From: an uncultured Thermotogae bacterium
Lineage (GTDB): Bacteria > Thermotogota > Thermotogae > MWEM01
DNA: 64,000 nt
Assembly (NCBI GenBank): GCA_963667315.1
Contig: OY763325.1
Coordinates: 1,989,380-2,053,379 of the forward strand
Direction of reading: 5' to 3'
Part shown: positions 1 through 64,000 of the stretch, piece by piece
Numbering within the stretch: position 1 is the first letter of the stretch
Layout: the number at the start of each line of letters is the position of its first letter
The notes under the pieces: model-generated
What the model was told of the DNA's origin: nothing
What the model saw: the letters and a program-made list of their open reading frames with translations, nothing else
Database searches by the model: none
Program-made: the position numbers and the translations under genes

Positions 1-13
1 TAAACTTCCACAT

Positions 14-42
14 TTCATTATCTTTATGTGTTTTGGTATAAT
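14..42 (+). promoter_or_regulatory. Putative extended -10 promoter (TGgTATAAT) for the hybrid sensor kinase gene
   Basis: TATAAT lies at 37-42 with TG two nt upstream. The -35 (ttcatt) is weak and the ATG is at 96. Confidence 0.3.
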
Positions 43-95
43 ATTCTTGAAGTTTTTTTAATTCCGAAACGGACTGCTGATCAGTTGGTGAAAAT

Positions 96-2969
96 ATGCC
101 CAAGAGAGAGAAAACGAATCGCCATTTGTTTCTACATAAAAAGAGAGTTACCACAGTCATAATCTGTCTTTTGGCTGCGGCACTTCTATTCTCACAATAC
201 GATAAAACCCTGAAAGTTCGGGGAGACTTTGACTATCCGCCCTTTGAGTATTTAAATGATGACGGTGAACCTGAAGGCTTTAACGTCGATGTCTTTCGAA
301 CGGTAGCCAGGATCATGGGGCTCAGTTACGAGATCACCCTTGACACCTGGGAGACGGTCAGAACAGAAATAGAAACCGATCAGGCGGATGTGTTGCTCGG
401 GATGTATCGAACCGAAGAGCGGGACAAACTGGTTGATTTCACCACACCGCATTTCATCTCGACTTATGCCGTCTTCGTACCTGCCGATTCAGCGATCACA
501 TCTATCGGTGATGCCTATGGAAAAAAGATCGGTGTTCAGATGGGCGATATCGGATATGATTATGTGATTGAAAACCGCTTGACCGAAGAAGTTTATACGG
601 AGAAAACGATTCAGGAAGTCCTGAAAGCTCTGGAATCTGGAAAGATCGATTGTGCATTAATCTCAAGACTACAGGGACTCATGATTATCCAAGAGGAAAA
701 TATAAAAAACATCAAGCCGGTAGGCCCACCGGTCATTCAGCGAGAATATTCATTTGCGGTCACGGAAGATGATATCGGACTGCTTTCAGTATTGAACGAA
801 GGGCTTGACATCTTAAAATCATCCGGGAATTTTGATGAATTATACAACAAATGGTTTACGCCGTTTGAACAGGCCGATTACTCGCGTCTTTTTTGGATCA
901 TTACGATTCTGATCTTCTTTTTCATCGGTTTATTCGCTGCTTTCCTGCTCTGGAACTGGTCATTAAAAAAAAGGGTTGAGGAGAGAACGGCTGAACTTGA
1001 AAAGAGTCGTGAAGATTACAGAATCACTTTTAATTCAATCGGTGATGCCGTTATTTCAACCGACATGATCGGAATGATAAGAGGGATGAACCCGATGGCA
1101 ATCAACCTGACCGGTCATACGCCCCGTAAAACCAAAAAGGCGCAGCTGATAGACGTTTTTAACATCATCGATCTGAAAAACAAAACACCTATAGACAATC
1201 CCGTTCTCGAAGCGAGAAAAACGGGGAAAACCGTAAGATATAACCGTGCCGGTCTGATTTCTAGAAACGGTAAGGTCTTCAAGATTTCCTGTATCTGTTC
1301 ACCGATCCGAAACAAGCGAAAAAAGATCACCGGTTTCGTCATCGTTTTCAGAAATGTAACGGAAGAATATAAGCGGCAGGAAGCGCTGAGGAAGAGCGAA
1401 GAAAGGCTGCGAACGTTGAGCAACAATATCGATAACGGCTATATCTATCAATATACGACGAATCGGGATGGTGAAAAGGTTAAATTTATTTATCTGAGTG
1501 ACGGTGTAAAAAATATTCATGAATTATCTGTCGATGCGATCAAAAAAGATACTTATCAAATCGCAAAACAGATCAACACCAGCTCCCTTGGAGAACTCGG
1601 TAGATTAAACAAAAAATCCGCAAAAAAACTTCAACCCCTTAAATACGAAATAGCCATCCGCACGGATTCCGGCAAAGAAAAGTGGCTGCTCATCAACTCG
1701 ACCCCTCAATTACAAGAGGATAATACAATCGTCTGGGATGGTCTGTGTATCGATATCACCTCACATAAGCAACTCGAAAGGGAATTAAAAAAAGCCAAAG
1801 ATATTGCGGAAAGATCAAACAAAGCCAAGACGGAGTTCCTCAACAATATCAGTCACGAACTCAGAACACCGCTTAACGGTGTACTGGGATTCAGTAATCT
1901 TATGAAAGAAACACCGCTTGATACAACACAGGAGGACTATCTGAACATCATCATCCGGTCGGGGAAACATCTCTTGAATATCATTAAAGATATACTGGAT
2001 CTGTCAAAGATCGAATCGGGTCATTTCAGTTTACAAAGTGAAAAGACAAACCTCAGGGAACTGCTCGAGTCAACGGTAGAAATCGTTCGTTACAAGGCAG
2101 AAAAAAAAGGACTCTCGCTCAAACAGACTATTCCCGACAATGTTCCCGTCTTTGTCCGTGTTGACCCGATCATCCTGAAACAGATCCTGTTAAATCTTCT
2201 TGGAAATGCGGTAAAATTCACCCCAAAAGGGGAGATAGAGATCGCCGTATTTTTGATCGATAATGATCAAAAGAAATCATACTCAAAACTCTTGTTCATC
2301 GTAAAAGATACCGGTATTGGTATCAAGCAGGAGAACATAGAACTCATCACACAACCTTTTAGTCAGGAAGACTATTCCATCACGAGAAATTACGGGGGGA
2401 CAGGCCTCGGACTCGCCATCACGACGAAACTCCTGAAAAAGATGCAAAGCGCTCTTTCAATCGAAAGTAAAAAGGGTGAAGGCAGTCTCTTTTCATTCCA
2501 GCTTGAACTTCAAACGCAATCAGACCCCTCAAAAAAGCCAAATGATGCTGAACCAATCCACATTGAACAGCCATCAAAGGATTACAGTATCCTGAACGGG
2601 AAGAAAATCCTGATCGTTGAGGATAATCATGCGAACATGCTGCTAACCGAGAAAATTCTCTCAAAAACAAATCCAAACATCCATATACTCAAAGCATTTG
2701 ACGGCTACAAAGCGATCAGCTTGTTCGAAACGGAAAATCCGGACCTGATCCTGATGGATATCAACCTTTCGGGAACAGACGGTTATGCACTGACGAAACA
2801 GATAAGAAAAAAGGATAAGAAAACGCCTATCGTTGCGGTCACGGCCAGCGCTTTACTCGAAGAAAGGGAAAAATGTTTGAACAACGGGATGAATGCGTAT
2901 CTTGCAAAACCCTTTTCCCCTGAGAACCTCCGCAAGATCATTCATGATTTTTTCAAAGAAGAAGCTTGA
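96..2969 (+). CDS. Hybrid sensor histidine kinase: periplasmic solute-binding (SBP_bac_3-like) domain, TM, PAS, HisKA, HATPase_c and C-terminal receiver
   Basis: 957-aa ORF with a GGTGA RBS 5 nt upstream. A TM helix (LFWIITILIFFFIGLFAAFLLW) follows the N-terminal binding-protein-like domain. H-box is ISHELRTPLNGVLGF and the ATPase G-box is GTGLGLAI. The C-terminal REC domain reads ILIVEDNHANM...LILMDINLSGTDGYAL...AKPF. Confidence 0.9.
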   Translation: MPKREKTNRHLFLHKKRVTTVIICLLAAALLFSQYDKTLKVRGDFDYPPFEYLNDDGEPEGFNVDVFRTVARIMGLSYEITLDTWETVRTEIETDQADVLLGMYRTEERDKLVDFTTPHFISTYAVFVPADSAITSIGDAYGKKIGVQMGDIGYDYVIENRLTEEVYTEKTIQEVLKALESGKIDCALISRLQGLMIIQEENIKNIKPVGPPVIQREYSFAVTEDDIGLLSVLNEGLDILKSSGNFDELYNKWFTPFEQADYSRLFWIITILIFFFIGLFAAFLLWNWSLKKRVEERTAELEKSREDYRITFNSIGDAVISTDMIGMIRGMNPMAINLTGHTPRKTKKAQLIDVFNIIDLKNKTPIDNPVLEARKTGKTVRYNRAGLISRNGKVFKISCICSPIRNKRKKITGFVIVFRNVTEEYKRQEALRKSEERLRTLSNNIDNGYIYQYTTNRDGEKVKFIYLSDGVKNIHELSVDAIKKDTYQIAKQINTSSLGELGRLNKKSAKKLQPLKYEIAIRTDSGKEKWLLINSTPQLQEDNTIVWDGLCIDITSHKQLERELKKAKDIAERSNKAKTEFLNNISHELRTPLNGVLGFSNLMKETPLDTTQEDYLNIIIRSGKHLLNIIKDILDLSKIESGHFSLQSEKTNLRELLESTVEIVRYKAEKKGLSLKQTIPDNVPVFVRVDPIILKQILLNLLGNAVKFTPKGEIEIAVFLIDNDQKKSYSKLLFIVKDTGIGIKQENIELITQPFSQEDYSITRNYGGTGLGLAITTKLLKKMQSALSIESKKGEGSLFSFQLELQTQSDPSKKPNDAEPIHIEQPSKDYSILNGKKILIVEDNHANMLLTEKILSKTNPNIHILKAFDGYKAISLFETENPDLILMDINLSGTDGYALTKQIRKKDKKTPIVAVTASALLEEREKCLNNGMNAYLAKPFSPENLRKIIHDFFKEEA

Positions 2970-3057
2970 TCCGAGGCTCTTAGAACATATTTAAAAATCA
3001 ACAGTAAGCTATTTTTATTTTTTGGTGTAAGATTTTTCAACAGTCCCGAATTGTTTC

Positions 3058-5124
3058 TCATCGTATACTTCTGATCAACGATTTCGCATCCAGTATCAAG
3101 GCAACTTTTCCGTCTCCGAGAACGGTTGCACCGGAACAATGATCCACCTTCTTGAAATTTTCCTCCAGTGATTTGATGACGATCTGATATTTTCCGATGA
3201 CTTCATCAATGATAAGGGCAACATTTGTATTCCCCGATTGTACGATGATCAGCATCTCTTTTTTTCCGGGCTGGAAAGAAAGGAACGCTGCGAGATCGAT
3301 CACCGGAATAAACTCATTCTGAAATTCAAGCGTGCTGCGATTATTGACGTTATGCAGGTCTTTGGGGTTCAACGGCAGGAACTTAACCACCGATTGAATG
3401 GGGATGATCAACTTGTTAAATCCGGCGGTAATAAGTATCCCGTCTATGATGGCAAGTGTCAGGGGGATATGAATCAGAAATTCAGACCCCGCACCGGGCT
3501 CACTGTGAACTTCTATATCACCGTGAATGATGTTGATATTATCCTTGACGACATCCATTCCGACACCTCGTCCGGAGATATCCGTCACCACTTTCGCCGT
3601 CGAAAAACCCGGGCTGAAGATGATCTTATTCGCCTCTTCCTGAGAAAGTCTTTTATCCGGTTCAATCAACTCTTTTTCAATAGCTTTTTTCGTAACGGCT
3701 ACCGGATCGATTCCCTTACCGTCATCCTTGATTCTGATCATGACCTCACCGTTCTGATGACTGGCTTCCAGCAATATGGACCCGATTTTCGATTTACCGG
3801 CTTTCTCTCTTTCTTCCGGTGTTTCAATCCCATGATCGATAGAATTTCTCAGCATATGCTTCAACGGATCTTTTATCTTCTCCGTGATCGTCTTATCCAG
3901 TTCGGTACTCTCACCTTTTATCTCAAAATCGATCAATTTATCCTGTTTTTTGGCAAGATCTCTGACCAGTCTTCGAAAAGGCATCAGGGTATCCTTGATG
4001 GCAACCATTCTCGTATCCATCACATCTTCCTGAAGATGATTGATATACCGGTCAAGTTCCGTCAATGCGGCTTCCTCTTCGAGATCCATCCAGCCTTTTC
4101 TTTCCATGATCTGTCTGATTCGAGACTTCACTACCACAACCTCACCGATGGATTCCAGAATCCTGTCCAGTTTATCCGTTTCTATTCTCAGGGTACTGGC
4201 ACGCTGAACCTTTCTGATCTCCTGCTGTTTCTGGGCGATTGAATCCACGACTTTTTTCGTTATTTTACCGTCTTTAACCAGCTCTTCCCCGATTTTTTTA
4301 TGCCTGTCCAATGTTTCATTGATTTCAGATTCTTCAAGATACCCCTCTTTAACCAGGATTTCCCCTATCTTCGAATCCTCTGCGACACTAATCTCTTCTT
4401 CCGAAATCGATTCAACAACGATGTCATTATCCATCGCGGCAAAGATAAAAACATCATCGATAGCACTCTTTCCTTGTGGTGATTCCACAATGATTACCCA
4501 TGAGAGATAATTGACAAACGGATCCAGCGTCTGAAACAACGGAACATCTTTAATCTTCATGACCGATTGCTTAATCGCACAATGCGCCGCAAGATCTTCA
4601 ATCAACAGCAGGGGGTCCGTCCCCGTTTCAAACACATCCTGCCTGAAACACATCTCTATTCTGAAGAAGCGGTCTTTCACTTCCCGATTTTCTTGTTTTC
4701 CGGCATCAGAATTGGCACTTTCATCACTGATAGCAGCCTCTCCTGCTTTTTTAATCAGGTATTCAACTTCATTTATCTTCTTGGGATCGGGATAGTCCCC
4801 CTGTGAAGAAGCGGCGTTTACCATCTGATGGATGATATCCTTTGACTGAAACAGGACCTCAATGATCTCCGGTGAATTTTTAATACGTCCATCCCGCAAG
4901 GCACTCATTAACTCTTCCAGCTTATGGGTAAAGGATTCGATATCGGTTAGATTAACAAAACCGGCACTTCCCTTTAATGTATGCATACTCCTGAATATGA
5001 TCTTTACGGTTTCGGGATTTTCAGGATCAGATTCCAGATTCAGGAGTTCATTTTCAAGTATACTCAGGTGCTCTTCCGCATCTATAAGAAAGACTTCCAG
5101 CATTTCTGAATCGAGATTGGACAT
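3058..5124 (-). CDS. cheA: Chemotaxis histidine kinase CheA (P1 Hpt, P2 region, MshEN-like tandem motif in linker, P3, P4 HATPase, P5 CheW-like)
   Basis: Hpt motif HTLKGSAGF. P3 start is TLRIETDKLDRILESIGEVVVVKSR. The ATPase region has HMLRNSIDHGIE and GRGVGMDVV, and the C-terminal domain is CheW-like. Residues 252-300 carry two RLGxxLLxxGYIxxxxLxxxLxxQ-like motifs. Confidence 0.92.
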   Translation of the reverse strand: MSNLDSEMLEVFLIDAEEHLSILENELLNLESDPENPETVKIIFRSMHTLKGSAGFVNLTDIESFTHKLEELMSALRDGRIKNSPEIIEVLFQSKDIIHQMVNAASSQGDYPDPKKINEVEYLIKKAGEAAISDESANSDAGKQENREVKDRFFRIEMCFRQDVFETGTDPLLLIEDLAAHCAIKQSVMKIKDVPLFQTLDPFVNYLSWVIIVESPQGKSAIDDVFIFAAMDNDIVVESISEEEISVAEDSKIGEILVKEGYLEESEINETLDRHKKIGEELVKDGKITKKVVDSIAQKQQEIRKVQRASTLRIETDKLDRILESIGEVVVVKSRIRQIMERKGWMDLEEEAALTELDRYINHLQEDVMDTRMVAIKDTLMPFRRLVRDLAKKQDKLIDFEIKGESTELDKTITEKIKDPLKHMLRNSIDHGIETPEEREKAGKSKIGSILLEASHQNGEVMIRIKDDGKGIDPVAVTKKAIEKELIEPDKRLSQEEANKIIFSPGFSTAKVVTDISGRGVGMDVVKDNINIIHGDIEVHSEPGAGSEFLIHIPLTLAIIDGILITAGFNKLIIPIQSVVKFLPLNPKDLHNVNNRSTLEFQNEFIPVIDLAAFLSFQPGKKEMLIIVQSGNTNVALIIDEVIGKYQIVIKSLEENFKKVDHCSGATVLGDGKVALILDAKSLIRSIR

Positions 5125-5144
5125 TTAATCACCACCAGAAAGTG

Positions 5145-5522
5145 TTATTTGATTACTTTTTTGACGATTCCCTGCAATTGTTCCGGTTTAAAGGGTTTGA
5201 CAAGCCATCCGGTCGCACCGGCTCTTTTCCCCTCCATCTTCATGGAATCCTGGGATTCTGTTGTCAAAACGAGGATCGGTGTAAACTTGGCATTCCTGTT
5301 CTGCTTGATTTCCTTAATAAACTCAATCCCACCCATGATCGGCATGTTGATATCCGTAATGATCAGATTGATTCGATTCCCGCCGGCAAAATGTTTCTCC
5401 GCAACCGCAAGGGCATCTTTCCCATTCTTGCCTTCAAGGATGTCATATTCTTTTTTCAACGCCATTTTAACGGCAACTCTTACTGTAGCTGAATCATCAA
5501 CTATTAAAATCGTTTTATTCAT
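5145..5522 (-). CDS. cheY: CheY-like single-domain response regulator
   Basis: 125 aa with receiver signature ILIVDDSATVR...LIITDINMPIMGG...KPF. It lies immediately upstream of cheA in the same orientation. Confidence 0.9.
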   Translation of the reverse strand: MNKTILIVDDSATVRVAVKMALKKEYDILEGKNGKDALAVAEKHFAGGNRINLIITDINMPIMGGIEFIKEIKQNRNAKFTPILVLTTESQDSMKMEGKRAGATGWLVKPFKPEQLQGIVKKVIK

Positions 5523-5802
5523 CGTTCACCTCAAACTCAAGTACGTCATGTGCACCATATGTTATAAATAGTTTTTTTAACGCCTCCGTGATCAGCATCC
5601 TGCATTCACATTTTCCGGCATCACCGTATTTCTGAAGCGATACAAGCATCTGAAGACCGGCAGTATCTATATCTTCAATGTCGGTAAGATCGAGTATAAA
5701 ACCTTCACCGGATTCATGCGTATCCAATTCGTTCCTGATCCCTTTCATCACTTCCTCAACATTATAGACGGTCAATTCTTTTTCAATCTTATATGTCATA
5801 AA
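5515..5802 (-). CDS. STAS-domain protein (SpoIIAA-like anti-sigma-factor antagonist fold) in the che operon
   Basis: The start was moved to MTYKIEKE (ATG at 5800-5802), which has a GAGGAGG RBS and sits just after the upstream gene's stop at 5813-5815. The STAS-like pattern is ...FILDLTDIEDIDTAGLQMLVSL.... Confidence 0.7.
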   Translation of the reverse strand, partial: FMTYKIEKELTVYNVEEVMKGIRNELDTHESGEGFILDLTDIEDIDTAGLQMLVSLQKYGDAGKCECRMLITEALKKLFITYGAHDVLEFEVNDE

Positions 5803-5812
5803 AACCTCCTCA

Positions 5813-7567
5813 TCAAAAGAGGGTAAACTCTCCACCATCGGATCCCACATCGTCAATTTCCATATGATCACTGGCTTTCAATCGCTCTCTGTACGTTGTA
5901 AATTTCTCACTCAAAACCTTTAGCTCTTCATTCTCAAGGAATTCCTGATCGTATTTGGGAACACTTTGCTCAAACGTCGATACCTCAAGATAGATCTCTT
6001 CGTTCTGAGCTTCTACACGTTGAAGCATCGCTTCAAAATCACCTTGAACATCGTTAATATAACCAAGAGAATCGTTAAATTTTTTCATCATACCGGTATA
6101 CGAACGCTCTATATCTTTAACAAGTCTTTCAAGTCCACTGAATATTGCCTTTAATTCATCTTTCTGAATCAAATCGGTGGAACACGCCTTGAAATTATCG
6201 AAAACAAACTGATTGGTTTTATAAGTCCCCACAATTCTCGTGGTCACACGATCCAGCCGAAGTGTCGTTTTGGTCACTTTTTCTATCGCCTCATCAAACT
6301 CGAGTCTGATGCCCTCGGCCTTTTTCCCCATCTTGTCCTCAATTCTTGCCAGTTCCGCTTTTATGAGGATGTTCATCGTCTTGAAACGTTTCACAATGAC
6401 CATCGCGTTGTTCACTTCAGACCCCAGCCGTTTGATATTGTCTCCAAAATGATAAAGACTGTCCCTGAGACTCGCCAGACCATTCAGTACATCTTCCATA
6501 AACACCGTATTTTTGACCGTGATAATCATGACTTCCTGAATGGTTCGATACAGAGATGCTTCATTATTTTCAAGAAAATACAGCGCAAATTCCCTTGAGG
6601 GTTCCGATATGGCTTCCTCAATATCATTGATAAAGCAGGAAAACTCATCCGCAACTCTGGAAAAAGCGGAAGAAAATTCATTTTTTGAATCCTCCACAAT
6701 ATCCTTCGACACTTCAAGCACGAACTTCAAGAAACTCAATTCATGTTCGTCCCCACCTGTAAAATCAAAATGGCGTTGTTCAAGATCGTTCAGAAAATCG
6801 ATGATATGTTCCATCTGCTGTCTGAAGATATCCTGTCCCACCATATGCGCCATGATATCGGGAAAAGATGCGGAAGCCATATCCGAACCGGCTTTCATCT
6901 TTTGATGAAGAACACTCAGCGCATCCTCCACGCTTTCAAAACGATCCATCAATTTTGTGAAATTCCCCCGAAGAGCTGAAAATTCTGTAAATTGCGTTAT
7001 CGTTTCCCTGAAATAGGCGATATTCGGGAAACTCTCCCTGATGATATCACTAATTGTCCTGAAATGTTTGACCAGCATCTGAGTCTGCCGTTCCACTTCT
7101 TTTGAGAGAACGGAAAACGCCCCGCCTTCAGCTCCAAGCTGTGATGATGTGATGGAAGAGTTCAACGCAACCGAGTTGAGGTCTTCAAGCGAGGCTTCAA
7201 CATTTTTTGCTTCGCTGATGATGATTTCCACAAAGGATTCGTCTTTATCACCATGTCCCTCGCTCTTAAAGACATTCTTAAAGATCAAATCCACGTTGTC
7301 GATCAATGATGTGACATTCTTCAGCGATTGGGTAACCCCTTTTCTCAAGATACTCAATTGAGAAATAAAAGAATCGTCTTCATCTTCGGAAGAGGATTGC
7401 GTTAACCTCTCCAGAAACTCGTTGATGAAATGAACAGAAGTCTGAATCTCCTCTTCAAATTTCGGAAGCGATTCATAAACCTGTCTGGCCAGTTCTTCAC
7501 TGCCCATGATACTATCCTGAATATTTTGTTTTATGTCACGTATACGACTACTGTAATCTTCACTCAA
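5813..7567 (-). CDS. Cytoplasmic, highly diverged methyl-accepting-chemotaxis-protein-like protein (acidic, coiled-coil, no TM)
   Basis: 584 aa, very acidic and helical. The segment LNSSITSSQLGAEGGAFSVLSKEVERQTQ aligns to the MCP signalling-hairpin core [31 protein letters not shown] of the neighbouring MCPs. No hydrophobic helices are present. It is co-oriented with STAS-cheY-cheA. Confidence 0.45.
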   Translation of the reverse strand: MSEDYSSRIRDIKQNIQDSIMGSEELARQVYESLPKFEEEIQTSVHFINEFLERLTQSSSEDEDDSFISQLSILRKGVTQSLKNVTSLIDNVDLIFKNVFKSEGHGDKDESFVEIIISEAKNVEASLEDLNSVALNSSITSSQLGAEGGAFSVLSKEVERQTQMLVKHFRTISDIIRESFPNIAYFRETITQFTEFSALRGNFTKLMDRFESVEDALSVLHQKMKAGSDMASASFPDIMAHMVGQDIFRQQMEHIIDFLNDLEQRHFDFTGGDEHELSFLKFVLEVSKDIVEDSKNEFSSAFSRVADEFSCFINDIEEAISEPSREFALYFLENNEASLYRTIQEVMIITVKNTVFMEDVLNGLASLRDSLYHFGDNIKRLGSEVNNAMVIVKRFKTMNILIKAELARIEDKMGKKAEGIRLEFDEAIEKVTKTTLRLDRVTTRIVGTYKTNQFVFDNFKACSTDLIQKDELKAIFSGLERLVKDIERSYTGMMKKFNDSLGYINDVQGDFEAMLQRVEAQNEEIYLEVSTFEQSVPKYDQEFLENEELKVLSEKFTTYRERLKASDHMEIDDVGSDGGEFTLF

Positions 7568-7675
7568 GATAAAAACCTCATTTATTAAGATTTAAAGATT
7601 ATACCTTAAAACAGGTCTTATTATCAATAAACGGAATCACACCTGCTTTCGTCCCCAACCCTTTAAAATCACGGT

Positions 7676-9637
7676 TTAATCCAGCGGAATGACATCATCC
7701 GGTGAGGCAATATGCGTCTTTTTGTTTGAAGGGCGAACAGATTGCATCCCATTGACGCGCTTTCTTCTATCATGCTTCTGATCGTTATCGTGATCCCGCT
7801 GATGATCAACCGGTCGGCGTCCGCCGGAACCCCCAACCATTCGGCTCAGTTCTCCGACAAGACTGTTAAGATTCTCCGCCTGCGCATTCAATTCTTCCGA
7901 TGATGAGGCCGTTTCTTCAGCATTCGCGGCATTCTGCTGCGTCACCTGCTCCATCTGACTGAGCGCCTGATTGATCTGATCGATTCCCTGTGCCTGTTCT
8001 TTTGTTGCAACGTTAATTTCTTCAATCAGCTTATTCAGATTAATCGATTCCCTGTTTATCTCACTAAGAGACTCACCGACTCTGCCGGCAACCTCCATCC
8101 CGCTCTTTGACAATTCGATGTTTTTTTCGATGATCGTCTTCGTATCATTCGCCGCCTTGGCACTTCTCTGCGCCAGATTTCTGACTTCCTCCGCCACTAC
8201 GGCAAACCCTGCCCCGGCTTCCCCCGCTCTTGCCGCTTCAACCGCCGCGTTGAGCGACAGGATATTCGTCTGGAAGGCAATATCATCGATGACCTTGATG
8301 ATCTTGGAAATCTCTTTACTGGAATCGTTCAATTTCTGCATGGATCCCATCATATCTTCCATTTCATGCTGACCCTTTTCGGAAGATTGCGTTGCCGTAA
8401 CGGAGATCTGTGTTGCCTGTGTGGTATTTTCAGAGGTTCTCTGAAGCATCGAACTGGATTCATTTAGCGTCGCAGCCGTCTCCTCAAGCGAAGAGGCCTG
8501 TTCACTGCTACCTTCTGCAAGCTGCTGACTGGCACCGGACAGTTCGTTGGAAGCCTGCGTTACCTGAGAAGAGGATTCCGTTAACCCTTCCATCACCCTT
8601 TTCAGAGACAGTGTGATACTTCTCGCAATGATGATGGCGATAAAAATACCAAGGGCAATCGCAACGATAGAGAAAATCACAAGGATCATCTGCGTCTGAT
8701 TCGCCAGATTTACCATGACCTCATCGGTCATCACATTTTGTTTGGTCGTATCGACGATCTGATCAAAATACCCCTTGACCGTGTTCACTGTTTCAGACGT
8801 TTCCGTGTTGTATATGGCCTTCGCCTCGTTATATGAAGCGACAAGAGTATCTATTCTTTCAATTATGTCCTCGATAAGCGCTTTGACCTCTTCCATCCTG
8901 GGAACGGTATGTGTCCGAAAATAGGTAAGTGAACGCTCATACCTGTCCTCGGTTCCCGAAGACAGGATATTCTGAATATCCTGGGCGGAATCATGCAGCA
9001 GCTTATGCGGTTCTTTAATCGCTTCAAAATAAAATGTAAGTTGTGTATCCAGGGCTTCCAGTTCACGGGTTTCGCTCCCGTATAAAAATTTCCCGAATCC
9101 GCATTCCCGATAATTCATTTCAACGGATAAAACATCCCGCTTCTCCATCAGATCCATGAGCAACATGTTCATCCAGGCATAATGATCCCTTTCTTTCTGA
9201 GCAAAGAAGCCACTCCACGCCGGATCAATATCCACATATTTTTCAGCTATTTTCAAAGCACTCCGATGTAATGCGTCATGCGGTTCTTCGATCAACTGCA
9301 GAATGCTACTGATCTGCGGTACAACCTTTTCCGCCTCTGTCCTCTCATTTGAATAATACCATTGTCCGAAACCGCATTTATGTGGATCGGTGTTGATGGT
9401 TAAGGTATCAACATTAGGGTTCATGATAAATTCATTCAAAGAAGCCGCCCATTCAAGGTGATCAACCTTCTTTTCAATGATGGTTCCGGTAATCTTATTC
9501 CCTGAGATTACTTCATTCGCATTCGTTACGATCTGAGAGATATTGAAGACTGCAAAGATCGATAAAACACTTAGAATCACAAGAATTACGACAAATCCCA
9601 AAAGGATCTTTGCACCGAGTGTCAAATTTCTGAACAT
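7676..9637 (-). CDS. Methyl-accepting chemotaxis protein with two tandem CZB (chemoreceptor zinc-binding) modules between TM1 and TM2, then HAMP and signalling domain
   Basis: The start was moved to MFRNLTLG (GGGGTGA RBS). TM1 lies at about aa 10-35 and TM2 at about aa 300. There are two copies of H-x2-W...C-G-F-G-x-[WF]...H-x3-H. The canonical MCP core [35 protein letters not shown] is present. Confidence 0.88.
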
Positions 9638-9843
9638 CCAATCACCCCTGTCATTATGGTCAGCTCTTTCTGTTTGAAAGTCACCCGAAACGGTCGAATG
9701 AGGTTTCCGGACAACAATTACATTCATATTGATAAGCCAGGTATATTATAACATTATTTTAATAATTTACACAACCTACTTGCACTTGAGGTTAAAAACT
9801 CATTTTTTTTAAAATATAATAATCGAAATCATCTATCATTTTT

Positions 9844-9873
9844 AAAAGCAAAAAGAGGACATCACGCCCTCTT
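9844..9873 (-). terminator. Rho-independent terminator downstream of the second MCP gene
   Basis: Stem aagagg / cctctt with a 9-nt loop, followed on the minus strand by TTTTGCTTTT. Confidence 0.5.
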
Positions 9874-9890
9874 TTCACCTGTTCATTCAA

Positions 9891-11849
9891 TCAAAATCCG
9901 CCATTATCATCTTCCAGCGGAATGACATCCTCCGGACTGACGGCATGTGTCTTCTTTACCGGCTTGGCAATCGTCGTTCTTTTCGAAGGGGGGGAGTAAC
10001 TTTTCAAACCGGGTTTCTGTGCCGGCGGTCTTCTTCTGTTAACCTGACCACCACCGCCGCCTCGTGACGTCGGCTGACTATGTGTAAGCGCGCGGCTACC
10101 GGTTATCATCTCATTCAACCGTGCGACGATATCATTCAGACTCTCAGCCTGTGCACTCATTTCTTCGGATGAAGAAGCTGTTTCTTCAGCGTTTGCCGCA
10201 TTCTGCTGCGTCACCTGCTCCATCTGATTCACCGCTGCGTTAATCTGATTGATGCCCTGCGTTTGCTCCTTGCTCGCCGTGTTGATCTCGTCAATAAGAT
10301 TATTCAATTCACCCGACTGCTGATTGATCTCCTGAAGCGCTTCCTGAACCCGCTGTGCCACACTCACGCCGGCTTCAGACATCTGAAGGTTCTTTTCGAT
10401 GATCTCTGTCGTATCCTGTGCCGCCTTGGCACTTCTCTGTGCCAGATTTCTGACCTCTTCGGCGACAACGGCAAAGCCCGCTCCCGCTTCTCCCGCTCTT
10501 GCAGCCTCAACCGCTGCATTGAGTGACAGGATATTCGTCTGGAAGGCGATATCATCGATAACCTTGATGATCTTGGACAATTCCCCGCTGGACTCTTTGA
10601 TCTCTATCATCGACTGCATCATGTTCTTCATCTCGGAACTGCCCTTTTCGGAAGCCGTTGAGGCGGAAAGAGACAATTCAGAGGCCCTTGATGTGTTATC
10701 CGATGTCTGTTGAATCATTGAACTGGATTCGTTCAACGTTGCAGAAGTCTCTTCCAGCGAAGAGGCCTGTTCGCTGCTGCCCTCCGCGAGTTGCTGACTC
10801 GCCGCGGAAAGCTGTTCGGAAGCCGAGGCAACCTGTTCCGCACCATCCGTTAATCCCTGATTAATCTCAGTCAGCGGCCCGATAATACTGCGGACAACGA
10901 GTAAGGATACAACGATGCCAACAACAACACCGACAACGGAAAGCACAAGCACGAGCATAATCGTGGAATTCTGAAGCCCCTGCATCTCCTCTTTCTGTTC
11001 CGATCGTAACGATTCAACTGCGGAGATAAACGCAACCCTCGTTGATAATAGTGTATCGCTGTAATCCTGACCGTCGTTATAGGCTTCAACATTCTCGTTA
11101 AACGCATTCTGATATTCCACACCGTATTGACGTACATCATCATAGAGATTCTTATCCTCCGTACTGTTTACATCGGATTTTGCCGAATCGATCGCCGCCA
11201 AAATCACCTGCATCTTGTTTGCCATATCCGTCACATACTGCTTGTCATGGTACAGCTGATAGTTTTTCTCTATCTGTCTTGCTTCCAATGCAAGCTTGAT
11301 CAGTTCACTCGCATCTTCCGCCTGTTTGTTGTCCAACTTGATCACCGACATGTCAACATTGTTATCCAGCGCCTGAATCATATCATTCTGCTGTTTTTCC
11401 TTCATCTGTTCACAAAGCTTGATGAATTCACGTGCCGTTGTGATCATGGTATTCCTTGTTGGTACAATATTGTCTTCATAATTCTTTTTATACAGCTCGA
11501 AATTTTGATAATAAGTGTCAGCGTCCGACTTTATCGTATCCATTCTGCTTTTATCGGCTGCATCGTTTAATTTCCCTCTCGTTTCATCCGTCTGGAGCTT
11601 GATATCCGTAATAATCTTTTCAACCTCATCGGCAGAATCCTGATTCGGGTTTTCTATATAATCTTTTGCCGCTATGCCAACGTTGAGGGCATACTTCACC
11701 AGTCTGTTGGCGTCATCAGCCGTTTCCACCTTGTTGGCTGAATTAGTGATCCCGTTCCATGACATAAATCCGACAACGACGATGATAACGATCAAAAGGA
11801 TAAACCCCATCCATATCTTCGTACTCAGCTTCATATTGATTCCAAACAT
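9891..11849 (-). CDS. Methyl-accepting chemotaxis protein with a helical (4HB/HBM-like) periplasmic domain
   Basis: 652 aa with a GAAGGAGTGA RBS 6 nt upstream of the ATG. Two TM helices flank a helical domain of about 270 aa. It has the MCP core motif and a Gly-rich basic C-terminal tail ending ...[15 protein letters not shown]. Confidence 0.9.
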
Positions 11850-11855
11850 AGGCGA

Positions 11856-12332
11856 TCACTCCTTCGATTCTTCGGCAATAAAGGCCAACTCATTTTCGGT
11901 CAGAACCTTTTCGATATCCAGCAGCATAATGACCTTTTCATTCTGCTTTCCCATCCCGATAATGAAATCGGAATCCACTTCAACCCCATATCTTGGAGGC
12001 GGTTCAATCATCGCATCCTCAAGCTTGACAACCTCCGATACGGAATCCACAACGATCCCCATCTGCCGTTTCTTTTCTCCCAGGGTCACTTCAAGGACAA
12101 CGAATACCGTTCTGTCCGTGTATTCCTTTTCCTCAAGGTTGAATTTCAATCTCAAATCCATCAGCGGAATGATCTTTCCCCTCAGGTTGATAACCCCCTT
12201 GATAAACGTTGGCATCCTTGGGACTTCAGTGATTTCCGTCCTGCCAATGATCTCCTGAACTTTTAAAACAGGAATCCCATAGGTTTCTTTACCAAGTCTT
12301 AAAGTCAAATATATCCCGGCTTTGGCTTCCAT
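11856..12332 (-). CDS. cheW: Chemotaxis coupling protein CheW
   Basis: 158 aa containing the CheW-like domain YGIPVLKVQEIIGRTEITEVPRMPTFIKGVINLRGKIIPLMDLR. Confidence 0.88.
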   Translation of the reverse strand: MEAKAGIYLTLRLGKETYGIPVLKVQEIIGRTEITEVPRMPTFIKGVINLRGKIIPLMDLRLKFNLEEKEYTDRTVFVVLEVTLGEKKRQMGIVVDSVSEVVKLEDAMIEPPPRYGVEVDSDFIIGMGKQNEKVIMLLDIEKVLTENELAFIAEESKE

Positions 12333-12563
12333 ACAGGCACCTCCATTTGATGAGTGGTTTGAAATTTATATTGTTTCAAAAAAACATATCGAAAGAAATT
12401 TATGATAAAACATAATACACTGAAAGTATTATAACACTTTTTTAATTAAAAACACAAAACTATCTAAAAAATAACAGCGAACTCTTCCTCTCATATTAAA
12501 CATTTATTTAACACCATTCAAACCTGCCAAAAACATTCAGTCCCCTCCACAACAAGAAACACA

Positions 12564-13271
12564 TCATCTCAACATTGTCCCTTCCTTTGCCAGTCTATCC
12601 GCCATATCGTTGTAATAATCACCTGAATGGGCATCCACTTTCTCCCAGATGACATTTACCGTTGTATTTTGTATCTTTTTTTTATAATATTTTGTCAGCT
12701 CATTCTTCGCCGCCCAGGCGTCTGTTGCCCAATCCCGGACACCGGTATAGTCAAAACGGATGATAACGGCGCGGATGCCTTTCCTTTCACAGAATTGAAC
12801 GACTTGCATGACGGCTTCCAGTTCTCCGGCTACCTGCCGGAACGATTCGGTTCCCTCGACACCCCCGCTGAATGTTTTGATAACCCTGTCCTTTTGAAGT
12901 AATACGGCACCATATCCGATACGGCCGTTTAAATAGCTGCCGTCCGTATAGGCGATATAGTCGGTCTGTCCACTTCGCTCATCCTTCTTTTCCTCTTTTT
13001 TCGGAACACCATTGACCTGAAAAAGATTTCTGATCCAAGTCCCCAGCATCATATCCTTTTCAATTTCCACAACAACCCTGAAAGAATCCTTTTTAGGACT
13101 GTAATAAAGGTTAAAGACAAGCAGAACATCAAGATATTCATTCACAATCTCAATCTTAACCATATAATCCCTGAACATCAGAACGTTCAGTTCAAATTTC
13201 ATCTCACGCTTAACCTTTTCTGTTAGTTCCTTCACTTTTTTCTCCAGAATTGCCTGACACTTAGTCATCAT
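12564..13271 (-). CDS. RNase H (type 1) domain protein with an N-terminal domain of about 110 aa and unknown function
   Basis: The C-terminal half carries the RNase HI catalytic residues in order: IAYTDGS, ...AGELEAV..., ...IRFDYTG... and ...DAHSGDYYNDMADRLAKEG. The N-terminal domain is not recognised. Confidence 0.7.
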   Translation of the reverse strand: MMTKCQAILEKKVKELTEKVKREMKFELNVLMFRDYMVKIEIVNEYLDVLLVFNLYYSPKKDSFRVVVEIEKDMMLGTWIRNLFQVNGVPKKEEKKDERSGQTDYIAYTDGSYLNGRIGYGAVLLQKDRVIKTFSGGVEGTESFRQVAGELEAVMQVVQFCERKGIRAVIIRFDYTGVRDWATDAWAAKNELTKYYKKKIQNTTVNVIWEKVDAHSGDYYNDMADRLAKEGTMLR

Positions 13272-13285
13272 TCACCTCTTTCGGT

Positions 13286-14656
13286 TCAACTTTCCTGTGT
13301 GACTTCCATCATCCTGTCAAAATGTCGGTATTCACGAAGCATTAAGAAGACCGTTACGATCGTCGAGAGGATATCCGCCGTGACAAATGCATACCAAATC
13401 CCATTCAATCCCAAAAAAGCGGACATCAGATAGACAAGCGGAATCAGGAACAGCACCTGTCTCGACAGCGACAGGATCATCGCCGGTAAAGCCTTCCCAA
13501 TCGCTTGGAAAAGACCACCACCCATAATCTGAATCCCGATAACCGGAAGGGTCAGAAATACGATGCGTGTTGCATTTATCCCCTGTTCGATCAGGTTTTT
13601 ATCCGTCGTGAAAATCCCGATGACCTCCGCCGGCCAAATCATGACAATCAAAAACAGAATGGTGCCTGAAATAACGGAAAACAGAATGGAATAATTGACG
13701 GATTGCTTTGCCCTGTGAATCTTCCGGGCGCCGTAATTGTACCCGACAAGGGGCTGCATCCCCTGGGAAAAACCGAGAATTGCCATCGTGGCAAATGTCA
13801 GTAATTTAGTGATCACACCGTACACGGCAATGGATATATCCCCACCGTAAACGGCGAGCAGATTGTTGATGATAGCCGCCAGGACACTCATCGCCGTCTG
13901 TCTTGCGAAAGACGGTGCCCCAAGTGCAAAAACCTCTTTTACGATCATTGACCTCGGTTTCAACCGTTTGAATGAAAATTTCAGGATGCTCTTACCACTG
14001 CCAAAATAATAAAGCTGATAGGCCATCGTACATAATTGTGAAATGACCGTTGCAGTTGCCGCACCCTTGATTCCCATATTTAAGACGAAAATAAAAATCG
14101 GATCAAGTGCAATATTGATCAAAGCGGAGATCAACATGGAATTCATCGCAATCCGCGCATTTCCCTCCGATCGGATCACATTGTTCATACACATGATGAA
14201 CGTCAGTGCCGGTGCTCCCAGCAGAATAATACGCATGTATTCTCCCGCATAGGGCAAAATGGTTTCGGTGGCACCGAACAGTTTCAATATATGATCCAGA
14301 AAGCTCTCACCAAATATCATCAGGGTAATGCTCGAAATCAGAACCATGGAGACAATATTTCCAAACGTATTCTGAGCCTTTTCTGAATCTTTTGCCCCCA
14401 ATGCCCTGGAGATGATTGAAGCCCCTCCAAGACCATACAACAGCCCGATAGACATGACGATCATCTGAAGCGGAAACGCCACACCGAGTCCTGCGATCCC
14501 CATCGGTCCCACACCACGACCGATAAATATCGTATCAACGATGTTATAGGTTGCATTCACCAGCATCCCGATCATCGCCGGGACGGATAATTTCAACAGC
14601 GTCGGAATGATCTCACCCTGTTCAAGCATCTTCGTTCTTTTATTCATCCTCTTCAA
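13286..14656 (-). CDS. MATE-family multidrug/oligosaccharidyl-lipid efflux transporter
   Basis: 456 aa and polytopic with 12 predicted TM segments. The N-terminal motif is IIPTLLKLSVPAMIGMLVNATYNIVDTIFIGRGVG. Confidence 0.85.
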   Translation of the reverse strand: MKRMNKRTKMLEQGEIIPTLLKLSVPAMIGMLVNATYNIVDTIFIGRGVGPMGIAGLGVAFPLQMIVMSIGLLYGLGGASIISRALGAKDSEKAQNTFGNIVSMVLISSITLMIFGESFLDHILKLFGATETILPYAGEYMRIILLGAPALTFIMCMNNVIRSEGNARIAMNSMLISALINIALDPIFIFVLNMGIKGAATATVISQLCTMAYQLYYFGSGKSILKFSFKRLKPRSMIVKEVFALGAPSFARQTAMSVLAAIINNLLAVYGGDISIAVYGVITKLLTFATMAILGFSQGMQPLVGYNYGARKIHRAKQSVNYSILFSVISGTILFLIVMIWPAEVIGIFTTDKNLIEQGINATRIVFLTLPVIGIQIMGGGLFQAIGKALPAMILSLSRQVLFLIPLVYLMSAFLGLNGIWYAFVTADILSTIVTVFLMLREYRHFDRMMEVTQES

Positions 14657-15089
14657 CCCTTTCGCTTATCGTATCGGCATTCGCCGTCATCTTCCGGAGC
14701 ACTTTATCAAACAGAATCAACTCTCCTTCATTAATCCCGGAAATGACATTTCGCAGCCATTGATTCCCGGCATCTTTTACAAGGGGAATGTTTTTCTCTG
14801 CCTTTTCAGTCACATACACGATTTTCTTTCTCTTGTCGTTTTCAGCCTGTTCCCTTATTATATACCCTTTTTTCTCCAGTGACATCAACTCCCGCGCTGT
14901 TGTCGTCTTTTCTAATCCAAGCTCACGGCTAATCATCGTCTGTTCCATTCCCGCTTTATGACGACTTAACAACGCCAGAACAGACCACTCTCCGGTTCCG
15001 ATATCGTACTTCTCAAATTGATTTCTCAACGCCCTGTGCCTTTGCCTGAACAAAATAGACAGATGCCTTATCAACTCTCTCTGATTCAT
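14640..15089 (-). CDS. MarR-family transcriptional regulator
   Basis: 149 aa with a winged-helix region ...SRELGLEKTTTARELMSLEKKGYIIRE.... It overlaps the MATE gene start by 17 nt. Confidence 0.85.
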   Translation of the reverse strand: MNQRELIRHLSILFRQRHRALRNQFEKYDIGTGEWSVLALLSRHKAGMEQTMISRELGLEKTTTARELMSLEKKGYIIREQAENDKRKKIVYVTEKAEKNIPLVKDAGNQWLRNVISGINEGELILFDKVLRKMTANADTISERVEEDE

Positions 15090-15130
15090 GCCATCACCTC
15101 TTTTTTATTTTCTATATTATAGAAAATAAA

Positions 15131-15180
15131 CGTTGCATATACAACGACTTCAACATTACATTTCGTTGTATATGCAACAA
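15131..15180. promoter_or_regulatory. Pair of perfect inverted 16-bp repeats (GTTGCATATACAACGA / TCGTTGTATATGCAAC): probable MarR operator in the divergent intergenic region
   Basis: The repeats at 15131-15146 and 15165-15180 are exact reverse complements. Each half is also near-palindromic, TTG(C/T)ATAT(A/G)CAA. They lie 42-91 nt upstream of the marR start. Confidence 0.55.
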
Positions 15181-15505
15181 TATATCGTTGCTTCTTCATA
15201 TTTCATTCTTTTTTCAACAGATTACCTATCATTTCAGAAAACAACAGAAAGATTTTTCATAAAATCAGTCTCGCTACAAGAGTTTGTATAATAGAATGTC
15301 AATTCGAAATGCAACAAAAAACCCTAATGTTTTACAACACCTTTCACGCAAATATTTGTGAAAAAACATCCACCTCAATCAAATATAACTGAAATCTTCG
15401 AAAGAAAAAACAAATATACTTCGCTATACTAATCAACCCCATTAAATATGATAAAATAGATACTAGCAGGACTAACAAGACTAGTCCGTAAGGAGGGGTG
15501 AAACT

Positions 15506-16645
15506 TTGATTCTTTTTAAAAACGGAACATTCTGGATCGAAGATGAATTGAAGCAATGTGATGTGCTTGTTGAAGACGGGAAGATAAAGGAAATATACCC
15601 TGAATCAACAGAAACGGATGCCGAAGTGATTGTAGACCTCGAGGGGAAATATGTATATCCCGGATTGATCGATGTCCATACACATGTCGGAATCTTTGAA
15701 GAAAAAACGGGGAATTTTGCCGGAAACGATGTAAATGAAATGTCATCCCCGGCAACACCGGGCGTAAGAGCCATAGATGCCATCAACCCGTTTGACCCGG
15801 GGATTCAGGAGGCGAGAAATGCCGGTTATACCACTGTTTGTGTAATCCCGGGATCCGCCAACGTTATCGGTGGTGAAGGGGTGGTTATTAAGACCGCCGG
15901 AACGGTTGTGGACAGAATGGTCGTCGAAACACCGAAAAAGATCGTGAAGATGGCATTTGGAAGAAACCCACAATGGTCATGGGGAAGTCAGAAAAAGGCA
16001 CCTTATACCCGATTGCAGATTGCCGCTATCGCCAGAGATAATTTTGTCAAAGCGCAGGATTACATGAAAAAAGAGGAAAAGAAATACGATTACAACATGG
16101 AGGTTCTGAGCGGATTGCTTAAAAAGGAATCCGTGGCAAGGATCCATGTGGCAAACCTTGAAGATATTGAAACCATCAAACGTGTGATGGAAGAATTTGA
16201 TATCGACTATACACTGGAACACGCAACGGCACTGCATACGGACAAGGATGTCGCCGCTTCATTGAAAGATGTCCCGGTCGTTCTCGGACCGCTCAACGTT
16301 GCCGGAAAATCTTTCCAGACCTACGATTTGACATTCAATTCCGTCAAGATCCTGCACGACCTGGGTTTTGACCTGGCCATCATGACAGATGCACCGGTTA
16401 TACCGCTTCAGCTGGGAATTATTCAGATGTGGCTGATCGACAGATTAAGAATCGACAGAGCGGCTATCATCCGGATGTTCACTCTCAACGGTGCACGGAT
16501 GCTCGGACTGGAAGACAGAATCGGTTCTATCGAAGTGGGGAAAGACGCCGATTTCATGGTAAGAGACGGCGACATCTTCGATGCGATGAGCCAAGTAACG
16601 GATACATACATAGCCGGAAAAAGAGTTGGAGGTGCATGTCTGTGA
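15506..16645 (+). CDS. Metal-dependent amidohydrolase, paralogue 1 of 3 (COG1228-like)
   Basis: TTG start with an AGGAGGGGTG RBS. Motifs are PGLIDVHTHVG and a C-terminal EVGKDADFMV. Confidence 0.8.
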   Translation: MILFKNGTFWIEDELKQCDVLVEDGKIKEIYPESTETDAEVIVDLEGKYVYPGLIDVHTHVGIFEEKTGNFAGNDVNEMSSPATPGVRAIDAINPFDPGIQEARNAGYTTVCVIPGSANVIGGEGVVIKTAGTVVDRMVVETPKKIVKMAFGRNPQWSWGSQKKAPYTRLQIAAIARDNFVKAQDYMKKEEKKYDYNMEVLSGLLKKESVARIHVANLEDIETIKRVMEEFDIDYTLEHATALHTDKDVAASLKDVPVVLGPLNVAGKSFQTYDLTFNSVKILHDLGFDLAIMTDAPVIPLQLGIIQMWLIDRLRIDRAAIIRMFTLNGARMLGLEDRIGSIEVGKDADFMVRDGDIFDAMSQVTDTYIAGKRVGGACL

Positions 16646-17811
16646 GTACATTAATTAAAAATGCACATATTCATCCGGTCACTTCAAAAGATTTTGTCGG
16701 TGACCTTTTGATAGAAGGGGACAAAATACTCGATTGTTCACATAAGATATTCGCCCATGCGGATCAGGTTGTTGACGCTACCGGCCTTCACTGTTATCCG
16801 GGTATGATTGAAGAACACTGCCATATCGGGATTCATGGCGAGAAGACAAACCAGGGAAGCGATAACGATACCAACGAATGGTCTGAACCCGTTACCGCTC
16901 AGGTCAGAGCACTGGACGGCATCAAACCCTTTGATCCCGGTTTCAAGGAAGCCATCGGTGCGGGGGTCACAACTGTCAACGTCTATCCCGGTTCGGCAAA
17001 CCCGATGGGCGGGATTGGCATAACGCTTAAAAATGATTTGACGGTTCCCTATGAGGAAAGGATCATACTTGAAGAATCCGGTTTCAAGATGGCGATGGGC
17101 GAAAATCCAAAACGGGTCCATTCACAGAGTAAGAGTATCATGACAAGGATGGCAACGGCTGAAAAGATCCGTTCAGCCTTCAGGGGAGCGTTGGATTATC
17201 AGGTTAAGAAAGAGAAAGAACCGGATAAAACATCGTATGATATGAAAAATGAAGCGATACTCAAGGTCCTCAATGGTGAATTGAGCGCTCACGTCCATGC
17301 CCATCAGGCAGATGACATCATGACGGTACTGAGAATCTTCGATGAATTCGGCATCAAACCCATGTTTGAACACACAACGGAAGGACATCTCGTTGCGGAT
17401 GAACTCGCCGAAAGAGAAATAACCGTGGCTGTCGGTCCTATGTTTACCGCCCGGTATAAAATGGAAGTCAACAATCGAACGATGAAGACACCGGGAATCC
17501 TTGAAAAGGCGGGTGTCAAAAACATCTCCATTATCACGGATCATCCCGTTATCCCGATATACGATCTGCCGATTCAGGCGACAATGGCGATCAAAAATGG
17601 ACTCAGCAGAGAAGAGGCTCTGAGGGCCATCACGATTAACCCGGCGATCAATCTGGGTATAGCGGACAGAGTGGGAAGCCTTGAAGTTGGCAAAGACGCA
17701 GACTTCATCCTCACCGACAGAGAACTGCTTGATCCGACACACAGAGTTCTCTACACATACATCAACGGAAAATTGGCATATAACATGAATGAAGAGGGGT
17801 TGACAATATGA
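16636..17811 (+). CDS. Metal-dependent amidohydrolase, paralogue 2 of 3
   Basis: The start is ATG 16636 or GTG 16642, after a GGAGGTG RBS. It overlaps the stop of paralogue 1. Motifs are EEHCHIGIHGE and EVGKDADFIL. The long ORF-track extension back to 16429 is an out-of-context read-through. Confidence 0.78.
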   Translation: MSVSTLIKNAHIHPVTSKDFVGDLLIEGDKILDCSHKIFAHADQVVDATGLHCYPGMIEEHCHIGIHGEKTNQGSDNDTNEWSEPVTAQVRALDGIKPFDPGFKEAIGAGVTTVNVYPGSANPMGGIGITLKNDLTVPYEERIILEESGFKMAMGENPKRVHSQSKSIMTRMATAEKIRSAFRGALDYQVKKEKEPDKTSYDMKNEAILKVLNGELSAHVHAHQADDIMTVLRIFDEFGIKPMFEHTTEGHLVADELAEREITVAVGPMFTARYKMEVNNRTMKTPGILEKAGVKNISIITDHPVIPIYDLPIQATMAIKNGLSREEALRAITINPAINLGIADRVGSLEVGKDADFILTDRELLDPTHRVLYTYINGKLAYNMNEEGLTI

Positions 17812-18965
17812 AGACCTTAATGACAAACGTCGTAATTTATCCGATCACATCCACACCGTTCAAAGGTGAGATGCTGGTTGAAGATGGTATCATAAAAGAA
17901 TTAGCTTATAAGGTAAAAGACAGAGAAAATATCGATGACATTATAGATGGAAAAGGTGGCCTGCTGATGCCCGGATTCGTCGACGGTCACAGTCATATCG
18001 GATTGAATCCGGACGGTCTGGGGTATGAATACGATGACACCAACGAATACTCCGATCCCGTCACCTCCAATGTCAGAAGTCTTGACGGTTTTGCACCGAC
18101 AGATATCTCCATCCCCGAAGCGGCAATGGGAGGGGTTATGATCTACTGTGTCCTGACGGGAAGTGCCAATCCGGTTGGCGGTCTCAGCTTTACGGCGCAT
18201 TATTCCAGAGAGAAAAACACCAATGCATTCCTCATCGCTCAGGATACGGGGTTGAAGATGGCAACCGGGGAGAATCCGAAGAGGGTTTACGGTGAACAGA
18301 AAAAGATGCCCGTTACCAGAATGGGAACGGCAGCCGTTATCAGAAAGTTCTTCTTCGATGGTAAGGACTACATGGCAAAGAAGGCAAAGGCTGCAGAAGA
18401 AGGTAAGGACTTCACAGAGCATGACAACAAACTTGAAGCGGCACAGATGGTGCTCGAAAAGAAGATTCCCGCAAGGGTTCACTGCCACAGGGCTGAAGAT
18501 ATCCTTACGGCATTAAGGATCAAAAAAGAATTTGACATCGATATGGTTATCGAACACTGTACGGAATACATCAAGGTCAAGGATCAGATCAAGGAAGCCG
18601 GTGTTCCTATTTTGCTCGGGCCGATCATGTCTTCCAGATCAAAGGTTGAACTCAAGGATATGACCTACAAATCCTACAAGGTTGCACTTGATGAAGGTAT
18701 CCTTTTCGGTTGTATGAGTGATCATCCGGTATTCCCATCGGAAGTCCTCAGACTTCAGGCGGGGATGGCCTGTAATTACGGTGCGGATGAAGAAGGCATG
18801 CTGAAATCACTCACCATCATGCCGGCAAAGATTCTCGGACTCGACGGCGAATACGGGTCCCTCGAGGTTGGTAAAAAGGCAACCATGTGTATCTGGGACG
18901 GTCATCCGTTTGATGCAAGATCAAAGACCATCTGGAACAGCGTGGATGGTTTTATCGACTATTAA
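17808..18965 (+). CDS. Metal-dependent amidohydrolase, paralogue 3 of 3
   Basis: ATGA start/stop overlap with paralogue 2. Motifs are PGFVDGHSHIG and EVGKKATMCIWDG. Confidence 0.78.
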   Translation: MKTLMTNVVIYPITSTPFKGEMLVEDGIIKELAYKVKDRENIDDIIDGKGGLLMPGFVDGHSHIGLNPDGLGYEYDDTNEYSDPVTSNVRSLDGFAPTDISIPEAAMGGVMIYCVLTGSANPVGGLSFTAHYSREKNTNAFLIAQDTGLKMATGENPKRVYGEQKKMPVTRMGTAAVIRKFFFDGKDYMAKKAKAAEEGKDFTEHDNKLEAAQMVLEKKIPARVHCHRAEDILTALRIKKEFDIDMVIEHCTEYIKVKDQIKEAGVPILLGPIMSSRSKVELKDMTYKSYKVALDEGILFGCMSDHPVFPSEVLRLQAGMACNYGADEEGMLKSLTIMPAKILGLDGEYGSLEVGKKATMCIWDGHPFDARSKTIWNSVDGFIDY

Positions 18966-18990
18966 TCGTTAATTTATACCTTCAAATATA

Positions 18991-19017
18991 AGGGCGGAAA
19001 ATCTTTCGCCCTTTTTT
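18991..19017 (+). terminator. Rho-independent terminator of the amidohydrolase operon
   Basis: GGGCG-gaaaatcttt-CGCCC followed by TTTTTT. Confidence 0.7.
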
Positions 19018-19207
19018 AAATGGCCCTAAATTAAGATTCACTAAAAACTAAATACTTCCCACTTGGGTAAACTGATCCCTTTAAACTCCCTTAATTTCAG
19101 CTGCATTCCCCTCATTTCATCCAATCAATACGTTAAAAGCCGCACCCTATAGATACACAACATTATTATTCAAAATTATTTCAATTTATTTTTACATAGC
19201 AAAAAGA

Positions 19208-19236
19208 TTGAATATTCAAACTTAAAATGGTACAAT
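19208..19236 (+). promoter_or_regulatory. Sigma-70-type promoter (TTGAAT-17-TACAAT) for the truncated lipoprotein paralogue
   Basis: -35 at 19208-19213, a 17-nt spacer, and -10 at 19231-19236. Its architecture and sequence resemble the promoter of the 2178-aa gene. Confidence 0.5.
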
Positions 19237-19359
19237 TTAACATAAAAAGATGATAAGAATTCTAAACGAATAAGCGGAAGGGGGAAAGTTAACAGGAAGA
19301 AAGAAAAGATCAAAAGTGAGAAAACAAATAGAAGACAAACTCTGGAGGTTAAAGTGAAG

Positions 19360-19774
19360 ATGAAAAAAAACTGCCGTGATAGCGTTTATGGTGTTACTGT
19401 TTGTATTGACAGCCTGTGTGAAGGAACAGAACATGGTATCGGAAGGCGAGCTGAACAATTTACTTCTTTCTGAATTGAGCGGACATTACACCAGTGAGGA
19501 TTTCACAGATTATGGTCTGTGGTTTTTGACGATAGAGACAGAAGCCTTTTTGGGGAAAATGACAAATTCTGAACAATATGACCTTGAAACGACGGACGGA
19601 ATCTTTGAAATCCGGAAGAATCCGGTGAACGGAAAACAATTAATGTTTTTTTTACCCGAAACCTTCAAGATGACGACAATCTCAACAGTGAAGATTATGG
19701 AACCTTATAGGAGAACGAACGATAATGACATCTTCATCGAAACTGTTTACATCACGAAAGAGGGTAAAGACTAA
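19360..19774 (+). pseudogene. Truncated paralogue of the N-terminal domain of the 1292-aa lipoprotein, out of frame at an A8 tract in the signal-peptide region (or expressed by slippage)
   Basis: ATG 19360 (RBS GGAGG) reads MKKN..., then an A8 run at 19363-19370. With one A fewer the product is MKKTAVIAFMVLLFVLTAC.... This matches MKKTVIVVFVVFSLLFTAC of the big paralogue. The mature region LSELSGHYTSEDFTDYGLWFLTIE...DIFIETVYITKEGKD aligns with residues about 40-150 of the 1292-aa protein and stops there. Confidence 0.6.
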
Positions 19775-20208
19775 CTGAGATGAAGATGGCGGAGGAGCGA
19801 TTAAGACCACTACCCACTCCTTGTGCTGAATGATTGTGTCTTTATATCAAATAAAGTGAATGCTGCCGGTAATATGGCCGATTTTAAAGGACATGGTGGT
19901 GCTTCATTTTTTTGTAAATCTTTATAGAGAAGAATTGGTAATCACAGGGATGGGTTTGAAGTGAACTCGAAACGGATATAAAATAGGAATTGCTAAATTC
20001 TGAAATAATTTGGAACGAATCATAAAACTGTTTGGACTAACGTAAATAAAAAAAACTCCCAAAATCACTTCTGAAAAGCGAAAAGGAATTTTTTCCAATT
20101 ACGAAGCATTTTTTCATAATACCGTACACTTAATACAATGTAATAGTTATTTTTTTAGTTTCGTTTCAAAATAGTAATGATATTGTTTGTTATAACATGT
20201 CAATAAAA

Positions 20209-20237
20209 TTGAATATTTGTTTCTGAGATGGTAAAAT
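20209..20237 (+). promoter_or_regulatory. Sigma-70-type promoter (TTGAAT-17-TAAAAT) for the 2178-aa lipoprotein gene
   Basis: -35 at 20209-20214, a 17-nt spacer, and -10 at 20232-20237. The TTG start at 20284 follows a GGAG RBS. Confidence 0.5.
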
Positions 20238-20283
20238 GAATGGTTGCAGTATAGAATCTTAAACAAAAAAGGAGCAGACGAAA

Positions 20284-23200
20284 TTGAAAAAGAACAGCAG
20301 AATCATCGTAGCGATCATGATAGTAGTGACAATGATATTAGTCCTGACATCATGCGTAAGCCAAAAGAAGCCAAACCAGGCACCGAGCGCGGTGGTAAAC
20401 ATCTACCCTTCACAGAGCGAACTGGTGGATGAGAACTACTTCTACAGCAAATGGACGGCAAGCACGGATCCGGAAGGTGGAGCAGTGACCTATCGCATCA
20501 ACTACGCGCAGACGATAGAAGGACTGGACGACCCGACCTTCTATGAGACGGTGGAGACATACTTTCTGCTGCCGAACCTGGAAGAGGGGATCTGGTACTG
20601 GCGGGTCACGGCGATGGACAAGAACGGAAACAGCACCAGGAGTCCGATCTGGACCTTCACGGTGAACGGAGAGACCTTGCCCCAGCCGGTAGACCCGGAA
20701 GAGATTCCGACAGACCCGTCACTGATCGTGAGTGGAGTGGAAAACACATCCTTCACACTGGACTGGCCTGAATACGAAGACCGGCAGAACCCGGGAAAAG
20801 CGGTAGAATACATCATCTACGTATACGACCAGGGACAGGGAATGAGCACAAGAAACGTTGAAGAAATGGGCTACTGGATGTCACGAATCGCCCCTGCGAC
20901 GACGGCACACACGACGGACACCACCTACACCTTCAACAACATGAACAGCGAGACCTTATACGACTGGGTGATCGTGGCACAGAACAACGCTTCACAAACA
21001 AGCGTGGTAGGAAGCTCACAGGTGAGAACGGGAAACAGAGCGCCAAGCCAACCCGAACTCCTGAACCCGACAGAAGGGGCAACCGACGTAGCCACAGACG
21101 TAACCCTGAGGTGGAGTGAAAGCGTTGACCCGGATGGAGACGCTGTGAAATACTACGTGTACATCGACATGGTAAAAAACACCAACCGAAACGTAACGGT
21201 CGAAGGGATAGACGAGACAGAATACCAGCCGGAAGGACTGGAAGAAGGGCGAACGTATTACTGGTTCATCATGGCAAAAGACGCCAACGGAGCGGCGACA
21301 CGAACACAGACGAACACCTTCATGACCAAAGCGGAAGGAATGGACGTGCCCAACAGCCCGACACCTGGGGACGGAACAGAAGGGATGGACGCGACTGCTC
21401 CACCGCTGTTAGAATGGGAACACGACAAAAACGGGGCACCAATCACCTACACCGTCTACATGAGTGCAAACCCGAAAAAAATAGACAAAAAAGCCGAAGG
21501 GCTGACAGCCAAAAACTACCAGATACCAGGCCTGTTGGAAGGGAATACCAGATACTACTGGGCAATCGAAGCAAAAGACACAGGAACGGACAAAACCACA
21601 CGCAGCGGGGTATGGACCTTCAAAACGGGAACCATCGAAGCGCCGGAACAGACGGAAGCCATCACAAACAGTGACGGGACACAAATAGAACTGACCTATG
21701 ACAAAGCGATGGGAGACCCTGAGGGGAAAAAAGACACCTACACCGTCAAAAAAGAAAGCAGCAACACCATCACAAGCAGAGGCGCAAGAACAGTGACAAC
21801 ATACCGCACAATCGCAACGAGCAAAATAGAAAGAAAAGCTGGAACGACAAACATCTACATTCTTACACTGGAAGAAGCAATAAAAAACGGAGACAAAGTA
21901 TTCATAGACTACACACCGGGAACCGTAGCGAGCACAGACGGCGGGAAACTGGCAAAATACGAAAACAACCCCGTCACCAACCGCGTACCGGGAGCCCTGC
22001 CGGTGTGTACCGCAGCAACCATGACAGCAGACGGCAGAAACGTAGAGCTGTCGTTCAGCCAGGAAATGAAAGCACCGACAGCCGAAGAGGCGAACCAGTT
22101 CGGAATTCTGGTGAACGGATACGTAAACGAAATAGAAGGAGCGACACTAAGTGCAGACAAAAGAGTGATCACGCTGGAACTGGAAAAACCGGTGGGAAAG
22201 AACAACGAAGTGCACGTATCGTACACAAAGGGAACCGTAGCATCAACGGGAGGAACCCTCTTAGAAAGCTTCCAGAACAAAAAAGTGAACACGGACACCC
22301 TTGAGTACATCTGGGTCAACAAAAGCGTGAACTGGAACTACAAGAGCATAAGAGCAGCGATAGACGGAGCAATAGATGGAGATATCATCATCGTGGCACC
22401 GGGAACCTACATAGAAAGCTTTGGTTTTGACGGAAAAGCGATTACCCTGAAGAGTACCTACGAAACCGACACAATGGCAACCGCCACAACGATCATAGAT
22501 GCGCAGCAGCAGGGTCCGATCATGATCTTCAGAAGCGGTGAAGACAGAAATACCGTCTTTGAAGGCTTCACCGTCATGAACGGACATGAAGAGACTTATG
22601 AGACCACAGACAGAAGAGTATCACCATACGGCGGAGCCATCACAATCACAGGGGCAAGCCCGACGATCCGAAACAACATATTCAAAGCCAACAGTTCATA
22701 TAACGGCGGAGCCATCAACGTGAGTGCGGGGAATCCGCTGATCTATAACAACACATTTGATTCAAACGAAGCTGTTTACGGTGGAGCCATCTTCCTGAAA
22801 GCGGAGAACTATTACACAGAAGGCAGAAACACAGCGGAAAAAGAAACGGCAACGATCTATGGGAATACAATCAAAAACAACACGGCGGATAAAGGAGCCG
22901 GAATCTACATAGACGATGAAAGTTACAAAGTGTACAACGCAGCAGGAACAACATGGAAAACCTTCAATGCCCCGAATGCGGCAATCACATTTGTAGAAAA
23001 CGCAACGGAGAAGAATAACACCTACAGCGGAAATACAAGACAAGAGAGAAGTGAATCAAGAACGGAGACATTGGAAGGAATAGACATCTACTACTACTGC
23101 GAAGAAGAACTTGAAACACCGGCGGGAACACTGACACTGAGACCGCAGACGGCTTACGAACAGAGTGTTGTGAGCCTGAATCTGGACTACACGATCGGAA

Positions 23201-26200
23201 GCGAATATCATAATGGATTTGTCGAATTCATATTGACGGACACAAACGGAGACTGCTTTGAGATCACGGAAGGCGCTTCCGTCATCATCAATGGACAGAC
23301 AACTCCGATCACAGATTCCGATTATTACTACACTGCAAAAAATGCCATTATTACGGGACTCAAACTGGAAGAAGGAACTGTCACATTGAGATTGACACCA
23401 CAGGAAACGCCGGCGGGAACGACAACGAATCTCATAAACGCAAGAGATATCAACTATGAGATAAGTGCCAAAGGGGACGCAGATGGACTGGATCATGTAT
23501 GGACAGACAGTACAACATCCACACAAAACTTCCTGTCAAATGCCCTGTCGATCGTGACGGATATAGCCTACAAAGAGGGAAACGAACTGTATGTCAAACT
23601 GGAAAGCACCCCAAAGAGCCTGATAGTGGCCAGTGAGACAACGGTAAACGTTGTGCTCTCATCCATAAAGGCGACGGATGACTCGAGCCAGACGTATGAG
23701 ATCATCACGGCCGCCGGAACACAGACGGGAACGGACGAACTGACGGAAGCAGCAACGCTGATCGTGACGGCGGAACACGGCAACAAGGCAGCTTATGCCA
23801 TAACGATCAACCCGACGAGATTTGTGAGACTGGAAACGAATACAAATACAAGTGGGAGCAGACTCATCAGCAGAACCAATCCACAGGTAACGCTCACGAG
23901 CTGGCATGGCAGAATCACAGACGCAGTGGACCAGGCAGGAGAGACAAACCAGTCAACGATCACGGTATGGCCGGGAACTTACATGGAAAATGTTGACCTC
24001 GGTTCAAAGGGAATCCATCTGATGAGCACGGAACCGGCGAGCAAGACCGTGAGAGAGACGACGATCATCGATGCGAATTACGAAGGAAGTGGCGTAAGCG
24101 TCTACCAGAACACGGGAGCGGTGATCATCGAAGGCTTCACGATCACCCATGCGGGATATGCACACCCGACAAGCAGCAGAGGAGATTCACCGGCAGGAAT
24201 ATCCGTGAACAGGGGAAGCGCTATCATCCGAAACAACATCCTCACAGCGAATGGAAATGAAACCGAAAACAGTGGAGCCCCCGGAATCAGTGTGGTGTTG
24301 TCGGAAACGACGATCAACAACAACACAATCACGAACAACTACAACGTGGACGAAGGAGCGGGAATACATCTGGTGATCGGAACGAGTACCGTCTACGCCA
24401 ACAGCTTCACGGGAAACAAGAGTGAGGGAAACGGTGGGGCAATAGTCATTGGAGAGGAAACAAGATATAGTATGGCGAGAGACGCTGAAAACGACACCAA
24501 AGTAACCGTTTACGGCAACAGCTTCACGAACAACGTGGGAGACAAAGGTGGTGCGATAGCGGTATACGAAGACGCAACGCCTTACAACAAGGCAGGGGAA
24601 GCGTGGAGAGCGTTCAACATGCCGGGAGCGACGACGACGTTTGTAGAACATAACGCCGATACAGAAGACAACAACACGTACTCTGGCAACAGTCTGAACG
24701 AAGACTTCAGCAGTTCAAGAGACGGCGTGGAAGAATCAACGGACATCTGGTTTGCCGGAGAAATAAAATCGACAGCGGGAACACTGGACCTGTCACCGGC
24801 AACGGTGACGGGAGATGCGGGAGAGCAGATCACGCTGACGGCGACGTACACGCTGGATTTCCCGGCATGTAACGGAGCGGTTGGCTTCGCGGTTCCGGAG
24901 CCGTTTAAGCTGACGCAAGACGCCTCAATTACAGTAGGGGGTAAAACGGTAGAGACAGACAGAGTGTTTTTCCTCGATGCTAAAACGGTCGCAATAGTGG
25001 GCATCAACTGTACGGATACACAGACAGTTGCGCTGGCCTTCAACTACACACCGGCCACACAGATGGACGAAGACGATTATGTCGTAGGTACCCGTATAAA
25101 TGTAGACGGAACGGGAACGAGATACACGGAGTCGGACTTTACCTATGCCACAATGACGATACCGCCACAGTATGCGGCTCCCGAAGTGGCGGTAAAAACA
25201 CCGGTTGGTATTGAACTGGAAGCGACAACGACGGTGACGTTCACGTGGGAAGCGACGGCAGGGACACAGACAAATGCTATCGCAAGAGAAGAAGCGGGAA
25301 TAGCCGGATACGTGGTGGCGTTTGCGGACAGAGACGGGAACTGGGCGAGTGCGACGGTGAACGACGGCAACACGAAGAGCTACGCAACGGATACCCTTGT
25401 CTATGGACAGGATTACAGCTGGCATGTGAAGGCGATCGGTGCCAACGGCAAGACGGCGACAACGACACCGGATGCGACGTTTATTACGGCCTACAGGTTG
25501 AGAGATCTGGGGAGTGAAGGGGTTGCCTACACGCTTGAAGACGATACGAACTTTGACTGTTACGAGATAGCCTTCGACAGTAAAGATCTGCCGGGAAGAT
25601 TTGACGGGATGACGGAATTTCAGATAAACGTCAAGGGACAGACGTACAAGTTTGGGCAGAATGAATCTAACCCGACACAGTATAACGTTCAGATTCCTCA
25701 TAGCGTCGGAACGCCAGATGATCCAACGATGGATGAGGTCAGAGACGGGTTCTTTGGGGAGTCTAAAATCAAAAATGTTTCCTTCGCTCAGGGGGAAACA
25801 ACCGCAGAATACGATACGATAGCTGAAGCGGTAGCAGCCGTTGATGACGCTGAAGGACAGGCAACAATCACCCTGAAGGAACCAGAGTATATTTTTACTG
25901 AAAGAATAAACCTTTACAGTGCAGCACCCATTACGATCATGGCGGCAGAGGGTGTAACACCGGTAATAAACGGAAACGACACGACACAGCTCTTCTACAA
26001 TTTCACTCAGGATTCTGCGACAGTGACGTTTATAGGCATCACCTTCAGCCACGCAAAAAGTGGGGTTGCAGGAGCGGCAGTTATATCCAATGCGTCGATG
26101 AAGTTCGTTGACTGTACTTTCAGCAACAATTTGGCAAGTAATCATGCCGGAGCGCTTTATCTGAATTGGGGCTCCTTTGTCATCAAGAACTGTCAATTCA

Positions 26201-26820
26201 ACGATAATTCATGTGGAAGCTCCTCTTGGGGTGGTGCTTTGAACTGTGCCGATAATGCAATATCTCTAAGCATAATTGAATCCACATTTACAGCAAATAA
26301 TGCCTATCGAGGTGGCGCGTTGTATATAGGAAATGCGGATACGGTAGAAATAAAGGATTCTTATTTTGATTCGAATACAGTTACCGGAAATGGAGGCGCT
26401 TTATATCTTGAACAGAGTGAAAATACAGATGTTACCATATCCGGAACGACCTTCACTTCAAATACGGCAACGAATACGAATAACGATGGTCCAACAATAA
26501 CAGTCGGATATGGCGGAGCACTCTATTTAAACTTAAATACTGCCATAGAGATCACCAGTGCGACCATCATAGATAATGCCGCGGGTAAATCAGGTGGTGG
26601 AATTTATATTCTGAGACAAGACGGTTTTACGGGAGCGCCGAAAACGAGTGGCAATTCATGGTGGTACAATAGTGTGGGTGTTCCCTCATCGTTATATTCT
26701 CAGGATAGTGATTTTTCAATAGACAAGAATGGTCAACGTATTTATCCTTGTAGGGAATCAGATCCCGTGGTTGTGAAGTTAAACACAGCACCATCGTATC
26801 GATCGTATTGCATTAATTAA
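20284..26820 (+). CDS. Giant surface lipoprotein (2178 aa): lipobox signal peptide, three to four FN3-like modules, three right-handed parallel β-helix blocks, C-terminal module with Pmp-like GGA[IL]/FxxN repeats
   Basis: The signal peptide is MKKNSRIIVAIMIVVTMILVLTSC. Repeated modules of about 100 aa contain W(T/S)ASTDPEGGAVTY-type motifs. β-helix repeats include GGAITITGASPTIRNNIF..NGGAINV. The C-terminal block has FTSN/FDSN/FTAN alternating with GGALYL/GGAIYI. Extensive paralogy to the 1292-aa gene, for example ITINPTRFVRLETNT...TITVWPGTYMENVDLGSKGIHLMSTEPASKTVRETTIID. Confidence 0.85.
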   Translation: MKKNSRIIVAIMIVVTMILVLTSCVSQKKPNQAPSAVVNIYPSQSELVDENYFYSKWTASTDPEGGAVTYRINYAQTIEGLDDPTFYETVETYFLLPNLEEGIWYWRVTAMDKNGNSTRSPIWTFTVNGETLPQPVDPEEIPTDPSLIVSGVENTSFTLDWPEYEDRQNPGKAVEYIIYVYDQGQGMSTRNVEEMGYWMSRIAPATTAHTTDTTYTFNNMNSETLYDWVIVAQNNASQTSVVGSSQVRTGNRAPSQPELLNPTEGATDVATDVTLRWSESVDPDGDAVKYYVYIDMVKNTNRNVTVEGIDETEYQPEGLEEGRTYYWFIMAKDANGAATRTQTNTFMTKAEGMDVPNSPTPGDGTEGMDATAPPLLEWEHDKNGAPITYTVYMSANPKKIDKKAEGLTAKNYQIPGLLEGNTRYYWAIEAKDTGTDKTTRSGVWTFKTGTIEAPEQTEAITNSDGTQIELTYDKAMGDPEGKKDTYTVKKESSNTITSRGARTVTTYRTIATSKIERKAGTTNIYILTLEEAIKNGDKVFIDYTPGTVASTDGGKLAKYENNPVTNRVPGALPVCTAATMTADGRNVELSFSQEMKAPTAEEANQFGILVNGYVNEIEGATLSADKRVITLELEKPVGKNNEVHVSYTKGTVASTGGTLLESFQNKKVNTDTLEYIWVNKSVNWNYKSIRAAIDGAIDGDIIIVAPGTYIESFGFDGKAITLKSTYETDTMATATTIIDAQQQGPIMIFRSGEDRNTVFEGFTVMNGHEETYETTDRRVSPYGGAITITGASPTIRNNIFKANSSYNGGAINVSAGNPLIYNNTFDSNEAVYGGAIFLKAENYYTEGRNTAEKETATIYGNTIKNNTADKGAGIYIDDESYKVYNAAGTTWKTFNAPNAAITFVENATEKNNTYSGNTRQERSESRTETLEGIDIYYYCEEELETPAGTLTLRPQTAYEQSVVSLNLDYTIGSEYHNGFVEFILTDTNGDCFEITEGASVIINGQTTPITDSDYYYTAKNAIITGLKLEEGTVTLRLTPQETPAGTTTNLINARDINYEISAKGDADGLDHVWTDSTTSTQNFLSNALSIVTDIAYKEGNELYVKLESTPKSLIVASETTVNVVLSSIKATDDSSQTYEIITAAGTQTGTDELTEAATLIVTAEHGNKAAYAITINPTRFVRLETNTNTSGSRLISRTNPQVTLTSWHGRITDAVDQAGETNQSTITVWPGTYMENVDLGSKGIHLMSTEPASKTVRETTIIDANYEGSGVSVYQNTGAVIIEGFTITHAGYAHPTSSRGDSPAGISVNRGSAIIRNNILTANGNETENSGAPGISVVLSETTINNNTITNNYNVDEGAGIHLVIGTSTVYANSFTGNKSEGNGGAIVIGEETRYSMARDAENDTKVTVYGNSFTNNVGDKGGAIAVYEDATPYNKAGEAWRAFNMPGATTTFVEHNADTEDNNTYSGNSLNEDFSSSRDGVEESTDIWFAGEIKSTAGTLDLSPATVTGDAGEQITLTATYTLDFPACNGAVGFAVPEPFKLTQDASITVGGKTVETDRVFFLDAKTVAIVGINCTDTQTVALAFNYTPATQMDEDDYVVGTRINVDGTGTRYTESDFTYATMTIPPQYAAPEVAVKTPVGIELEATTTVTFTWEATAGTQTNAIAREEAGIAGYVVAFADRDGNWASATVNDGNTKSYATDTLVYGQDYSWHVKAIGANGKTATTTPDATFITAYRLRDLGSEGVAYTLEDDTNFDCYEIAFDSKDLPGRFDGMTEFQINVKGQTYKFGQNESNPTQYNVQIPHSVGTPDDPTMDEVRDGFFGESKIKNVSFAQGETTAEYDTIAEAVAAVDDAEGQATITLKEPEYIFTERINLYSAAPITIMAAEGVTPVINGNDTTQLFYNFTQDSATVTFIGITFSHAKSGVAGAAVISNASMKFVDCTFSNNLASNHAGALYLNWGSFVIKNCQFNDNSCGSSSWGGALNCADNAISLSIIESTFTANNAYRGGALYIGNADTVEIKDSYFDSNTVTGNGGALYLEQSENTDVTISGTTFTSNTATNTNNDGPTITVGYGGALYLNLNTAIEITSATIIDNAAGKSGGGIYILRQDGFTGAPKTSGNSWWYNSVGVPSSLYSQDSDFSIDKNGQRIYPCRESDPVVVKLNTAPSYRSYCIN

Positions 26821-26875
26821 TCAGGAATAGAGTTGTAGAACGGGAACCAACGTTTTAAATAAAATAAATTTTCAA

Positions 26876-26912
26876 GAGGAAGAGCAGGCGAAATCCTGCT
26901 CTTTTGTCTTTG
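26876..26912 (+). terminator. Rho-independent terminator after the 2178-aa gene
   Basis: AGAGCAGG-cgaaat-CCTGCTCT followed by TTTGTCTTT. Confidence 0.65.
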
Positions 26913-26959
26913 GATAAGGATTAAAAGACAACTGAGCATATTGTAGATAAGAATGGAAA

Positions 26960-27180
26960 GGTGACGCACACACAGATGAATGTATTCAGGAGGCTCCGTG
27001 GTGATCTGTGTGTGGTAGAAAATCCAACATCGGCGGATGGAGGCAAAGAAATAGGGCTGGTTCATCCACCCCTTATGAGCTGGGAAACGGACAAAAACAG
27101 TGGGGCGATTAGCCTGGGACAAAACAATTCCGAACGGGCAGGAATACAAATGGCATGTACAGGCAATTGGCGGAAATAGA
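26960..27180 (+). pseudogene. Decayed, frameshifted fragment of an FN3-like module related to those in the giant lipoprotein
   Basis: One frame gives ...HPPLMSWETDKNSGAISL..., compare PPLLEWEHDKNGAPITY in the big gene. A +1 frame gives EYKWHVQAIGGNR*, compare DYSWHVKAIGANG. DNA-level similarity to 21405-21440 is visible. There is no plausible start or RBS. Confidence 0.5.
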
Positions 27181-27185
27181 TAAGC

Positions 27186-27224
27186 AAAAAGGCGGTCTTT
27201 TTCAAGACCGCCTTTTGTGTTTTT
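27186..27224 (+). terminator. Rho-independent terminator directly after the decayed fragment
   Basis: GGCGGTC-tttttcaa-GACCGCC followed by TTTTGTGTTTTT. Confidence 0.7.
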
Positions 27225-27504
27225 AGGGAAACTATTTGATTCGTATCATATAGAAATACATCGATATTTCAGTGATAAGTTGCAGAAAAACATAATATAA
27301 ATACGCCTTGTCGTAAGGCACTTCACAACCTATACAAAGTAGAAGTTAAGAAATAATTTTTCTTACTGTGAATTATTCTTGCAGATAACTCAAAAAAACG
27401 GATACAATTGTATTTTTGATAATCGTAATATTGCTGTGTGATCTAAACACTGTGTTTTTATTTTATAAAATCAACTTTATTGTTTTTTTTATATGACACT
27501 ACTG

Positions 27505-27533
27505 TTGATAATTCAACATAGAAGTGCTATAAT
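27505..27533 (+). promoter_or_regulatory. Sigma-70-type promoter (TTGATA-17-TATAAT) for the 1292-aa lipoprotein gene
   Basis: -35 at 27505-27510, a 17-nt spacer, and -10 at 27528-27533. A purine-rich 5'UTR of about 115 nt resembles the UTR of the truncated paralogue. Confidence 0.6.
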
Positions 27534-27654
27534 CAATTCTGAATAACATAGTTAGAAAACAAAGGGAACAAACTGAAAAAGACAGTAAGTTCGAAGGAGA
27601 AAAAATAATAAACAAAGATAAACGATAATGATAAGGAAACATTGGAGGGTAAAG

Positions 27655-30600
27655 ATGAAGAAAACGGTAATAGTTGTATTTGTAGTATTCTCGCTTCTGT
27701 TCACGGCATGTGTACAGGAACAGAAAGTGACAGCCGAGACCAGCCTGCCAAAAGTGCTGGAACTGAGCGGACTAAGCGGACAATATGAGGTAGAAGATTA
27801 CACGGATTATGGACTGTGGCTTCTGACGATAGAGGCGAATGCACTGACGAACAAGGTGGCTGATGCTGATACTTACTACCTTGAGACGGAAGGAAATGTG
27901 TATGCAATTCAGAGGAATCCGTTGAACGCAGGACAACTGATGATCTTTTTACCGGAACACTTCGTCATTGAAAACCTTTCAAGTGCAAAAATAACGATGG
28001 AACAGATAGGACAGTCAGGGAGTAGAGGGGACAACGACGATATCTTCATCGAAACCGTCTACATTACGAAAGACGGGAAAGAGTATGAGCTGACACTGGA
28101 GAATTACCTCTTTATGAAACAAGCGTCAAAAGACACGTTTGTGTACGCAGACGGAAAACTGCTGCGCCCAGATTATGTAAAGAGCAGTGACGGGTACACG
28201 TACAGCATGCAGAGCTACTACAACGCCCGACAGGTATCGGAAGATCACGATGTGAACGGCGCGTTTTCCTTCCTGAAAAAGCTTGAGAATTACGAGAGCT
28301 ATGTCTACGTAAACAATCCATATCGTGCGAAGATAGAAGAAGGAACAGTTGCCGTCTACGATCCGGACACAAGAGACAGGGTCTGGGAGCTGGGGGCTAT
28401 GGGTGCCATAGATGAAGCGGCGACATACACCTACGACATCGCAGATAACAGTAATGCGCAGACACTGACGCTGACGATCAAAGAAGAGAATTTGCCGACA
28501 AAATATAATCAAAGTGGAGAATATGAAATACAGTTCAAGGATGATGCGACCGTATGCAGTTTTGTCAACAGAAGCGGGAACTTGTATGATTGTGTGATTG
28601 AATATGCCATAACCGATAACGTTGATCTGATAAAAAATGCAAGATTCAGTGAGGCCAGTAACGCAACGCAGACGGATATCAGGCTGAAAGGGGTAAATAA
28701 AGCCTATGCTCTGTTAATCACAGACCCTGCAACCGTGTTGAAAGTGGCAAGCGGCACTACCGTTGCACAGATGAAGAGTTATCTTGAAGCGGTGGATGGA
28801 TCAAATCAGACCTATACCTTCAAGACGACGGATGGAAAACTGTCGAATGCCTCAATTCTGACAAAAAACGGAACACTGACAGTAACCTCTGAATATGGGG
28901 AACCATACATTGCTCAATTTGAGATGCGGGTGAATCCGACGCCGTTTGTGAGACTGGAAACGACATCAAAAATCATCTGGCACAACACGATAGGCGATGC
29001 CGTAACAGGCGCATCCGAATCAGATTATTCAACGATCACCGTTTGGCCTGGCTTGTACCGTGAAAACATCACTTTTGGTTCAAAGGCCATTCATCTCATG
29101 AGCACGGATCCGGCGAGTGAGACGGTAAGAAATACGACGATCATAGATGGAATGTCAAACGGTAACACCATTCTAATCGGGAATCTCGCCGGTGGCAGTA
29201 TGGAACGAGACGGTTCTGAAGAACAGACGATCGTTGAAGGCTTTACCCTTACGGGTGGCGCATCAGTCTTATCGCCGACATCACAAAGGGCGGATGACTC
29301 CGTTCTGGGAATGATTTCGGCAGCAGTGGCAGTAAACAGAGAAAAAGCCATCATCCGAAACAACCTCATCACCGGAAACGGAACGGATACCGGAGATGGG
29401 ATGAGCAACCTGTCAGGTTGCGGTATCATCAGTGAGTATGCCACCTCAACCGTATACAGCAACGAGATTCGAAACAATTACAATGTGTTGATAGCAAGTG
29501 GTGCGGCGGTTGCAAACGGAACGGCTGAAATATACGATAATCTCATCACACAGAACACCGGAAATATGGGCGGTGGAATTCTGGTCACCAATCTGGAAGA
29601 AACGGGCGTTTCGTCGAGAGAAACTACTGATGAAACGGTGGCAAAAATCTACCGGAACACCATCAGTGAAAATACCGCAGGAGTTAGTGAATATATCCCA
29701 GGAGACGGAGCGGGAATATATATATATAAAGGCTGCAGCATTCTGAATGCAAATGGGGAAAAATGGAGGCATTTTAATTCACCGGCGGCAAGCATTGAAT
29801 TCGTCGAAGGTTCACCGGCAGAACAGAGAAACGTCTATCAGTCAAATGCCATAAACACGGGATCCGATCAGGGGACCGATATCATGTACGACGAATCCGA
29901 AGAAACTCCTCCGGGAACCCTTGAAATCTCACCAGTAACAGTTCCGGAAGGCGATCTCTTCACCTTAACGGCAACGTACACCTTTGCAGGACCGACCTGG
30001 GAAGGTGGCGTTGAATTGGATTCAGCGGGCGATGTGACACTGGCATTCTTTGATCTGGATACCGCCTCTGTGACCATAGGAGATGGGGAGAAGAGACTTC
30101 TGACGGCTGATGAGAAATTCTCTGCTTATACTATTCAGATCGAAGGGATCACGAGTGAAGCGGCAACGAAAGTGGTGTTTCAGATTTGCAGGAAGTCAGA
30201 TACAGCTATGCCTGCAAAAGCATATACGCTAAGAGCCATACCGGATGCCGATGGTGGATCGGGGAGTGCTTATGGCAACACACAAACGGGAATAGCCTCC
30301 TCGGAGCTAACAATAAAAGTTTCTGGACCGGTTTCTTTTGCACAGGGTGAGACGACAGCAGAGTATGATACGATACAAGCAGCAGTAGCAGCCATCAGCG
30401 GAACAAGTCCGGCCACCCTCACGCTGAACAACGATTTGTACCGGGAAGGATCACAGATAGAGCTGTCATTCTGTCCTGCATTGGTAACGATACAGGCAGC
30501 AGAAGGTAAGTCACCGGTTATAGACGGTGAGGAACAATACCGTCCGTTTAGCTTGACGAACTCTCCAACCGTTACGTTTAAGGGAATTACCTTTACAAAG

Positions 30601-31506
30601 GGATATTATGAACTTACAGATGGAGAAGATGGTGGTGGAGCAATCAAGGCATTTAATACACCGCTTGTTTTGAATGATTGTGTGTTCACATCAAATAAGG
30701 TGAGAGCTGCTGGTGGTGAGGACGATTATGAAGTCTATGGACATGGGGGTGCCATTTATTCAACATACGCTACCCTTATCTTGAATGATTGTACCTTTAC
30801 GTCAAATGTGCTGCACAATGCTAGTTATTGGACTCCTGTTTATGGGGCTGCTATTTCCGTTCAAACGATGGATTTTTTAAATATTTCCAGCTGTGAATTT
30901 GATTCAAATCATATGATCATTGATGATCTGAATAACACAAGCGGATGTGGTGGCGCTGTCAATGCGGATTATACAGATTTAACGGTAATTGAGTCCTCAA
31001 CTTTCACCGGCAACAGCGCAAGTGGTGATTTTGCCGGTGCCGTCAGAATTTATGGTGAGACCTCCGGAGGGGATTCGGTTAAAATCCGCAACAGTTCATT
31101 CACTTCAAACAGTTCCATTGGTCCCTGGAGCGGTGGTGGTGCTTTGGCACTTATGAATATGTCTGGAGCAAGCGAGATTTCCGATTGTGTTTTTGACTCC
31201 AACGAAACGAATAAAAATGGTGGTGCCATCTATATACACACTAAAAATGATTTTGAAATCACAGACACCGTTATAAAAAACAACAGTGCAAATCAAAATG
31301 GCGGGGGAATCTATTTGTATTATACAAACGGGAGTGATATAACAACCGGAGGCGTCAAATGGGGGCTTGGTGCAACTTCATTGAATAACGCTTTCTCAGT
31401 CTCTTCAAATGGTACTTATCATGCAACGGCCAATTCGGATGATTCGGTTTATATCACCGGGAACACGGCGGAGAGCGGTAATTCATACACTGGAGTAACC
31501 AATTAA
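27655..31506 (+). CDS. Giant surface lipoprotein (about 1283 aa), paralogue of the 2178-aa protein: lipobox signal peptide, unique N-terminal domain, β-helix blocks, C-terminal Pmp-like repeat module
   Basis: The start was moved to MKKTVIVVFVVFSLLFTAC, with a GGAGGGTAAAG RBS. Shared modules with the 2178-aa protein include VNPTPFVRLETT..., VSFAQGETTAEYDTIQAAVAA and FTSN...GGAIY repeats. Confidence 0.85.
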   Translation: MKKTVIVVFVVFSLLFTACVQEQKVTAETSLPKVLELSGLSGQYEVEDYTDYGLWLLTIEANALTNKVADADTYYLETEGNVYAIQRNPLNAGQLMIFLPEHFVIENLSSAKITMEQIGQSGSRGDNDDIFIETVYITKDGKEYELTLENYLFMKQASKDTFVYADGKLLRPDYVKSSDGYTYSMQSYYNARQVSEDHDVNGAFSFLKKLENYESYVYVNNPYRAKIEEGTVAVYDPDTRDRVWELGAMGAIDEAATYTYDIADNSNAQTLTLTIKEENLPTKYNQSGEYEIQFKDDATVCSFVNRSGNLYDCVIEYAITDNVDLIKNARFSEASNATQTDIRLKGVNKAYALLITDPATVLKVASGTTVAQMKSYLEAVDGSNQTYTFKTTDGKLSNASILTKNGTLTVTSEYGEPYIAQFEMRVNPTPFVRLETTSKIIWHNTIGDAVTGASESDYSTITVWPGLYRENITFGSKAIHLMSTDPASETVRNTTIIDGMSNGNTILIGNLAGGSMERDGSEEQTIVEGFTLTGGASVLSPTSQRADDSVLGMISAAVAVNREKAIIRNNLITGNGTDTGDGMSNLSGCGIISEYATSTVYSNEIRNNYNVLIASGAAVANGTAEIYDNLITQNTGNMGGGILVTNLEETGVSSRETTDETVAKIYRNTISENTAGVSEYIPGDGAGIYIYKGCSILNANGEKWRHFNSPAASIEFVEGSPAEQRNVYQSNAINTGSDQGTDIMYDESEETPPGTLEISPVTVPEGDLFTLTATYTFAGPTWEGGVELDSAGDVTLAFFDLDTASVTIGDGEKRLLTADEKFSAYTIQIEGITSEAATKVVFQICRKSDTAMPAKAYTLRAIPDADGGSGSAYGNTQTGIASSELTIKVSGPVSFAQGETTAEYDTIQAAVAAISGTSPATLTLNNDLYREGSQIELSFCPALVTIQAAEGKSPVIDGEEQYRPFSLTNSPTVTFKGITFTKGYYELTDGEDGGGAIKAFNTPLVLNDCVFTSNKVRAAGGEDDYEVYGHGGAIYSTYATLILNDCTFTSNVLHNASYWTPVYGAAISVQTMDFLNISSCEFDSNHMIIDDLNNTSGCGGAVNADYTDLTVIESSTFTGNSASGDFAGAVRIYGETSGGDSVKIRNSSFTSNSSIGPWSGGGALALMNMSGASEISDCVFDSNETNKNGGAIYIHTKNDFEITDTVIKNNSANQNGGGIYLYYTNGSDITTGGVKWGLGATSLNNAFSVSSNGTYHATANSDDSVYITGNTAESGNSYTGVTN

Positions 31507-31805
31507 CCCGGAAGAAATGAAACTGTTTTTAAAATGAGAAAAAAGAACTTTTTATATCAACAGCTATCAAGAAAGTGTTTTCTGAGTTCGTTGTTGTTTT
31601 AATCTATTATTGGGGGTATTTATTTGGTTTTTCAGCAGCCATAACTTATAAACCGTTAATAAGAAACAATGATTATAACTTATAGTCCATATTCGGGATG
31701 TTAATATTAAAATTTACTTATAAAGGAATCAAAAAACAGCAGTGAAATAACACCCTGCTGTTTTTCATTTATTCAAATATTAATCATTCAGTCACAAAAT
31801 GCGCT

Positions 31806-32015
31806 TCAATTCTTCTCTGCATTTCTCAGACAATCAAATGGATTATCGACGCCGATCAAACCGACACCATCCTCATAGAATCCATCAACTACATATCCGG
31901 AAGATGCTTCCGCCAAAAGCCTGCCAAGTGAACCGCTCGCGTAATCACCTGTATAGAATTCTCCTGGGCTGTTATCAAGGTCTGGCAGTAAGTTCTTAAA
32001 GGCATCTGAAAACAT
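31806..32015 (-). CDS. Hypothetical small protein (69 aa), doubtful
   Basis: ORF only, with no convincing RBS. It lies directly downstream of the CoxM-like gene. Confidence 0.2.
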   Translation of the reverse strand: MFSDAFKNLLPDLDNSPGEFYTGDYASGSLGRLLAEASSGYVVDGFYEDGVGLIGVDNPFDCLRNAEKN

Positions 32016-32024
32016 TGCTCAAGC

Positions 32025-32831
32025 CTATTTCAGCTTTAAAAGACTCCTTTTGACAAACACCTTCAGAAGTTCTTTCCTGTATTCACCGGAAAGATCAAAT
32101 CCGTCAGAAACACTCGCCTTTTCAGATATGTTCGCCAGCATTTCAGCTTTATTTTTTAATTCCTCAACGCTTTTCCCCTTCAACGCTTCTTCGAGTATAT
32201 TGAACCGTACGGCAAGTCCCGGACGTGCCCCATAGGCTGCTCCGGCTTCTTTTACAACACCCTCTGCAATTTCTGCGCAAAGGTAAAAATTCAGCTGCGA
32301 GACATCATAATCCGTCTTCGTCATATGCTGAAAAACGCCAAAATTGAACCGGGTATCGAAGAGAATTGACAGGATGATGGGTTTGGATTTCCCATGCAGA
32401 TAGTCTTCGAGGGAAACGATTCTTTCTTCACCGTCGTATACTCTCAAAGATGCCTTCAGAGCCAGGAAAAGCGTCACAACATCCGACCAGCCGTATTTCT
32501 GTGCAATAGAACCGGAGATGGTGGACATATTTCTGATCTGATTGGTTCCGACTTTTTTCAAAACCTGCGTAATCGAATGACCGTCCATATCATCGATGAG
32601 CTCGTTGATCTTCATCCCGCCACCGATTTCAAATTGACTATCCGTTTCAATCACGGAATCGGGAAGTACATGCTGTATATCGATGAGGATTTCTGTTCGC
32701 TCATCTTCTCTCAAGGCGGTTGAAACACCCCCGGAGGTAAAAAGTGCCTTTTCCCTGTTGTTCATGTAAAGGTCCCATGCCTGTTCAAGGCTTTGTGCTC
32801 TGACATACGCTTTAAGATTCTGAAGCATCAA
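32025..32831 (-). CDS. FAD-binding subunit of molybdopterin-dependent dehydrogenase family (CoxM/XdhB-like; FAD_binding_5 + CO_deh_flav_C)
   Basis: 268 aa. It has the N-terminal ...FTSGGVSTAL...IDIQHV... pattern of CO-dehydrogenase flavoprotein subunits. No large Mo or small Fe-S subunit genes are adjacent. Confidence 0.6.
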   Translation of the reverse strand: MMLQNLKAYVRAQSLEQAWDLYMNNREKALFTSGGVSTALREDERTEILIDIQHVLPDSVIETDSQFEIGGGMKINELIDDMDGHSITQVLKKVGTNQIRNMSTISGSIAQKYGWSDVVTLFLALKASLRVYDGEERIVSLEDYLHGKSKPIILSILFDTRFNFGVFQHMTKTDYDVSQLNFYLCAEIAEGVVKEAGAAYGARPGLAVRFNILEEALKGKSVEELKNKAEMLANISEKASVSDGFDLSGEYRKELLKVFVKRSLLKLK

Positions 32832-34680
32832 AATAACCCCCTTTTAATTCCACCTGATGATCCGGTATATAGGCATCAAGCGTCTTTTTCATGTCATTTT
32901 TGTCTCTGCAGATACACAGATCATACATCTTTTCCATCAAACCCGCTATCTCTTCAGGAGACATATGCTCTTCTTCAATCACCCGGTATATTTTCGGATT
33001 CTTCGTTGACAATGCCTTTTCCTTATCAAGGAAAAGTTCCTCATATAGTTTTTCCCCCGGTCTGATACCGGTATACTGAATCTCAATATCCTGCCCCGGA
33101 ATCAACCCGGCAAGTTTTACCATGTTGTCCACAAGATCCTTGATATAAATCTGTTCTCCCATATCCAGGATAAAGAGATCCCCGTTCTTCATAAAGCTGG
33201 ATGCCTGAATGACCAGTGAAGAGGCTTCCGGTATCGTCATAAAGAAACGTCTCATATTGGGATCCGTAATGGTAATCGGTCCACCGTTTTTAATCTGTTC
33301 CTTGAATTTGGGAATAACGCTTCCCCTGCTGCCAAGAACGTTCCCGAATCGAACAACGGAAAAGATCGTTCCCCGGTTCTTATTTGCAACGGCTCTGAGA
33401 TACATTTCCGCCAGCCTCTTGGAAGTGCCCATGATAGAGGTGGGATTAACCGCTTTATCCGTTGAGATGAGTGTAAAACGTTCCACGCCGTGCCTGACGG
33501 CAATATCCACCAGTTTCTTCGTTCCCATGGAATTAACCCTGAAGGCTTCCGACGGATTTTCCTCCATCAGCGGAACGTGCTTATGCGCCGCACAATGATA
33601 GACCACCTGCGGTTTATGATCTTTGAACAATCGATCAACGGCTTCCTCATTCGTGATATCGGCGATGATTCTGACAAATTCTATCGCATTCGCTTTGAGC
33701 AGGGGGGCGAATTTCCCGGATATCTGATAAATACTGTTTTCTCCTCTGCCAAGTGCCACGATTTTCTTCGGTTTCATAGCGATTAGCTGCTTGGTGATCT
33801 CACCACCGATACTGCCGCCCGCTCCGGTTATGAGTATCGTCTTGTCTGTATTGGCAGCTTCCATCTCTTTCAGATCTATTCTGACGGGATCTCTTCCCAA
33901 AAGGTCTTCAATGGCAACATCACGAACATGTTCCGTTCTCACCTCATCTTCAAGCATCTCGGAAATTGAGGGCAAGACCTTCAAATGAACCGTCTTGAGA
34001 TCAATATGCGAGGTGATGATCTTCATCTGGGCTGAATCGGCACTTGGGATGGCAACGATGATCTCATCAAGCCCCTTTTCACTGATAATCCTGTTCACAT
34101 CGGCGATAGGACCCATAACCGGAACCCCTCTGACATTTCTCCCGATCTTTCTCCTTGAATCGTCAATAAAGACTTCTACCTTCATCCCGCGGTTTCGCTT
34201 TCTGATATCTTCAAGCAGCATGATCCCCGCCTCGCCGGCACCCATGATGCCTATTCGGCGTTCAACATCCCGGCCTTTTTTCTGATACTTTCTCCGGACA
34301 TACCAGCTCCACCATATTCGGCTCAACAGGACGGCAAAAGCCCCCCCGAGAAACTGCATGATGCCAACGGAACGCGGCATGACAAAGGGAAAGACCAAAA
34401 CCACCAGCAGATTCATGAAATAGGCAACGGCTATACTCTTGAAGATCTGAACGATCTCATCATTCCCCATATAAGCCCAAACGGTCTTATACACCCCAAA
34501 AAGGAAGAAGGAAAGACTGGCTACACCGGATGCAATTAACACTGCCGGAAAATAATTCCCGATTGAGGCAAAATCCCAGCCGAATCGAATAAAAAGGGAA
34601 AGGATTCCGGCACACAACATCACTGTAAAATCGACTGTCACTAAACTGATTCTTCTCAACATATAACGCTTTCTCACCAC
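32812..34680 (-). CDS. Membrane-bound polysaccharide biosynthesis protein, CapD/PglF/WbpM-like UDP-sugar 4,6-dehydratase
   Basis: 622 aa. The N-terminus has four TM helices. A Rossmann motif ILITGAGGSIGGEI and the short-chain dehydratase core are present. Confidence 0.85.
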   Translation of the reverse strand: MVRKRYMLRRISLVTVDFTVMLCAGILSLFIRFGWDFASIGNYFPAVLIASGVASLSFFLFGVYKTVWAYMGNDEIVQIFKSIAVAYFMNLLVVLVFPFVMPRSVGIMQFLGGAFAVLLSRIWWSWYVRRKYQKKGRDVERRIGIMGAGEAGIMLLEDIRKRNRGMKVEVFIDDSRRKIGRNVRGVPVMGPIADVNRIISEKGLDEIIVAIPSADSAQMKIITSHIDLKTVHLKVLPSISEMLEDEVRTEHVRDVAIEDLLGRDPVRIDLKEMEAANTDKTILITGAGGSIGGEITKQLIAMKPKKIVALGRGENSIYQISGKFAPLLKANAIEFVRIIADITNEEAVDRLFKDHKPQVVYHCAAHKHVPLMEENPSEAFRVNSMGTKKLVDIAVRHGVERFTLISTDKAVNPTSIMGTSKRLAEMYLRAVANKNRGTIFSVVRFGNVLGSRGSVIPKFKEQIKNGGPITITDPNMRRFFMTIPEASSLVIQASSFMKNGDLFILDMGEQIYIKDLVDNMVKLAGLIPGQDIEIQYTGIRPGEKLYEELFLDKEKALSTKNPKIYRVIEEEHMSPEEIAGLMEKMYDLCICRDKNDMKKTLDAYIPDHQVELKGGYFDASES

Positions 34681-36146
34681 CTGGTGGTCAGTTCAAGACC
34701 ATCTTTAAAATCGAGCAGGGAATATTTGTTCAGCAGATCGCGGATATCACTCATGATATATATCCTGACAATCTGAACCAGCTGACCCGATACGGATTGA
34801 TAAAAGGCACTGTTTTTAAGAAAGGTTTCAAAATCCACCAATTCGGAATCTGTCCTGCCCGTTCTGAGATAGACTTCGTTGACGAGAAATTCAGCCGGAT
34901 GTGCCAGTGTGAGTTTATAAGGGGTGTCTATCTTGAAATACAAGGAGGGATTGTTACAGATGTTCTCAAGTTCCTCCCTGTCGGCTTTCTTGATCTCTTC
35001 TTTCTTCAGGCGTTTCCCGATGCTTTCTATGATGGATTCAATCCGCTCTTCACCCACACTCATCGCAACCCTGGTCGGATCCATACCGGTGATACTGAAT
35101 GACAATTCTACGATACTCTTCCACAAGCGTCTGAGCTTATAATTCTGCATGATCCTAAAGGCTTCACGGATGTCATCAGCCGCTTTCCCTTCAAAAGTGT
35201 CAATCTGATTGAATTTTTCCCTGATGGAATAGTACAGCCAGCCTTCTGTCAGTTCACAGAATTTTGTTACATCCTCAATATAACTGCCAATATCCAGAAA
35301 ATCATATGAAAGCTCAAGTACACGTTGTATCATCAGATCCGCTGCCCTTGCCGTCTTATGAAAATAGACATTCTTATACATCATAAATCTTCCGAAAAGC
35401 ACACGGTATATACTATCCATAATCTTTTCATTATAGGTCAGTCTTTTGATGCCATTTTTCTCTATGATCTTTGAACTTCTTACGATCCTCTGAAGGTCAA
35501 GTGTTCCGTATTCCGGTGTACCGCAGTAATGGGCATCTCTCAATACAAAATCAATACGGTCGGCACCGAGTGGCCCCTGAACGATGTTGAAGTCCGCCGT
35601 CCCTTCATGCTCCCCGTCAAAAATCTCGCAAACTTTTTTCATCACACAAAAAAACGCTTCCTGAAGGGATAGTTCGACAACAGAATCCCCTATGATATCC
35701 TTCAGATCTTCAATAACGTTGCTGCGCCACTCCTCTTTCATGGCATTATCGTACACCTGAAGCATCTCAAGGGGCATCAATTCCAGCAGCAGTCTTTCAC
35801 GCTGCTCATCATGCCCATCTTTCAACCCCGCCTTGACATACGCCACTTCATCAAACTGATGACTGTAGGGGCCGTGCCCAATATCGTGTAACAGGCCGGC
35901 AAGCCGAAGTAAACGACTCTTGCCCTTGTCAAATCCGAGATGGTCGGCATACATTCCGGAAAGGTGCATCACGCCAAGTGAATGTAGAAATCTCGTATGT
36001 GTAGCCCCGGGATAAACCCGCTCGGCACCACCAAGCTGAGAGATTTCCCGCAATCTTTGTATCGGTTTTGAATCAACACAAAGTATTTCCAGAGGTGACA
36101 ACAACACCTCTCCATAAACCGGATCTCTGGATACCCTGTATTTCAT
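34674..36146 (-). CDS. HD-domain phosphohydrolase, dGTP triphosphohydrolase-like
   Basis: 490 aa. HD motif H..H and LLHDIGHGPYSH, of dGTPase/SAMHD1-family type. Confidence 0.75.
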   Translation of the reverse strand: MKYRVSRDPVYGEVLLSPLEILCVDSKPIQRLREISQLGGAERVYPGATHTRFLHSLGVMHLSGMYADHLGFDKGKSRLLRLAGLLHDIGHGPYSHQFDEVAYVKAGLKDGHDEQRERLLLELMPLEMLQVYDNAMKEEWRSNVIEDLKDIIGDSVVELSLQEAFFCVMKKVCEIFDGEHEGTADFNIVQGPLGADRIDFVLRDAHYCGTPEYGTLDLQRIVRSSKIIEKNGIKRLTYNEKIMDSIYRVLFGRFMMYKNVYFHKTARAADLMIQRVLELSYDFLDIGSYIEDVTKFCELTEGWLYYSIREKFNQIDTFEGKAADDIREAFRIMQNYKLRRLWKSIVELSFSITGMDPTRVAMSVGEERIESIIESIGKRLKKEEIKKADREELENICNNPSLYFKIDTPYKLTLAHPAEFLVNEVYLRTGRTDSELVDFETFLKNSAFYQSVSGQLVQIVRIYIMSDIRDLLNKYSLLDFKDGLELTTRW

Positions 36147-36166
36147 TTTATAACCCCCAATGGTTG

Positions 36167-37474
36167 CTATTCAACCCGTAAATCTTCTGAATATTCTAAT
36201 ATTTCATTTTCCAGAACGACTTTGATATTGACCCTGTAGATGCCCGTCTGCTGGAATACCAGCTCTTTCCATTCCGTTGAATCAAAGATCTTTCGCTTTG
36301 AAAAAGCCGGAAGGATAACATTAACAGTTCCTTCCTGATATTCGGTATACCGGTAAAGGACGGCACCATTCAATTCGATTTCGAAGATAAATCCCTTTAT
36401 CCTGTCATAAAGATCCTCACCGGAATCATTCGCAAGATTGATCTCCGCGGTATAAGCCTGACCAACCCTGACACTCTTAAGGGTATACGGTAGAATTCTT
36501 ATCATACCCGGAACGGCGGCTGTGTTGATCGAGTGTACAGAAACATTGTATTTTTTTTCATTCAATTCGTTATTCATAAAATAAGAGATGTCCAGGGTAT
36601 AGATTCCCGTTTCGGACGGAAACGCCAAATCTCCAAGGATGATATCCAGCTTTTCCCCCGGTTTCAGGAGGATATCCCTAATAACAGCGGGATTCTTAAA
36701 GATCTCCGATTTGAGAATCCCCTCGTCTTTAAGGGAAACGCGATAGGTTCCAAGGTTAAACTCCTTCAAATCAGGGGAATGATTCGTAACACTGAGATAA
36801 ACAGGCATCGTCTGACCCGGAAGGGCAAAATCATTAAAGAGTCTGACCGTCATATCCACATTTTCATTGATGATGAGTGTCTTTTTCAATTGAACATAGT
36901 GCTCATCAACGTAAAAATCCGAATGGATGGTATACGTCCCCGGATCAATATTTAACTCTGGATTTTCCCTCAGAAAATCGTAAACATCCCTCGATTCATA
37001 TTCAGCCATATCAATCGTCAGATTTGCTGGATAACTGAAGGCGTAAACCTGCTCCCCTTTTTCCGATACAATCGAAAATCTGAAATCCTTAAAAACAAAA
37101 TCATGCACAGAGGCCGTTATATTCGAGACTTTAATTTTGATAATATTTTCTTCCCCGTAATCCAGTTCATCCGCTGCAAGAATCTTAAAGACAAGGGGAT
37201 CCAGTCGACTGATATAATCGGAAGAAATCACATCCGTTCGATTGCCAAACAAAAGCCAAATAAGGGCAAAGAGGGCAATAAAAATCGCACCAAAACCCGT
37301 GAAAATAAGTCCCCGCTTTCTTTCACGACTTTTGGTGTAATTGAGTTTTTTATTCTTCTCTTTCAATTCCTCCAGCATCTTCTCTGGGGATCTTGAATGA
37401 TAATTAATATTTTTAGATACTATCTTTTCATCGGTTTTTTTTTTACGTTTTTTTCTATCAGGCATTAATCGCAA
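36167..37474 (-). CDS. Hypothetical single-pass membrane protein with Lys/Arg-rich cytoplasmic N-terminus and β-rich extracytoplasmic region
   Basis: 435 aa. The N-terminus is MRLMPDRKKRKKKTDEK..., followed by a TM (LIFTGFGAIFIALFALIWLLFG). It overlaps the pilB stop by 17 nt. No recognisable domain. Confidence 0.6.
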   Translation of the reverse strand: MRLMPDRKKRKKKTDEKIVSKNINYHSRSPEKMLEELKEKNKKLNYTKSRERKRGLIFTGFGAIFIALFALIWLLFGNRTDVISSDYISRLDPLVFKILAADELDYGEENIIKIKVSNITASVHDFVFKDFRFSIVSEKGEQVYAFSYPANLTIDMAEYESRDVYDFLRENPELNIDPGTYTIHSDFYVDEHYVQLKKTLIINENVDMTVRLFNDFALPGQTMPVYLSVTNHSPDLKEFNLGTYRVSLKDEGILKSEIFKNPAVIRDILLKPGEKLDIILGDLAFPSETGIYTLDISYFMNNELNEKKYNVSVHSINTAAVPGMIRILPYTLKSVRVGQAYTAEINLANDSGEDLYDRIKGFIFEIELNGAVLYRYTEYQEGTVNVILPAFSKRKIFDSTEWKELVFQQTGIYRVNIKVVLENEILEYSEDLRVE

Positions 37475-39197
37475 CCCTCTTTATTTCGTCGATCGTCGTT
37501 TTACCCTCCAGAGATTTGATAATCCCGTCTTCAAACATGGTTCTCATTCCCGCTTTTCTTGCACTTTCCTCAATCAGTCTTTCCGGCGCATTTTCCACCA
37601 TCAGTTCACGCATCTTCTTATCAACAATCAGTACCTCATGAATACCGCTTCTGCCTTTATATCCGGTCTTTCGACAGGATTGACAGCCTTTCCCGGTATA
37701 TTCATAGTATTCCTTTTCATTCGGAAGCAGCAACTTCGCCATTTCCCTGTATTCATGATTCAGAAGCGGTTTCTTCGTCTTACAGTTCGGACAGATCGAT
37801 CGCACCAATCGCTGGCCAAGAACCCCGAGAAGGGAAACACCCAGCAAATCGGGTTCCACCCCAAGGTTCAGCAATCTGCTGACCGCAGCGGATGCCGTGT
37901 TGGTATGAAGCGTACTGAGCACAAGATGCCCTGTCATGGACGCTTCAATGGCAAGCTGTGCCGTTTCCTTGTCTCTGATTTCTCCGACCATGATGATATC
38001 CGGATCCTGTCTGAGGATGGCCCTCAGAAAACGGGCAAAGGTCAAGCCAATCTCCGAATGGGTCTGACACTGGTTTACACCTGTGATACTGTATTCAACC
38101 GGATCTTCCACCGTGACGATATTGGTGGTGATCTTTTTCAGATGATTGATGATGCCAACGAGTGATGTCGATTTACCGCTTCCGGTAGGGCCTGTCACAA
38201 GGATCATCCCATAGGGGAAATTGAGAAGATATTCAAGCCTCTGAAAATTGTACTCTGAAAAGCCCAGATCAACGAGTCGCTTGTTAGAATTGGAAACCTT
38301 CAACAACCTCGTCACAATTTTTTCCCCGTGAACGGTCGGCATCGTTGATACCCTGAAATCGAATTGTTCCCCTTCATTCTTGAGGAAGAACTTCCCGTCC
38401 TGAGGCAATCTTCTTTCCGCAATATCCAGATCGGAAATGATCTTAATCCTGGAAAGAACGCTGTTATGAAGCTTAACGGGATATTCCGCCATCTTCCTCA
38501 ACATACCGTCTATCCTGTATCGAACCCTGACTTCCTTTTCATACGGCTCGATGTGAATATCACTGGCATCCTGTTCAATCGCCTCTTTGATGATCTGATT
38601 CACCAGGGTGATGATCGGACCGGAATTGCCGGAATTCTTTTCTTCCGCCGTAATCGATAAATCAGAAAGATCCATCACATTTTCTTCAGTCGTCTCGCCA
38701 ACTGATTCAATAGAGCCTTTAAACACCTCATCCAATTGAATATTACTGCCGAAATATTCCTTCAACAGCAGATCAAGCTGTGGTTTCGGTATAACGATAA
38801 AATCCGGCTCCAGATCGGTCATGAATTTTATACTCTTCTGTATCTTGCTGATATCGGAAACCATGTCCGTCAGCAACTGAAGGTCCCTGCCGATTTTTTT
38901 ATAGGGAACAACACGCCACTTTTCACAATTGGCTTTCCCAACCATCGACAGGAGATCTGAACTGAATTCAAGTTCTGCCGTACTGTTCATATATTCCAAT
39001 CCGTATTGCTGAGAGAGTGCCTGCCCAATCTGTTCCCAGGTCACATAGCCTTTCTCAACAAAAATCTGACCCAGGGGCTTCTTTTCCTGTTTCTGCAGGT
39101 CTATTGCGAGTTGAATATCCTTATCCGTTATATACCCCGCATCTTTTAAAATCTCACCCAATCGCTTGTACTGAAACTTTCGCCCCTTAGCTGCCAA
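37458..39197 (-). CDS. pilB: Type IV pilus / type II secretion assembly ATPase PilB/GspE with N-terminal MshEN (T2SSE_N) domain
   Basis: 579 aa. The N-terminus has RLGEILKDAGYITDKDIQLAIDLQ and PLGQIFVEKGYVTWEQIGQALSQQ. Walker A is GPTGSGKST, and a tetracysteine Zn motif CPNC...CQSC is present. Confidence 0.88.
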   Translation of the reverse strand: MAAKGRKFQYKRLGEILKDAGYITDKDIQLAIDLQKQEKKPLGQIFVEKGYVTWEQIGQALSQQYGLEYMNSTAELEFSSDLLSMVGKANCEKWRVVPYKKIGRDLQLLTDMVSDISKIQKSIKFMTDLEPDFIVIPKPQLDLLLKEYFGSNIQLDEVFKGSIESVGETTEENVMDLSDLSITAEEKNSGNSGPIITLVNQIIKEAIEQDASDIHIEPYEKEVRVRYRIDGMLRKMAEYPVKLHNSVLSRIKIISDLDIAERRLPQDGKFFLKNEGEQFDFRVSTMPTVHGEKIVTRLLKVSNSNKRLVDLGFSEYNFQRLEYLLNFPYGMILVTGPTGSGKSTSLVGIINHLKKITTNIVTVEDPVEYSITGVNQCQTHSEIGLTFARFLRAILRQDPDIIMVGEIRDKETAQLAIEASMTGHLVLSTLHTNTASAAVSRLLNLGVEPDLLGVSLLGVLGQRLVRSICPNCKTKKPLLNHEYREMAKLLLPNEKEYYEYTGKGCQSCRKTGYKGRSGIHEVLIVDKKMRELMVENAPERLIEESARKAGMRTMFEDGIIKSLEGKTTIDEIKRVAINA

Positions 39198-39199
39198 AT

Positions 39200-40255
39200 C
39201 TAATCACTCCTTAAAAATTCATTCAATCCCAGTCTGAATACTGCCGGTATATCATTATCAAGATCAAGAAGCTGATCGTCATCTTCAAATTTTGTGGCAA
39301 TGAGTGTTACCCTGACTTCATCATCCGGAAGATCCTCGTCGATGATCAAACCGAATTTCAGGTCAACGTCTTCACTACAACGCTGTCGAATCACCACTGC
39401 CGAAAGGTTCATCTCTTTCATCGTGATATTCTTGTTCGAGGAAATATTGAGAATGACTGCTGTTGCGTTATCCACAGGTCTTTCAAGCAGCTTTGAATCC
39501 ATCGCCTTCATGGCAGCTTCCTGTGCCCTGTTCTCTCCCTTTCCGATTCCGATTCCCAGGAAAGCCACACCGGCTTCTCTGACGACGGACTCGATATCCG
39601 CAAAGTCCTGGTTGATGACTCCGCGTCTTGTGATAACTTCACTGATTCCCTTTATCGCCTGATGTAAGGCCTCATCCGCCTTGAGAAAACCATCCATGAC
39701 GGTGATATCGCCCGGATATTCTTCAAGCAATTTGTTGTTCGATATCTTGATCAGCGTATCGACATTTTCCTTCAACTTCTGAAGTCCCTGTTTTGCATTT
39801 TCCCATCGGCTGTTCCCTTCAAAATAAAACGGTGTCGTTACGACGCCAACCGTCAGGATTCCCATCTCTTTTGCCAGTTTTGCAACAACCGGTGCGGAGC
39901 CTGTTCCGGTTCCACCTCCGAGTCCCGCGGTGATAAAGAGCATATCCGTATCTTCAAGGACTGAGATGATATCATCCTTGCTTTCATACGTTGCCTTTTC
40001 TCCAACCTCCGGATTACCTCCCGCTCCAAGTCCTCTCGTGAGTTCGCTTCCAAGCTGAATCTTCACATCTGCCTTTGAATCCTCAAGTACCTGTAAATCG
40101 GTATTCCCTACGACAAACGTGACACCGTGAATACCACTTTCAATCATTCTGTTTACTGCGTTGTTTCCTGCCCCTCCAACCCCAAGGACTTTTAAAGTCG
40201 GATTTCTCTTAGGCTGCCTTCTGATTTCTGAACCGTCATCTATTTCAAAACTCAT
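39200..40255 (-). CDS. ftsZ: Cell division GTPase FtsZ
   Basis: GVGGAGNNAVNRM and the tubulin signature GGGTGTGSAPVVA. Confidence 0.95.
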   Translation of the reverse strand: MSFEIDDGSEIRRQPKRNPTLKVLGVGGAGNNAVNRMIESGIHGVTFVVGNTDLQVLEDSKADVKIQLGSELTRGLGAGGNPEVGEKATYESKDDIISVLEDTDMLFITAGLGGGTGTGSAPVVAKLAKEMGILTVGVVTTPFYFEGNSRWENAKQGLQKLKENVDTLIKISNNKLLEEYPGDITVMDGFLKADEALHQAIKGISEVITRRGVINQDFADIESVVREAGVAFLGIGIGKGENRAQEAAMKAMDSKLLERPVDNATAVILNISSNKNITMKEMNLSAVVIRQRCSEDVDLKFGLIIDEDLPDDEVRVTLIATKFEDDDQLLDLDNDIPAVFRLGLNEFLRSD

Positions 40256-40268
40256 TGGGTGCCCCCCT

Positions 40269-41723
40269 TTATACTAATTTTTTTAAAAAGTTTGCCACTT
40301 TGTCCATAACACTCGGACCTTCTTTTTCTCTATCTTTGTTTTTCTCTTTTTTCTTCCGTGTTCTTTTGATGATGGGACGCCTTTCCTTTTCCTCATAATA
40401 GTCGACATCATCGTAATAATCATCTATTTCCGGTGAGGCGATATACAGATTACCGATAGCCGCCGAATACAAACTGGAATCCATTTCCGAAGGGGCATTG
40501 ACGACATATTTATCATTATCCTCCACACTTCCCACTCTGACCGAGAGGTTGAACGTATCCCGAATGAACTCGATAATACCGTCAATCCTGGCACCACCAC
40601 CGGTCACAACGATACCGCCCGGTATGCTGGCTTCTCCTTCTTCAGCCATCTTTGTCAACACCGCTCTGATCTCTTTTTTGACATAATTCATGATCTCTTT
40701 GATCTTCGCATAGATAACAAGCGAGAGCTGTGAACGTGCAATTTGCTTGGTCGATTTACCGTCCAGCATGACATAACTGATAGTATCTGTACTCGTGTCT
40801 TTAAACGCCACTTTACCGTATCCCTTCACCATTCTTTCAGCTTCCGAAACAGAGGTGTTAAAGACTTTTGCCACATCCTTCATCACGTTCTTCATGGATT
40901 GATCGATCTGTTTGAAATAGATGATGGAATTGTTCCTGAAAGCCGAAACCGTGGTAAAAGAATGCCCCATATCTATGGAGATAACACCGGCATCCATTTC
41001 CTTACTGTTCAGCACGGCGATTGAAGACACAAAGGGACTCAAATGAAGATTTGGCTTCGGACCCCCTATCTGACTGGTAAACATGTTGATGATGGATTCT
41101 TTTGCCGTCGTGTCAATGGAAAGAACCGACGCTTCAACGGCAAGGAAAGTCGCTTCCATGTCAACGGGATTGACAACCTGCCGCGTTTCATCGAGGATAT
41201 ATTTTTTAGGCATCGCATGCAGCGTACTTCTGGAATTGTTGAGAAAGTCAAATCCACCGCCTTCAGAGGTGCCGTCGTCATTATCTTTCTGACCGGAAGT
41301 GAAAAATCGCATGAGAATATCGTGAAGATGATCTTCCGTAACGAATTCCGGTTCATCATCCTCTGAAAGTGCTATCGCCTTTATCTCTTCCGTTAAAAAA
41401 GCACTTTTCTCATTGATTGAAAGGACAAAATCTGCCTGAGTATCATCATCCAGCTGAGAAGCGAGTGCGTTACTCAGCTCCGAAAGGGCCGATCTGAACG
41501 AAACGGCATCTTTCAGTTCACCGCCTTCAAAACCGCTCGAAGGAACTTGTGCAAACGAAAGCACTTCGATGACGTTATCTTCCCCTTTTCTCGCAACAAC
41601 ACCCTTAAGGGCATCTGAACCGATGTCAAGAGAAGCCTCCATCCTCTGTTCGATCTTGTATCCTTTGTTTCCCTTATTCCGCTTATTTCCTCTATAATTT
41701 GAAGAGCCTGGCATTACATTCAC
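40269..41723 (-). CDS. ftsA: Cell division protein FtsA (actin-like ATPase) with Lys/Arg-rich N-terminal extension and basic C-terminal membrane-targeting tail
   Basis: 484 aa with an actin fold (LDIGSDALKGVV..., ...VTGGGARIDGI...). A GAGGTGA RBS supports the long start. Confidence 0.85.
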   Translation of the reverse strand: MNVMPGSSNYRGNKRNKGNKGYKIEQRMEASLDIGSDALKGVVARKGEDNVIEVLSFAQVPSSGFEGGELKDAVSFRSALSELSNALASQLDDDTQADFVLSINEKSAFLTEEIKAIALSEDDEPEFVTEDHLHDILMRFFTSGQKDNDDGTSEGGGFDFLNNSRSTLHAMPKKYILDETRQVVNPVDMEATFLAVEASVLSIDTTAKESIINMFTSQIGGPKPNLHLSPFVSSIAVLNSKEMDAGVISIDMGHSFTTVSAFRNNSIIYFKQIDQSMKNVMKDVAKVFNTSVSEAERMVKGYGKVAFKDTSTDTISYVMLDGKSTKQIARSQLSLVIYAKIKEIMNYVKKEIRAVLTKMAEEGEASIPGGIVVTGGGARIDGIIEFIRDTFNLSVRVGSVEDNDKYVVNAPSEMDSSLYSAAIGNLYIASPEIDDYYDDVDYYEEKERRPIIKRTRKKKEKNKDREKEGPSVMDKVANFLKKLV

Positions 41724-41724
41724 C

Positions 41725-42392
41725 TCATTTTTTTATAGGGAAAAATCTTCCGGTACTGAACAAATCATAAATCTGATTTTTTCCCATCTGATAGACAAAA
41801 CTGTCTTCATCAAAATCTTTAAGATTCCGCCAACTGTTCACCAGCAGAATATTCGCATTCCTCATATAAAACACGACGCTCCCGGCATCAACAGAAGACA
41901 GGTAATTTCTGAACAAAACGGACTTTTCAGACAGATAAGCGATGATCTCTCTTGCCTGTGAAAAATCCTCAACGTTAAAAATCTCAGGGATCGCATAATA
42001 ATCAGACAGACTCATATCCCCGGAGAACATCCAGATCATCTCACCGCTCCCGGAAAAAAGATATCGCTTTCCGTCTTTTAGACTGATCAGGAACTCAGCC
42101 TGTCGCCTTTCAACAGTGGCTTCATAAAAACCGTCTTTTTTCTCCAGCGTTTTGATCTCAAAACCATTCGGCTGATAATCCCGGATAAAGGACATATCCG
42201 GTGACCAGAAATCAAGATAGATGTTCTTCACCGTCTGAGAGGCCTCTGCGTTACCCTCTGTAAAAAAAACCTGACCGGTATCCCTCATTCGGGACGAAAT
42301 CATAAGGAAAAGGCTTTTACCGAGAAATATCAGCCCTACACACAGTATAAGGAACAAGACAAATAGTTCCTTTTCCCCACGATCGTTTCTCA

Positions 42393-42393
<1 letters not shown>
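41725..42393 (-). CDS. Putative FtsQ/DivIB-like cell-division protein (N-terminal TM plus periplasmic domain)
   Basis: 222 aa with a single N-terminal TM. Its position immediately upstream of ftsA-ftsZ is the main evidence. The sequence is only weakly POTRA-like. Confidence 0.4.
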
Positions 42394-44616
<2,223 letters not shown>

Positions 44617-44689
44617 ATTTTATCACAATTTAATGCATTTAAAAAAATCACAAAATGCAGAAACCACAACTTGATATCATTTCTCACAC

Positions 44690-45394
44690 TCATTTCCCGA
44701 TTGCGAAAGATGCCATCACAATCCCCGCTATTCCAACGATAACACCGCCAATTGCCGTCCATCTCAAAACATTGAGCTGCGAACCCATCTCCTCAAATCG
44801 CTTCTCAACAACCTGCCGTTCGCTGACGCTCTCATAACGATTCGCTTCAACCTCACTTCTCAAACTTTCTATCTCTATTTTCGTCTCCGTAATGGATCCC
44901 GAATTCCTGTCTGCTTTCTTATTCAGCGATGTCATGTCCGCTTCAAGTTTTTGAAGCTCGTAATCGTATGAAACGGCTGTTGATCCGGTTGTATGACCCT
45001 CAGCATTATAGCCTTCAAGATGCTGTTTTATCTCCCGATAATCCCTTCCGGCCGCCTCGACTGCTCTCAGCGTATTTTCCATCAACCCTTCCAATTCCTG
45101 AATTCTGTCATCGGATACCTGCGAACTTCCGGTGGAAACAGACCCCTGAAGATAATCCACCAGCCTTTTCATTGCAACTGAAGACTGATAGCGCGTCATC
45201 GGATCCGAACCACTGAAACTGCCATCCGGTAAACCGCTGATGATGCCACGCTCAGCGAGAAACATCACAGACTCATAGGCCCAATGTGAAGACGGCATAT
45301 CGGTAAATGAAGGAGCTGCTGTCAACAGCGTTCCCAACAGGATCAAAAGACATATAAACAAATATTTCAAGTCTGAAAACTTTTTATCTGACAT
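44690..45394 (-). CDS. Ompα-like toga anchor: N-terminal SLH domain, coiled-coil spacer, C-terminal TM helix
   Basis: The start was moved to MSDKKF (GGGGTGAGGG RBS). SLH motif FTDMPSSHWAYESVMFLAERGIISGLPDGSFSGSDPMTRYQ. A heptad-rich middle region and a C-terminal WTAIGGVIVGIAGIVMASFAIGK follow. Confidence 0.65.
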   Translation of the reverse strand: MSDKKFSDLKYLFICLLILLGTLLTAAPSFTDMPSSHWAYESVMFLAERGIISGLPDGSFSGSDPMTRYQSSVAMKRLVDYLQGSVSTGSSQVSDDRIQELEGLMENTLRAVEAAGRDYREIKQHLEGYNAEGHTTGSTAVSYDYELQKLEADMTSLNKKADRNSGSITETKIEIESLRSEVEANRYESVSERQVVEKRFEEMGSQLNVLRWTAIGGVIVGIAGIVMASFAIGK

Positions 45395-45554
45395 AGGTTT
45401 AACCCTCACCCCCGGGTAACTTCAAAATTAAACAAAAAACAAACGGCAATACCAACACCCCATGGAAGGACAGCATATGGACTTTCATGCTGATAACCCC
45501 GGAAAGCCCATAAATTGTCCCTGTTTCACTTAAAATATATTCAACTGAATTCCC

Positions 45555-48500
45555 TTATTTTTCAACCGTTATCGACAATCCGGGCGCAACGATATCATTT
45601 CCGGGATTGTACATCTCAAAAAGTTTCAACGGCGGGACGATAAATTCACCCGTTGCGATGATCTTGTAATGATTCATATAAACCGAATCCCTTTCGGATA
45701 TATAGCTCATAAACGATGTCGTCCGGTCATACCTGTCTTCAACATGATCCGTAAAATACGTTGACAGATAACTTCTCGTTGAATAATATTTACCGGCATA
45801 ATAATCGGTGCCGTAATCCTCGTCCTGAACAAAACAGGAAGGCAGATATTCTTCAAGTGCCGCCCATCTCCAGCTGACCGGTAATTTGATTCTGATGATG
45901 GAACGCACTTCATCTCCTATCCGTAGCACTCTGTCATTCTTTCTGAACACGATCGTCCAGGCACCTTCATCATAAGTAAACGGATTCCTGTCAAGTGTCA
46001 GCGATGTAGCCGTCATCCCGATTAGGTTGGAACTGCTGCTGACCATGACACCTGTATCCCTGCCGTTCACGATCAATCTTCTGTAATAATGACTGTCGTC
46101 AATCTTTTCCAGTCTGAAGCCATAGATGTTTTCCGGCTCTGTTTCAAGGTCTATTGCCGTCCCGTTGGGGAATATCGTATCCGGAATGATGCCGTTATCA
46201 ATCGGAACGTATACGGTCTCATAGGATAACTCCCCTTCTTCATCCAGCATCTTCAACTGATTCTTAACGACAAGATCTCTGCTGAGAATGTTCTCCGAAG
46301 AATTCACCACTTCCGGAGTCCATAATTCCGATGTCCGGACTTTCCACATGATCCCCGATTCCCCGTTGATCTCAAGATTGATGATTTCTCCGGCTTCAAT
46401 TGCAAAGGTGTAAGTTTTGGTGTCGCCGGAATCGAGGGAATCAATCGTCTCGGGAATATGTCCTTCAGACGCCAGTGATTTGAGCAGATTAAGATTGATC
46501 CTGTAATCAAATTCATCGGACGAACTCAGATAACCGGAAAGTGCCATGACGACAAATGCGGAATCCTTTGTGGAACGCCAGTATTCCCCGGTTTTGTTGT
46601 TGTACAGATAATTGAACAGCCAGGTCATTTCTATCGCATTATACTCAAGTCTGTTCATGAGATCAAAAAGCAATGCGTTCATCTGAAGATCGTTGATGAA
46701 ATAAGTCGTGTTGTCAAAGTTAACTTTGAATTGCCCATTGAAGGAAGACCCTTCTTCAACGATTTCATCCAGCAACCTGGAAGCCACTTCATCCTGTCCT
46801 CTTTGAACCATCAGAAGAGCCATGAACAGTTTCGAACTCAAAGAATCCCTGTCCGTCAACAACATGCTGTACGACGGCCAGATCATCGCCGTCACATATT
46901 CCGCAAAGGGCAGTCTTTCATCGGCATCTTCCATGAGATTCTTCAAGGCAAGACTTCCCCTGTCATATGAGGACATGTTCACATCATACCCCAGCTGAAG
47001 CAGTTGATAATAGGTATACATGACATAAGCCGTCATAAACTGATCGGTATTACCGCCTTTCCACCAGCCCCATGCCCCTTCATAATTCTGATAGGAATAA
47101 AGTTTTTTCAATGCGGCTTCCGTAATGTCGGGAATCTCCGCAAATATCGCCTGCTGTTCCTCATTCAGTTCAACATCCTTTCTGAGAGACAGAAACGCCA
47201 GAGAAGGCAGAAAACTGCTGATCGTCTGTTCCGTACAACCGTACGGATAGCGGATCAGATAAGTCAGGGCATCGATCAGTTCCCCTTCGAGATCGGCACT
47301 CATCGTCAACGTCACGGTGCTGTTCACTTCCGGCTGATAGGACCACAAGACCTTTTCCCTCGTGATAATTCCGGCTGCTCCGGTATTGATCTCAAATTCA
47401 CGCCGGTTGACAATCAGTTCCTCTTCCATCGCATCACTGAAGGCTTCAACAAGCTCGCCGTCTTTTTGGCCATAAGCACCAAGTTTGAATGTTATCTTCT
47501 CACCGTTTTTTACCTGCGGAACGGTATATTCAAACCAGTAGATTTCATTAGATTGATCGGGAATATCCACCCTTCTCTTTTCCTGAACCCCTTCGGATTC
47601 AAATACAATTTCAAACGACAAATCCTCACCGGAATAATTTCCGACATTCATGCCAAGATCAATCGTATCCCCTGTGATGAGGAACTTCGGGAATACCGCA
47701 TTCACGGTAACCGGCAACGTTGCAATAAAACTATCGGCTGAGTATGTTCGCTTGCCTTTATCTCCGATTGCTATGGCTCTTGTACGCCACGTGGTCAGAT
47801 TTTCCGGTAATTTCATTTCAAACGTTGTGTTCCCGTTGACAACCACACCGGGAATCCAGAGGGCCGAATCGGAGAAATCACTCCTGACTTTCACACCCGT
47901 TTTTGATGCCGCTCGCTTCGTCTGTGCCAATGTGTCCGCATCCTCATATTCGAGGGTATTAAAACTGAACAATCTGGCAAAATTATAATATTGATTGAAA
48001 TAATCTATATAGTAATTATACGGTGGCCTGGAAAGGCTCCCGAGCACCAGTTCCCATTCATCATCCCCATAAAGGTCGATCAGTGCCTGATCAATCACGT
48101 TCAGGGTAACGACGCCGTTCATCTCACCACCATCGTTATCACGCAAGGCAACACCGATGGCAATATCTTCTCCCGGTCTGGCCTTTTCGGGAACATGCAA
48201 TTCACAATTCATATCAAACCGTTCAATCTTAACGGGAATCTCGTAGGTCTTTGAAATCTCTTCACCGCCAAAATAAGAGAAGATCTGCACTCTGATCTTC
48301 TCCCTGTTCACATCGGCCGGAATCACGAAAGACATCTGAGCCGTATTGTCCTTTACCTTCAACTTTTTCGTCATCAGGGTATTGCCAAAATCAACGATGA
48401 CATAAGCGTTCAGCTCTCTGAAAACAGAGATGAGATCCAATTCCACAAAATCTCCTGCCCGATAACTCTCCTGATTTCTGATGAGATCCAGTTTTTCAGT

Positions 48501-50099
48501 CGTTGAGTATCTGTAATCTGAAGCGTATACAAAGAATGTCTTTTCAATCCTGTTCTGAGGATAGGCTGTATCCACTATTCTGAGGGTATAATAACCGGGA
48601 ATAATCGGGTCAAAATCGAAATGGAATGTCCCTTCACTATCCGTCTTAACCACCTTACTGTAAACCGAATTCTTTTTTCGGATGACTTCAAATTCCATTT
48701 CCCTGCCGGAAACATTCACCGAATCGAATATTGCTTCAGCTGAAAATTCCCCTCTGACGCTTCCGTTGTTCAGATTATGCCAATATTGCCACTGCTCTGT
48801 CTTCAGAACGACATCTGAAGGGACATATTTAAAGTAGACATGTTCACTGACTTCTCTACCTGTCTTGTCAACAACGTTAAACTCTACCGAGTAATGTTCA
48901 ACGTCCTGCGCTTTTATCCTGACGATATCCGTCGCATTGCCGCTGTGCATTTCCTTTGAGCGGATATCGAGTGTCTTTGTCTCAAAATTGCGGCTGTAAT
49001 CCGGCATCAGATTGACCGTCGTATGCACGATCCCCCGGTCTATCGGCTGACCATAATAATAGGTTGCGTTCACATCAAACACAGGCTGTTCACCGATTCC
49101 GTAAACCTCTTTGATGTTTGATACATCCACGGTAAACGTGGGCTTCTGATAATCCGAGACCTCAATATACCGATAGAAATTTCTATCTTCTGCTGCGATC
49201 ATAACGTCATAATGCCCTCTGACAGCATCTTCAGACGTTTCATAGGAAAATTCAAAGCCGCCTCTTTCATCCGTTACAATATCCATCAGAAGCAAACGCG
49301 TGCCCATCGGATCGGTCAAGGTAACCGTTACAATACCTGCCGCTTCGAACGCCGCAGTTTTTCTGTTATAAAGATATCCCTTTACGTTAATCGTATCCCC
49401 CGGTCTGTAGATCGGTCTTTCGGATAAAAACACCAGATTCGTGTTATAGCTTTCGATATAGTTTTCCAAATCCACCGAAACAACGGCTCTCCCCGAAGGC
49501 GCATTGACGATGACCAACTCATCTGCGATATCCTTTTTATCGATTCGTCTCGCCTCAGGATTGTTCAGACTACCGAGATGCACCTTTTCCTTTCCCGTAA
49601 AGATATCTCCGAATTCAGAGACTTTCCCACTCAGTGAATCCCAGACCTCCAGCTGAATATAATCTCCGAAATCGATGGCGATCCCCGCTGTGTTAGTTCT
49701 TTCAACACAACAGTATTCATCGTCACCACTTTTCCAGAAGACGACGAAATAACTCCCGATTTCCGGGAAGAAGTCCGCCGGTATCCCCTCACGCTTCCAT
49801 CCCTCTGTTGCCTGTATCCTATAGGTAAAAAGGGGAGCTCCTTTGATGATGTCATTTGCCTCAGACAGAGGCATATCCCTTGAAACAAAGGAAAAGGCAT
49901 CTTCCATCTTATAAATGGACACGGTGATATCCTCCGTTTTCGCTTCTTCTTCTCCATAATTGTAATTAGAAATGGAGAAACTCAATTCATCCGATGGTCC
50001 AATCACATTCAGATCATCCACATAAATATTCAGTGAAAAGACCTGTAAAACTGTCAGTAAAAGAATAGAAAAGATAAAAAACAACCTGGTTTCACTCAT
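45555..50099 (-). CDS. Bacterial α2-macroglobulin family protein with intact thioester motif (GCTEQ)
   Basis: About 1514 aa. The start was moved to MSETRLFFIF... (AAAGGGG RBS), which has a signal peptide. The thioester region is LIRYPYGCTEQTISSF. MG-domain repeats occur along its length. Confidence 0.85.
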   Translation of the reverse strand: MSETRLFFIFSILLLTVLQVFSLNIYVDDLNVIGPSDELSFSISNYNYGEEEAKTEDITVSIYKMEDAFSFVSRDMPLSEANDIIKGAPLFTYRIQATEGWKREGIPADFFPEIGSYFVVFWKSGDDEYCCVERTNTAGIAIDFGDYIQLEVWDSLSGKVSEFGDIFTGKEKVHLGSLNNPEARRIDKKDIADELVIVNAPSGRAVVSVDLENYIESYNTNLVFLSERPIYRPGDTINVKGYLYNRKTAAFEAAGIVTVTLTDPMGTRLLLMDIVTDERGGFEFSYETSEDAVRGHYDVMIAAEDRNFYRYIEVSDYQKPTFTVDVSNIKEVYGIGEQPVFDVNATYYYGQPIDRGIVHTTVNLMPDYSRNFETKTLDIRSKEMHSGNATDIVRIKAQDVEHYSVEFNVVDKTGREVSEHVYFKYVPSDVVLKTEQWQYWHNLNNGSVRGEFSAEAIFDSVNVSGREMEFEVIRKKNSVYSKVVKTDSEGTFHFDFDPIIPGYYTLRIVDTAYPQNRIEKTFFVYASDYRYSTTEKLDLIRNQESYRAGDFVELDLISVFRELNAYVIVDFGNTLMTKKLKVKDNTAQMSFVIPADVNREKIRVQIFSYFGGEEISKTYEIPVKIERFDMNCELHVPEKARPGEDIAIGVALRDNDGGEMNGVVTLNVIDQALIDLYGDDEWELVLGSLSRPPYNYYIDYFNQYYNFARLFSFNTLEYEDADTLAQTKRAASKTGVKVRSDFSDSALWIPGVVVNGNTTFEMKLPENLTTWRTRAIAIGDKGKRTYSADSFIATLPVTVNAVFPKFLITGDTIDLGMNVGNYSGEDLSFEIVFESEGVQEKRRVDIPDQSNEIYWFEYTVPQVKNGEKITFKLGAYGQKDGELVEAFSDAMEEELIVNRREFEINTGAAGIITREKVLWSYQPEVNSTVTLTMSADLEGELIDALTYLIRYPYGCTEQTISSFLPSLAFLSLRKDVELNEEQQAIFAEIPDITEAALKKLYSYQNYEGAWGWWKGGNTDQFMTAYVMYTYYQLLQLGYDVNMSSYDRGSLALKNLMEDADERLPFAEYVTAMIWPSYSMLLTDRDSLSSKLFMALLMVQRGQDEVASRLLDEIVEEGSSFNGQFKVNFDNTTYFINDLQMNALLFDLMNRLEYNAIEMTWLFNYLYNNKTGEYWRSTKDSAFVVMALSGYLSSSDEFDYRINLNLLKSLASEGHIPETIDSLDSGDTKTYTFAIEAGEIINLEINGESGIMWKVRTSELWTPEVVNSSENILSRDLVVKNQLKMLDEEGELSYETVYVPIDNGIIPDTIFPNGTAIDLETEPENIYGFRLEKIDDSHYYRRLIVNGRDTGVMVSSSSNLIGMTATSLTLDRNPFTYDEGAWTIVFRKNDRVLRIGDEVRSIIRIKLPVSWRWAALEEYLPSCFVQDEDYGTDYYAGKYYSTRSYLSTYFTDHVEDRYDRTTSFMSYISERDSVYMNHYKIIATGEFIVPPLKLFEMYNPGNDIVAPGLSITVEK

Positions 50100-50125
50100 A
50101 TTCATACCCCTTTCATATTTAATAC

Positions 50126-51037
50126 TCAATCGTTTAAAAATTTAAACCTGTAAACACCGAGAAAACTGGGATTTTCCTTCACAGGCAACCATATCAGAGG
50201 TGCTGCATCAAAATACACATCTTCTTTCCAAAGTCTCAAATAACCGTCATCTTCATCATTCGGCCCCGTGTGATAGATAAAACCGTCATCCGTCAACATG
50301 ACAACATGATAGGGAAAAACATGATCCTGCGGATGATAAAAAAACAACAGATCTCCCATCTTGCCATCCCTGTAATCATCTCCAATTTTTCTGCAGGAGT
50401 AAAGTAAAAGATTTCTCGCATCCGCAAAACCGTAAAAACCGTCAACCACCTGAAAGATCTGCGTCCCGAGAACAGGAACTTCGGGATAGTTAAACGCTCT
50501 GACATCCTCCAGGTTCGGTGCCTGTGAACCGAAGGCATCGTTCCAGCTGCTGTCATGACGTTTTAATGCCTCTACCGCGCAAAAACGGATCAGACCTGAA
50601 CAATCAATATGCTTCCAGTTATCCGCATACTTGATCTTCTGCGATTTGGCAATCCATACCATCCACTCCCGGAATCGACGACAATCCTCACCGTACAACT
50701 CTGATTCATCCGGATAACCGTCCAAATCTTCATCTGCCGCATTTTCTATGACAGAAAAACTTATACTCCCCCGGTTAAAAAACAAACCCGGTCTGAAATA
50801 GGTTAGTTTAAATTTATTATCCGTCAGGATAAAGGTCATCAACTCATCTTCGAGGAAAAGTTCTGCTCCTTCTACATCAATCACCTTTACAAAAGACGGA
50901 ACAGCCAACTGGAAATAATCACCCTTTGCGGAAGGAAAGGAGAGTATGCTTGGACGAAGATAAAAAAAGCCGGAAACTGCGGTAATCAATATTATCAAAA
51001 GAAAAACAACGAATTTTTTCAATTTCTCCCCCTCCAC
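50126..51037 (-). CDS. Secreted or membrane-anchored partner protein of the α2-macroglobulin gene, with conserved Cys...His pair; possibly DUF1175-like
   Basis: About 300 aa. The start is GTG 51037 or TTG 51022 (GGAGGGGGAG RBS). The N-terminal hydrophobic segment is KKFVVFLLIILITAVSG. Conserved-looking motifs are IDCSGLIRFC and ...YHVVMLTDDGFIYHTGP. Its stop is 27 nt before the A2M start. Confidence 0.5.
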   Translation of the reverse strand: MEGEKLKKFVVFLLIILITAVSGFFYLRPSILSFPSAKGDYFQLAVPSFVKVIDVEGAELFLEDELMTFILTDNKFKLTYFRPGLFFNRGSISFSVIENAADEDLDGYPDESELYGEDCRRFREWMVWIAKSQKIKYADNWKHIDCSGLIRFCAVEALKRHDSSWNDAFGSQAPNLEDVRAFNYPEVPVLGTQIFQVVDGFYGFADARNLLLYSCRKIGDDYRDGKMGDLLFFYHPQDHVFPYHVVMLTDDGFIYHTGPNDEDDGYLRLWKEDVYFDAAPLIWLPVKENPSFLGVYRFKFLND

Positions 51038-51107
51038 CTTTAATTATATCACGAAAAAGAGCCTGCGGATTTCACCAATATTGCTTTACAATGCCCAATA
51101 TGATAGA

Positions 51108-52433
51108 ATGGTATCAGTATATTACCGGGTGGTGCAACGCTTGAAAAATGTGCATTTTGTTGGAATAAGTGGAATCGGAATGAGTTCTGTCGCTCTTTTT
51201 GCAAAGGATATGGGTTATAACGTAACGGGCAGCTGTGATACGGCAAGCCCGAGAACAGAACTTCTGACGGAGAATGCCATTGATGTCTATGTTGGTCATA
51301 AGACTGAGAACGTGAAAGACAATATGGATTATATCGTCTTCACGACCGCTGTTTCTGATGATAACCCCGAGATGGTGAAGGCACGAGAACTCGGTATCGA
51401 AATCCTGCCGAGGCTCTTCTTCCTGAAGATCCTGATAAAGGAAAGCGGACGCGATTTAACCGGAATAACGGGAACCGACGGTAAAACTTCAACCACAGCG
51501 ATGATCGCACACGTTGCCATCAAAGAAGGGCTGGATCCGACGGTTATACTTGGCGGCATACACGAAGACCTTGAATTTGGGAACTACAGAAGCGGTACGG
51601 GACCTATCATCGCCGAGATAGATGAAAGTGACGGCTATTTCAGAGACCTGAAGGTCAAGCATGCCGTTTTAACAAATCTTCGCGGTGATCACCTGGAACA
51701 CTACAAACAGGATTTCCAAAGATATAAGGATTATATGATACAATTTATCACTAACGCTGAAAACAGAGTTATCCCGGCTGATCTTGATATTGTATTACCG
51801 AATTCAACAGCGTTTTCAGAAAACGATTTTGCACCGCTGCTTGAAAAAAGCGGCAAAACAAATGACCTCTACACAAAAATCAATATCATCTGCGCCGCAC
51901 AAGCCTGTCGGTTGCTGGGCATCCCACCCATTCGTTCAATCGAATGCCTTTCCGATTTCAAGAATGTTGACCGGCGAATGAGTACCAGATTCAGTACAAA
52001 AAAGATGATCATTGTCGACGATTATGCACACACCCCTTCAGAAATAGAGTTCAGCCTACAAAGTCTTGCAAACAAATACAAAGACAGGAAGATCATACTC
52101 ATATTTGAAGCGCACCGATACACCCGTTTAAAGAGAGATATGAAGAGATTTGCACAAAAACTTGCTTCTCCGCTCATAGATTCACTTATTCTCATGCCGG
52201 TCTATTCCGCTTACGAACATGAAGAACCCGAAGTGTTTGAAGCTTTCAAAACACTTCTGAAAGATAAAAAGGTTGACTTCCTTTTTGAAGGGTCACCTGA
52301 AAATCTCGCTAACACTTTATTTTCGAAGGCATCCGACGATTTGGCAGTCTTATTTACAGGAGCCGGACACAGTTCAACCTTTTCAAAAAAAGTTTCCGAT
52401 TTTTGCACCCAAAAAGAAATATTTTTTACATAA
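51108..52433 (+). CDS. murC: UDP-N-acetylmuramate–L-alanine ligase MurC (Mur ligase family)
   Basis: VHFVGISGIGMSSVALFAKDMGYNVTGSCD, and a Mur ligase P-loop GITGTDGKTSTTAMI. The exact start is uncertain (ATG 51081 or 51108). Confidence 0.75.
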   Translation: MVSVYYRVVQRLKNVHFVGISGIGMSSVALFAKDMGYNVTGSCDTASPRTELLTENAIDVYVGHKTENVKDNMDYIVFTTAVSDDNPEMVKARELGIEILPRLFFLKILIKESGRDLTGITGTDGKTSTTAMIAHVAIKEGLDPTVILGGIHEDLEFGNYRSGTGPIIAEIDESDGYFRDLKVKHAVLTNLRGDHLEHYKQDFQRYKDYMIQFITNAENRVIPADLDIVLPNSTAFSENDFAPLLEKSGKTNDLYTKINIICAAQACRLLGIPPIRSIECLSDFKNVDRRMSTRFSTKKMIIVDDYAHTPSEIEFSLQSLANKYKDRKIILIFEAHRYTRLKRDMKRFAQKLASPLIDSLILMPVYSAYEHEEPEVFEAFKTLLKDKKVDFLFEGSPENLANTLFSKASDDLAVLFTGAGHSSTFSKKVSDFCTQKEIFFT

Positions 52434-52439
52434 AAAAAC

Positions 52440-52469
52440 TTGACAGCGCATTATCATTTACTTTATAAT
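52440..52469 (+). promoter_or_regulatory. Sigma-70-type promoter (TTGACA-17-TTATAAT) for hydA
   Basis: -35 at 52440-52445, a 17-nt spacer, and -10 at 52463-52469. A 5'UTR of about 75 nt contains a small hairpin (TAGCCAT...ATGGCTA). Confidence 0.6.
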
Positions 52470-52543
52470 TTATGCGGTGCTCGAAATAGCCATTTCATAT
52501 GGCTTACAATGATATATAAGACTAACTTGAGGAGGGGATTTAA

Positions 52544-54283
52544 TTGGCTACGGTTCAGATCAATATTAATAACCGTAACTACGATGTACCTGACAACATT
52601 ACGGTACTTGAAGCTGCAAAACAGGTGGGGATAGAAATCCCAACACTTTGTTATCACCCAAGATTGGAGGCGACAGGTGGATGCCGAATTTGTGTTGTTG
52701 AAGTCGAAGGCGCAAGAAACCTCCAGCCGGCGTGTGTAACGATGGTTCGTGACGGAATGGTAATCAAGACAAGTTCTGACAGAGTTTACAACGCCAGACA
52801 GATGAACCTGTCACTCATTCTTTCAAGACATCCAAATGACTGTATGACTTGTGAATCAAACGGAAAATGTGAATTACAGGATCTCATATACAGCTACGAT
52901 GTAAAACCTATCTTCCCGAAGAACGAAGACAAGCCACATATCTTTGATGAAAGCTCACCATCCATCATCAGAGACCTTGACAAGTGTATTGCCTGTACAA
53001 GATGTGTGAGAGCTTGTTCACAGCTTCAGGGAATGGACATCTACGGTATGGCGGACAGAGGGTTCGAGACATTACCGCTTACAGCATTCAACGTACCAAT
53101 CGACGAAACGATGTGTATCAACTGTGGACAGTGTAGTGCATTCTGTCCGGTTGGCGCTATTACGGAAAATTCAGCTGTAAGAGAAGTTAACAGACAGCTC
53201 AAGAAGCATGAAAAGATTCTCGTTGTTCAGACAGCTCCTGCAACAAGAGTCGCCATCAGCGAAGAATTCGGAATGGAACCCGGAGAAATCTCAACGGGAA
53301 ACATGGTTGCCGCTTTGAAAGAACTCGGATTTGACTATGTATTCGATACAGATTTCTCAGCTGATTTGACCATTATGGAAGAAGGATCAGAATTACTCGG
53401 AAGAGTCAAAGAAGGCGGACCGTTCCCGATGTTCACATCCTGTTGCCCGGCATGGATCAACCTGATGGAAAAGAAGTACCCACAGTTCAGAGAAAACGTT
53501 TCTACTGCAAAATCACCACAGCAGATGCTCGGACCTGTTATCAAAACTTATTTTGCAGACAAAATCGGTGTAAAGTCTGAAGACATCTTCAGTGTTTCCA
53601 TTATGCCTTGTACCGCAAAGAAAGATGAAGCAGGAAGAGAGCAGCATAAGGATGAAAACGGAAACCCTTACGTTGACCTCGTTCTCACAACAAGAGAACT
53701 CGGAAGACTCATCAAGCTGAACAAGATTCCTTTCGCATCACTTGAAGAAAGAGAATACGACGATCCCCTTGGAGAATCAACTGGTGCTGCCGTTATCTTC
53801 GGTGCTACAGGTGGCGTTATGGAAGCTGCGCTCAGAACAGCATACGAACTCGGAACGGGAAATCCGCTTCCAAAAGTAGACTTCATGCCCGCAAGAGGAC
53901 TTGAAGGCATTAAGGAAGCATCCGTAGACTTCAACGGAATCGACTTCAAGATCGCGGTCGCTCATGGTGGTAAAAACGTTCAGGAACTCGTTGACAAGAT
54001 TGCCAGCGGTGAAGCATTCTATCACTTCGTTGAAATCATGGCCTGTCCCGGTGGATGTATCGGTGGTGGCGGAGAGCCATACAGCAACGATGCGGAAATT
54101 CTCGAAAAGAGAACAAAGGGAGTTTACGCCATCGACGAAGCAATGACCATCAGAAAGTCACATGAAAATGAATCCATCACAAAGCTTTACGAGAATTTCC
54201 TCGAAAAGCCACTCAGCCACAAGGCACATCATCTTCTTCACACCCATTACACAGACAGATCAAAGAAGAAGGAAACAGTTTAA
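52544..54283 (+). CDS. hydA: Monomeric [FeFe]-hydrogenase HydA (N-terminal 2Fe-2S ferredoxin domain, 4Fe-4S clusters, H-cluster)
   Basis: TTG start with a GAGGAGGGG RBS. H-cluster motifs are TSCCPAW, MPCTAKK and EIMACPGGCIGGGG. Cys-rich FeS motifs are in the N-terminal third. Confidence 0.92.
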   Translation: MATVQININNRNYDVPDNITVLEAAKQVGIEIPTLCYHPRLEATGGCRICVVEVEGARNLQPACVTMVRDGMVIKTSSDRVYNARQMNLSLILSRHPNDCMTCESNGKCELQDLIYSYDVKPIFPKNEDKPHIFDESSPSIIRDLDKCIACTRCVRACSQLQGMDIYGMADRGFETLPLTAFNVPIDETMCINCGQCSAFCPVGAITENSAVREVNRQLKKHEKILVVQTAPATRVAISEEFGMEPGEISTGNMVAALKELGFDYVFDTDFSADLTIMEEGSELLGRVKEGGPFPMFTSCCPAWINLMEKKYPQFRENVSTAKSPQQMLGPVIKTYFADKIGVKSEDIFSVSIMPCTAKKDEAGREQHKDENGNPYVDLVLTTRELGRLIKLNKIPFASLEEREYDDPLGESTGAAVIFGATGGVMEAALRTAYELGTGNPLPKVDFMPARGLEGIKEASVDFNGIDFKIAVAHGGKNVQELVDKIASGEAFYHFVEIMACPGGCIGGGGEPYSNDAEILEKRTKGVYAIDEAMTIRKSHENESITKLYENFLEKPLSHKAHHLLHTHYTDRSKKKETV

Positions 54284-54316
54284 TAAAGCTTTTAGATTAG
54301 ATTCAAAAGATAAATC

Positions 54317-54345
54317 AAAGCCATCCTCTCGGATGGCTTTTTTTA
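54317..54345 (+). terminator. Rho-independent terminator of hydA
   Basis: AGCCATCC-tctc-GGATGGCT followed by TTTTTTT. Confidence 0.8.
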
Positions 54346-54369
54346 AATCTCCAGGGAGTGTGGATAAAA

Positions 54370-55003
54370 TGATGCCAAATCTGATTCTTGTAGAAGGGTT
54401 ACCGGGAACGGGCAAAAGCACCTGGCTTTCAGCCTTTAAACAATACTTTCAAACAAAAGGCATTCCCACAAAGATATTTCACGAAGATGCTTTAAGAGAG
54501 ATATCTACGAGCTCCCCTTTCCTCAATATAAAGAAATCATGCTGCACAGATGGCAAAGATTCATGCATAAACTGGAAAAGAATGACTCAGTGTACCTGTT
54601 TGAATGTACATTTTTGCAAAATCCTCTGACAAAGATGGTCATTCAAACCAATCTGCCTGAAAGGATCGTAAAGGAATATGTCACTTCGGTTGAAAGACTC
54701 ATCTAAAGAACAGAACCGCTGATCATCTACCTTGAAAACCGGAATATTGAGAAAAACTTCAAAAAAATCTATGCTGAAAGACCCGAAGGGTGGCAAAAGA
54801 TGTTTGTTGATTATTATACATATCGCGGGTATGGGGCAGAAAATCAGCTTAAGGGGATAAACGGAACCCTTAAAATTCTAAAGTATCGTCATGCGCTTGA
54901 ACAAAGATTATTAAAAAACAGTCGGTTGATGTCAAAGTTGATTAATACAGAAACACTATCGTTCAACAGCATCCACGGTCTTATCCAAAAAGTGCTTCAG
55001 TAA
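54370..55003 (+). pseudogene. P-loop NTPase/kinase-like gene disrupted by a frameshift (about 54540) and an in-frame TAA (about 54712)
   Basis: MMPNLILVEGLPGTGKSTWLSAF... (Walker A) continues in another frame as ...KEIMLHRWQRFMHKLEKNDSVYLFECTFLQNP...VERLI*. After the stop it continues in the same frame as RTEPLIIYLENRNIEKNFKKIYAERPEGWQKMFVDYYTYRGYG.... Confidence 0.55.
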
Positions 55004-55107
55004 TCCCAACTTTTTGCAGGTGTTAAGATAATAAATTTTATATTTGTTAAATTTTAAAAAATATTATATAATCAAAATATCTTACAACGGATTAAAACAA
55101 AAGGATT

Positions 55108-56163
55108 GTGGTGATTGTGAAAGCTGACATAACCCCATCAAAAGAATGTATCTTGATTGTCGACGATAATAAGGAAAATTTGGATTTATTGAATGATATT
55201 CTCATAGATGATTATACAATTAAGGCTGCTGTAAATGGAAAAACAGCCTTGAAGATCGCCGAACGCTTTAAACCGGATATGATTCTGCTGGACATCATGA
55301 TGCCGGAAATGGATGGTTTGGAAGTTTGTAAAAGACTCAAACTCAATCCCATCACCAAAAATATCCCCGTCATTTTTGTGACGGCAAAAAGCGAAGATGT
55401 TGATGAAGCATTGGGCTTTAAACTTGGCGCAGTGGACTACATCTCCAAACCCATCAGCGCCTTGATCGTTAAAGCAAGGGTTAAAACACATTTTGCCCTT
55501 TCAAATCAAAAAAAAGAATTGTCAAAAGCAGTCATTTTAAAAACCGATGAAGTCAGGCAAACAAGAAATGAAATCATCAAAATGCTTGGGAGAGCGGCTG
55601 AATATAAGGACAATGAAACGGGCACTCATATCATTCGTGTTGGAGAATACGCTTATACACTTGCGATAAGTTTGAACATCGATGAAGAAACGGCATTGAC
55701 GATAAAGGAAGCGTCAAAAATGCATGATATCGGAAAGATTGGTATACCCGACCGGATATTAAAAAAACCGGGAAAATTGGATCGGGATGAGTACGCTATC
55801 ATGAAAAATCACACACAATTCGGATCCGGCATCATCGGGAATCATCCTTCAGACTTATTGAAAACGGCCGCAATTATAGCCTTACAACATCATGAACGCT
55901 ATGACGGAAAAGGGTATCCTTATGGATTAAAAGGGGATGACATCACCATCTGTTCCAAAATAGTTTCACTTTGTGATGTCTTTGATGCCTTGACCAGCAG
56001 GCGGCCTTATAAAGAACCGTGGGAATATCAAAAAGCGGTGACATATATCACGAAGCAAAGCGGCAAACAATTTGACCCAAAGGTGGTCAATGCCTTCACC
56101 GCCTCACAAACTGAAATCTCCGTGATATACAATAAATACAAGGAAGATTTTGCAATCAGCTGA
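55108..56163 (+). CDS. Response regulator with HD-GYP c-di-GMP phosphodiesterase domain (REC–HD-GYP)
   Basis: N-terminal REC (ILIVDDNKENL...ILLDIMMPEMDG...). The HD-GYP signature is HHERYDGKGYPYGL. GTG start. Confidence 0.85.
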   Translation: MVIVKADITPSKECILIVDDNKENLDLLNDILIDDYTIKAAVNGKTALKIAERFKPDMILLDIMMPEMDGLEVCKRLKLNPITKNIPVIFVTAKSEDVDEALGFKLGAVDYISKPISALIVKARVKTHFALSNQKKELSKAVILKTDEVRQTRNEIIKMLGRAAEYKDNETGTHIIRVGEYAYTLAISLNIDEETALTIKEASKMHDIGKIGIPDRILKKPGKLDRDEYAIMKNHTQFGSGIIGNHPSDLLKTAAIIALQHHERYDGKGYPYGLKGDDITICSKIVSLCDVFDALTSRRPYKEPWEYQKAVTYITKQSGKQFDPKVVNAFTASQTEISVIYNKYKEDFAIS

Positions 56164-56165
56164 AA

Positions 56166-57392
56166 TTATTTTTCTTTTTTCTTCTTCCGTCCCCTGTTCA
56201 TGTAAAATTTCGCAAATCCCATGACAACTCTGCCCAAAGGCCCTTCAAATTCCTTTTTAACCTTCTTCAGTTCCTCCGGTATATGGATACCCTGAGGACA
56301 TACCGTCACGCATTTCCCGCAACTCACACATTGACTGACAAGATGCGGTTTCTCCCCGGCCATGATACCACCAAGTCTCAGGAGGTACAACAGCCTGTTC
56401 GCCATCTTCTTATCGAAAAGATATCTATTGTTGTACAGTTCAAAGGCTGTTGGAATATCCACACCTGTTGGACAGGGCATACAATATCGGCAACCTGTAC
56501 AGGGAATCTTCCTTAAACTCAGATATGTATCAGCCGCCTGTCTCAGGATTTCAACCTCTTTTTCCGTCAACGCGTTTGGGGGTGTCTCGGAGGCAATTCG
56601 GATATTTTCCCTCACATGTTCCATCGTATTCATCCCGGAAAGGACAACGGTTACCTCAGGATGGTTCCATATCCATTTTAACGCCCATTCCACATTTGAT
56701 CGTTTCACATCTGCCTTGTCATAATGCGCCTTTACCTGTTTGGGAAGTTCTCCGGCAAGATTGCCGCCGAGAAGAGGTTCCATGATGATAACCCCCAGCC
56801 CTTTTGATGCGGCATATTGGAGTCCGCTCTTTCCCGCCTGGTTGTTTTCATCCAGAATATTGTACTGAATCTGACAGAAATCCCAATCGTAATCGTCTAC
56901 GATCTTCGAGAACTCGTCTTTGGGTCCGTGAAAGGAAAAACCGATGTTCTTTATCTTCCCTTGCGCTTTTATATCATCCATAAATTCCTCTATACCGAGA
57001 CGTTTCATCTGATCCCACGCCGTACCGTTGAGCATGTGAATCAGATAATAATCGATCATGTCAACATTCAGCTTCTCAAGCTGTTTGTTGAAAAAGTCGT
57101 ACATCTGTTCTTTTGATTTACAGAGAAACTGCGGCAATTTGGTTGCAATCCTGACCTTTTCCCTGTAGCCATCTGCAAGGGCTTCTCCAAGGAATTTCTC
57201 GCTGTTCCCGCCGTGATACGGCCAAGCGGTATCGATATAATTCACACCGTTATCAATCGCATATCTGACCTGTTTCATCGCCTCTGCCTTATCGATTCTC
57301 CCGCCTCTTGTCGGCAGTCTCATACAGCCAAATCCGAGTGCGGATAATTTATCGCCGTTAGACGGCATTTCTCTGTAAAGCATTTTTGTCAA
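56166..57392 (-). CDS. Aldo/keto reductase fused to a C-terminal 4Fe-4S ferredoxin domain
   Basis: 408 aa. AKR motifs LGFGCMRL and YIDTAWPYHGG. The C-terminal Cys cluster is CTGCRYCMPCPTG...CVSCGKCVTVCP. Confidence 0.85.
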   Translation of the reverse strand: MTKMLYREMPSNGDKLSALGFGCMRLPTRGGRIDKAEAMKQVRYAIDNGVNYIDTAWPYHGGNSEKFLGEALADGYREKVRIATKLPQFLCKSKEQMYDFFNKQLEKLNVDMIDYYLIHMLNGTAWDQMKRLGIEEFMDDIKAQGKIKNIGFSFHGPKDEFSKIVDDYDWDFCQIQYNILDENNQAGKSGLQYAASKGLGVIIMEPLLGGNLAGELPKQVKAHYDKADVKRSNVEWALKWIWNHPEVTVVLSGMNTMEHVRENIRIASETPPNALTEKEVEILRQAADTYLSLRKIPCTGCRYCMPCPTGVDIPTAFELYNNRYLFDKKMANRLLYLLRLGGIMAGEKPHLVSQCVSCGKCVTVCPQGIHIPEELKKVKKEFEGPLGRVVMGFAKFYMNRGRKKKKEK

Positions 57393-57900
57393 CTCCTCTT
57401 TTTAAATTTTTATAGAAACTTTGACCCTGATTATAAACTGTTCTTCAGTCTGATTCTTTAAAAGTCCAGGCTATATTGTACCGTTCCCAGTGATTTTATA
57501 TATCATTAAAAATATTAAAAGTATCTTTTCATTCAATTGAATTCATCGTTCCACCACTTTGTGCTTTAGCAAACAAAATCCGATTGATCATTCAGTCATA
57601 TTGTCATTAAAAAAAATATTCCTGATGAATAACCGTACGATTCTGATTATCGAAACCTATATTGACTGATCGCTCAATCACATCCTATCACAAATCGTTC
57701 CGTTTGTCAAATACTCTTTTAAAACCCTCTGTTCCCTGCAGGGCCCTCATCGCTATCACACTTTAAAAATCATCGTCGGAAAAGCCTTGCCGTTTCCGAC
57801 AAAAAAAGAAAGCATCCTATGTAGTCATCCACATTGAGGACACTTTCAGACAGGTAAGCCTGAGTATTCAGTCAGAGTATACACTTCAGATCTATTTTTA

Positions 57901-58488
57901 TCAAAAAACGCTTCCTTTATCGGCTCCAATCCCATTCCAAAGGATGTCAAAGGTTTTATTTATCGTATCACTGCATTTTCCCAGATCGTTTTTGTTAATA
58001 TATTTAATCGTCGATACCATCACCCCTTGAATCTGAGAAAGGAATAATCCTTCATCAATATTTCGGATCACACCGCTTTCCATTGCAGCCTGGACATATT
58101 TACCGAGAAAATCATAGTCAGCTTTAGCCTTTTCCATTTCCAGGTTATCGATAAACGGTGACTGACAAAAGGATTCTTTGAATTTAAAAAATTCAGGATA
58201 TTCAAACCCCCATTTGACGATGAGTGTCCAGATACGCTTCAGCCCTTCTTTGTAATCATCTGTCATCTCAAAATTTTCCCGGACATACTCCGCAGAATGC
58301 TGCTTGATATAAAGGTAAAGACTGTTTATGAGGGCTTCCTTTGATTGAAAGTAATTGTACAATGTTCCGGTAGAAACACCGGCTTCTTTGGATATTTTTG
58401 AGGTTGGTGTGTTGTGAAAACCAAATTCATTAAATAATCTCAATGCCGCCATCAGTAATTTTTCCTCTTTCGGTTGTAATGCTCTCAT
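57901..58488 (-). CDS. TetR/AcrR-family transcriptional regulator
   Basis: 195 aa. The N-terminal HTH is LFNEFGFHNTPTSKISKEAGVSTGTLYNYF. Confidence 0.85.
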   Translation of the reverse strand: MRALQPKEEKLLMAALRLFNEFGFHNTPTSKISKEAGVSTGTLYNYFQSKEALINSLYLYIKQHSAEYVRENFEMTDDYKEGLKRIWTLIVKWGFEYPEFFKFKESFCQSPFIDNLEMEKAKADYDFLGKYVQAAMESGVIRNIDEGLFLSQIQGVMVSTIKYINKNDLGKCSDTINKTFDILWNGIGADKGSVF

Positions 58489-58532
58489 TCATAACACCTC
58501 TTTCTTCAGACCATAACTGACTAATCACTCAC

Positions 58533-58561
58533 ATTGTATCATTTCTCTTTTCACCTGTCAA
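58533..58561 (-). promoter_or_regulatory. Sigma-70-type promoter (TTGACA-17-TACAAT on the minus strand) for the TetR gene
   Basis: The plus strand has TGTCAA at 58556-58561 and ATTGTA at 58533-58538, 17 nt apart. Confidence 0.5.
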
Positions 58562-58664
58562 ATAAAACATTACAATAGAAAACAGCTATTACTGTTATTA
58601 GGACGAATCGAAGTCTACACAGAATGCTTTCGAAACAACGGATTGAAATTGGTATAATGGTTCC

Positions 58665-59507
58665 ATGAAGAAAAAGAATCTGTTTTCGATTGGAGAAATG
58701 TCAAAATTACATGATGTCCCCATAAAAACGCTCAGATATTACGATGAGATCGGTGTTTTGACACCCGCTTATGTGAATCCGAATAACGGCTATCGCTACT
58801 ATTCGCTTTCACAATTCGAGATATTGAGTACCATCAAATATCTCCGGTTTCTCGGAATTCCACTGACAGAAATCATTGAACACGCTATGAACAGAGACCC
58901 TGAAGCGTTCATAAAACTGCTGAAAAAGCAGGAGAAGATGACCATACAGAAGATTGAGGAATTGAAAGTCATACAACACCGATTTCAAAGCAGGATCAGG
59001 GAGGTTGAATCGGCGATAGGGATATGCCGTCATGGAACTATCAGCGTTGAACAGTATCCGGTGAGACGGATCGTTCGAGAAAACGGACGATTCAAAACGA
59101 ACGATGACATAGAATTTGCATTGCGGCAAATCGTTTTAACACATGCACTGGTTTCGTCCATCTTTATCGGAAAAGTCTGTCTTTCAGTATCGGAAAGTGA
59201 TTTGAAAAAGGGTCTTACCAATGTTTACAATTCCGTTTTCGTCCTTGGAGAAGATTTTATTGAGATGGAAAAATTCGATGAACAGATTCCTGAAGGAACT
59301 TTTCTTAAGATCACCTTTATCGGGAATCATAGTCAATCAGCCCCTGCATACCAGTCACTCTTCACCTATATACGGCAAAACAATTTTGAGATCACCGGTG
59401 ATGCCATCGAAAGAACAATTATGGATCATTCCGTTTCCGGAAGGGCTGAACATTATATCACCGAGATACAGATCCCCGTAATCCGACACTTCGGTTTATC
59501 GGGATAA
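58665..59507 (+). CDS. MerR-family transcriptional regulator with C-terminal GyrI-like/effector-binding domain
   Basis: The N-terminal HTH is FSIGEMSKLHDVPIKTLRYYDEIGVL. An extended -10 (TGgTATAAT, 58650-58658) lies only 6 nt from the ATG and there is no SD, so the transcript is probably leaderless. Confidence 0.82.
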   Translation: MKKKNLFSIGEMSKLHDVPIKTLRYYDEIGVLTPAYVNPNNGYRYYSLSQFEILSTIKYLRFLGIPLTEIIEHAMNRDPEAFIKLLKKQEKMTIQKIEELKVIQHRFQSRIREVESAIGICRHGTISVEQYPVRRIVRENGRFKTNDDIEFALRQIVLTHALVSSIFIGKVCLSVSESDLKKGLTNVYNSVFVLGEDFIEMEKFDEQIPEGTFLKITFIGNHSQSAPAYQSLFTYIRQNNFEITGDAIERTIMDHSVSGRAEHYITEIQIPVIRHFGLSG

Positions 59508-59550
59508 AAAACAGCGGAACCCATTCTGATATGGCTTTCGCTGTTTTTTG
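59505..59550. terminator. Bidirectional rho-independent terminator between merR-like (+) and the third MCP gene (-)
   Basis: AAAACAGCG...CGCTGTTTT stem with an internal CCAT/ATGG pairing. It is flanked by A-rich sequence at the 5' side and a T-run at the 3' side. Confidence 0.6.
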
Positions 59551-59579
59551 GAAGTTCAAATCAAAAAGCCCTGCAAGAT

Positions 59580-61565
59580 TTAGAATTCAAAATCTTTGAT
59601 CGCCTCTGCAAGGTTTTCAACTTCAGAATCGAGTTCTGCGGAATAAGACGACAGATTGACATTCAAATCTTCCATGATCTTCGTTGAATCTCGCATCTCT
59701 TTCACCGTTTCAAGGAATGACATCATGTCTGACTGGAACCGATTTAGGATATTTGATATTTCCTGAGAGGAAGCACTTTGCTCCTGAGCCACGGAAGCCA
59801 GCGATTCTGATCCCTGTGAAACTTCTACAGAGCGTTTGACAAGTGATTCAAAGACATCACTCATGGTTTCGGTCGCCTGTTGTGTCTTCGCCATTACTTC
59901 ACTGGATTCATCCATATCCTTCTTGGCAATTTCTATTGTCGTATTGACAGAGGTTACGAGTCCCGTGATCTCTCCGGCGGCCTTTTTACTCTCTTCGGCA
60001 AGTTTTCTGATTTCATCCGCAACAACGGCGAACCCCTTACCGGCTTCTCCGGCACGTGCCGCTTCGATTGCCGCATTCAGCGACAGAAGATTGGTCTGTT
60101 CTGCAATAGCGGTAACTGCCGTCGCAATCACACTGATCTTTTCGGTTGATTCGATCAGCGATTCGATGCTGGTGTTAACACTCTTATTGGTTCTCACACT
60201 ATCTTCAACGGCTTTTCCCACTTTGTCAACTTCATTTTTACCATCATCGGCACTATCTCCGAGAACCGTCGCCAGAGCTGAAAGTTTCTGCGACGCATCG
60301 GCAACTTCATCAGTCGTGGATAATATCTCCGTAACGGATTCCAGCGATTCGTTCAAATCCCCCTTCATACTCTCCGCGGTATTGGAAATACTCGAAAAAT
60401 CCTCATTAAAACGCCCGGAGGTTGCCTTTCCAAGCTCAGCGGCAGACAACACATTGTCAGAGCCGGAGGATAATTCGTCGATAGCAGATTGAATCAGCTT
60501 AAAGGTCGGTCTCAGTTCTGAATTTACAAATTCTCCCACTTCCGAGACAGCCAGTCCAAGTTCATTTGTCACTTTTGATTCGGGCACTTCGACTGCAAAA
60601 TTCCCCTTCGCATATTCCTTGAGGATACCCAGTGAGCTCAAGGATTTTTTCAGAATCTTTCTCAGAATAATGGCAACCAAAACTACTATAAAGACCGTAA
60701 TCCCCGTATATATAAGGATAGTTGCCGTTATTTCACTGAAATAACTGGTCGGTTTAACATTCTTGATGTAACCGATCACGTTGTTTTCAAAATCCCGAAC
60801 GGGAATATAGATGGCATAACTGTTTGTCTTCCGGAAAAATTCCATTTCCACCGTATCACTCAGAACCGTATCTTTAATCTCGCTATTTCTTGGAGATATA
60901 TTGATATCTTCAGAAGTTCCATAATATTCAACATTCTCTTCCAGGTTTATCCCCTTTTGAAGATTATAAAAATAAAATTCACCGCCAAACTGTTGTTTCA
61001 GATAATCAAGAAAAGGCGTCGAAAAAGACATACCGAATTCCAGTGACCCGATGTGTTCATCCCGATAATAAACCGGCGTAATCCCTCTGATCCCGTATCC
61101 GTAACTGCCTTGATCAAGACCTGACACAAATGTCTGATCCGCATTTGTCTTGACGATAGTCGGTCTGATCTGCGAAAGATCGTCTCCATATTTCTCGACT
61201 TTGTGCATTCTTAAAAAACTCGTAGCAGGAGGCAGATGGAACTGGAGCTGATAGATGTTCATCTCTTCAACCAGCGTCTGATAGGTATCCGATAGCTTTT
61301 CTATCATTTCCTCTCTTTTGCCTTCCGCAAACAATCTCTGAATCTCTTCATCCTGTGCCAGCATATAGGCCCCCATCAGCGATATCTTCGATTGAGAATC
61401 TATCATCGTCTGAACGGAAAAAGCGGTGATCCTGCCCCCTTCAGTATACTGTGCCTGCTGCTGACTGATGCTTCTCTGTGTCAGGAAGATGGCTACAAGT
61501 GTAAAGACAACGGCTATCGCCAGTCCTATCCAAATCGTAAGACTTCCAACAAGTGTTTTTTTCAT
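59580..61565 (-). CDS. Methyl-accepting chemotaxis protein with Cache-like periplasmic sensor domain
   Basis: 661 aa. Two TM helices flank a mixed α/β domain of about 270 aa. It has the MCP core [35 protein letters not shown] and a C-terminus ...AIKDFEF. Confidence 0.88.
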
Positions 61566-61743
61566 CTTAGCCTCCTGTTTTATTATAAATTTGGTCCGTA
61601 TCCGCTGTTTAGTTTATCTGGCAAGAAGAATATTTGTAACACCACTAAAAAGAAAATAAATGACCACAGTATTATACAATATCCGAAACACCTTCCTATC
61701 TTCAACTTCAGGGACTTAAATTTGAATTAAAAACATGCTGCTA

Positions 61744-63240
61744 TTAACCCTTTCTTTTCATTTTTTGTTCATACATCTTCCGGTCTGCCAGATTTATTTT
61801 TTCTTCCAAATTCTCTTTCGGTCCGAGATGACTCATGCCATATGATATACTGACGGTTCCTTTCGGTAATTCGATATTTTTTATCTTCTTGATAACACTC
61901 TCTATCTTTTCACTTAACTTTTCAGCCGGAAAGGCTTCCAGAAACAGAACGAATTCATCGCCCCCAAATCGAAAAAAATAATCGTTGCTTCTGATATTTT
62001 CCCGGAATATCCGACTGATTTCCGACAGGACATGATCCCCCGTCAAATGTCCAAATACGTCGTTGATGGCTTTAAAACGATTGACATCGATTAAGATGAT
62101 TGAATAAGTCTGATCCGGCTTTCTGATCTTTTCATTCCATACCGTTAAAAAGCTTCTGCTGTATGCTTTTGTCAACGCATCTTCATAAGCAATATGTTTA
62201 AACACATCCCTGCTGTTTTTAAGCCTCCCCAAACCACTGTTGATATACCGGATGATAAAGAAATAAAAGACAAATACGAATAGAATAAAATAAACAATGC
62301 CAAATACGATGATCACATTCGTCTGACCCATGATATTCTTGAACAATGTTTCCTGTGTTTCATAGACCACGATATAGATCATGTCATTTATATTCCCAAG
62401 CGTGTAATAGATGTCATCTTTTTTGATTGTGGTCATCTCTGTATCTTCTGAGATCAGCTGTGATTGTTCAAGGAGTTCATAATACGTCTCTTCTGAAATA
62501 AGATCAAGACAAACCGATTCACTGTTGGCCTTCTCCAGCTGATCAGACAGACTGTAAAGGATAAAATCATAGCCGACGATGGCATCATCGATATAGATAG
62601 GTGAAACGATAGACGCCATAATCTCCACTTCTTCCTTTCTGATGGAAACAACCGTTTCGCTTGCTTTCTCCTCAAAATGATAATTCAAGATGTCTTTGAC
62701 GGCTTCTGAATCGTAACCCTCACTGATATAACCCGTCACCTCTTTATCATCCACACAGCGATAAGCGGAAACAAGGTATTCAACGGTCCGGGCACCATCC
62801 GCATATTTTTGTTCTGTATACGTCTGCAATCCCGAAAAGTCTATGATGCCATCCTTATAATCACCAATGGCATTTTTGATCATCGTCCTGCTTGACAGCG
62901 CATTTGCCGCTTCTACACCACGCATAAGCGCACTCTCGAGAATATGAAAATCCAGATGCGAGACAAGAGAAAAGACCTGTATCTGATTTTTCTTCAACGT
63001 GTCAGCCATGGGTCTGTAAACAACGAAGATGATGAAAATATTTATCAGGATAAAGGCAACCACCGTAACTATTTTCACACGTTTAAACAACGATACCGTT
63101 GATAGTTCTTTTTCAGAAATCGGCTTCTTATCCGGAATGATTTTGAACACCTTCTTTAAATCGTCCAACCCCTCAGGTACCAGACTTATTATGGAATAAT
63201 AATTGACTTTGTCACTGCTCTCCCTTATTGTCTGAAGCAA
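61744..63240 (-). CDS. Sensor diguanylate cyclase (two TM helices flanking a periplasmic domain, C-terminal GGDEF)
   Basis: 498 aa. The GGDEF motif lies in ...YFFRFGGDEFVLFL.... The region upstream of it is diguanylate-cyclase-like (RFKAINDVFGHLTGDHVL). Confidence 0.85.
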   Translation of the reverse strand: MLQTIRESSDKVNYYSIISLVPEGLDDLKKVFKIIPDKKPISEKELSTVSLFKRVKIVTVVAFILINIFIIFVVYRPMADTLKKNQIQVFSLVSHLDFHILESALMRGVEAANALSSRTMIKNAIGDYKDGIIDFSGLQTYTEQKYADGARTVEYLVSAYRCVDDKEVTGYISEGYDSEAVKDILNYHFEEKASETVVSIRKEEVEIMASIVSPIYIDDAIVGYDFILYSLSDQLEKANSESVCLDLISEETYYELLEQSQLISEDTEMTTIKKDDIYYTLGNINDMIYIVVYETQETLFKNIMGQTNVIIVFGIVYFILFVFVFYFFIIRYINSGLGRLKNSRDVFKHIAYEDALTKAYSRSFLTVWNEKIRKPDQTYSIILIDVNRFKAINDVFGHLTGDHVLSEISRIFRENIRSNDYFFRFGGDEFVLFLEAFPAEKLSEKIESVIKKIKNIELPKGTVSISYGMSHLGPKENLEEKINLADRKMYEQKMKRKG

Positions 63241-63337
63241 CTCATTATACCATTTATACCGAAACAGAAATCAAAGACTTGACTCTCCAGCCACTGGATA
63301 GTTTATGATGTAGAGGACAATCAAGGAGGAGGATTTT

Positions 63338-64000
63338 ATGTCAAAGACTTATGCCAACGAAACCATCAGACTGCTCAACGAAAGGGCCAGTCTGAGAGCC
63401 TTTTCAGATAGGGAAATAGAGACGGACGTGATGGATCAGATTCTGGAGACTACGACACATGCTGCCAGTGGGGGGAATCTTCAGCCATTTTCAGTGATTA
63501 AAATAACCGATAAGACGATCATGGAGAAAATTGTTTCATTCGGGAATCAGCCGTTTATTAAAACAGCACCGGTCAACTTGCTGTTCTGTATCGATTTTTA
63601 CAGACTCAAAAGAATCAGTGAGATAGAAAAGGCACCGTTTACGGCTCAACAGGCATTCCCGCATTTCTGGATCGCCCTTCAGGATACGATCATAGCCGCT
63701 CAGACAGCCTGTACGGCAGCCGATTCATTCGGTCTGGGGTCTGTTTATATCGGAACGATCTTCACAATGCCCGATTCACTGGAAGGAACGATTGATCTGC
63801 TGGAAATACCGCAAGGAGTTGTTCCGGTTGTTCTTATCTCGATGGGATATCCGAAAATCCAACCACTAATCGCCCCAAAATACGGCATCAAAACACTTGT
63901 TCACGACAATAAATATCATAAGCCGAGTGATGAGGCATTAAAACAGGCGGTCAGCGAAAAATATTCGGATCGAATCATAAAACTGAAAGATGAAAACGAT
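63338..64000 (+). CDS. Nitroreductase-family protein (3' end beyond window)
   Basis: GGAGGAGG RBS. The ORF starts MSKTYANETIRLLNERASLRAFSDREIE and continues ...HAASGGNLQPFSVIKI, which is nitroreductase-like. The ORF is still open at 64000. Confidence 0.7.
   Translation, partial: MSKTYANETIRLLNERASLRAFSDREIETDVMDQILETTTHAASGGNLQPFSVIKITDKTIMEKIVSFGNQPFIKTAPVNLLFCIDFYRLKRISEIEKAPFTAQQAFPHFWIALQDTIIAAQTACTAADSFGLGSVYIGTIFTMPDSLEGTIDLLEIPQGVVPVVLISMGYPKIQPLIAPKYGIKTLVHDNKYHKPSDEALKQAVSEKYSDRIIKLKDEND

What the first reader, a model, noticed from the sequence alone, without database searches (positions are those of the whole stretch)
5813..7567. Soluble, highly diverged MCP-like protein at the head of the STAS–cheY–cheA operon
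The 584-aa acidic coiled-coil protein has no TM helices. It contains a recognisable but heavily substituted version of the MCP signalling-hairpin tip: LNSSITSSQLGAEGGAFSVLSKEVERQ versus [27 protein letters not shown] in the three bona fide MCPs here. The substituted residues are normally the CheA/CheW-contacting positions. It may be a degenerate receptor paralogue acting as a scaffold or array modulator, or one co-evolved with this particular CheA.
Basis: inference. Interest (0 to 1): 0.6.

Follow-up and report, generated by a model that had tools for sequence, protein, structure and literature searches.

The report
Receptor-like chemotaxis protein, CheZ-like motif
This gene encodes a soluble, sensor-less, very diverged relative of bacterial chemotaxis receptors, from the same superfamily as Borrelia BB0569, built from two receptor hairpins in tandem and carrying the Asp/Gln catalytic motif of the phosphatase CheZ, so it probably docks into the chemotaxis signalling lattice and may switch off the neighbouring CheY.

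Summary
It is acidic (pI 4.7) and has no TM helix and no methylation consensus.

The receptor (MCP) resemblance is real homology, not chance. The protein alone scores only E=0.03 against Pfam MCPsignal. A profile of its wider family matches an MCP profile at 98-99% probability (E 1e-13 to 1e-16).

New points:
- It is a tandem of two MCP hairpins; support for the second is moderate.
- It is a diverged Thermotogota branch of a widespread ~600-aa superfamily. That superfamily includes the NCBIfam 'BB0569 family chemotaxis protein' (Borrelia's 'atypical MCP').
- The gene order X-STAS-CheY-CheA recurs across several phyla.
- The most conserved residues are D246 and Q250, in QDIxRQ. Through single-hairpin relatives that also hit Pfam CheZ (one above its cut-off), they align with CheZ catalytic D143/Q147.
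- A disordered tail ends in an invariant Phe (..GGEFTLF).

Best reading: a lattice-docking scaffold that probably also dephosphorylates CheY. The phosphatase step is inferred, and the direct comparison of X with CheZ is not significant.

It is a new variant of a known kind. Interest 0.6.

The parts
5813..7567 (-). Gene X: 584-aa soluble, acidic, all-helical protein; a tandem double-hairpin MCP-like protein of the BB0569 superfamily
   Evidence: ORF and translation; orthologues; wider family; MCP homology; BB0569 link
7598..7627 (-). Sigma-70-like promoter match (TTGATA-18-TATAAT), about 31 nt upstream of the TTG start
   Evidence: Best match (11 of 12) in the 9.8-kb scan. This is a consensus match only, not proof of function.
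7448..7498 (-). N-terminal conserved segment, residues 24-40 (E..L....Y.S.P..E.E). It is predicted to lie opposite the D-x3-Q helix at the tip-distal end of hairpin 1.
   Evidence: Invariant columns. P35 and E38 are near-invariant family-wide. It aligns with 'VI.qTE.AA' of the single-hairpin relatives. The spatial pairing is inferred from helix lengths.
7088..7180 (-). Hairpin-1 tip, residues 130-160 (LNSVALNSSITSSQLGAEGGAFSVLSKEVER), homologous to the MCP signalling tip
   Evidence: Aligned to [27 protein letters not shown] by hmmsearch against Tsr and by hhalign. N136 is invariant; G148 and F151 are invariant or near-invariant family-wide. There is a helix break at residue 144 in the model.
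6803..6844 (-). CheZ-like motif helix, residues 242-255 (MVGQDIFRQQMEHI), with D246 and Q250
   Evidence: D246 and Q250 are invariant in A2 and A4. The motif [QH]D-x-x-[RK]Q is present in 128 of 139 full-length members. It is in register with QFQDITRQ of the single-hairpin relatives, which aligns with E. coli CheZ FQD143LTGQ147.
6317..6388 (-). Hairpin-2 degenerate tip, residues 394-417 (RFKTMNILIKAELARIEDKMGKKA), with E405 invariant
   Evidence: C-half against the MCP profile: 82% probability, E 1.1e-5, score 46, against 13-26 for reversed and block-shuffled controls. N-half against C-half: 93% probability, E 3.9e-7. Less diverged relatives have a Pfam MCPsignal hit at this position.
5816..5911 (-). 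C-terminal module, residues 553-584: SEKFTTYRER helix, then a disordered acidic tail ending in GGEFTLF
   Evidence: Invariant in orthologues. T557 and F584 are invariant family-wide. pLDDT is below 50 for residues 569-584. 135 of 139 full-length members end in hydrophobic-Phe. Relatives carry repeated DGVELF units.
5515..5799 (-). STAS-domain protein (94 aa from the ATG at 5799), of the CheS / anti-sigma-antagonist type
   Evidence: Pfam STAS E 7.6e-8. RBS GAGGAGG followed by ATG directly after the X stop codon. Conserved downstream of X in most loci.
5145..5522 (-). CheY (125 aa), the most conserved partner of X
   Evidence: Pfam Response_reg E 8.9e-24. 50-78% identical across the related loci.
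3058..5124 (-). CheA (688 aa; Hpt, dimerisation, HATPase_c and CheW-like P5 domains; no Pfam P2 hit)
   Evidence: Conserved after CheY in related loci.
7676..12332 (-). Upstream cheW (11856-12332) and two transmembrane MCPs (9891-11849; 7676-9727 with a CZB domain). These are likely lattice partners.
   Evidence: Pfam. In relatives, CheW and an MCP follow CheA instead.

Best explanation
**What X is**
- X is a non-sensing, non-methylatable chemoreceptor paralogue of the BB0569 superfamily.
- It is built from two MCP signalling hairpins in tandem.

**How it most likely works**
- Hairpin 1 keeps the key tip residues (N136, G145, G148, F151). Through it, X docks into the receptor/CheW/CheA lattice formed by the co-encoded CheA, beside the neighbouring transmembrane MCPs. 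There it acts as a structural component.
- At the tip-distal end of hairpin 1 it displays an invariant Asp246-x3-Gln250 on a helix. This is the arrangement CheZ uses to dephosphorylate CheY~P.
- At the end of a flexible acidic tail it carries an invariant ..GGEFTLF peptide, which could tether the co-encoded CheY as the CheZ C-terminal peptide does.
- X would then be a lattice-anchored CheY~P phosphatase working with the CheS-like STAS protein.

**Shown**
- MCP homology, the internal duplication, superfamily membership, the conserved synteny, the motif conservation, and the alignment to the CheZ dyad via relatives.

**Inferred**
- Lattice docking, which rests on homology and on the published BB0569 phenotype.
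- Phosphatase activity and tail-CheY binding.

**My sub-confidences**
- MCP-derived and in the BB0569 superfamily: about 0.9.
- Lattice component: about 0.65.
- CheY~P phosphatase: about 0.4-0.45.
For: **MCP homology**
- Family profile against MCP profile: 98-99% probability, with controls.
- 37 of 45 members hit Pfam MCPsignal.
- The family profile hits bona fide MCPs at E 6e-11 in 5.8 billion proteins.
- Foldseek matches to Tsr, TM1143 and TM14 hairpins have probability 0.90-0.99 and TM-score up to 0.52 normalised to the target.

**Duplication**
-.

**Superfamily**
- P0188 (Spirochaeta africana) matches the family profile at E 9e-91. It matches NCBIfam BB0569 over its full length at E 1.7e-40.
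- 4 of 45 members hit the BB0569 model.
- BB0569 is described as an atypical MCP required for chemotaxis and located at the cell poles (PMC10703414, PMC5318424).

**Synteny**
- X-(STAS)-CheY-CheA in Thermotogota, Thermincola, Halanaerobiales, Dethiobacter, a Desulfovibrionaceae MAG and other MAGs. In Treponema loci CheA, CheW and CheY are nearby in a different order.

**CheZ link**
- D246 and Q250 are invariant.
- X N-half against the single-hairpin relatives: 99.8% probability, E 2.4e-27, with the motif in register.
- All 9 single-hairpin relatives tested hit Pfam CheZ. P0103 scores 32.0 bits, above the 30.7 cut-off. They also hit the NCBIfam CheZ models.
- Their profile aligns D to CheZ D143 and Q to Q147, at 16.5 bits against 7.7 or less for 200 shuffles and the reversed sequence.
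- hhalign against a CheZ profile gives 58.6% probability, E 9.6e-5.

**Tail**
- Disordered in the model, with an invariant terminal Phe; repeated in relatives.

**CheD**
- cheD overlaps the 3' end of the X homologue in S. africana. cheD is common in the clusters. This recalls the CheC-CheD and CheX-CheD phosphatase pairs (established knowledge).
Against: **The CheZ link is weak for X itself**
- X does not hit Pfam or NCBIfam CheZ or BB0569 models.
- Segments of the X-family alignments against CheZ are no better than shuffled or reversed controls.
- The similarity of the relatives to CheZ collapses from 16.5 to 2.8 bits when the 7-residue motif is masked. It could therefore be motif convergence.

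**Phenotype of the Borrelia homologue**
- From my recollection of Zhang et al. 2016 (J Bacteriol 198:664; not held in the library), the bb0569 mutant runs constantly and loses receptor clustering.
- That fits a scaffold role. It does not fit loss of a phosphatase acting on the motor-controlling CheY.

**Geometry**
- The D-x3-Q site would sit about 100 residues (about 15 nm) from tip 1, which is far from CheA.

**Tail**
- Most non-Thermotogota clusters encode CheR, and many also CheB. The tail could instead be a CheR/CheB tether like NWETF.

**Structure**
Confidence: 0.5

Rival explanations
1. X is a purely structural scaffold. It only nucleates or staples receptor arrays. This could be beside membrane MCPs, as reported for BB0569. 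It could also be as an extended rod with a tip at each end linking two CheA/CheW baseplates, as DosM does in F9 cytoplasmic arrays. The D-x3-Q helix, the FTxYxER segment and the tail would then bind other partners (STAS, CheD, CheR/CheB) or serve folding.
For: - Double-hairpin, sensor-less architecture with no methylation sites.
- DosM is a two-signalling-domain scaffold, and 98% of its homologues lack sensor domains (PMC9321776, PMC7534058).
- BB0569 is polar and needed for chemotaxis.
- There is no significant direct similarity of X to CheZ.
- CheR and CheD are in many related clusters.
Against: - The two most conserved residues of a superfamily at 15-20% identity are an Asp and a Gln spaced i, i+4. 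They lie away from both tips. This is unusual for a purely structural coiled coil.
- Relatives hit CheZ models with the dyad in register.
- The F9 signature genes (triple CheW next to the receptor, then CheB) are absent here.
Confidence: 0.35
2. X is a decoy or tether for adaptation enzymes. The C-terminal hydrophobic-x-Phe peptide would be an analogue of the NWETF pentapeptide. It would concentrate CheR/CheB (or CheD) at the lattice for neighbouring receptors that lack such a tail.
For: - The peptide sits at the extreme C-terminus after a flexible linker and ends in Phe. In this clade an aromatic residue occupies position 2 (EFTLF).
- It is multiplied in relatives.
- CheR and CheD (and often CheB) are in most non-Thermotogota clusters. 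cheB2 is next to bb0569 in Borrelia.
Against: - There is no CheR, CheD or CheB methylesterase in this 64-kb window or in the Thermotogota loci, yet the tail is invariant there.
- The Trp of the xWxxF consensus is absent.
- This reading does not explain the D-x3-Q invariance.
Confidence: 0.08
3. X is an unrelated coiled-coil protein, and the tip-like stretch is a chance resemblance. This is the refutation condition the first reader set.
For: - The single-sequence Pfam hit is only E=0.03.
- Equally weak hits to Dynamin_M and DUF948 appear.
- Designed coiled coils top the PDB profile search.
Against: - Profile-profile comparison gives 98-99% probability, with reversed and heptad-block-shuffled controls far lower.
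- 37 of 45 relatives hit MCPsignal individually.
- Bona fide MCPs are hit at E 6e-11.
- The protein aligns colinearly, at 99.8% probability, with proteins bearing a canonical tip.
- The che-gene synteny is conserved.
Confidence: 0.01

Closest known systems
BB0569 family chemotaxis protein (NCBIfam NF052273; Borrelia burgdorferi BB0569, an 'atypical MCP')
   Same: - About 590-aa soluble protein with an MCP-like tip near residues 110-170.
- Members of the same alignment as X hit the model over its full length (E 1.7e-40 and 1.4e-37).
- The S. africana member P0188 has the same motifs: tip 1, IQQQDIIKQ, IEVAK, FTIYTHK and ..GEVTLF.
- It is encoded with CheW, bb0566, CheA, CheB and CheY (cheW2-bb0566-cheA1-cheB2-bb0569-cheY2).
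   Different: - The window protein is too diverged to hit the model. It is 15-21% identical to the wider family.
- The gene order is X-STAS-CheY-CheA, with no CheB next to it.
- I found no mention of the double-hairpin nature, the D-x3-Q motif or the tail in the papers I could read.
DosM (Vibrio cholerae VC1403), the double-signalling-domain receptor of F9 cytoplasmic arrays
   Same: - Two MCP signalling domains in tandem.
- No sensor domain.
- Acts as a scaffold.
- Comparable overall architecture.
   Different: - The F9 order is DosM-CheW3-CheB...CheR-CheY-CheA, with a triple CheW.
- Here CheW is single-domain (158 aa), STAS sits between X and CheY, and no CheR or CheB is nearby.
- In X neither hairpin reaches the Pfam cut-off.
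- I could not obtain a DosM sequence, so direct homology and the presence of the D-x3-Q motif in DosM are untested.
CheZ (Pfam PF04344), the CheY~P phosphatase of Proteobacteria
   Same: - Helical-hairpin protein with a catalytic Asp-x3-Gln on a helix (FQD143LTGQ147). X has GQD246IFRQ250.
- A flexible linker ends in a C-terminal peptide whose last residue is Phe.
- The gene lies next to cheY and cheA.
- Single-hairpin relatives of X hit the CheZ models.
   Different: - There is no significant direct similarity of X to CheZ.
- X is three times longer and contains MCP tips.
- A whole second hairpin is inserted between the motif helix and the tail.
- Activity is untested.
icpA-cheS-cheY1-cheA arrangement of Sinorhizobium and Agrobacterium (soluble MCP, STAS protein CheS, sink CheY1, CheA)
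   Same: - The same gene order: soluble receptor-like gene, small STAS-only protein, CheY, CheA.
- CheS binds CheA and speeds CheY1~P dephosphorylation (PMC12654446).
   Different: - The name IcpA and its being a conventional single-hairpin soluble MCP come from my own knowledge. The paper read does not mention IcpA.
- Homology of this STAS to CheS, and of X to IcpA, was not tested.
- The phylum is different.
Single-hairpin MCP/CheZ hybrids found here (for example P0103 and P0130; annotated 'hypothetical protein')
   Same: - The N-half of X is colinear with them (99.8% probability). Shared features are the N-terminal motif, tip, QFQDITRQ, YTMESER and a terminal ..ELF.
- P0103 lies next to CheA and CheY.
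   Different: - They keep a canonical tip ([12 protein letters not shown]) and pass the Pfam MCPsignal cut-off.
- They have one hairpin.
- Some have N-terminal hydrophobic segments.

Membership tests
MCP signalling domain (Pfam PF00015) | Match to the family model at or above the curated cut-off | tested here: not met
   The window protein scores 14.6 bits (E 0.03) against a cut-off of 34.6. Homology is nevertheless supported at profile level: 98-99% probability, and 37 of 45 relatives hit.
MCP signalling domain (Pfam PF00015) | Conserved hairpin-tip residues (equivalents of Tsr N381, the turn glycines, F396, E385, R388) | tested here: inconclusive
   N136, G145, G148 and F151 are retained and are invariant or near-invariant. 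The E385 and R388 equivalents are T140 and Q143.
MCP signalling domain (Pfam PF00015) | Methylation sites ([ASTG][ASTG]xx[EQ][EQ]xx[ASTG][ASTG]) | tested here: not met
   No strict or relaxed match in X. The three window MCPs have 1-3 each. Only 7 of 45 family members have any match.
BB0569 family chemotaxis protein (NCBIfam NF052273) | Match to the family model | tested here: not met
   No hit for the window protein at E<=1 or E<=0.01. 4 of 45 aligned relatives hit (best E 1.4e-37), and P0188 hits at E 1.7e-40. All are far below the curated equivalog cut-off of 1000 bits. I therefore file X in the wider superfamily, not in the equivalog family.
BB0569 family chemotaxis protein (NCBIfam NF052273) | Colinear ~590-aa architecture and shared motifs | tested here: met
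   P0188 matches the X-family profile at E 9e-91 with 96% coverage. It has tip 1, QDIIKQ, IEVAK, FTIYTHK and GEVTLF.
BB0569 family chemotaxis protein (NCBIfam NF052273) | Role in receptor clustering and chemotaxis | not testable with these tools
   Known only from Borrelia genetics (plus my recollection of Zhang et al. 2016).
DosM / F9 double-signalling-domain receptor | Two MCP signalling domains in tandem | tested here: inconclusive
   Hairpin 1: 98% probability. Hairpin 2: 82% probability, E 1.1e-5. Half against half: 93% probability. Controls were clean. Neither domain passes Pfam in X itself. Closer relatives show two MCPsignal stretches.
DosM / F9 double-signalling-domain receptor | F9 gene neighbourhood (CheW with three domains, then CheB, adjacent; CheR-CheY-CheA) | tested here: not met
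   CheW here is 158 aa with a single domain. No CheR, CheD or CheB methylesterase lies in the window. STAS sits between X and CheY.
CheZ (Pfam PF04344) | Match to the family model | tested here: not met
   No hit for X. Segment profiles against CheZ are at noise level. Relatives do hit: P0103 at 32.0 bits, above the 30.7 cut-off, and 9 of 9 single-hairpin relatives and 1 of 1 double-hairpin relative tested at E<0.03.
CheZ (Pfam PF04344) | Catalytic Asp143 and Gln147 equivalents on one helix face | tested here: met
   D246 and Q250 are invariant. They are in register with QFQDITRQ, which aligns to FQD143LTGQ147. This is a transitive alignment, not a direct one.
CheZ (Pfam PF04344) | C-terminal CheY-binding peptide on a flexible linker | tested here: inconclusive
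   A conserved terminal peptide ends in an invariant Phe after a low-confidence acidic tail. There is no sequence homology to the CheZ peptide, and binding was not tested.
CheZ (Pfam PF04344) | CheY~P phosphatase activity | not testable with these tools
   Needs biochemistry.
CheS-type module (soluble MCP - STAS - CheY - CheA) | Gene order and a small STAS-only protein | tested here: met
   STAS of 94 aa (Pfam E 7.6e-8) lies between X and CheY. The order is conserved in relatives. Homology to S. meliloti CheS was not tested.

The most novel reading that the evidence does not exclude
The whole superfamily would consist of chemoreceptor-lattice-embedded, CheZ-type CheY~P phosphatases. That covers this Thermotogota protein, the Bacillota, Treponema and other homologues, Borrelia BB0569, and the single-hairpin proteins that hit both MCPsignal and CheZ. 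On this reading the proteins are 'receptors' whose output is dephosphorylation rather than kinase control. They would also mark the evolutionary bridge by which the proteobacterial phosphatase CheZ arose from a chemoreceptor hairpin.
Probability: 0.3. Interest if true: 0.8.

Novelty: new variant of a known kind. Interest (0 to 1): 0.6.

Why it matters
**Scope of the family**
- The profile search found 458 cluster representatives, from several phyla.
- Almost all are annotated 'hypothetical protein'.
- They are nearly always encoded with CheY and CheA, and usually with STAS.

**Why the mechanism would matter**
- CheZ is regarded as confined to Proteobacteria, and its origin is unknown (my own knowledge).
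- If the invariant Asp-x3-Gln is catalytic, this would be a CheZ-type CheY~P phosphatase built into a receptor scaffold. It would occur in Thermotogota, Bacillota and spirochaetes, which are thought to rely on CheC, CheX and FliY (my own knowledge).
- It gives a concrete, testable hypothesis for Borrelia BB0569. BB0569 is essential for chemotaxis, its mechanism is unknown, and it sits in the cheA1 cluster now linked to RpoS and virulence (PMC10703414).
- Point mutants of the Asp and Gln would separate a catalytic role from a scaffolding role.

**If the phosphatase idea fails**
- The family still stands as a second class of double-hairpin receptor scaffolds beside DosM.

Tried and rejected
1. 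**Direct X against CheZ.** I ran hhalign of the orthologue alignment against E. coli CheZ (0.2% probability). I also ran HMMs of segments of A1, A2 and A4 against CheZ with 200 shuffles and a reversed control, and hhalign against a 97-sequence enteric CheZ profile. None beat the controls. The CheZ link therefore rests on the transitive chain through the single-hairpin relatives.
2. **Is QDIFRQ just the canonical MCP 'M(D/E)QVTQQN' motif?** Rejected. It lies 106 residues after the tip reference position, against 96 in the window MCPs. hhalign does not align the two.
3. **Is X an F9 DosM?** Rejected on gene neighbourhood. Sequence comparison was not possible because no DosM sequence was available.
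4. **PDB searches.** The orthologue profile gave only weak Tsr and Aer hits plus designed coiled coils. A single-sequence search with the C-terminal part of P0130 found no CheZ.
6. **Other neighbours.** The unannotated 404-aa and 591-aa genes in L041 and L042 are not family members.
7. **Genome scan.** The first scan, using the full diverse alignment, failed for lack of a conserved stretch. A sub-alignment worked.
8. **Papers not held.** Briegel 2016 (DosM), Wuichet and Zhulin 2010, and Zhang 2016 (BB0569) are not in the library.
9. **tblastn specificity.** Hits for 'CheB' and 'RR-SpoIIE' are mostly receiver-domain matches. They are not used as evidence. Only the CheR and CheD hits are treated as specific.
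Full report
**1. What is at the coordinates**

The ORF at 5813-7567 exists but is on the minus strand. It has a TTG start and encodes 584 aa. A GAGG ribosome-binding site precedes the start. The best sigma-70-like match of the 9.8-kb region scanned (TTGATA-18-TATAAT, 11 of 12) lies at 7627-7598 on the minus strand, immediately upstream.

The protein is acidic, with pI 4.68 and 108 D+E against 66 K+R. Its maximum 19-residue hydropathy is 1.07, so it has no TM segment. It has no match to the methylation-site consensus, whereas the three window MCPs have one to three each. Two AlphaFold runs predict a nearly all-helical protein with a disordered C-terminal tail. The second run, made on the diverse alignment, gave mean pLDDT 79.4 and pTM 0.56, with residues 569-584 below 50.

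The minus-strand neighbourhood runs in this order:
- cheW (11856-12332)
- MCP (9891-11849)
- MCP with a CZB domain (7676-9727)
- X (5813-7567)
- STAS (the real start is probably the ATG at 5799, giving 94 aa)
- cheY (5145-5522)
- cheA (3058-5124)

X, STAS, cheY and cheA are separated by -8 to +20 nt, so they form one translationally packed unit.

**2. Is the receptor resemblance more than chance?**

Alone, the protein is marginal. Pfam MCPsignal gives E=0.03 and 14.6 bits against a cut-off of 34.6, covering residues 131-234.

Thirty-four close homologues, all 51% identical or more and all from Thermotogota MAGs where a source name is given, show the tip-like stretch to be almost invariant. Their profile reaches Tsr (1qu7) only at E=0.025.

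An exhaustive profile search of 1.84 billion cluster representatives then found 458 relatives. Many are ~600-aa proteins matching end to end at 15-21% identity. With this diverse alignment (A2), the evidence becomes strong:
- 37 of 45 members hit MCPsignal individually, the best at E 2.7e-11.
- The profile hits bona fide MCPs at E 6e-11 in a 5.8-billion-protein database.
- hhalign against an MCP profile gives 97.5-98.9% probability and E 7.6e-12 to 1.8e-16 over about 255 columns. The X tip aligns on [27 protein letters not shown].
- A reversed-MCP control scores 25 against 99.

**3. Two hairpins, not one**

The C-terminal half (residues 269-584) also matches the MCP profile: 82% probability, E 1.1e-5, score 46. 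Reversed and heptad-block-shuffled controls score 13-26. AELARIEDKMGKKA aligns to [14 protein letters not shown], and E405 is invariant family-wide.

The two halves match each other in register at 93% probability and E 3.9e-7. Block-shuffled controls score 13-25 and the reversed control 36.

Less diverged relatives such as P0099, P0095 and P0081 show two Pfam MCPsignal stretches at the corresponding positions. They align colinearly with X.

Helix lengths in the model fit two long hairpins with arms of about 115-140 residues. The turns are at residue 144 and at residues 409-414. Foldseek places Tsr, TM1143 and TM14 hairpins on the model with probability 0.90-0.99, but with weak E-values. I could not determine whether the two hairpins lie side by side or form an extended rod.

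**4. The family and its neighbours**

A genome scan found 33 loci. They come from Thermincola, Halanaerobiales (Halanaerobacter, Orenia, Fuchsiella, Frackibacter), Dethiobacter, Desulfitispora, Limnochordia, a Desulfovibrionaceae MAG, Treponema, KSB1, Calditrichaeota and a Bacteroidetes MAG.

tblastn with the window proteins shows X-(STAS)-CheY-CheA, usually followed by CheW and an MCP, in most of the Thermotogota, Bacillota and Desulfovibrionaceae-MAG loci. In Treponema loci CheA, CheW and CheY are nearby but in a different order. CheY is 50-78% identical across loci.

The clusters differ in their adaptation genes:
- CheR and CheD are present in most non-Thermotogota clusters.
- They are absent from this window and from the other Thermotogota loci.
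- In Spirochaeta africana the X homologue overlaps cheD.
- In one Bacillota MAG, X is followed by STAS and a receiver-PP2C phosphatase, which is a partner-switching signature.

**5. Known relatives**

*BB0569.* NCBIfam NF052273, 'BB0569 family chemotaxis protein', matches the S. africana member P0188 over its full length at E 1.7e-40. P0188 itself matches the X-family profile at E 9e-91. The model also hits 4 of 45 A2 members, but not the window protein.

In Borrelia the gene sits in cheW2-bb0566-cheA1-cheB2-bb0569-cheY2. It is called an atypical MCP, is required for chemotaxis, and localises at the poles (PMC10703414, PMC5318424). My recollection of the original paper, Zhang et al. 2016 (not held), is that the mutant runs constantly and loses receptor clustering.

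*DosM.* The double-signalling-domain scaffold of F9 arrays has the same general architecture. Its neighbourhood is different: DosM-CheW3-CheB...CheR-CheY-CheA.

*Alphaproteobacteria.* The alphaproteobacterial order, MCP-cheS(STAS)-cheY1-cheA, is the same as here. CheS helps CheA drain CheY1~P (PMC12654446).

**6. The most conserved feature is a CheZ-type Asp-x3-Gln**

Across the superfamily the invariant residues are N136, D246, Q250, E405 and F584. G148, F151 and T557 are invariant or near-invariant. The motif [QH]D-x-x-[RK]Q is found in 128 of 139 full-length members.

The profile search also pulled in ~400-aa single-hairpin proteins. These carry a canonical tip ([12 protein letters not shown]), then QFQDITRQRIEHV about 115 residues later, then YTMESER and a terminal ..ELF. 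The N-half of the X family aligns with them colinearly at 99.8% probability and E 2.4e-27, with the motif in register.

These single-hairpin proteins hit CheZ models:
- All 9 tested hit Pfam CheZ at E<0.03. P0103 scores 32.0 bits, above the 30.7 cut-off (E 1.4e-7).
- The double-hairpin P0136 hits at E 0.0015.
- The NCBIfam CheZ models are hit as well.

Their profile aligns FQDItRQ with E. coli CheZ FQD143LTGQ147. I validated that CheZ sequence. The score is 16.5 bits, against 7.0 or less for 200 shuffles and 7.7 for the reversed sequence. hhalign against an enteric CheZ profile gives 58.6% probability and E 9.6e-5, against a reversed-control score of 13.5.

Three limits apply:
- Masking the seven motif residues drops the score to 2.8 bits.
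- X-family segments compared directly with CheZ are at noise level, although the optimal alignment still puts QDIxRQ on QDLTGQ.
- The CheZ link for X is therefore a conserved-motif inference through clear homologues, not a direct detection.

**7. The C-terminal module**

SEKFTTYRER corresponds to YTMESER in relatives. It is followed by an acidic, low-confidence tail ending in GGEFTLF.
- The terminal Phe is invariant.
- 135 of 139 full-length members end in hydrophobic-Phe.
- Relatives carry up to about six DGVELF repeats.

This has the features of a tethered short linear motif. The two precedents in chemotaxis are the CheZ C-terminal CheY-binding peptide (..DSLGF) and the NWETF tether for CheR/CheB (established knowledge). 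I cannot tell which it resembles functionally.

**8. Mechanism**

Best reading, at 0.5 overall:
- X is a sensor-less, non-methylatable receptor paralogue.
- It plugs into the CheA/CheW/MCP lattice through hairpin 1 and perhaps hairpin 2, as BB0569 appears to do.
- It presents a CheZ-type catalytic helix and a docking peptide to the co-encoded CheY, working with the CheS-like STAS protein.

The scaffold-only alternative (0.35) is favoured by the Borrelia phenotype and by the lack of direct CheZ similarity. The invariance of an exposed Asp/Gln pair, the CheZ-model hits in relatives and the constant CheY neighbour favour catalysis. The two roles are not exclusive.

**9. Novelty**

The kind is known: atypical cytoplasmic MCPs such as BB0569, and double-domain scaffolds such as DosM. 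The window protein is a very diverged branch that current Pfam and NCBIfam models miss.

In the literature I could search, I found no description of the following:
- the tandem-hairpin nature of the BB0569 superfamily
- its invariant CheZ-type dyad
- the terminal peptide
- the conserved X-STAS-CheY-CheA module across phyla

I rate it a new variant of a known kind, with interest 0.6. The most novel reading not excluded is that these are lattice-embedded CheZ-type phosphatases that bridge MCPs and CheZ in evolution. I give that a probability of about 0.3.

Noticed in passing
L039:3961-5235 (P0103); also P0130, P0091, P0109 and others: About 400-aa proteins with a canonical MCP tip pass the Pfam MCPsignal cut-off and also hit Pfam CheZ (P0103 above the cut-off), with the two hit regions overlapping. 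P0103 sits after CheA, an 89-aa ORF and CheY. They look like MCP/CheZ hybrids, and the one with a source name (P0130) is annotated 'hypothetical protein'.
   Followed up: partly
P0095, P0081, P0099 (alignment A4, columns 740-845); L038:167-2014: The less diverged double-hairpin relatives have C-terminal tails with about three to six repeats of an acidic [DG][VI]ELF unit ending in GDNVELF. This looks like a multivalent short linear motif of unknown partner.
   Followed up: no
window 7676-9727 and 9891-11849 (minus strand): The two transmembrane MCPs next to X share near-identical signalling domains. They also share a C-terminal motif, SP(D/E)DVIPL(D/E), after a basic linker. In the second MCP the signalling domain appears to start directly after the second TM helix, with no HAMP hit in Pfam.
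   Followed up: no
L040:10001-12375 (Spirochaeta africana CP003282): The X homologue (WP_014456053) stands away from any CheA. Its last base overlaps the start of cheD, which suggests a functional X-CheD pair.
   Followed up: no
L041:10001-13462: In a Bacillota MAG the X homologue follows cheR-cheD-cheB. It is followed by a STAS protein and a receiver-SpoIIE (PP2C) phosphatase. This partner-switching signature hints that some of these chemosensory systems feed a sigma-factor switch.
   Followed up: no
window 55108-56163 (+); also L039:100-1206 and L041:1-520: A response regulator fused to an HD_5 (HD-GYP-like) domain is present in the window. Genes with the same architecture sit at the edge of two X-type che clusters elsewhere. 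It is a possible output regulator.
   Followed up: no
window 3058-5124 (minus strand), CheA residues about 105-309: About 200 residues lie between the Hpt and dimerisation domains, with no Pfam P2 (CheY-binding) hit. CheY docking might be supplied by STAS or by X instead.
   Followed up: no
window 96-2969 (+): A hybrid histidine kinase with a periplasmic solute-binding (SBP_bac_3) domain, PAS, HisKA, HATPase and receiver domains lies convergent to cheA. A PAS-HisKA-receiver hybrid kinase also flanks the cluster in L001.
   Followed up: no
window 20284-26820 and 27628-31506 (+): There are two very large ORFs of 2178 and 1292 aa. The first has fn3, SWM_repeat, Chlam_PMP, Ig-like and BslA-like segments; the second has only a Chlam_PMP match. 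The first lies in a stretch with raised GC (0.48-0.52) and strong AT skew (0.30-0.39). They are probably surface or adhesin proteins.
   Followed up: no
window 45555-50129 (minus strand): A 1524-aa bacterial alpha-2-macroglobulin homologue (MG2, A2M, bait region, TED and bMG10 domains).
   Followed up: no
window 12564-13271 (minus strand): An RNase H domain protein with an N-terminal extension of about 100 aa of unknown nature lies directly upstream of cheW.
   Followed up: no

Follow-up and report, generated by a model that had tools for sequence, protein, structure and literature searches.

The segment from 19208 to 19912 of the window (the whole 64-kb stretch of DNA analysed in this work; features lie on its plus strand unless stated otherwise) probably represents the decayed remains of a once complete surface lipoprotein gene, of the same small family as an intact gene for a 1283-aa protein located 8 kb downstream. 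Compared with this paralogue, the locus appears to have lost about 2.5 kb of internal sequence and the entire 3' end, and the tract of eight adenines (A8) at the beginning of its reading frame would be one among several lesions that inactivate it. We regard an ordinary pseudogene, rather than a genetic switch, as the most likely interpretation. A preliminary description of the same DNA had treated the locus as a separately promoted, truncated lipoprotein paralogue and had listed four explanations for the A8 frameshift, namely phase variation, programmed slippage, a pseudogenising mutation and a sequencing error. The pseudogenising mutation is now favoured by a relic of the paralogue found behind the open frame, whereas phase variation and recoding gained no specific support.

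Reading frames at the A8 tract

The gene start consists, in order, of GGAGG (19344-19348), ttaaa, GTG (19354), aag, ATG (19360-19362), the A8 tract (19363-19370) and CTGCCGTGATAGCG. The two start codons in the segment 19344-19362, recognised from the sequence and by alignment, are in frame with each other and stand 5 nt (GTG) and 11 nt (ATG) from the ribosome-binding site. In a four-way alignment of upstream regions, which includes two metagenomic homologues, the spacer between the Shine-Dalgarno sequence and the ATG of the small copy has five extra bases (TTAAA), and its tract has exactly one A more than those of the three homologues; direct reading of the sequence likewise gives one A beyond what the frame needs. 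No long A run occurs at the start of any homologue examined, where the codons are ATG AAG AAA ACG, ATG AAG AAG ACG, ATG AAA AAG ACA or ATG AAA AAG GTG.

The frame read from the ATG (19360-19473) runs through 37 codons of unrelated sequence to a TGA, and the corresponding entry in the list of open reading frames (19354-19473) measures 39 aa from the GTG and 37 aa from the ATG. It is the +1 frame (19364-19774) that encodes a signal peptide with the lipobox LTAC and an N-terminal domain, homologous to residues 2-143 of the 1283-aa protein, before ending in a TAA at 19772-19774. The codons at the upstream end of this long frame are TGA-AAA-AAA-ACT-GCC, and therefore it has no start earlier than GTG 19376 (listed as a 132-aa frame, 19376-19774) and lacks the Lys-Lys n-region. 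As sequenced, the VIAFMVLLFVLTAC frame does not have the make-up of a lipoprotein precursor, with no start codon before GTG 19376 and no Lys/Arg n-region, and it acquires a lipoprotein signal only in a hypothetical A7 or A10 register. Removal of one A gives the textbook signal MKKTAVIAFMVLLFVLTAC, and the complete A7 reading, MKKTAVIAFMVLLFVLTAC...KEGKD, is a lipoprotein precursor of 137 aa that matches 19364-19771 at 100%, shares 48% identity with residues 1-143 of the 1283-aa lipoprotein (E 5e-42), contains a confidently folded N-terminal domain (AlphaFold pLDDT 84) and ends at the deletion junction described below. On these points the preliminary description holds: the A8 frameshift falls within the signal peptide and leads to a stop after 37 codons, seven adenines restore the lipoprotein signal, and the long frame has no usable start or charged n-region.

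The public annotation records at this place a 113-aa protein, P0001, which begins at an internal ATG (19433-19774). Its product would have no signal peptide and would be cytoplasmic, and the call is probably a mis-annotation of the remnant.

Promoter and leader

A promoter-like site, TTGAAT-17-TACAAT with an extended -10 TG, was found by scanning at 19208-19236 and could be aligned with its counterparts upstream of the large paralogue and of two metagenomic homologues (L022 and L025). Among these promoters the TG does not vary, nor do the -10 positions TA-AAT, and the -35 is largely conserved; by this alignment the site appears to have been inherited from the parent gene. It is followed by a purine-rich leader of about 110-125 nt (19237-19343), without a match in Rfam, whose layout is similar in alignments with the paralogues. 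A long purine-rich leader of this size between promoter and ribosome-binding site is common to genes of the family (19237-19343 and 27544-27642 in the window, 1975-2083 in L022), with no Rfam match and no obvious structure. The preliminary description had predicted both the homology of leader and ribosome-binding site to those of the large lipoprotein gene and the presence of an own promoter at 19208-19236, and our upstream alignments and scan agree with it. Upstream of the promoter, and 3' of an amidohydrolase gene, the scan found a terminator-like hairpin followed by a T-run (18990-19023; 10-bp stem with five GC pairs, then TTTT), which would isolate the remnant transcriptionally from the upstream genes.

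A relic of the paralogue behind the stop codon

The intact paralogue (27655-31506), assigned by sequence and domain search, is a lipoprotein that combines the N-terminal domain with Chlam_PMP-type repeats. It had been given a length of 1292 aa; the paralogue string quoted for it, TGGAGGGTAAAGATGAAGAAAACG, is present at 27643-27666, but the actual start is the ATG at 27655, which gives 1283 aa.

This protein was searched with tblastn against all frames of 19300-20300. Besides the match of residues 2-143 to 19364-19771, two further segments were recovered beyond the TAA. The first, EDGGGAIK (19782-19805), is identical in eight of eight positions to residues 991-998 of the paralogue and lies in a frame shifted by one relative to the N-terminal ORF. 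The second, a relic of the repeat region reading LVLNDCVFISNKVNAAG..GHGGA (19815-19912), is again in the first frame and corresponds to residues 1004-1035 (LVLNDCVFTSNKV...GHGGAIY), which align to 19820-19909 with 65.6% identity over 32 aa (E 3e-9). The two segments joined into one peptide show 69% identity to residues 991-1033 of the paralogue (P0002; E 2.6e-16). An independent search for DNA repeats gave ungapped matches on both sides of the TAA, 19709-19773 to 28021-28085 (77% identical) and 19815-19896 to 30659-30740 (74% identical). Homology to the large paralogue ends at about 19912, so that about 45 residues' worth of decayed repeat sequence is left, distributed over two frames and containing stop codons.

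Local DNA alignments place a putative deletion junction at 19766-19781, where the N-terminal domain, ending in 'ITK-GK-YELT', meets the position that corresponds to 'FTKGYYELT' (about residue 983) of the paralogue, the exact breakpoint being uncertain. The TAA at 19772-19774 sits at this junction, and the ends of the deletion carry short similar motifs in the intact paralogue, YITKDGKEYELT (residues 136-147) and FTKGYYELT (residues 980-988). Residues 144-990 and 1036-1283 of the paralogue are absent from the locus, which thus covers its relative only in part. The frame is also disrupted repeatedly, by the A8 frameshift at codon 4, by the TAA at the junction and by at least two further frame switches with in-frame stops in the relic behind it.

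Since a match to residues 991-1035 continues out of frame beyond the TAA, the supposed small gene is a remnant of a full-length paralogue. The paralogy proposed earlier is therefore sound (48% identity, E 5e-42), but the view of a truncated gene in its own right had overlooked this relic and does not stand. It also follows that the A8 frameshift hits something already broken, which makes a switch or programmed recoding much less attractive. The lesions are unevenly spread: at least two or three frame-breaking changes lie in the approximately 130 nt of relic, against one in the 411-nt N-terminal part. This imbalance weakly suggests that the N-terminal ORF was maintained for some time after the deletion (P about 0.05-0.15 in a simple binomial calculation with small numbers).

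Proposed order and mechanism of the lesions

From these features we infer the order and mechanism of the lesions. The parent would have been a full-length surface lipoprotein gene beginning with ATG AAA AAA ACT (Met-Lys-Lys-Thr, as in the homologues). An internal deletion of about 2.5 kb, with ends at the short similar motifs TK-G-x-YELT, may have removed codons ~144-985, leaving the promoter, leader, ribosome-binding site, signal peptide and N-terminal domain (137 codons) of the parent; about 130 bp of the C-terminal repeat region would have remained, with its frame switches and stops, and the rest of the gene would have been lost. A synonymous change from AAG to AAA would have created an A7 run, which replication slippage may then have lengthened by one A. 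Translation initiated at GTG 19354 or ATG 19360 is predicted to stop after 37-39 codons, and no lipoprotein would be made.

The lipoprotein family and its N-terminal domain

Domain searches of the large proteins found Chlam_PMP repeats, fn3, SWM_repeat and BslA-like domains, and they are predicted to be beta-helix-type surface proteins. Chlamydial Pmp autotransporters combine Pmp repeats with a middle domain and a C-terminal autotransporter barrel; the 1283-aa and 2178-aa proteins, both with lipoprotein signals, match only the short Chlam_PMP repeat model, and no autotransporter domain was detected in them.

The N-terminal domain (19376-19771 and 27670-28083 in the window) has no counterpart in Pfam or NCBIfam. 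When 1.84 billion proteins were searched exhaustively by HMMER, with both copies from the window as query, only 25 representatives were recovered. In every one of them the domain occupies residues ~6-145, immediately behind the lipobox of a giant surface lipoprotein; the complete-looking matches are lipoproteins of 700-1700 aa, and the other short matches look like fragments. The AlphaFold model of the domain is a small beta-rich module (pLDDT 84) in which confidence falls over the last ~20 residues, and it has no significant fold match in the PDB.

Two short matches were considered as stand-alone homologues and rejected at the DNA level, as both proved to be frameshifted full-length genes, and no stand-alone member of the family was confirmed. 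P0019 comes from a 563-bp contig (L021) in which the long gene continues in another frame past the stop. P0011 is the first half of a gene in L022 broken by a 1-bp deletion. The shift in L021 (470-563) occurs in an A-rich stretch after 'IYLRKEE', and that in L022 (2350-2380) is the loss of one base from AAA, giving AA, within 'NPLNAKQLM'; the two come from unrelated metagenome assemblies. Broken copies seem to be frequent in this lipoprotein family, or else assemblies are error-prone there.

At 48% amino acid identity, saturation of synonymous sites is to be expected, and divergence was therefore assessed with identity matrices and retention of consensus residues. The remnant domain is 47-51% identical to its nearest relatives, the intact paralogue being 48-63% identical to the same set, and it retains 21 of the 28 family-consensus residues, within the range of the other members. 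By neither measure is there relaxed evolution in the remnant domain. The lesions would thus be recent relative to the divergence of the paralogues, or the domain would have stayed under selection.

A cassette system gained no support: no recurring truncated copies lie beside the family members at the P0009 and P0008 loci, and gene conversion is implausible at only about 65% nucleotide identity between the remnant and the intact gene. The closest large homologue, P0008 (L029 7400-9018), has IS21-type genes (IstB) and a further gene coding for more than 1000 aa beside it, a setting which hints that the family occupies mobile or variable regions elsewhere too. In the 2178-aa protein of the window, residues 1749-1807 (25528-25704) show weak similarity to the N-terminal domain (YTLEDD...NP...; E 0.028, 17% identity), and this segment may be an internal diverged copy of it.

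Genomic neighbourhood

The remnant lies in a strain-specific 13-kb island (18983-32042), which also contains the intact 1283-aa paralogue and the gene for the 2178-aa lipoprotein (20284-26820). In nine metagenome contigs of about 98% identity, the match to the window stops at 18982 and resumes at 32043, and where the island sits they have only a GNAT acetyltransferase gene of ~800 bp; the terminator of this gene was seemingly kept in the window at 31728-31792 (81% over 65 nt). The related loci contain no homologue of any island protein. In the island itself no integrase and no flanking repeats defining a mobile element were found, its composition is not clearly foreign, and an Rfam scan of its whole length gave nothing relevant. 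At its right end, a 69-aa ORF on the minus strand (31806-32015) has no Pfam or NCBIfam match and is absent from the related contigs.

The neighbouring amidohydrolase is exactly shared with metagenome contigs, and close members of its cluster are labelled Thermotogota bacterium. The nearest GTDB representatives are uncultured Thermotogota/Thermotogaceae MAGs with at most 90% identity. The same relatives cease to match the window upstream of 15402, where they carry GH31, Cys/Met-metabolism and GntR genes instead; some 3.6 kb left of the island there is thus probably another variable boundary or rearrangement.

Is the additional adenine real, and does it switch?

On the evidence above, we consider it likely that a real +1 slippage mutation occurred in the A7 run of an internally deleted and truncated surface-lipoprotein gene remnant, and that nothing functional is made from it. 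It must be taken into account, however, that apart from the extra A the 137-codon frame, the lipobox, the ribosome-binding site and the promoter are all intact and that the domain shows no relaxed evolution, a pattern equally expected from an error or from a still-used truncated gene with a reversible switch. Moreover, the locus is represented by a single sequence, which leaves room for an A7/A8 mixture or an assembly error. Searches covering 5.8 billion protein clusters, the representative genomes of GTDB and metagenome contigs from JGI yielded no second copy: the protein search recovered only the 113-aa call of the source genome, a look-up of the exact product returned no record, a scan of the GTDB representatives with the domain alignment gave no match, and the contig scan brought three distant family members and no copy of the locus. 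The clusters of the 113-aa call and of the 1283-aa paralogue have one member each.

An error of assembly or base calling, under which the genome would truly have A7 and encode an intact 137-aa truncated lipoprotein, still derived by deletion from a larger gene, is unlikely but has to be taken seriously. Homopolymers are the commonest site of indel errors, and the otherwise perfectly open frame, the textbook signal peptide and the unrelaxed domain all fit such an error. However, over 8.77 kb compared with a 98%-identical contig (L001) the window shows 222 substitutions and one indel, which is intergenic, in an A-run at 15407; the number of coding indels is zero. All eight of the other A8, T8 or T10 runs inside long ORFs are in frame; further A8 runs in coding sequence are located at 965, 2101, 42262 and 55508. 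From the single indel in 8.77 kb and these in-frame runs, the assembly is not generally error-prone at homopolymers, and in a locus that already carries other lesions a real frameshift is unsurprising. The A8 is thus probably real.

The T10 run (37435-37444) belongs to a gene on the minus strand (36167-37474) for a protein of 432/435 aa; on the coding strand it is an A10, preceded by an A7, which encodes Lys-Lys-Lys in frame at codons ~8-13 (RKKRKKKT). This tract is longer than the A8 and potentially more slippage-prone, yet its gene is intact.

Slipped-strand phase variation would have A7 and A8 turning a stand-alone N-terminal-domain lipoprotein ON and OFF in the population, the consensus being the OFF state. 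The layout of the locus is that of a typical contingency locus: the tract covers codons 2-4, that is, a 5' coding position, of a gene from a surface-protein family, with its own predicted promoter and an otherwise intact ORF, in an island that varies between strains; in addition, the relic seems to be more decayed than the N-terminal ORF in front of it. Nevertheless, we judge this quite improbable. Eight adenines are few for a hypermutable poly-A tract, and in the 64-kb window the A8 is statistically unremarkable, there being 12 A8/T8 runs and one T10 in all, and most runs of at least eight in coding sequence are in frame within ordinary genes. No homologue examined has the tract, no stand-alone member of the family was confirmed (the two short matches checked at the DNA level being frameshifted full-length genes), and no second copy of the locus was found that could show length polymorphism. 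The ON product would be a fragment cut at the deletion junction, in which AlphaFold confidence falls over the last ~20 residues, and a full-text literature search returned no report of phase variation in Thermotogae. That A7/A8 is a working switch of a stand-alone, lipid-anchored N-terminal domain, a small gene newly formed out of a deleted gene for a surface protein, is very unlikely; if true, it would be, as far as the literature search shows, the first contingency locus reported in Thermotogota. We infer instead, in keeping with a pseudogene, that the extra A is fixed rather than switching.

On an A run tRNA-Lys can re-pair in any register. Programmed recoding, in which a +1 ribosomal frameshift or slippage of RNA polymerase on the A8 would restore the frame in some messages and give low levels of lipoprotein, could also draw on the slipperiness of A runs for RNA polymerase and on the apparently productive A8 of some bacterial IS elements (PMC1088944), but it is hardly credible for a remnant: a +1 shift is needed, the -1 frame stopping after six codons (MKKKLP*); the tract is conserved in no homologue examined; RNA folding of 19340-19460 gave z = 0.18 against shuffled sequences, that is, no stimulatory structure around the tract beyond chance; inspection of the sequence found no stop or rare codon after the A8 run, and a prfB-like stop codon or internal Shine-Dalgarno context is lacking; and selection against slippage is evident from runs of at least nine A or T in a large proportion of genomes (PMC1088944).

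Significance of the locus

The finding matters mainly for annotation, since the public 113-aa call P0001 masks what a frameshift and an internal deletion have left of a large gene for a surface lipoprotein. The 5' fragment of a gene can pass for a promoted small gene with an intact ribosome-binding site, and a homopolymer frameshift in a surface-protein gene need not be a switch. The frameshift itself is ordinary, and the locus adds one more example to the known gene remnants. Its surroundings have modest interest for cell-surface diversification in uncultured Thermotogota, given the 13-kb island of giant lipoproteins and a rare N-terminal domain family with several frameshifted members.

Comparison with known systems

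Recoding by transcriptional slippage on A/T runs has been described for Thermus dnaX (A9), Shigella mxiE (T9) and IS elements (PMC1088944). As in those cases, an A run here divides two overlapping frames whose fusion is a homologous protein. However, the run is shorter than the usual length of at least nine, is unconserved in the homologues, and has no evident second functional product.

The poly-G contingency loci of the chlamydial pmp genes (PMC3323650) are similar in having a mononucleotide run at the 5' end, a polymorphic surface-protein family with Chlam_PMP-type repeats and a frameshift in the tract. They also share the ambiguity between slippage and sequencing artefact, an uncertainty that the C. 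psittaci genome paper states for the pmp poly-G tracts (PMC3323650). In contrast, the tract studied here is an A8 and not a long G/C run, is unique within its family, has no documented length variation and belongs to a truncated remnant. The family itself consists of lipoproteins without a detected autotransporter domain, so its members are not Pmp proteins. The locus resembles a contingency locus only in the position of the tract and in the gene family.

In the GeneTack survey, isolated frameshifts validated by homology were ascribed to sequencing errors or to indel mutations in pseudogenes (PMC3711429). The locus departs from a typical pseudogene in that its promoter, ribosome-binding site and whole N-terminal frame are intact bar one base; from this near-intact N-terminal part, decay would be recent and a residual role formally possible. 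With bacterial pseudogenes and gene remnants it shares partial homology to an intact paralogue, a homopolymer frameshift, a premature stop, an out-of-frame relic and occurrence in one strain only.

Follow-up and report, generated by a model that had tools for sequence, protein, structure and literature searches.

Two genes encoding giant lipoproteins, here called A and B, were found in the window (the whole 64,000-nt stretch of DNA analysed) from an organism placed in Thermotogota, in agreement with the toga-bearing host assumed in the initial annotation. Window coordinates are used throughout, and the two genes, their domains, and the sites and fragments around them are all on the + strand. 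Gene A (20284..26820, protein P0231) encodes 2178 aa and starts with TTG, with AGGAG 8 nt upstream. Gene B (27655..31506, 100% identical to protein P0001) encodes 1283 aa; its reading frame is open from 27628 (27628..31506, 1292 aa), and the probable start is the ATG at 27655 used in public data, with GGAGG 6 nt upstream. A terminator-like hairpin (27187..27216; 13-bp stem, then a T run) separates the two genes, and a promoter-like site lies 5' of B (27505..27533; TTGATA, 17 nt, TATAAT, with a TG extension; 11 of 12 matches). Both reading frames, as described earlier, are real genes, and the lipobox signal peptides attributed to them were also present: LTSC in A (Cys24; 20284..20355) and FTAC in B (Cys19; 27655..27711), according to a PROSITE-like rule. 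A PS51257-like pattern was satisfied by A (..ILVLTSC followed by V), B (..LLFTAC followed by V) and nearly all complete family members, the lipobox being kept in 12 of 14 and 15 of 16 members. Members lacking it have N-terminal Met starts and are apparently truncated. Both A and B are putatively exported and lipid-modified.

The N-terminal part of A consists of four FN3 domains (aa 26-460, 20359..21663; Pfam fn3, PF00041, 5.7e-16, 58.9 bits, 4 stretches) with PDB sequence matches to ephrin receptor and titin FN3. This is the additional FN3-like array that had been noticed in the larger protein; like the SWM repeats after it, it was present in A and not in B. It is followed by two SWM / TIGR02059 Ig-like repeats (aa 461-665, 21664..22278; PF13753 5.8e-15, 55.7 bits; TIGR02059 of NCBIfam 41 bits vs. 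a cut-off of 40.1) and by a first right-handed β-helix (aa 666-935, 22279..23088; PF07602 DUF1565, 23.3 bits, cut-off 20.3), which is 34% identical to the second. Next come a first BslA-like Ig domain (aa 936-1075, 23089..23508; BslA E 0.004, below the cut-off), a small α/β linker domain (aa 1076-1165, 23509..23778; 40% identical to the B linker and homologous to B 341-425) and the second right-handed β-helix (aa 1166-1495, 23779..24768; 37% identity to the B β-helix, 7e-53; alignment of 16 copies), which holds the cap motifs INPTRFVRLET, TITVWPGTYMEN and W..FN.P....FVE. The chain continues with a second BslA-like Ig domain (aa 1496-1640, 24769..25203; 29.1 bits, below the 38.7 cut-off), an FN3 / Ig_Rha78A_N-like domain (aa 1641-1740, 25204..25503; PF25788 31.4 bits, cut-off 27.4) and an X domain (aa 1741-1835, 25504..25788) related by homology to the B-type head, of which it matches the first subdomain (hhalign, 85% probability, E 5.9e-6). 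It ends in a Pmp-type β-helix (aa 1836-2178, 25789..26817) of about 7 rungs of 27 aa (GGALY...FxxN; PF02415, 47.9 bits for the isolated domain, 3 stretches).

Gene B starts with a head domain (aa 21-340, 27715..28674) for which neither a Pfam match nor a PDB fold match was obtained. A linker domain (aa 341-425, 28675..28929), delimited from an AlphaFold2 model and from its homology to the A linker, precedes the central right-handed β-helix (aa 426-765, 28930..29949), which was assigned from the alignment, a profile, the AlphaFold2 model and Foldseek. The BslA-like Ig domain after it (aa 766-890, 29950..30324) matched BslA 4bhu in Foldseek (TMt 0.58-0.63), with cohesins and Cna-type collagen-binding domains matching about as well, and remained below the cut-off of the Pfam BslA profile (E 0.001). 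The terminal Pmp-type β-helix (aa 891-1283, 30325..31503) has about 8 rungs (PF02415, 41.3 bits for the isolated domain, 3 stretches; AlphaFold2 model).

Every motif listed in the initial annotation as common to both proteins was found (A / B): INPTRFVRLET / VNPTPFVRLET, TITVWPGTYMEN / TITVWPGLYREN, GSKGIHLMSTEPASKTVRETTIID / GSKAIHLMSTDPASETVRNTTIID and VSFAQGETTAEYDTIAEAVAA / ..IQAAVAA. The paralogy proposed for A and B is real, but limited to part of each protein: blastp aligned A 1034-1626 with B 279-896 (34%, 3e-79) and A 1832-2175 with B 902-1287 (32%, 2e-36), B positions being given here in the 1292-aa numbering. The C-terminal FxxN/GGA repeats were far above shuffled expectation in both proteins, with GGA[ILV] occurring 10 times in A (0.22 in shuffled sequences) and 5 times in B (0.16), counts reached in 0 of 2000 shuffles, and FxxN occurring 5 (A) and 6 (B) times in the terminal domains against 1.3-1.4 expected (P = 0.008 and 0.001). 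The spacing from GGA to GGA was 27-28 aa in the regular part of these domains, and about 70 aa remain between the last rung and the C-terminus in both A and B.

The profile searches suggested earlier gave the predicted matches for fn3 and Chlam_PMP. PF02415 (Chlam_PMP) was over its gathering cut-off (20.6 bits) in the whole proteins (37.4 for A, 36.2 for B) as well as in the isolated terminal domains, while the PF13229 profile itself matched neither A nor B. A right-handed parallel β-helix of the PF13229 / PF05048 / PF07602 kind is supported by the PF07602 match in the first β-helix of A, and a profile built from 11 central β-helix modules recovered 192 proteins (best 4.8e-66), most of them with PF13229, PF05048 or PF07602. 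The expected β-solenoid pattern was seen in an AlphaFold2 model of B 341-1283 (pLDDT 79.6), with short strands in a triple-strand periodicity that is consistent with the rung spacing. Foldseek of this model against BFVD gave right-handed β-helix, pectate-lyase-superfamily and tailspike proteins, including viral ones (E 1.5e-7 to 1e-4; clearest single match 351 columns, rmsd 6.0). The predicted fold of these domains is a β-helix. Across 16 central β-helices, most invariant columns fell on ladder positions (Asn, Gly, Ile) or in the cap motifs, and the invariant charged residues of the central modules were E, K, D, E and R (11-row alignment).

Both genes lie in a 13,060-bp strain-specific island (18983..32042) that also contains gene fragments. 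In its place, strains about 98% identical (at least 6 contigs) had 796 bp whose only gene encodes a GNAT acetyltransferase, a gene not present in the 64,000-nt window. In blastn, contig L006 7594-11175 corresponded to window 15402-18982 (97.9%) and L006 11972-21158 to window 32043-41229 (97.8%), and the same GNAT arrangement appeared in the gene tables of L006-L010 and L012. The A and B pair is an accessory island, carried by this strain only among those compared. No flanking repeats of the island were found, nor were a recombinase, a DGR reverse transcriptase or repeats of an invertible kind seen within it. The strains lacking the island suggest that its absence occurs naturally without an envelope phenotype.

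Three decayed fragments flanking A and B were recovered by tblastn, in line with the neighbouring gene fragments reported in the initial annotation. The first is a truncated B-type fragment (19364..19774) with the lipobox and the first ~140 aa of the head domain (46.8% to B 2-142, 7e-30); an A8 run puts its ATG (19360) out of frame, and a 132-aa ORF starts at GTG 19376. Directly 3' of it lies a fragment of a Pmp-type terminal β-helix (19820..19909; 66% to B 1004-1035), where an 82-nt DNA repeat was also detected (19815-19896 / 30659-30740, 74%). Together these two are what is left of a B-like gene after an internal loss of about 2.6 kb. The remaining fragment, a decayed FN3 stretch 3' of A (26940..27113), matched positions ~333-390 of A-type proteins (39-45%, down to 1.7e-9). 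The fragments and the strain-specific island, the latter seen in the suggested comparison between strains, bear out the earlier description of an actively evolving locus.

At least 9 proteins of the family were encoded on the same 3,981,887-bp contig (3.98-Mb genome). The FN3 array of A (aa 26-460) was 86-96% identical to that of six paralogs in this genome, the distal modules of paralogs being 24-80% identical; SWM repeats numbered two in A and four to six in paralogs. The family would diversify by duplication, module swapping and deletion, and the near-identical 5' stalks of the paralogs would probably be kept by gene conversion, as read from protein identities. No A or B orthologs above 41-70% identity were found in 5.8 billion proteins. 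Operon partners were not conserved: P0002, P0006 and P0240 each had different gene surroundings. A related strain had a separate cluster of four family genes, and family genes occurred near an IS21-type gene.

Among known systems, the chlamydial Pmps share with the terminal domains of A and B the paired FxxN and GGA[ILV] motifs in ~27-aa rungs, the PF02415 match over cut-off, a predicted β-helical fold and an expanded, polymorphic multigene family. Pmp β-helical rungs have a minimum of 27 residues, and the PF02415 family is present in more than 100 non-chlamydial species (PMC10715098). Pmps are, however, type V autotransporters with 9-25 rungs, whereas A and B have 7-8 rungs and a predicted N-terminal lipid anchor, that is, a reversed topology; they belong to a free-living Thermotogota bacterium and have the Pmp-type domain as one module of many. 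Neither the autotransporter β-barrel PF03797 expected in the C-terminal ~300 aa (E ≤ 0.1 for whole proteins, E ≤ 1 for terminal domains) nor a Pfam match to the Pmp middle region PF07548 was found in A or B. The missing barrel, the missing middle region and the N-terminal anchor rule out autotransporter passengers; the likeness to such passengers drawn in the initial annotation holds for the repeats, not for the type of protein. In the adhesin-like proteins of Methanobrevibacter and Methanosphaera (PMC11532034), a membrane anchor is joined to Ig-like domains and to one or several right-handed β-helices, with Chlam_PMP repeats occurring now and then. Like A and B they are large modular envelope proteins with many paralogs per genome and an inferred role in adhesion; they are archaeal, with another anchor, other Ig families (ABD) and no lipobox, and are likened here by architecture, not by sequence.

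Similarities were also found for single modules. With NosD/DUF1565/PF13229 (CASH) proteins, A and B share the N-terminal "..I..A...a..GdtI.v.PGtY.E" motif and Asn ladders; those proteins are mostly single-helix chains of ~450-650 aa from other phyla with T9SS, dockerin or PKD tails, whereas A and B have a family-specific C-cap (W..FN.P....FVE), conserved [ST]xxR loops and, nearly always, a BslA-like Ig domain after the helix. This Ig domain, following each central β-helix, shows a moderate fold match to the biofilm surface layer protein BslA of Bacillus subtilis (PF17735, 4bhu), with sequence matches over the cut-off in some family members (45.4 bits for the L001 protein) but below 38.7 in A and B (17.6-29.9 bits). 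The two SWM repeats (PF13753) in the stalk of A recall the giant SwmA-type / TIGR02059 "cyanobacterial long protein repeat" proteins of cell surfaces, but they make up only a short part of that stalk, and nothing ties A to motility. A phage tailspike or depolymerase identity was discarded: there was no PHROG match, there were no phage genes nearby, and lipoboxes were present.

These features suggest that A and B probably belong to a multigene family of giant envelope lipoproteins that is restricted to one lineage and recombines rapidly; they would be adhesin-like and offer non-catalytic binding surfaces. The exported protein would be anchored through a lipid at its N-terminus (Cys24 in A, Cys19 in B); the proximal stalk would be formed by the four FN3 and two SWM Ig-like domains in A, or by the ~320-aa head domain in B, followed by one or two cassettes of small linker, NosD/DUF1565-like right-handed β-helix and BslA-like Ig domain. 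The end of the chain would be the 7-8-rung β-helix of 27-aa Chlamydia-Pmp-type GGA[ILV]/FxxN rungs, and the distal β-helices may bind glycans, other cells or particles without catalysis. The putative adhesin or glycan-binding role, binding instead of catalysis, and exposure at or beyond the toga are all read from the sequences. "Major" surface adhesins, as had been proposed, are not an apt description, the genes being accessory and absent at the same site in the ~98%-identical strains. If anchored to the inner membrane, A would extend ~55-60 nm (estimated from typical domain sizes) in a periplasm which is ~70 nm wide in T. maritima (PMC10160955), so that A might reach across the periplasm without emerging at the surface.

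Many polysaccharide lyases and hydrolases, as well as phage depolymerases, are right-handed β-helices too. A and B might accordingly be envelope-tethered polysaccharide-degrading enzymes (lyases, hydrolases or epimerases) whose catalytic β-helices feed a fermentative Thermotogota cell. The fold class, common to pectate lyases, GH28/GH55, AlgE epimerases and phage depolymerases, is consistent with this, as are weak Foldseek scores to GH55 laminarinase and a Klebsiella phage depolymerase in the PDB list, marginal PDB matches of the central-module profile (pectinesterase E 0.051, mannuronan C5-epimerase AlgE4 E 0.053), a few invariant charged columns, and the toga-associated amylase and xylanase of T. 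maritima (PMC3387000). The PDB matches are not significant, however, no catalytic family (E ≤ 0.1-1), glycoside hydrolase or lyase was matched by A or B in Pfam or NCBIfam, and the conserved charged residues belong to the cap motifs at the N and C ends (PGxYxE, TIID, FVE) and do not line a groove across mid-helix rungs. No sugar transporters or glycosidases adjoin A, B or their homologs, and up to three β-helices per chain with nine paralogs fit binding or variation better than a single enzymatic job, which makes an enzymatic role unlikely.

The nine paralogs, homogenised at the 5' end and divergent distally, the strain-specific island, the three fragments beside intact genes (one with the A8 run at its start) and the clustering of family genes near an IS21-type gene in the related strain could also reflect a surface-variation system, in which paralogs and adjacent promoter-less fragments are swapped by gene conversion so that exposed epitopes vary, e.g. 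for escape from phages or grazers for which the proteins serve as receptors, adhesion being secondary. With 30-140 aa and an aa identity of 39-66% to A and B, the fragments are short and diverged and resemble deletion remnants, not a silent cassette array, and the island offered none of the recombination elements sought; variation as the main role seems quite improbable. Structural parts of the envelope, either periplasm-spanning struts or toga-attached sheath proteins, would suit the N-terminal lipid anchor, the rigid modules and the estimated length of A, which is comparable to that of the periplasm and Ompα spacer in T. maritima (50-70 nm). Conservation would be expected of such a part, but A and B lack close orthologs, are missing from the same locus in nearly identical strains and carry no SLH or other wall-binding domain, so a purely structural role is very improbable.

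The kind of protein is known from the methanogen adhesin-like proteins and from Pmp-type repeats; the island, the paralog family and the head domain are new here. It is possible, though doubtful, that the head domain, whose first subdomain is reused as the X domain of A, is an undescribed envelope-anchoring or stalk module confined to toga-bearing and related uncultured bacteria, presenting swappable cargo. The multigene family with its homogenised 5' stalks, accessory islands and nearby gene fragments would then serve recombination-driven surface variation in a free-living, non-pathogenic, deep-branching bacterium. The unannotated head domain (~320 aa) was found in only 78 of 1.84 billion representative proteins, where its fusion partners are surface domains of many sorts: Pmp-type β-helices, GLUG, InlB-B repeats, LRR, subtilase, FGE-sulfatase and CBM domains.

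Two long open reading frames coding for lipoproteins were present on the + strand as initially annotated, and all the peptide strings quoted from them were found in their products. Gene A (20284..26820, TTG start) encoded 2178 aa identical to P0231, a family protein retrieved in the searches, and had a lipoprotein signal peptide (...VLTSC↓VSQ). The frame of gene B was open over 27628..31506; the public gene call starts at the ATG at 27655, 6 nt downstream of a GGAGG, and yields a 1283-aa product with a lipoprotein signal peptide (...LLFTAC↓VQE), 100% identical to P0001. Lipoboxes were also present in relatives (12/14 and 15/16), the exceptions appearing N-terminally truncated. A and B had been described as paralogs, which held for two stretches aligned by blastp (1292-aa numbering of B): A 1034-1626 with B 279-896 (34% identity, 3e-79), and A 1832-2175 with B 902-1287 (32% identity, 2e-36); their homology is only partial. 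The A-over-T skew of the coding strand was very strong in gene A (AT skew 0.30-0.39, 20001-26000), and its GC content was 0.495 vs. 0.434 in the remaining window; both values are consistent with a Thr/Asn/Gly/Ala-rich composition, and alone are no sign of foreign origin.

Modules were mapped by blastp, Pfam and NCBIfam. In A, the lipobox was followed by 4 FN3 domains (aa 26-460), in agreement with the N-terminal FN3-like modules proposed earlier; 2 SWM/TIGR02059 repeats (aa 461-665); a first β-helix (aa 666-935; DUF1565, 23.3 bits, over the cut-off); a BslA-like Ig domain (aa 936-1075); a linker domain (aa 1076-1165); a second β-helix (aa 1166-1495); another BslA-like Ig domain (aa 1496-1640); an FN3/Ig_Rha78A_N domain (aa 1641-1740); an X domain (aa 1741-1835); and a terminal Pmp-type β-helix (aa 1836-2178; PF02415, 47.9 bits). 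B was composed of a lipobox, a head domain without Pfam match (aa 21-340), a linker (aa 341-425), a β-helix (aa 426-765), an Ig domain (aa 766-890) and a terminal Pmp-type β-helix (aa 891-1283; PF02415, 41.3 bits). PDB sequence searches matched the FN3 domains only, and in Foldseek searches of a multi-domain model against the PDB the Ig domain dominated, β-helix matches being weak.

The PF02415 matches bore out the Pmp-type character suspected for the C-terminal repeats. Both terminal domains consisted of 7-8 units GGA(I/L)Y...(I/L)x(I/V)xx(S/C)xFxxN, 27-28 aa apart; 27 aa is also the shortest rung reported for chlamydial Pmps (PMC10715098). Counts of the GGA[ILV] motif were 10 in A and 5 in B (vs. 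0.22 and 0.16, respectively, in composition-preserving shuffles), figures that none of 2000 shuffles reached. Most family members (e.g. P0233, P0235, P0011, P0008) ended in a conserved tail, ...W......N.FSV...G......D(S/P)V.(I/V).DN........QM.(F/W/Y)..., degenerate in both A (26740-26817) and B (31420-31503); a β-helix C-cap and a sorting/attachment signal are possible roles.

An autotransporter architecture was rejected: Pfam found neither the autotransporter barrel (PF03797) nor the Pmp middle region (PF07548) in A and B, whose chains stop ~70 residues past the last rung, and the predicted anchor is N-terminal, at the opposite end from that of type V passengers. An origin as phage tailspike or prophage remnant was also rejected, given the lipobox, the chromosomal context and the zero matches of A and B in a PHROG search.

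The central β-helix was characterized in an alignment of 16 copies, which displayed an N-cap (W..I..A..., STITVWPGxYxE, K.I.L.S, TIID), an EGFT rung, ladders of Asn, Gly and Ile, and an invariant C-cap (W..FN.P....FVE, then ..N.Y..N plus EG.DI at the passage to the Ig domain). A profile built from 11 copies retrieved 192 proteins (best 4.8e-66) from other phyla, including Planctomycetota, Delongbacteria and Ignavibacteriaceae MAGs, many of them with T9SS or dockerin tails. Because most of these proteins contained PF13229, PF05048 or PF07602, the module can be assigned, by sequence, to the broad NosD/DUF1565 (CASH) class. Every central β-helix module of the family had [ST]-x-x-R loops (SSER, SSSR, SMAR, TSQR and similar) at three equivalent positions (22279-23088, 23779-24768 and 28930-29949; e.g. 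B residues 512-516, 541-546 and 652-656). Their Arg was kept in 14/16 copies, and they coincided exactly with the low-pLDDT loops of the AF2 model. A ligand-binding line of Arg, processing sites or modification sites are possible functions; a sulfatase-type C/S-x-P/A-x-R motif was rejected as their source, its spacing being mismatched.

The head of B was a rare domain. A profile from eight heads matched only 78 of 1.84 billion representative proteins, nearly always at residues ~20-345, directly after the lipobox, and just one of 185,579 species-representative genomes, a Thermotogota MAG, encoded a head protein (1698 aa, two heads). Partner domains in the 38 full-length members were very diverse: GLUG (12), divergent InlB B-repeats (7), M26 N-terminal region (5), fn3 (4), FGE-sulfatase (3), SLH (2) and Beta_helix (2), as well as LRR (BspA type), subtilase and CBMs, a pattern suggestive of an anchor or stalk at the N-terminus that displays exchangeable cargo. 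The AF2 model of the head was moderate (pLDDT 61.5; ~85 for residues 30-120) and a fold search with it matched nothing in the PDB. By hhalign (probability 85%, E 5.9e-6), the X domain of A shares homology with the head's first subdomain. The head is an unannotated domain and a candidate addition to domain databases.

Comparison of the locus between strains, proposed at the outset as a check, revealed an island. The flanks of L006, a locus from a ~98%-identical strain, were 97.8-97.9% identical to the window at nucleotide level up to 18982 and again from 32043; between them L006 had 796 bp with a gene for a 207-aa GNAT acetyltransferase, and the window 13,060 bp, in which the GNAT gene was looked for and not present. 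The GNAT arrangement occupied the same site in L007-L010 and L012. Besides A and B, the island contained the neighboring gene fragments noticed previously, three decayed pieces on the + strand: a lipobox with part of a head (19364-19774, sharing 47% identity with B 2-142), a Pmp-domain fragment directly 3' of it (19820-19909, 66% identical to B 1004-1035) and an FN3 fragment (26940-27113). The first two are the remnant of one B-like gene after a ~2.6-kb internal deletion. At the start of this pseudogene (19360-19376), an ATG followed by A8 puts the lipobox out of frame, and A7 would restore MKKTAVIAF...; possible explanations are a tract prone to slippage, an error in sequencing or plain decay. 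A strong terminator-like hairpin (27187-27216) and a promoter-like site (27505-27533, 11/12 matches) separated A and B. The island ends were free of direct and inverted repeats, tRNA genes and recombinase genes, and an Rfam search of the window gave zero matches.

Proteins of the window had identical counterparts on a 3,981,887-bp NCBI/ENA contig, and mates in their clusters at >=90% identity carried the name "Thermotogota bacterium". Nine intact family members (800-2800 aa; ~18,900 codons together, ~1.4% of the genome coding capacity) were encoded on that contig: A, P0232 (2430 aa), P0233 (2845), P0234 (2826), P0235 (2342), P0236 (1814), P0024 (2410), B and P0011 (805). In the seven A-type paralogs, identity to A was 86-96% in the FN3 array, 54-58% in the SWM repeats and 24-80% in the modules of the β-helix, Ig and Pmp types; P0232 and A had identical signal peptides. 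On these protein identities, the gradient is as expected from gene conversion of the 5' stalk together with diversification of the distal modules, which may be its cause. The strain-specific island and its fragments agree with the actively evolving locus postulated initially. Orthologues of A or B were not found beyond their own genome, the closest outside matches being 41% over 82% of the length for B and 45% over 74%, or 68-70% over the stalk alone, for A.

Family genes tend to cluster, since a related strain has four together (L014 1-15772; JGI 3300042269, contig Ga0451652_000006, positions 87294-113065), on the contig of L006 and ~35-60 kb off in record coordinates: head+Pmp (806 aa), head+GLUG (721 aa), head+linker+... 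(1169 aa), and FN3 with ~six SWM repeats, β-helix and Ig (1923 aa). An IstB/IS21-type gene lay a few kb from this cluster. P0006 (L005 8442-16123; 2040 aa), a relative in which the [linker, β-helix, Ig] cassette occurs twice in tandem, almost identically, lacked a signal peptide and, with the 506-aa fn3 gene directly upstream, is probably a single ~2550-aa A-type gene broken by a frameshift or stop.

A and B are probably giant envelope proteins with a lipid anchor, from a family that recombines and is confined to its lineage; they can be called adhesin-like as chlamydial Pmps and methanogen adhesin-like proteins are (PMC11532034). Their distal right-handed β-helices, the Pmp-type one included, would serve as binding surfaces. 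The two genes are an accessory pair within the strain-specific island. The initial proposal of surface adhesins or polysaccharide-binding proteins stands as regards lipoboxes, β-helix modules and Pmp-type repeats; binding is a reading of these, and exposure turns on the anchor membrane. The periplasm of T. maritima is ~70 nm wide, beneath a toga consisting of a lattice of protein and patches of lipid (PMC10160955), and from typical domain dimensions we estimate the length of A at full extension as about 55-60 nm; therefore, exposure of A depends on which membrane carries the lipid anchor. These dimensions also bear on a role as structural, periplasm-spanning components, which is improbable for a family differing between ~98%-identical strains. 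Tethered polysaccharide-active enzymes are unlikely: the central β-helix profile gave only marginal PDB matches to pectinesterase (E 0.051) and AlgE4 (E 0.053), and Pfam and NCBIfam searches found no catalytic carbohydrate-active family for A and B. A surface-variation system in which the gene fragments matter would account for their presence beside A and B; all three are decayed, and we consider it quite unlikely.

Pmp-type repeats were already on record from organisms other than Chlamydia, as were adhesin-like proteins with several β-helices. The Thermotogota family itself, the unannotated head/X domain, the fixed [linker, β-helix, BslA-like Ig] cassette, and the strain-specific island with nine paralogs documented here are new, as is an apparently reversed anchoring, predicted from the signal peptides, in which an N-terminal lipid replaces the C-terminal barrel. 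Little is known of toga decoration past Ompα, Ompβ and a few hydrolases (PMC3387000, PMC10160955). Differing between ~98%-identical strains, the family is a concrete candidate for attachment to particles or partners and for envelope proteins under diversifying pressure, and Pmp-type rungs on a predicted N-terminal lipid anchor, not a type V barrel, bear on how such β-helices are folded and displayed.

The genes next to A and B bore no relation to them, with amidohydrolases on the upstream side and CO-dehydrogenase-flavoprotein-like and CapD-like genes on the downstream side. Homologues elsewhere had wholly different gene contexts, and a conserved operon was rejected, as neighbors varied at every homologue locus compared. 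Three consecutive, partly overlapping amidohydrolase-family genes (15506-18965; 379, 460 and 385 aa), directly upstream of the island, were conserved in all related contigs, the last (17808-18965) having an identical copy on 12 metagenome contigs. Synteny with the ~98%-identical strains broke again at 15402 (L006 7594), a second strain-level rearrangement near the island, beyond which the window had MatE and RNase H-domain genes vs. GntR, Cys/Met-metabolism and GH31 genes in the other strains. An envelope-related cluster on the - strand (44690-51037) comprised genes for a DUF1175 protein, a bacterial α2-macroglobulin of 1524 aa and, next to them, a 239-aa protein with an SLH domain, the last possibly a short wall anchor resembling Ompα. 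The [FeFe]-hydrogenase large subunit encoded at 52544-54283, with N-terminal ferredoxin-like domains, fits a fermentative, hydrogen-producing lifestyle.
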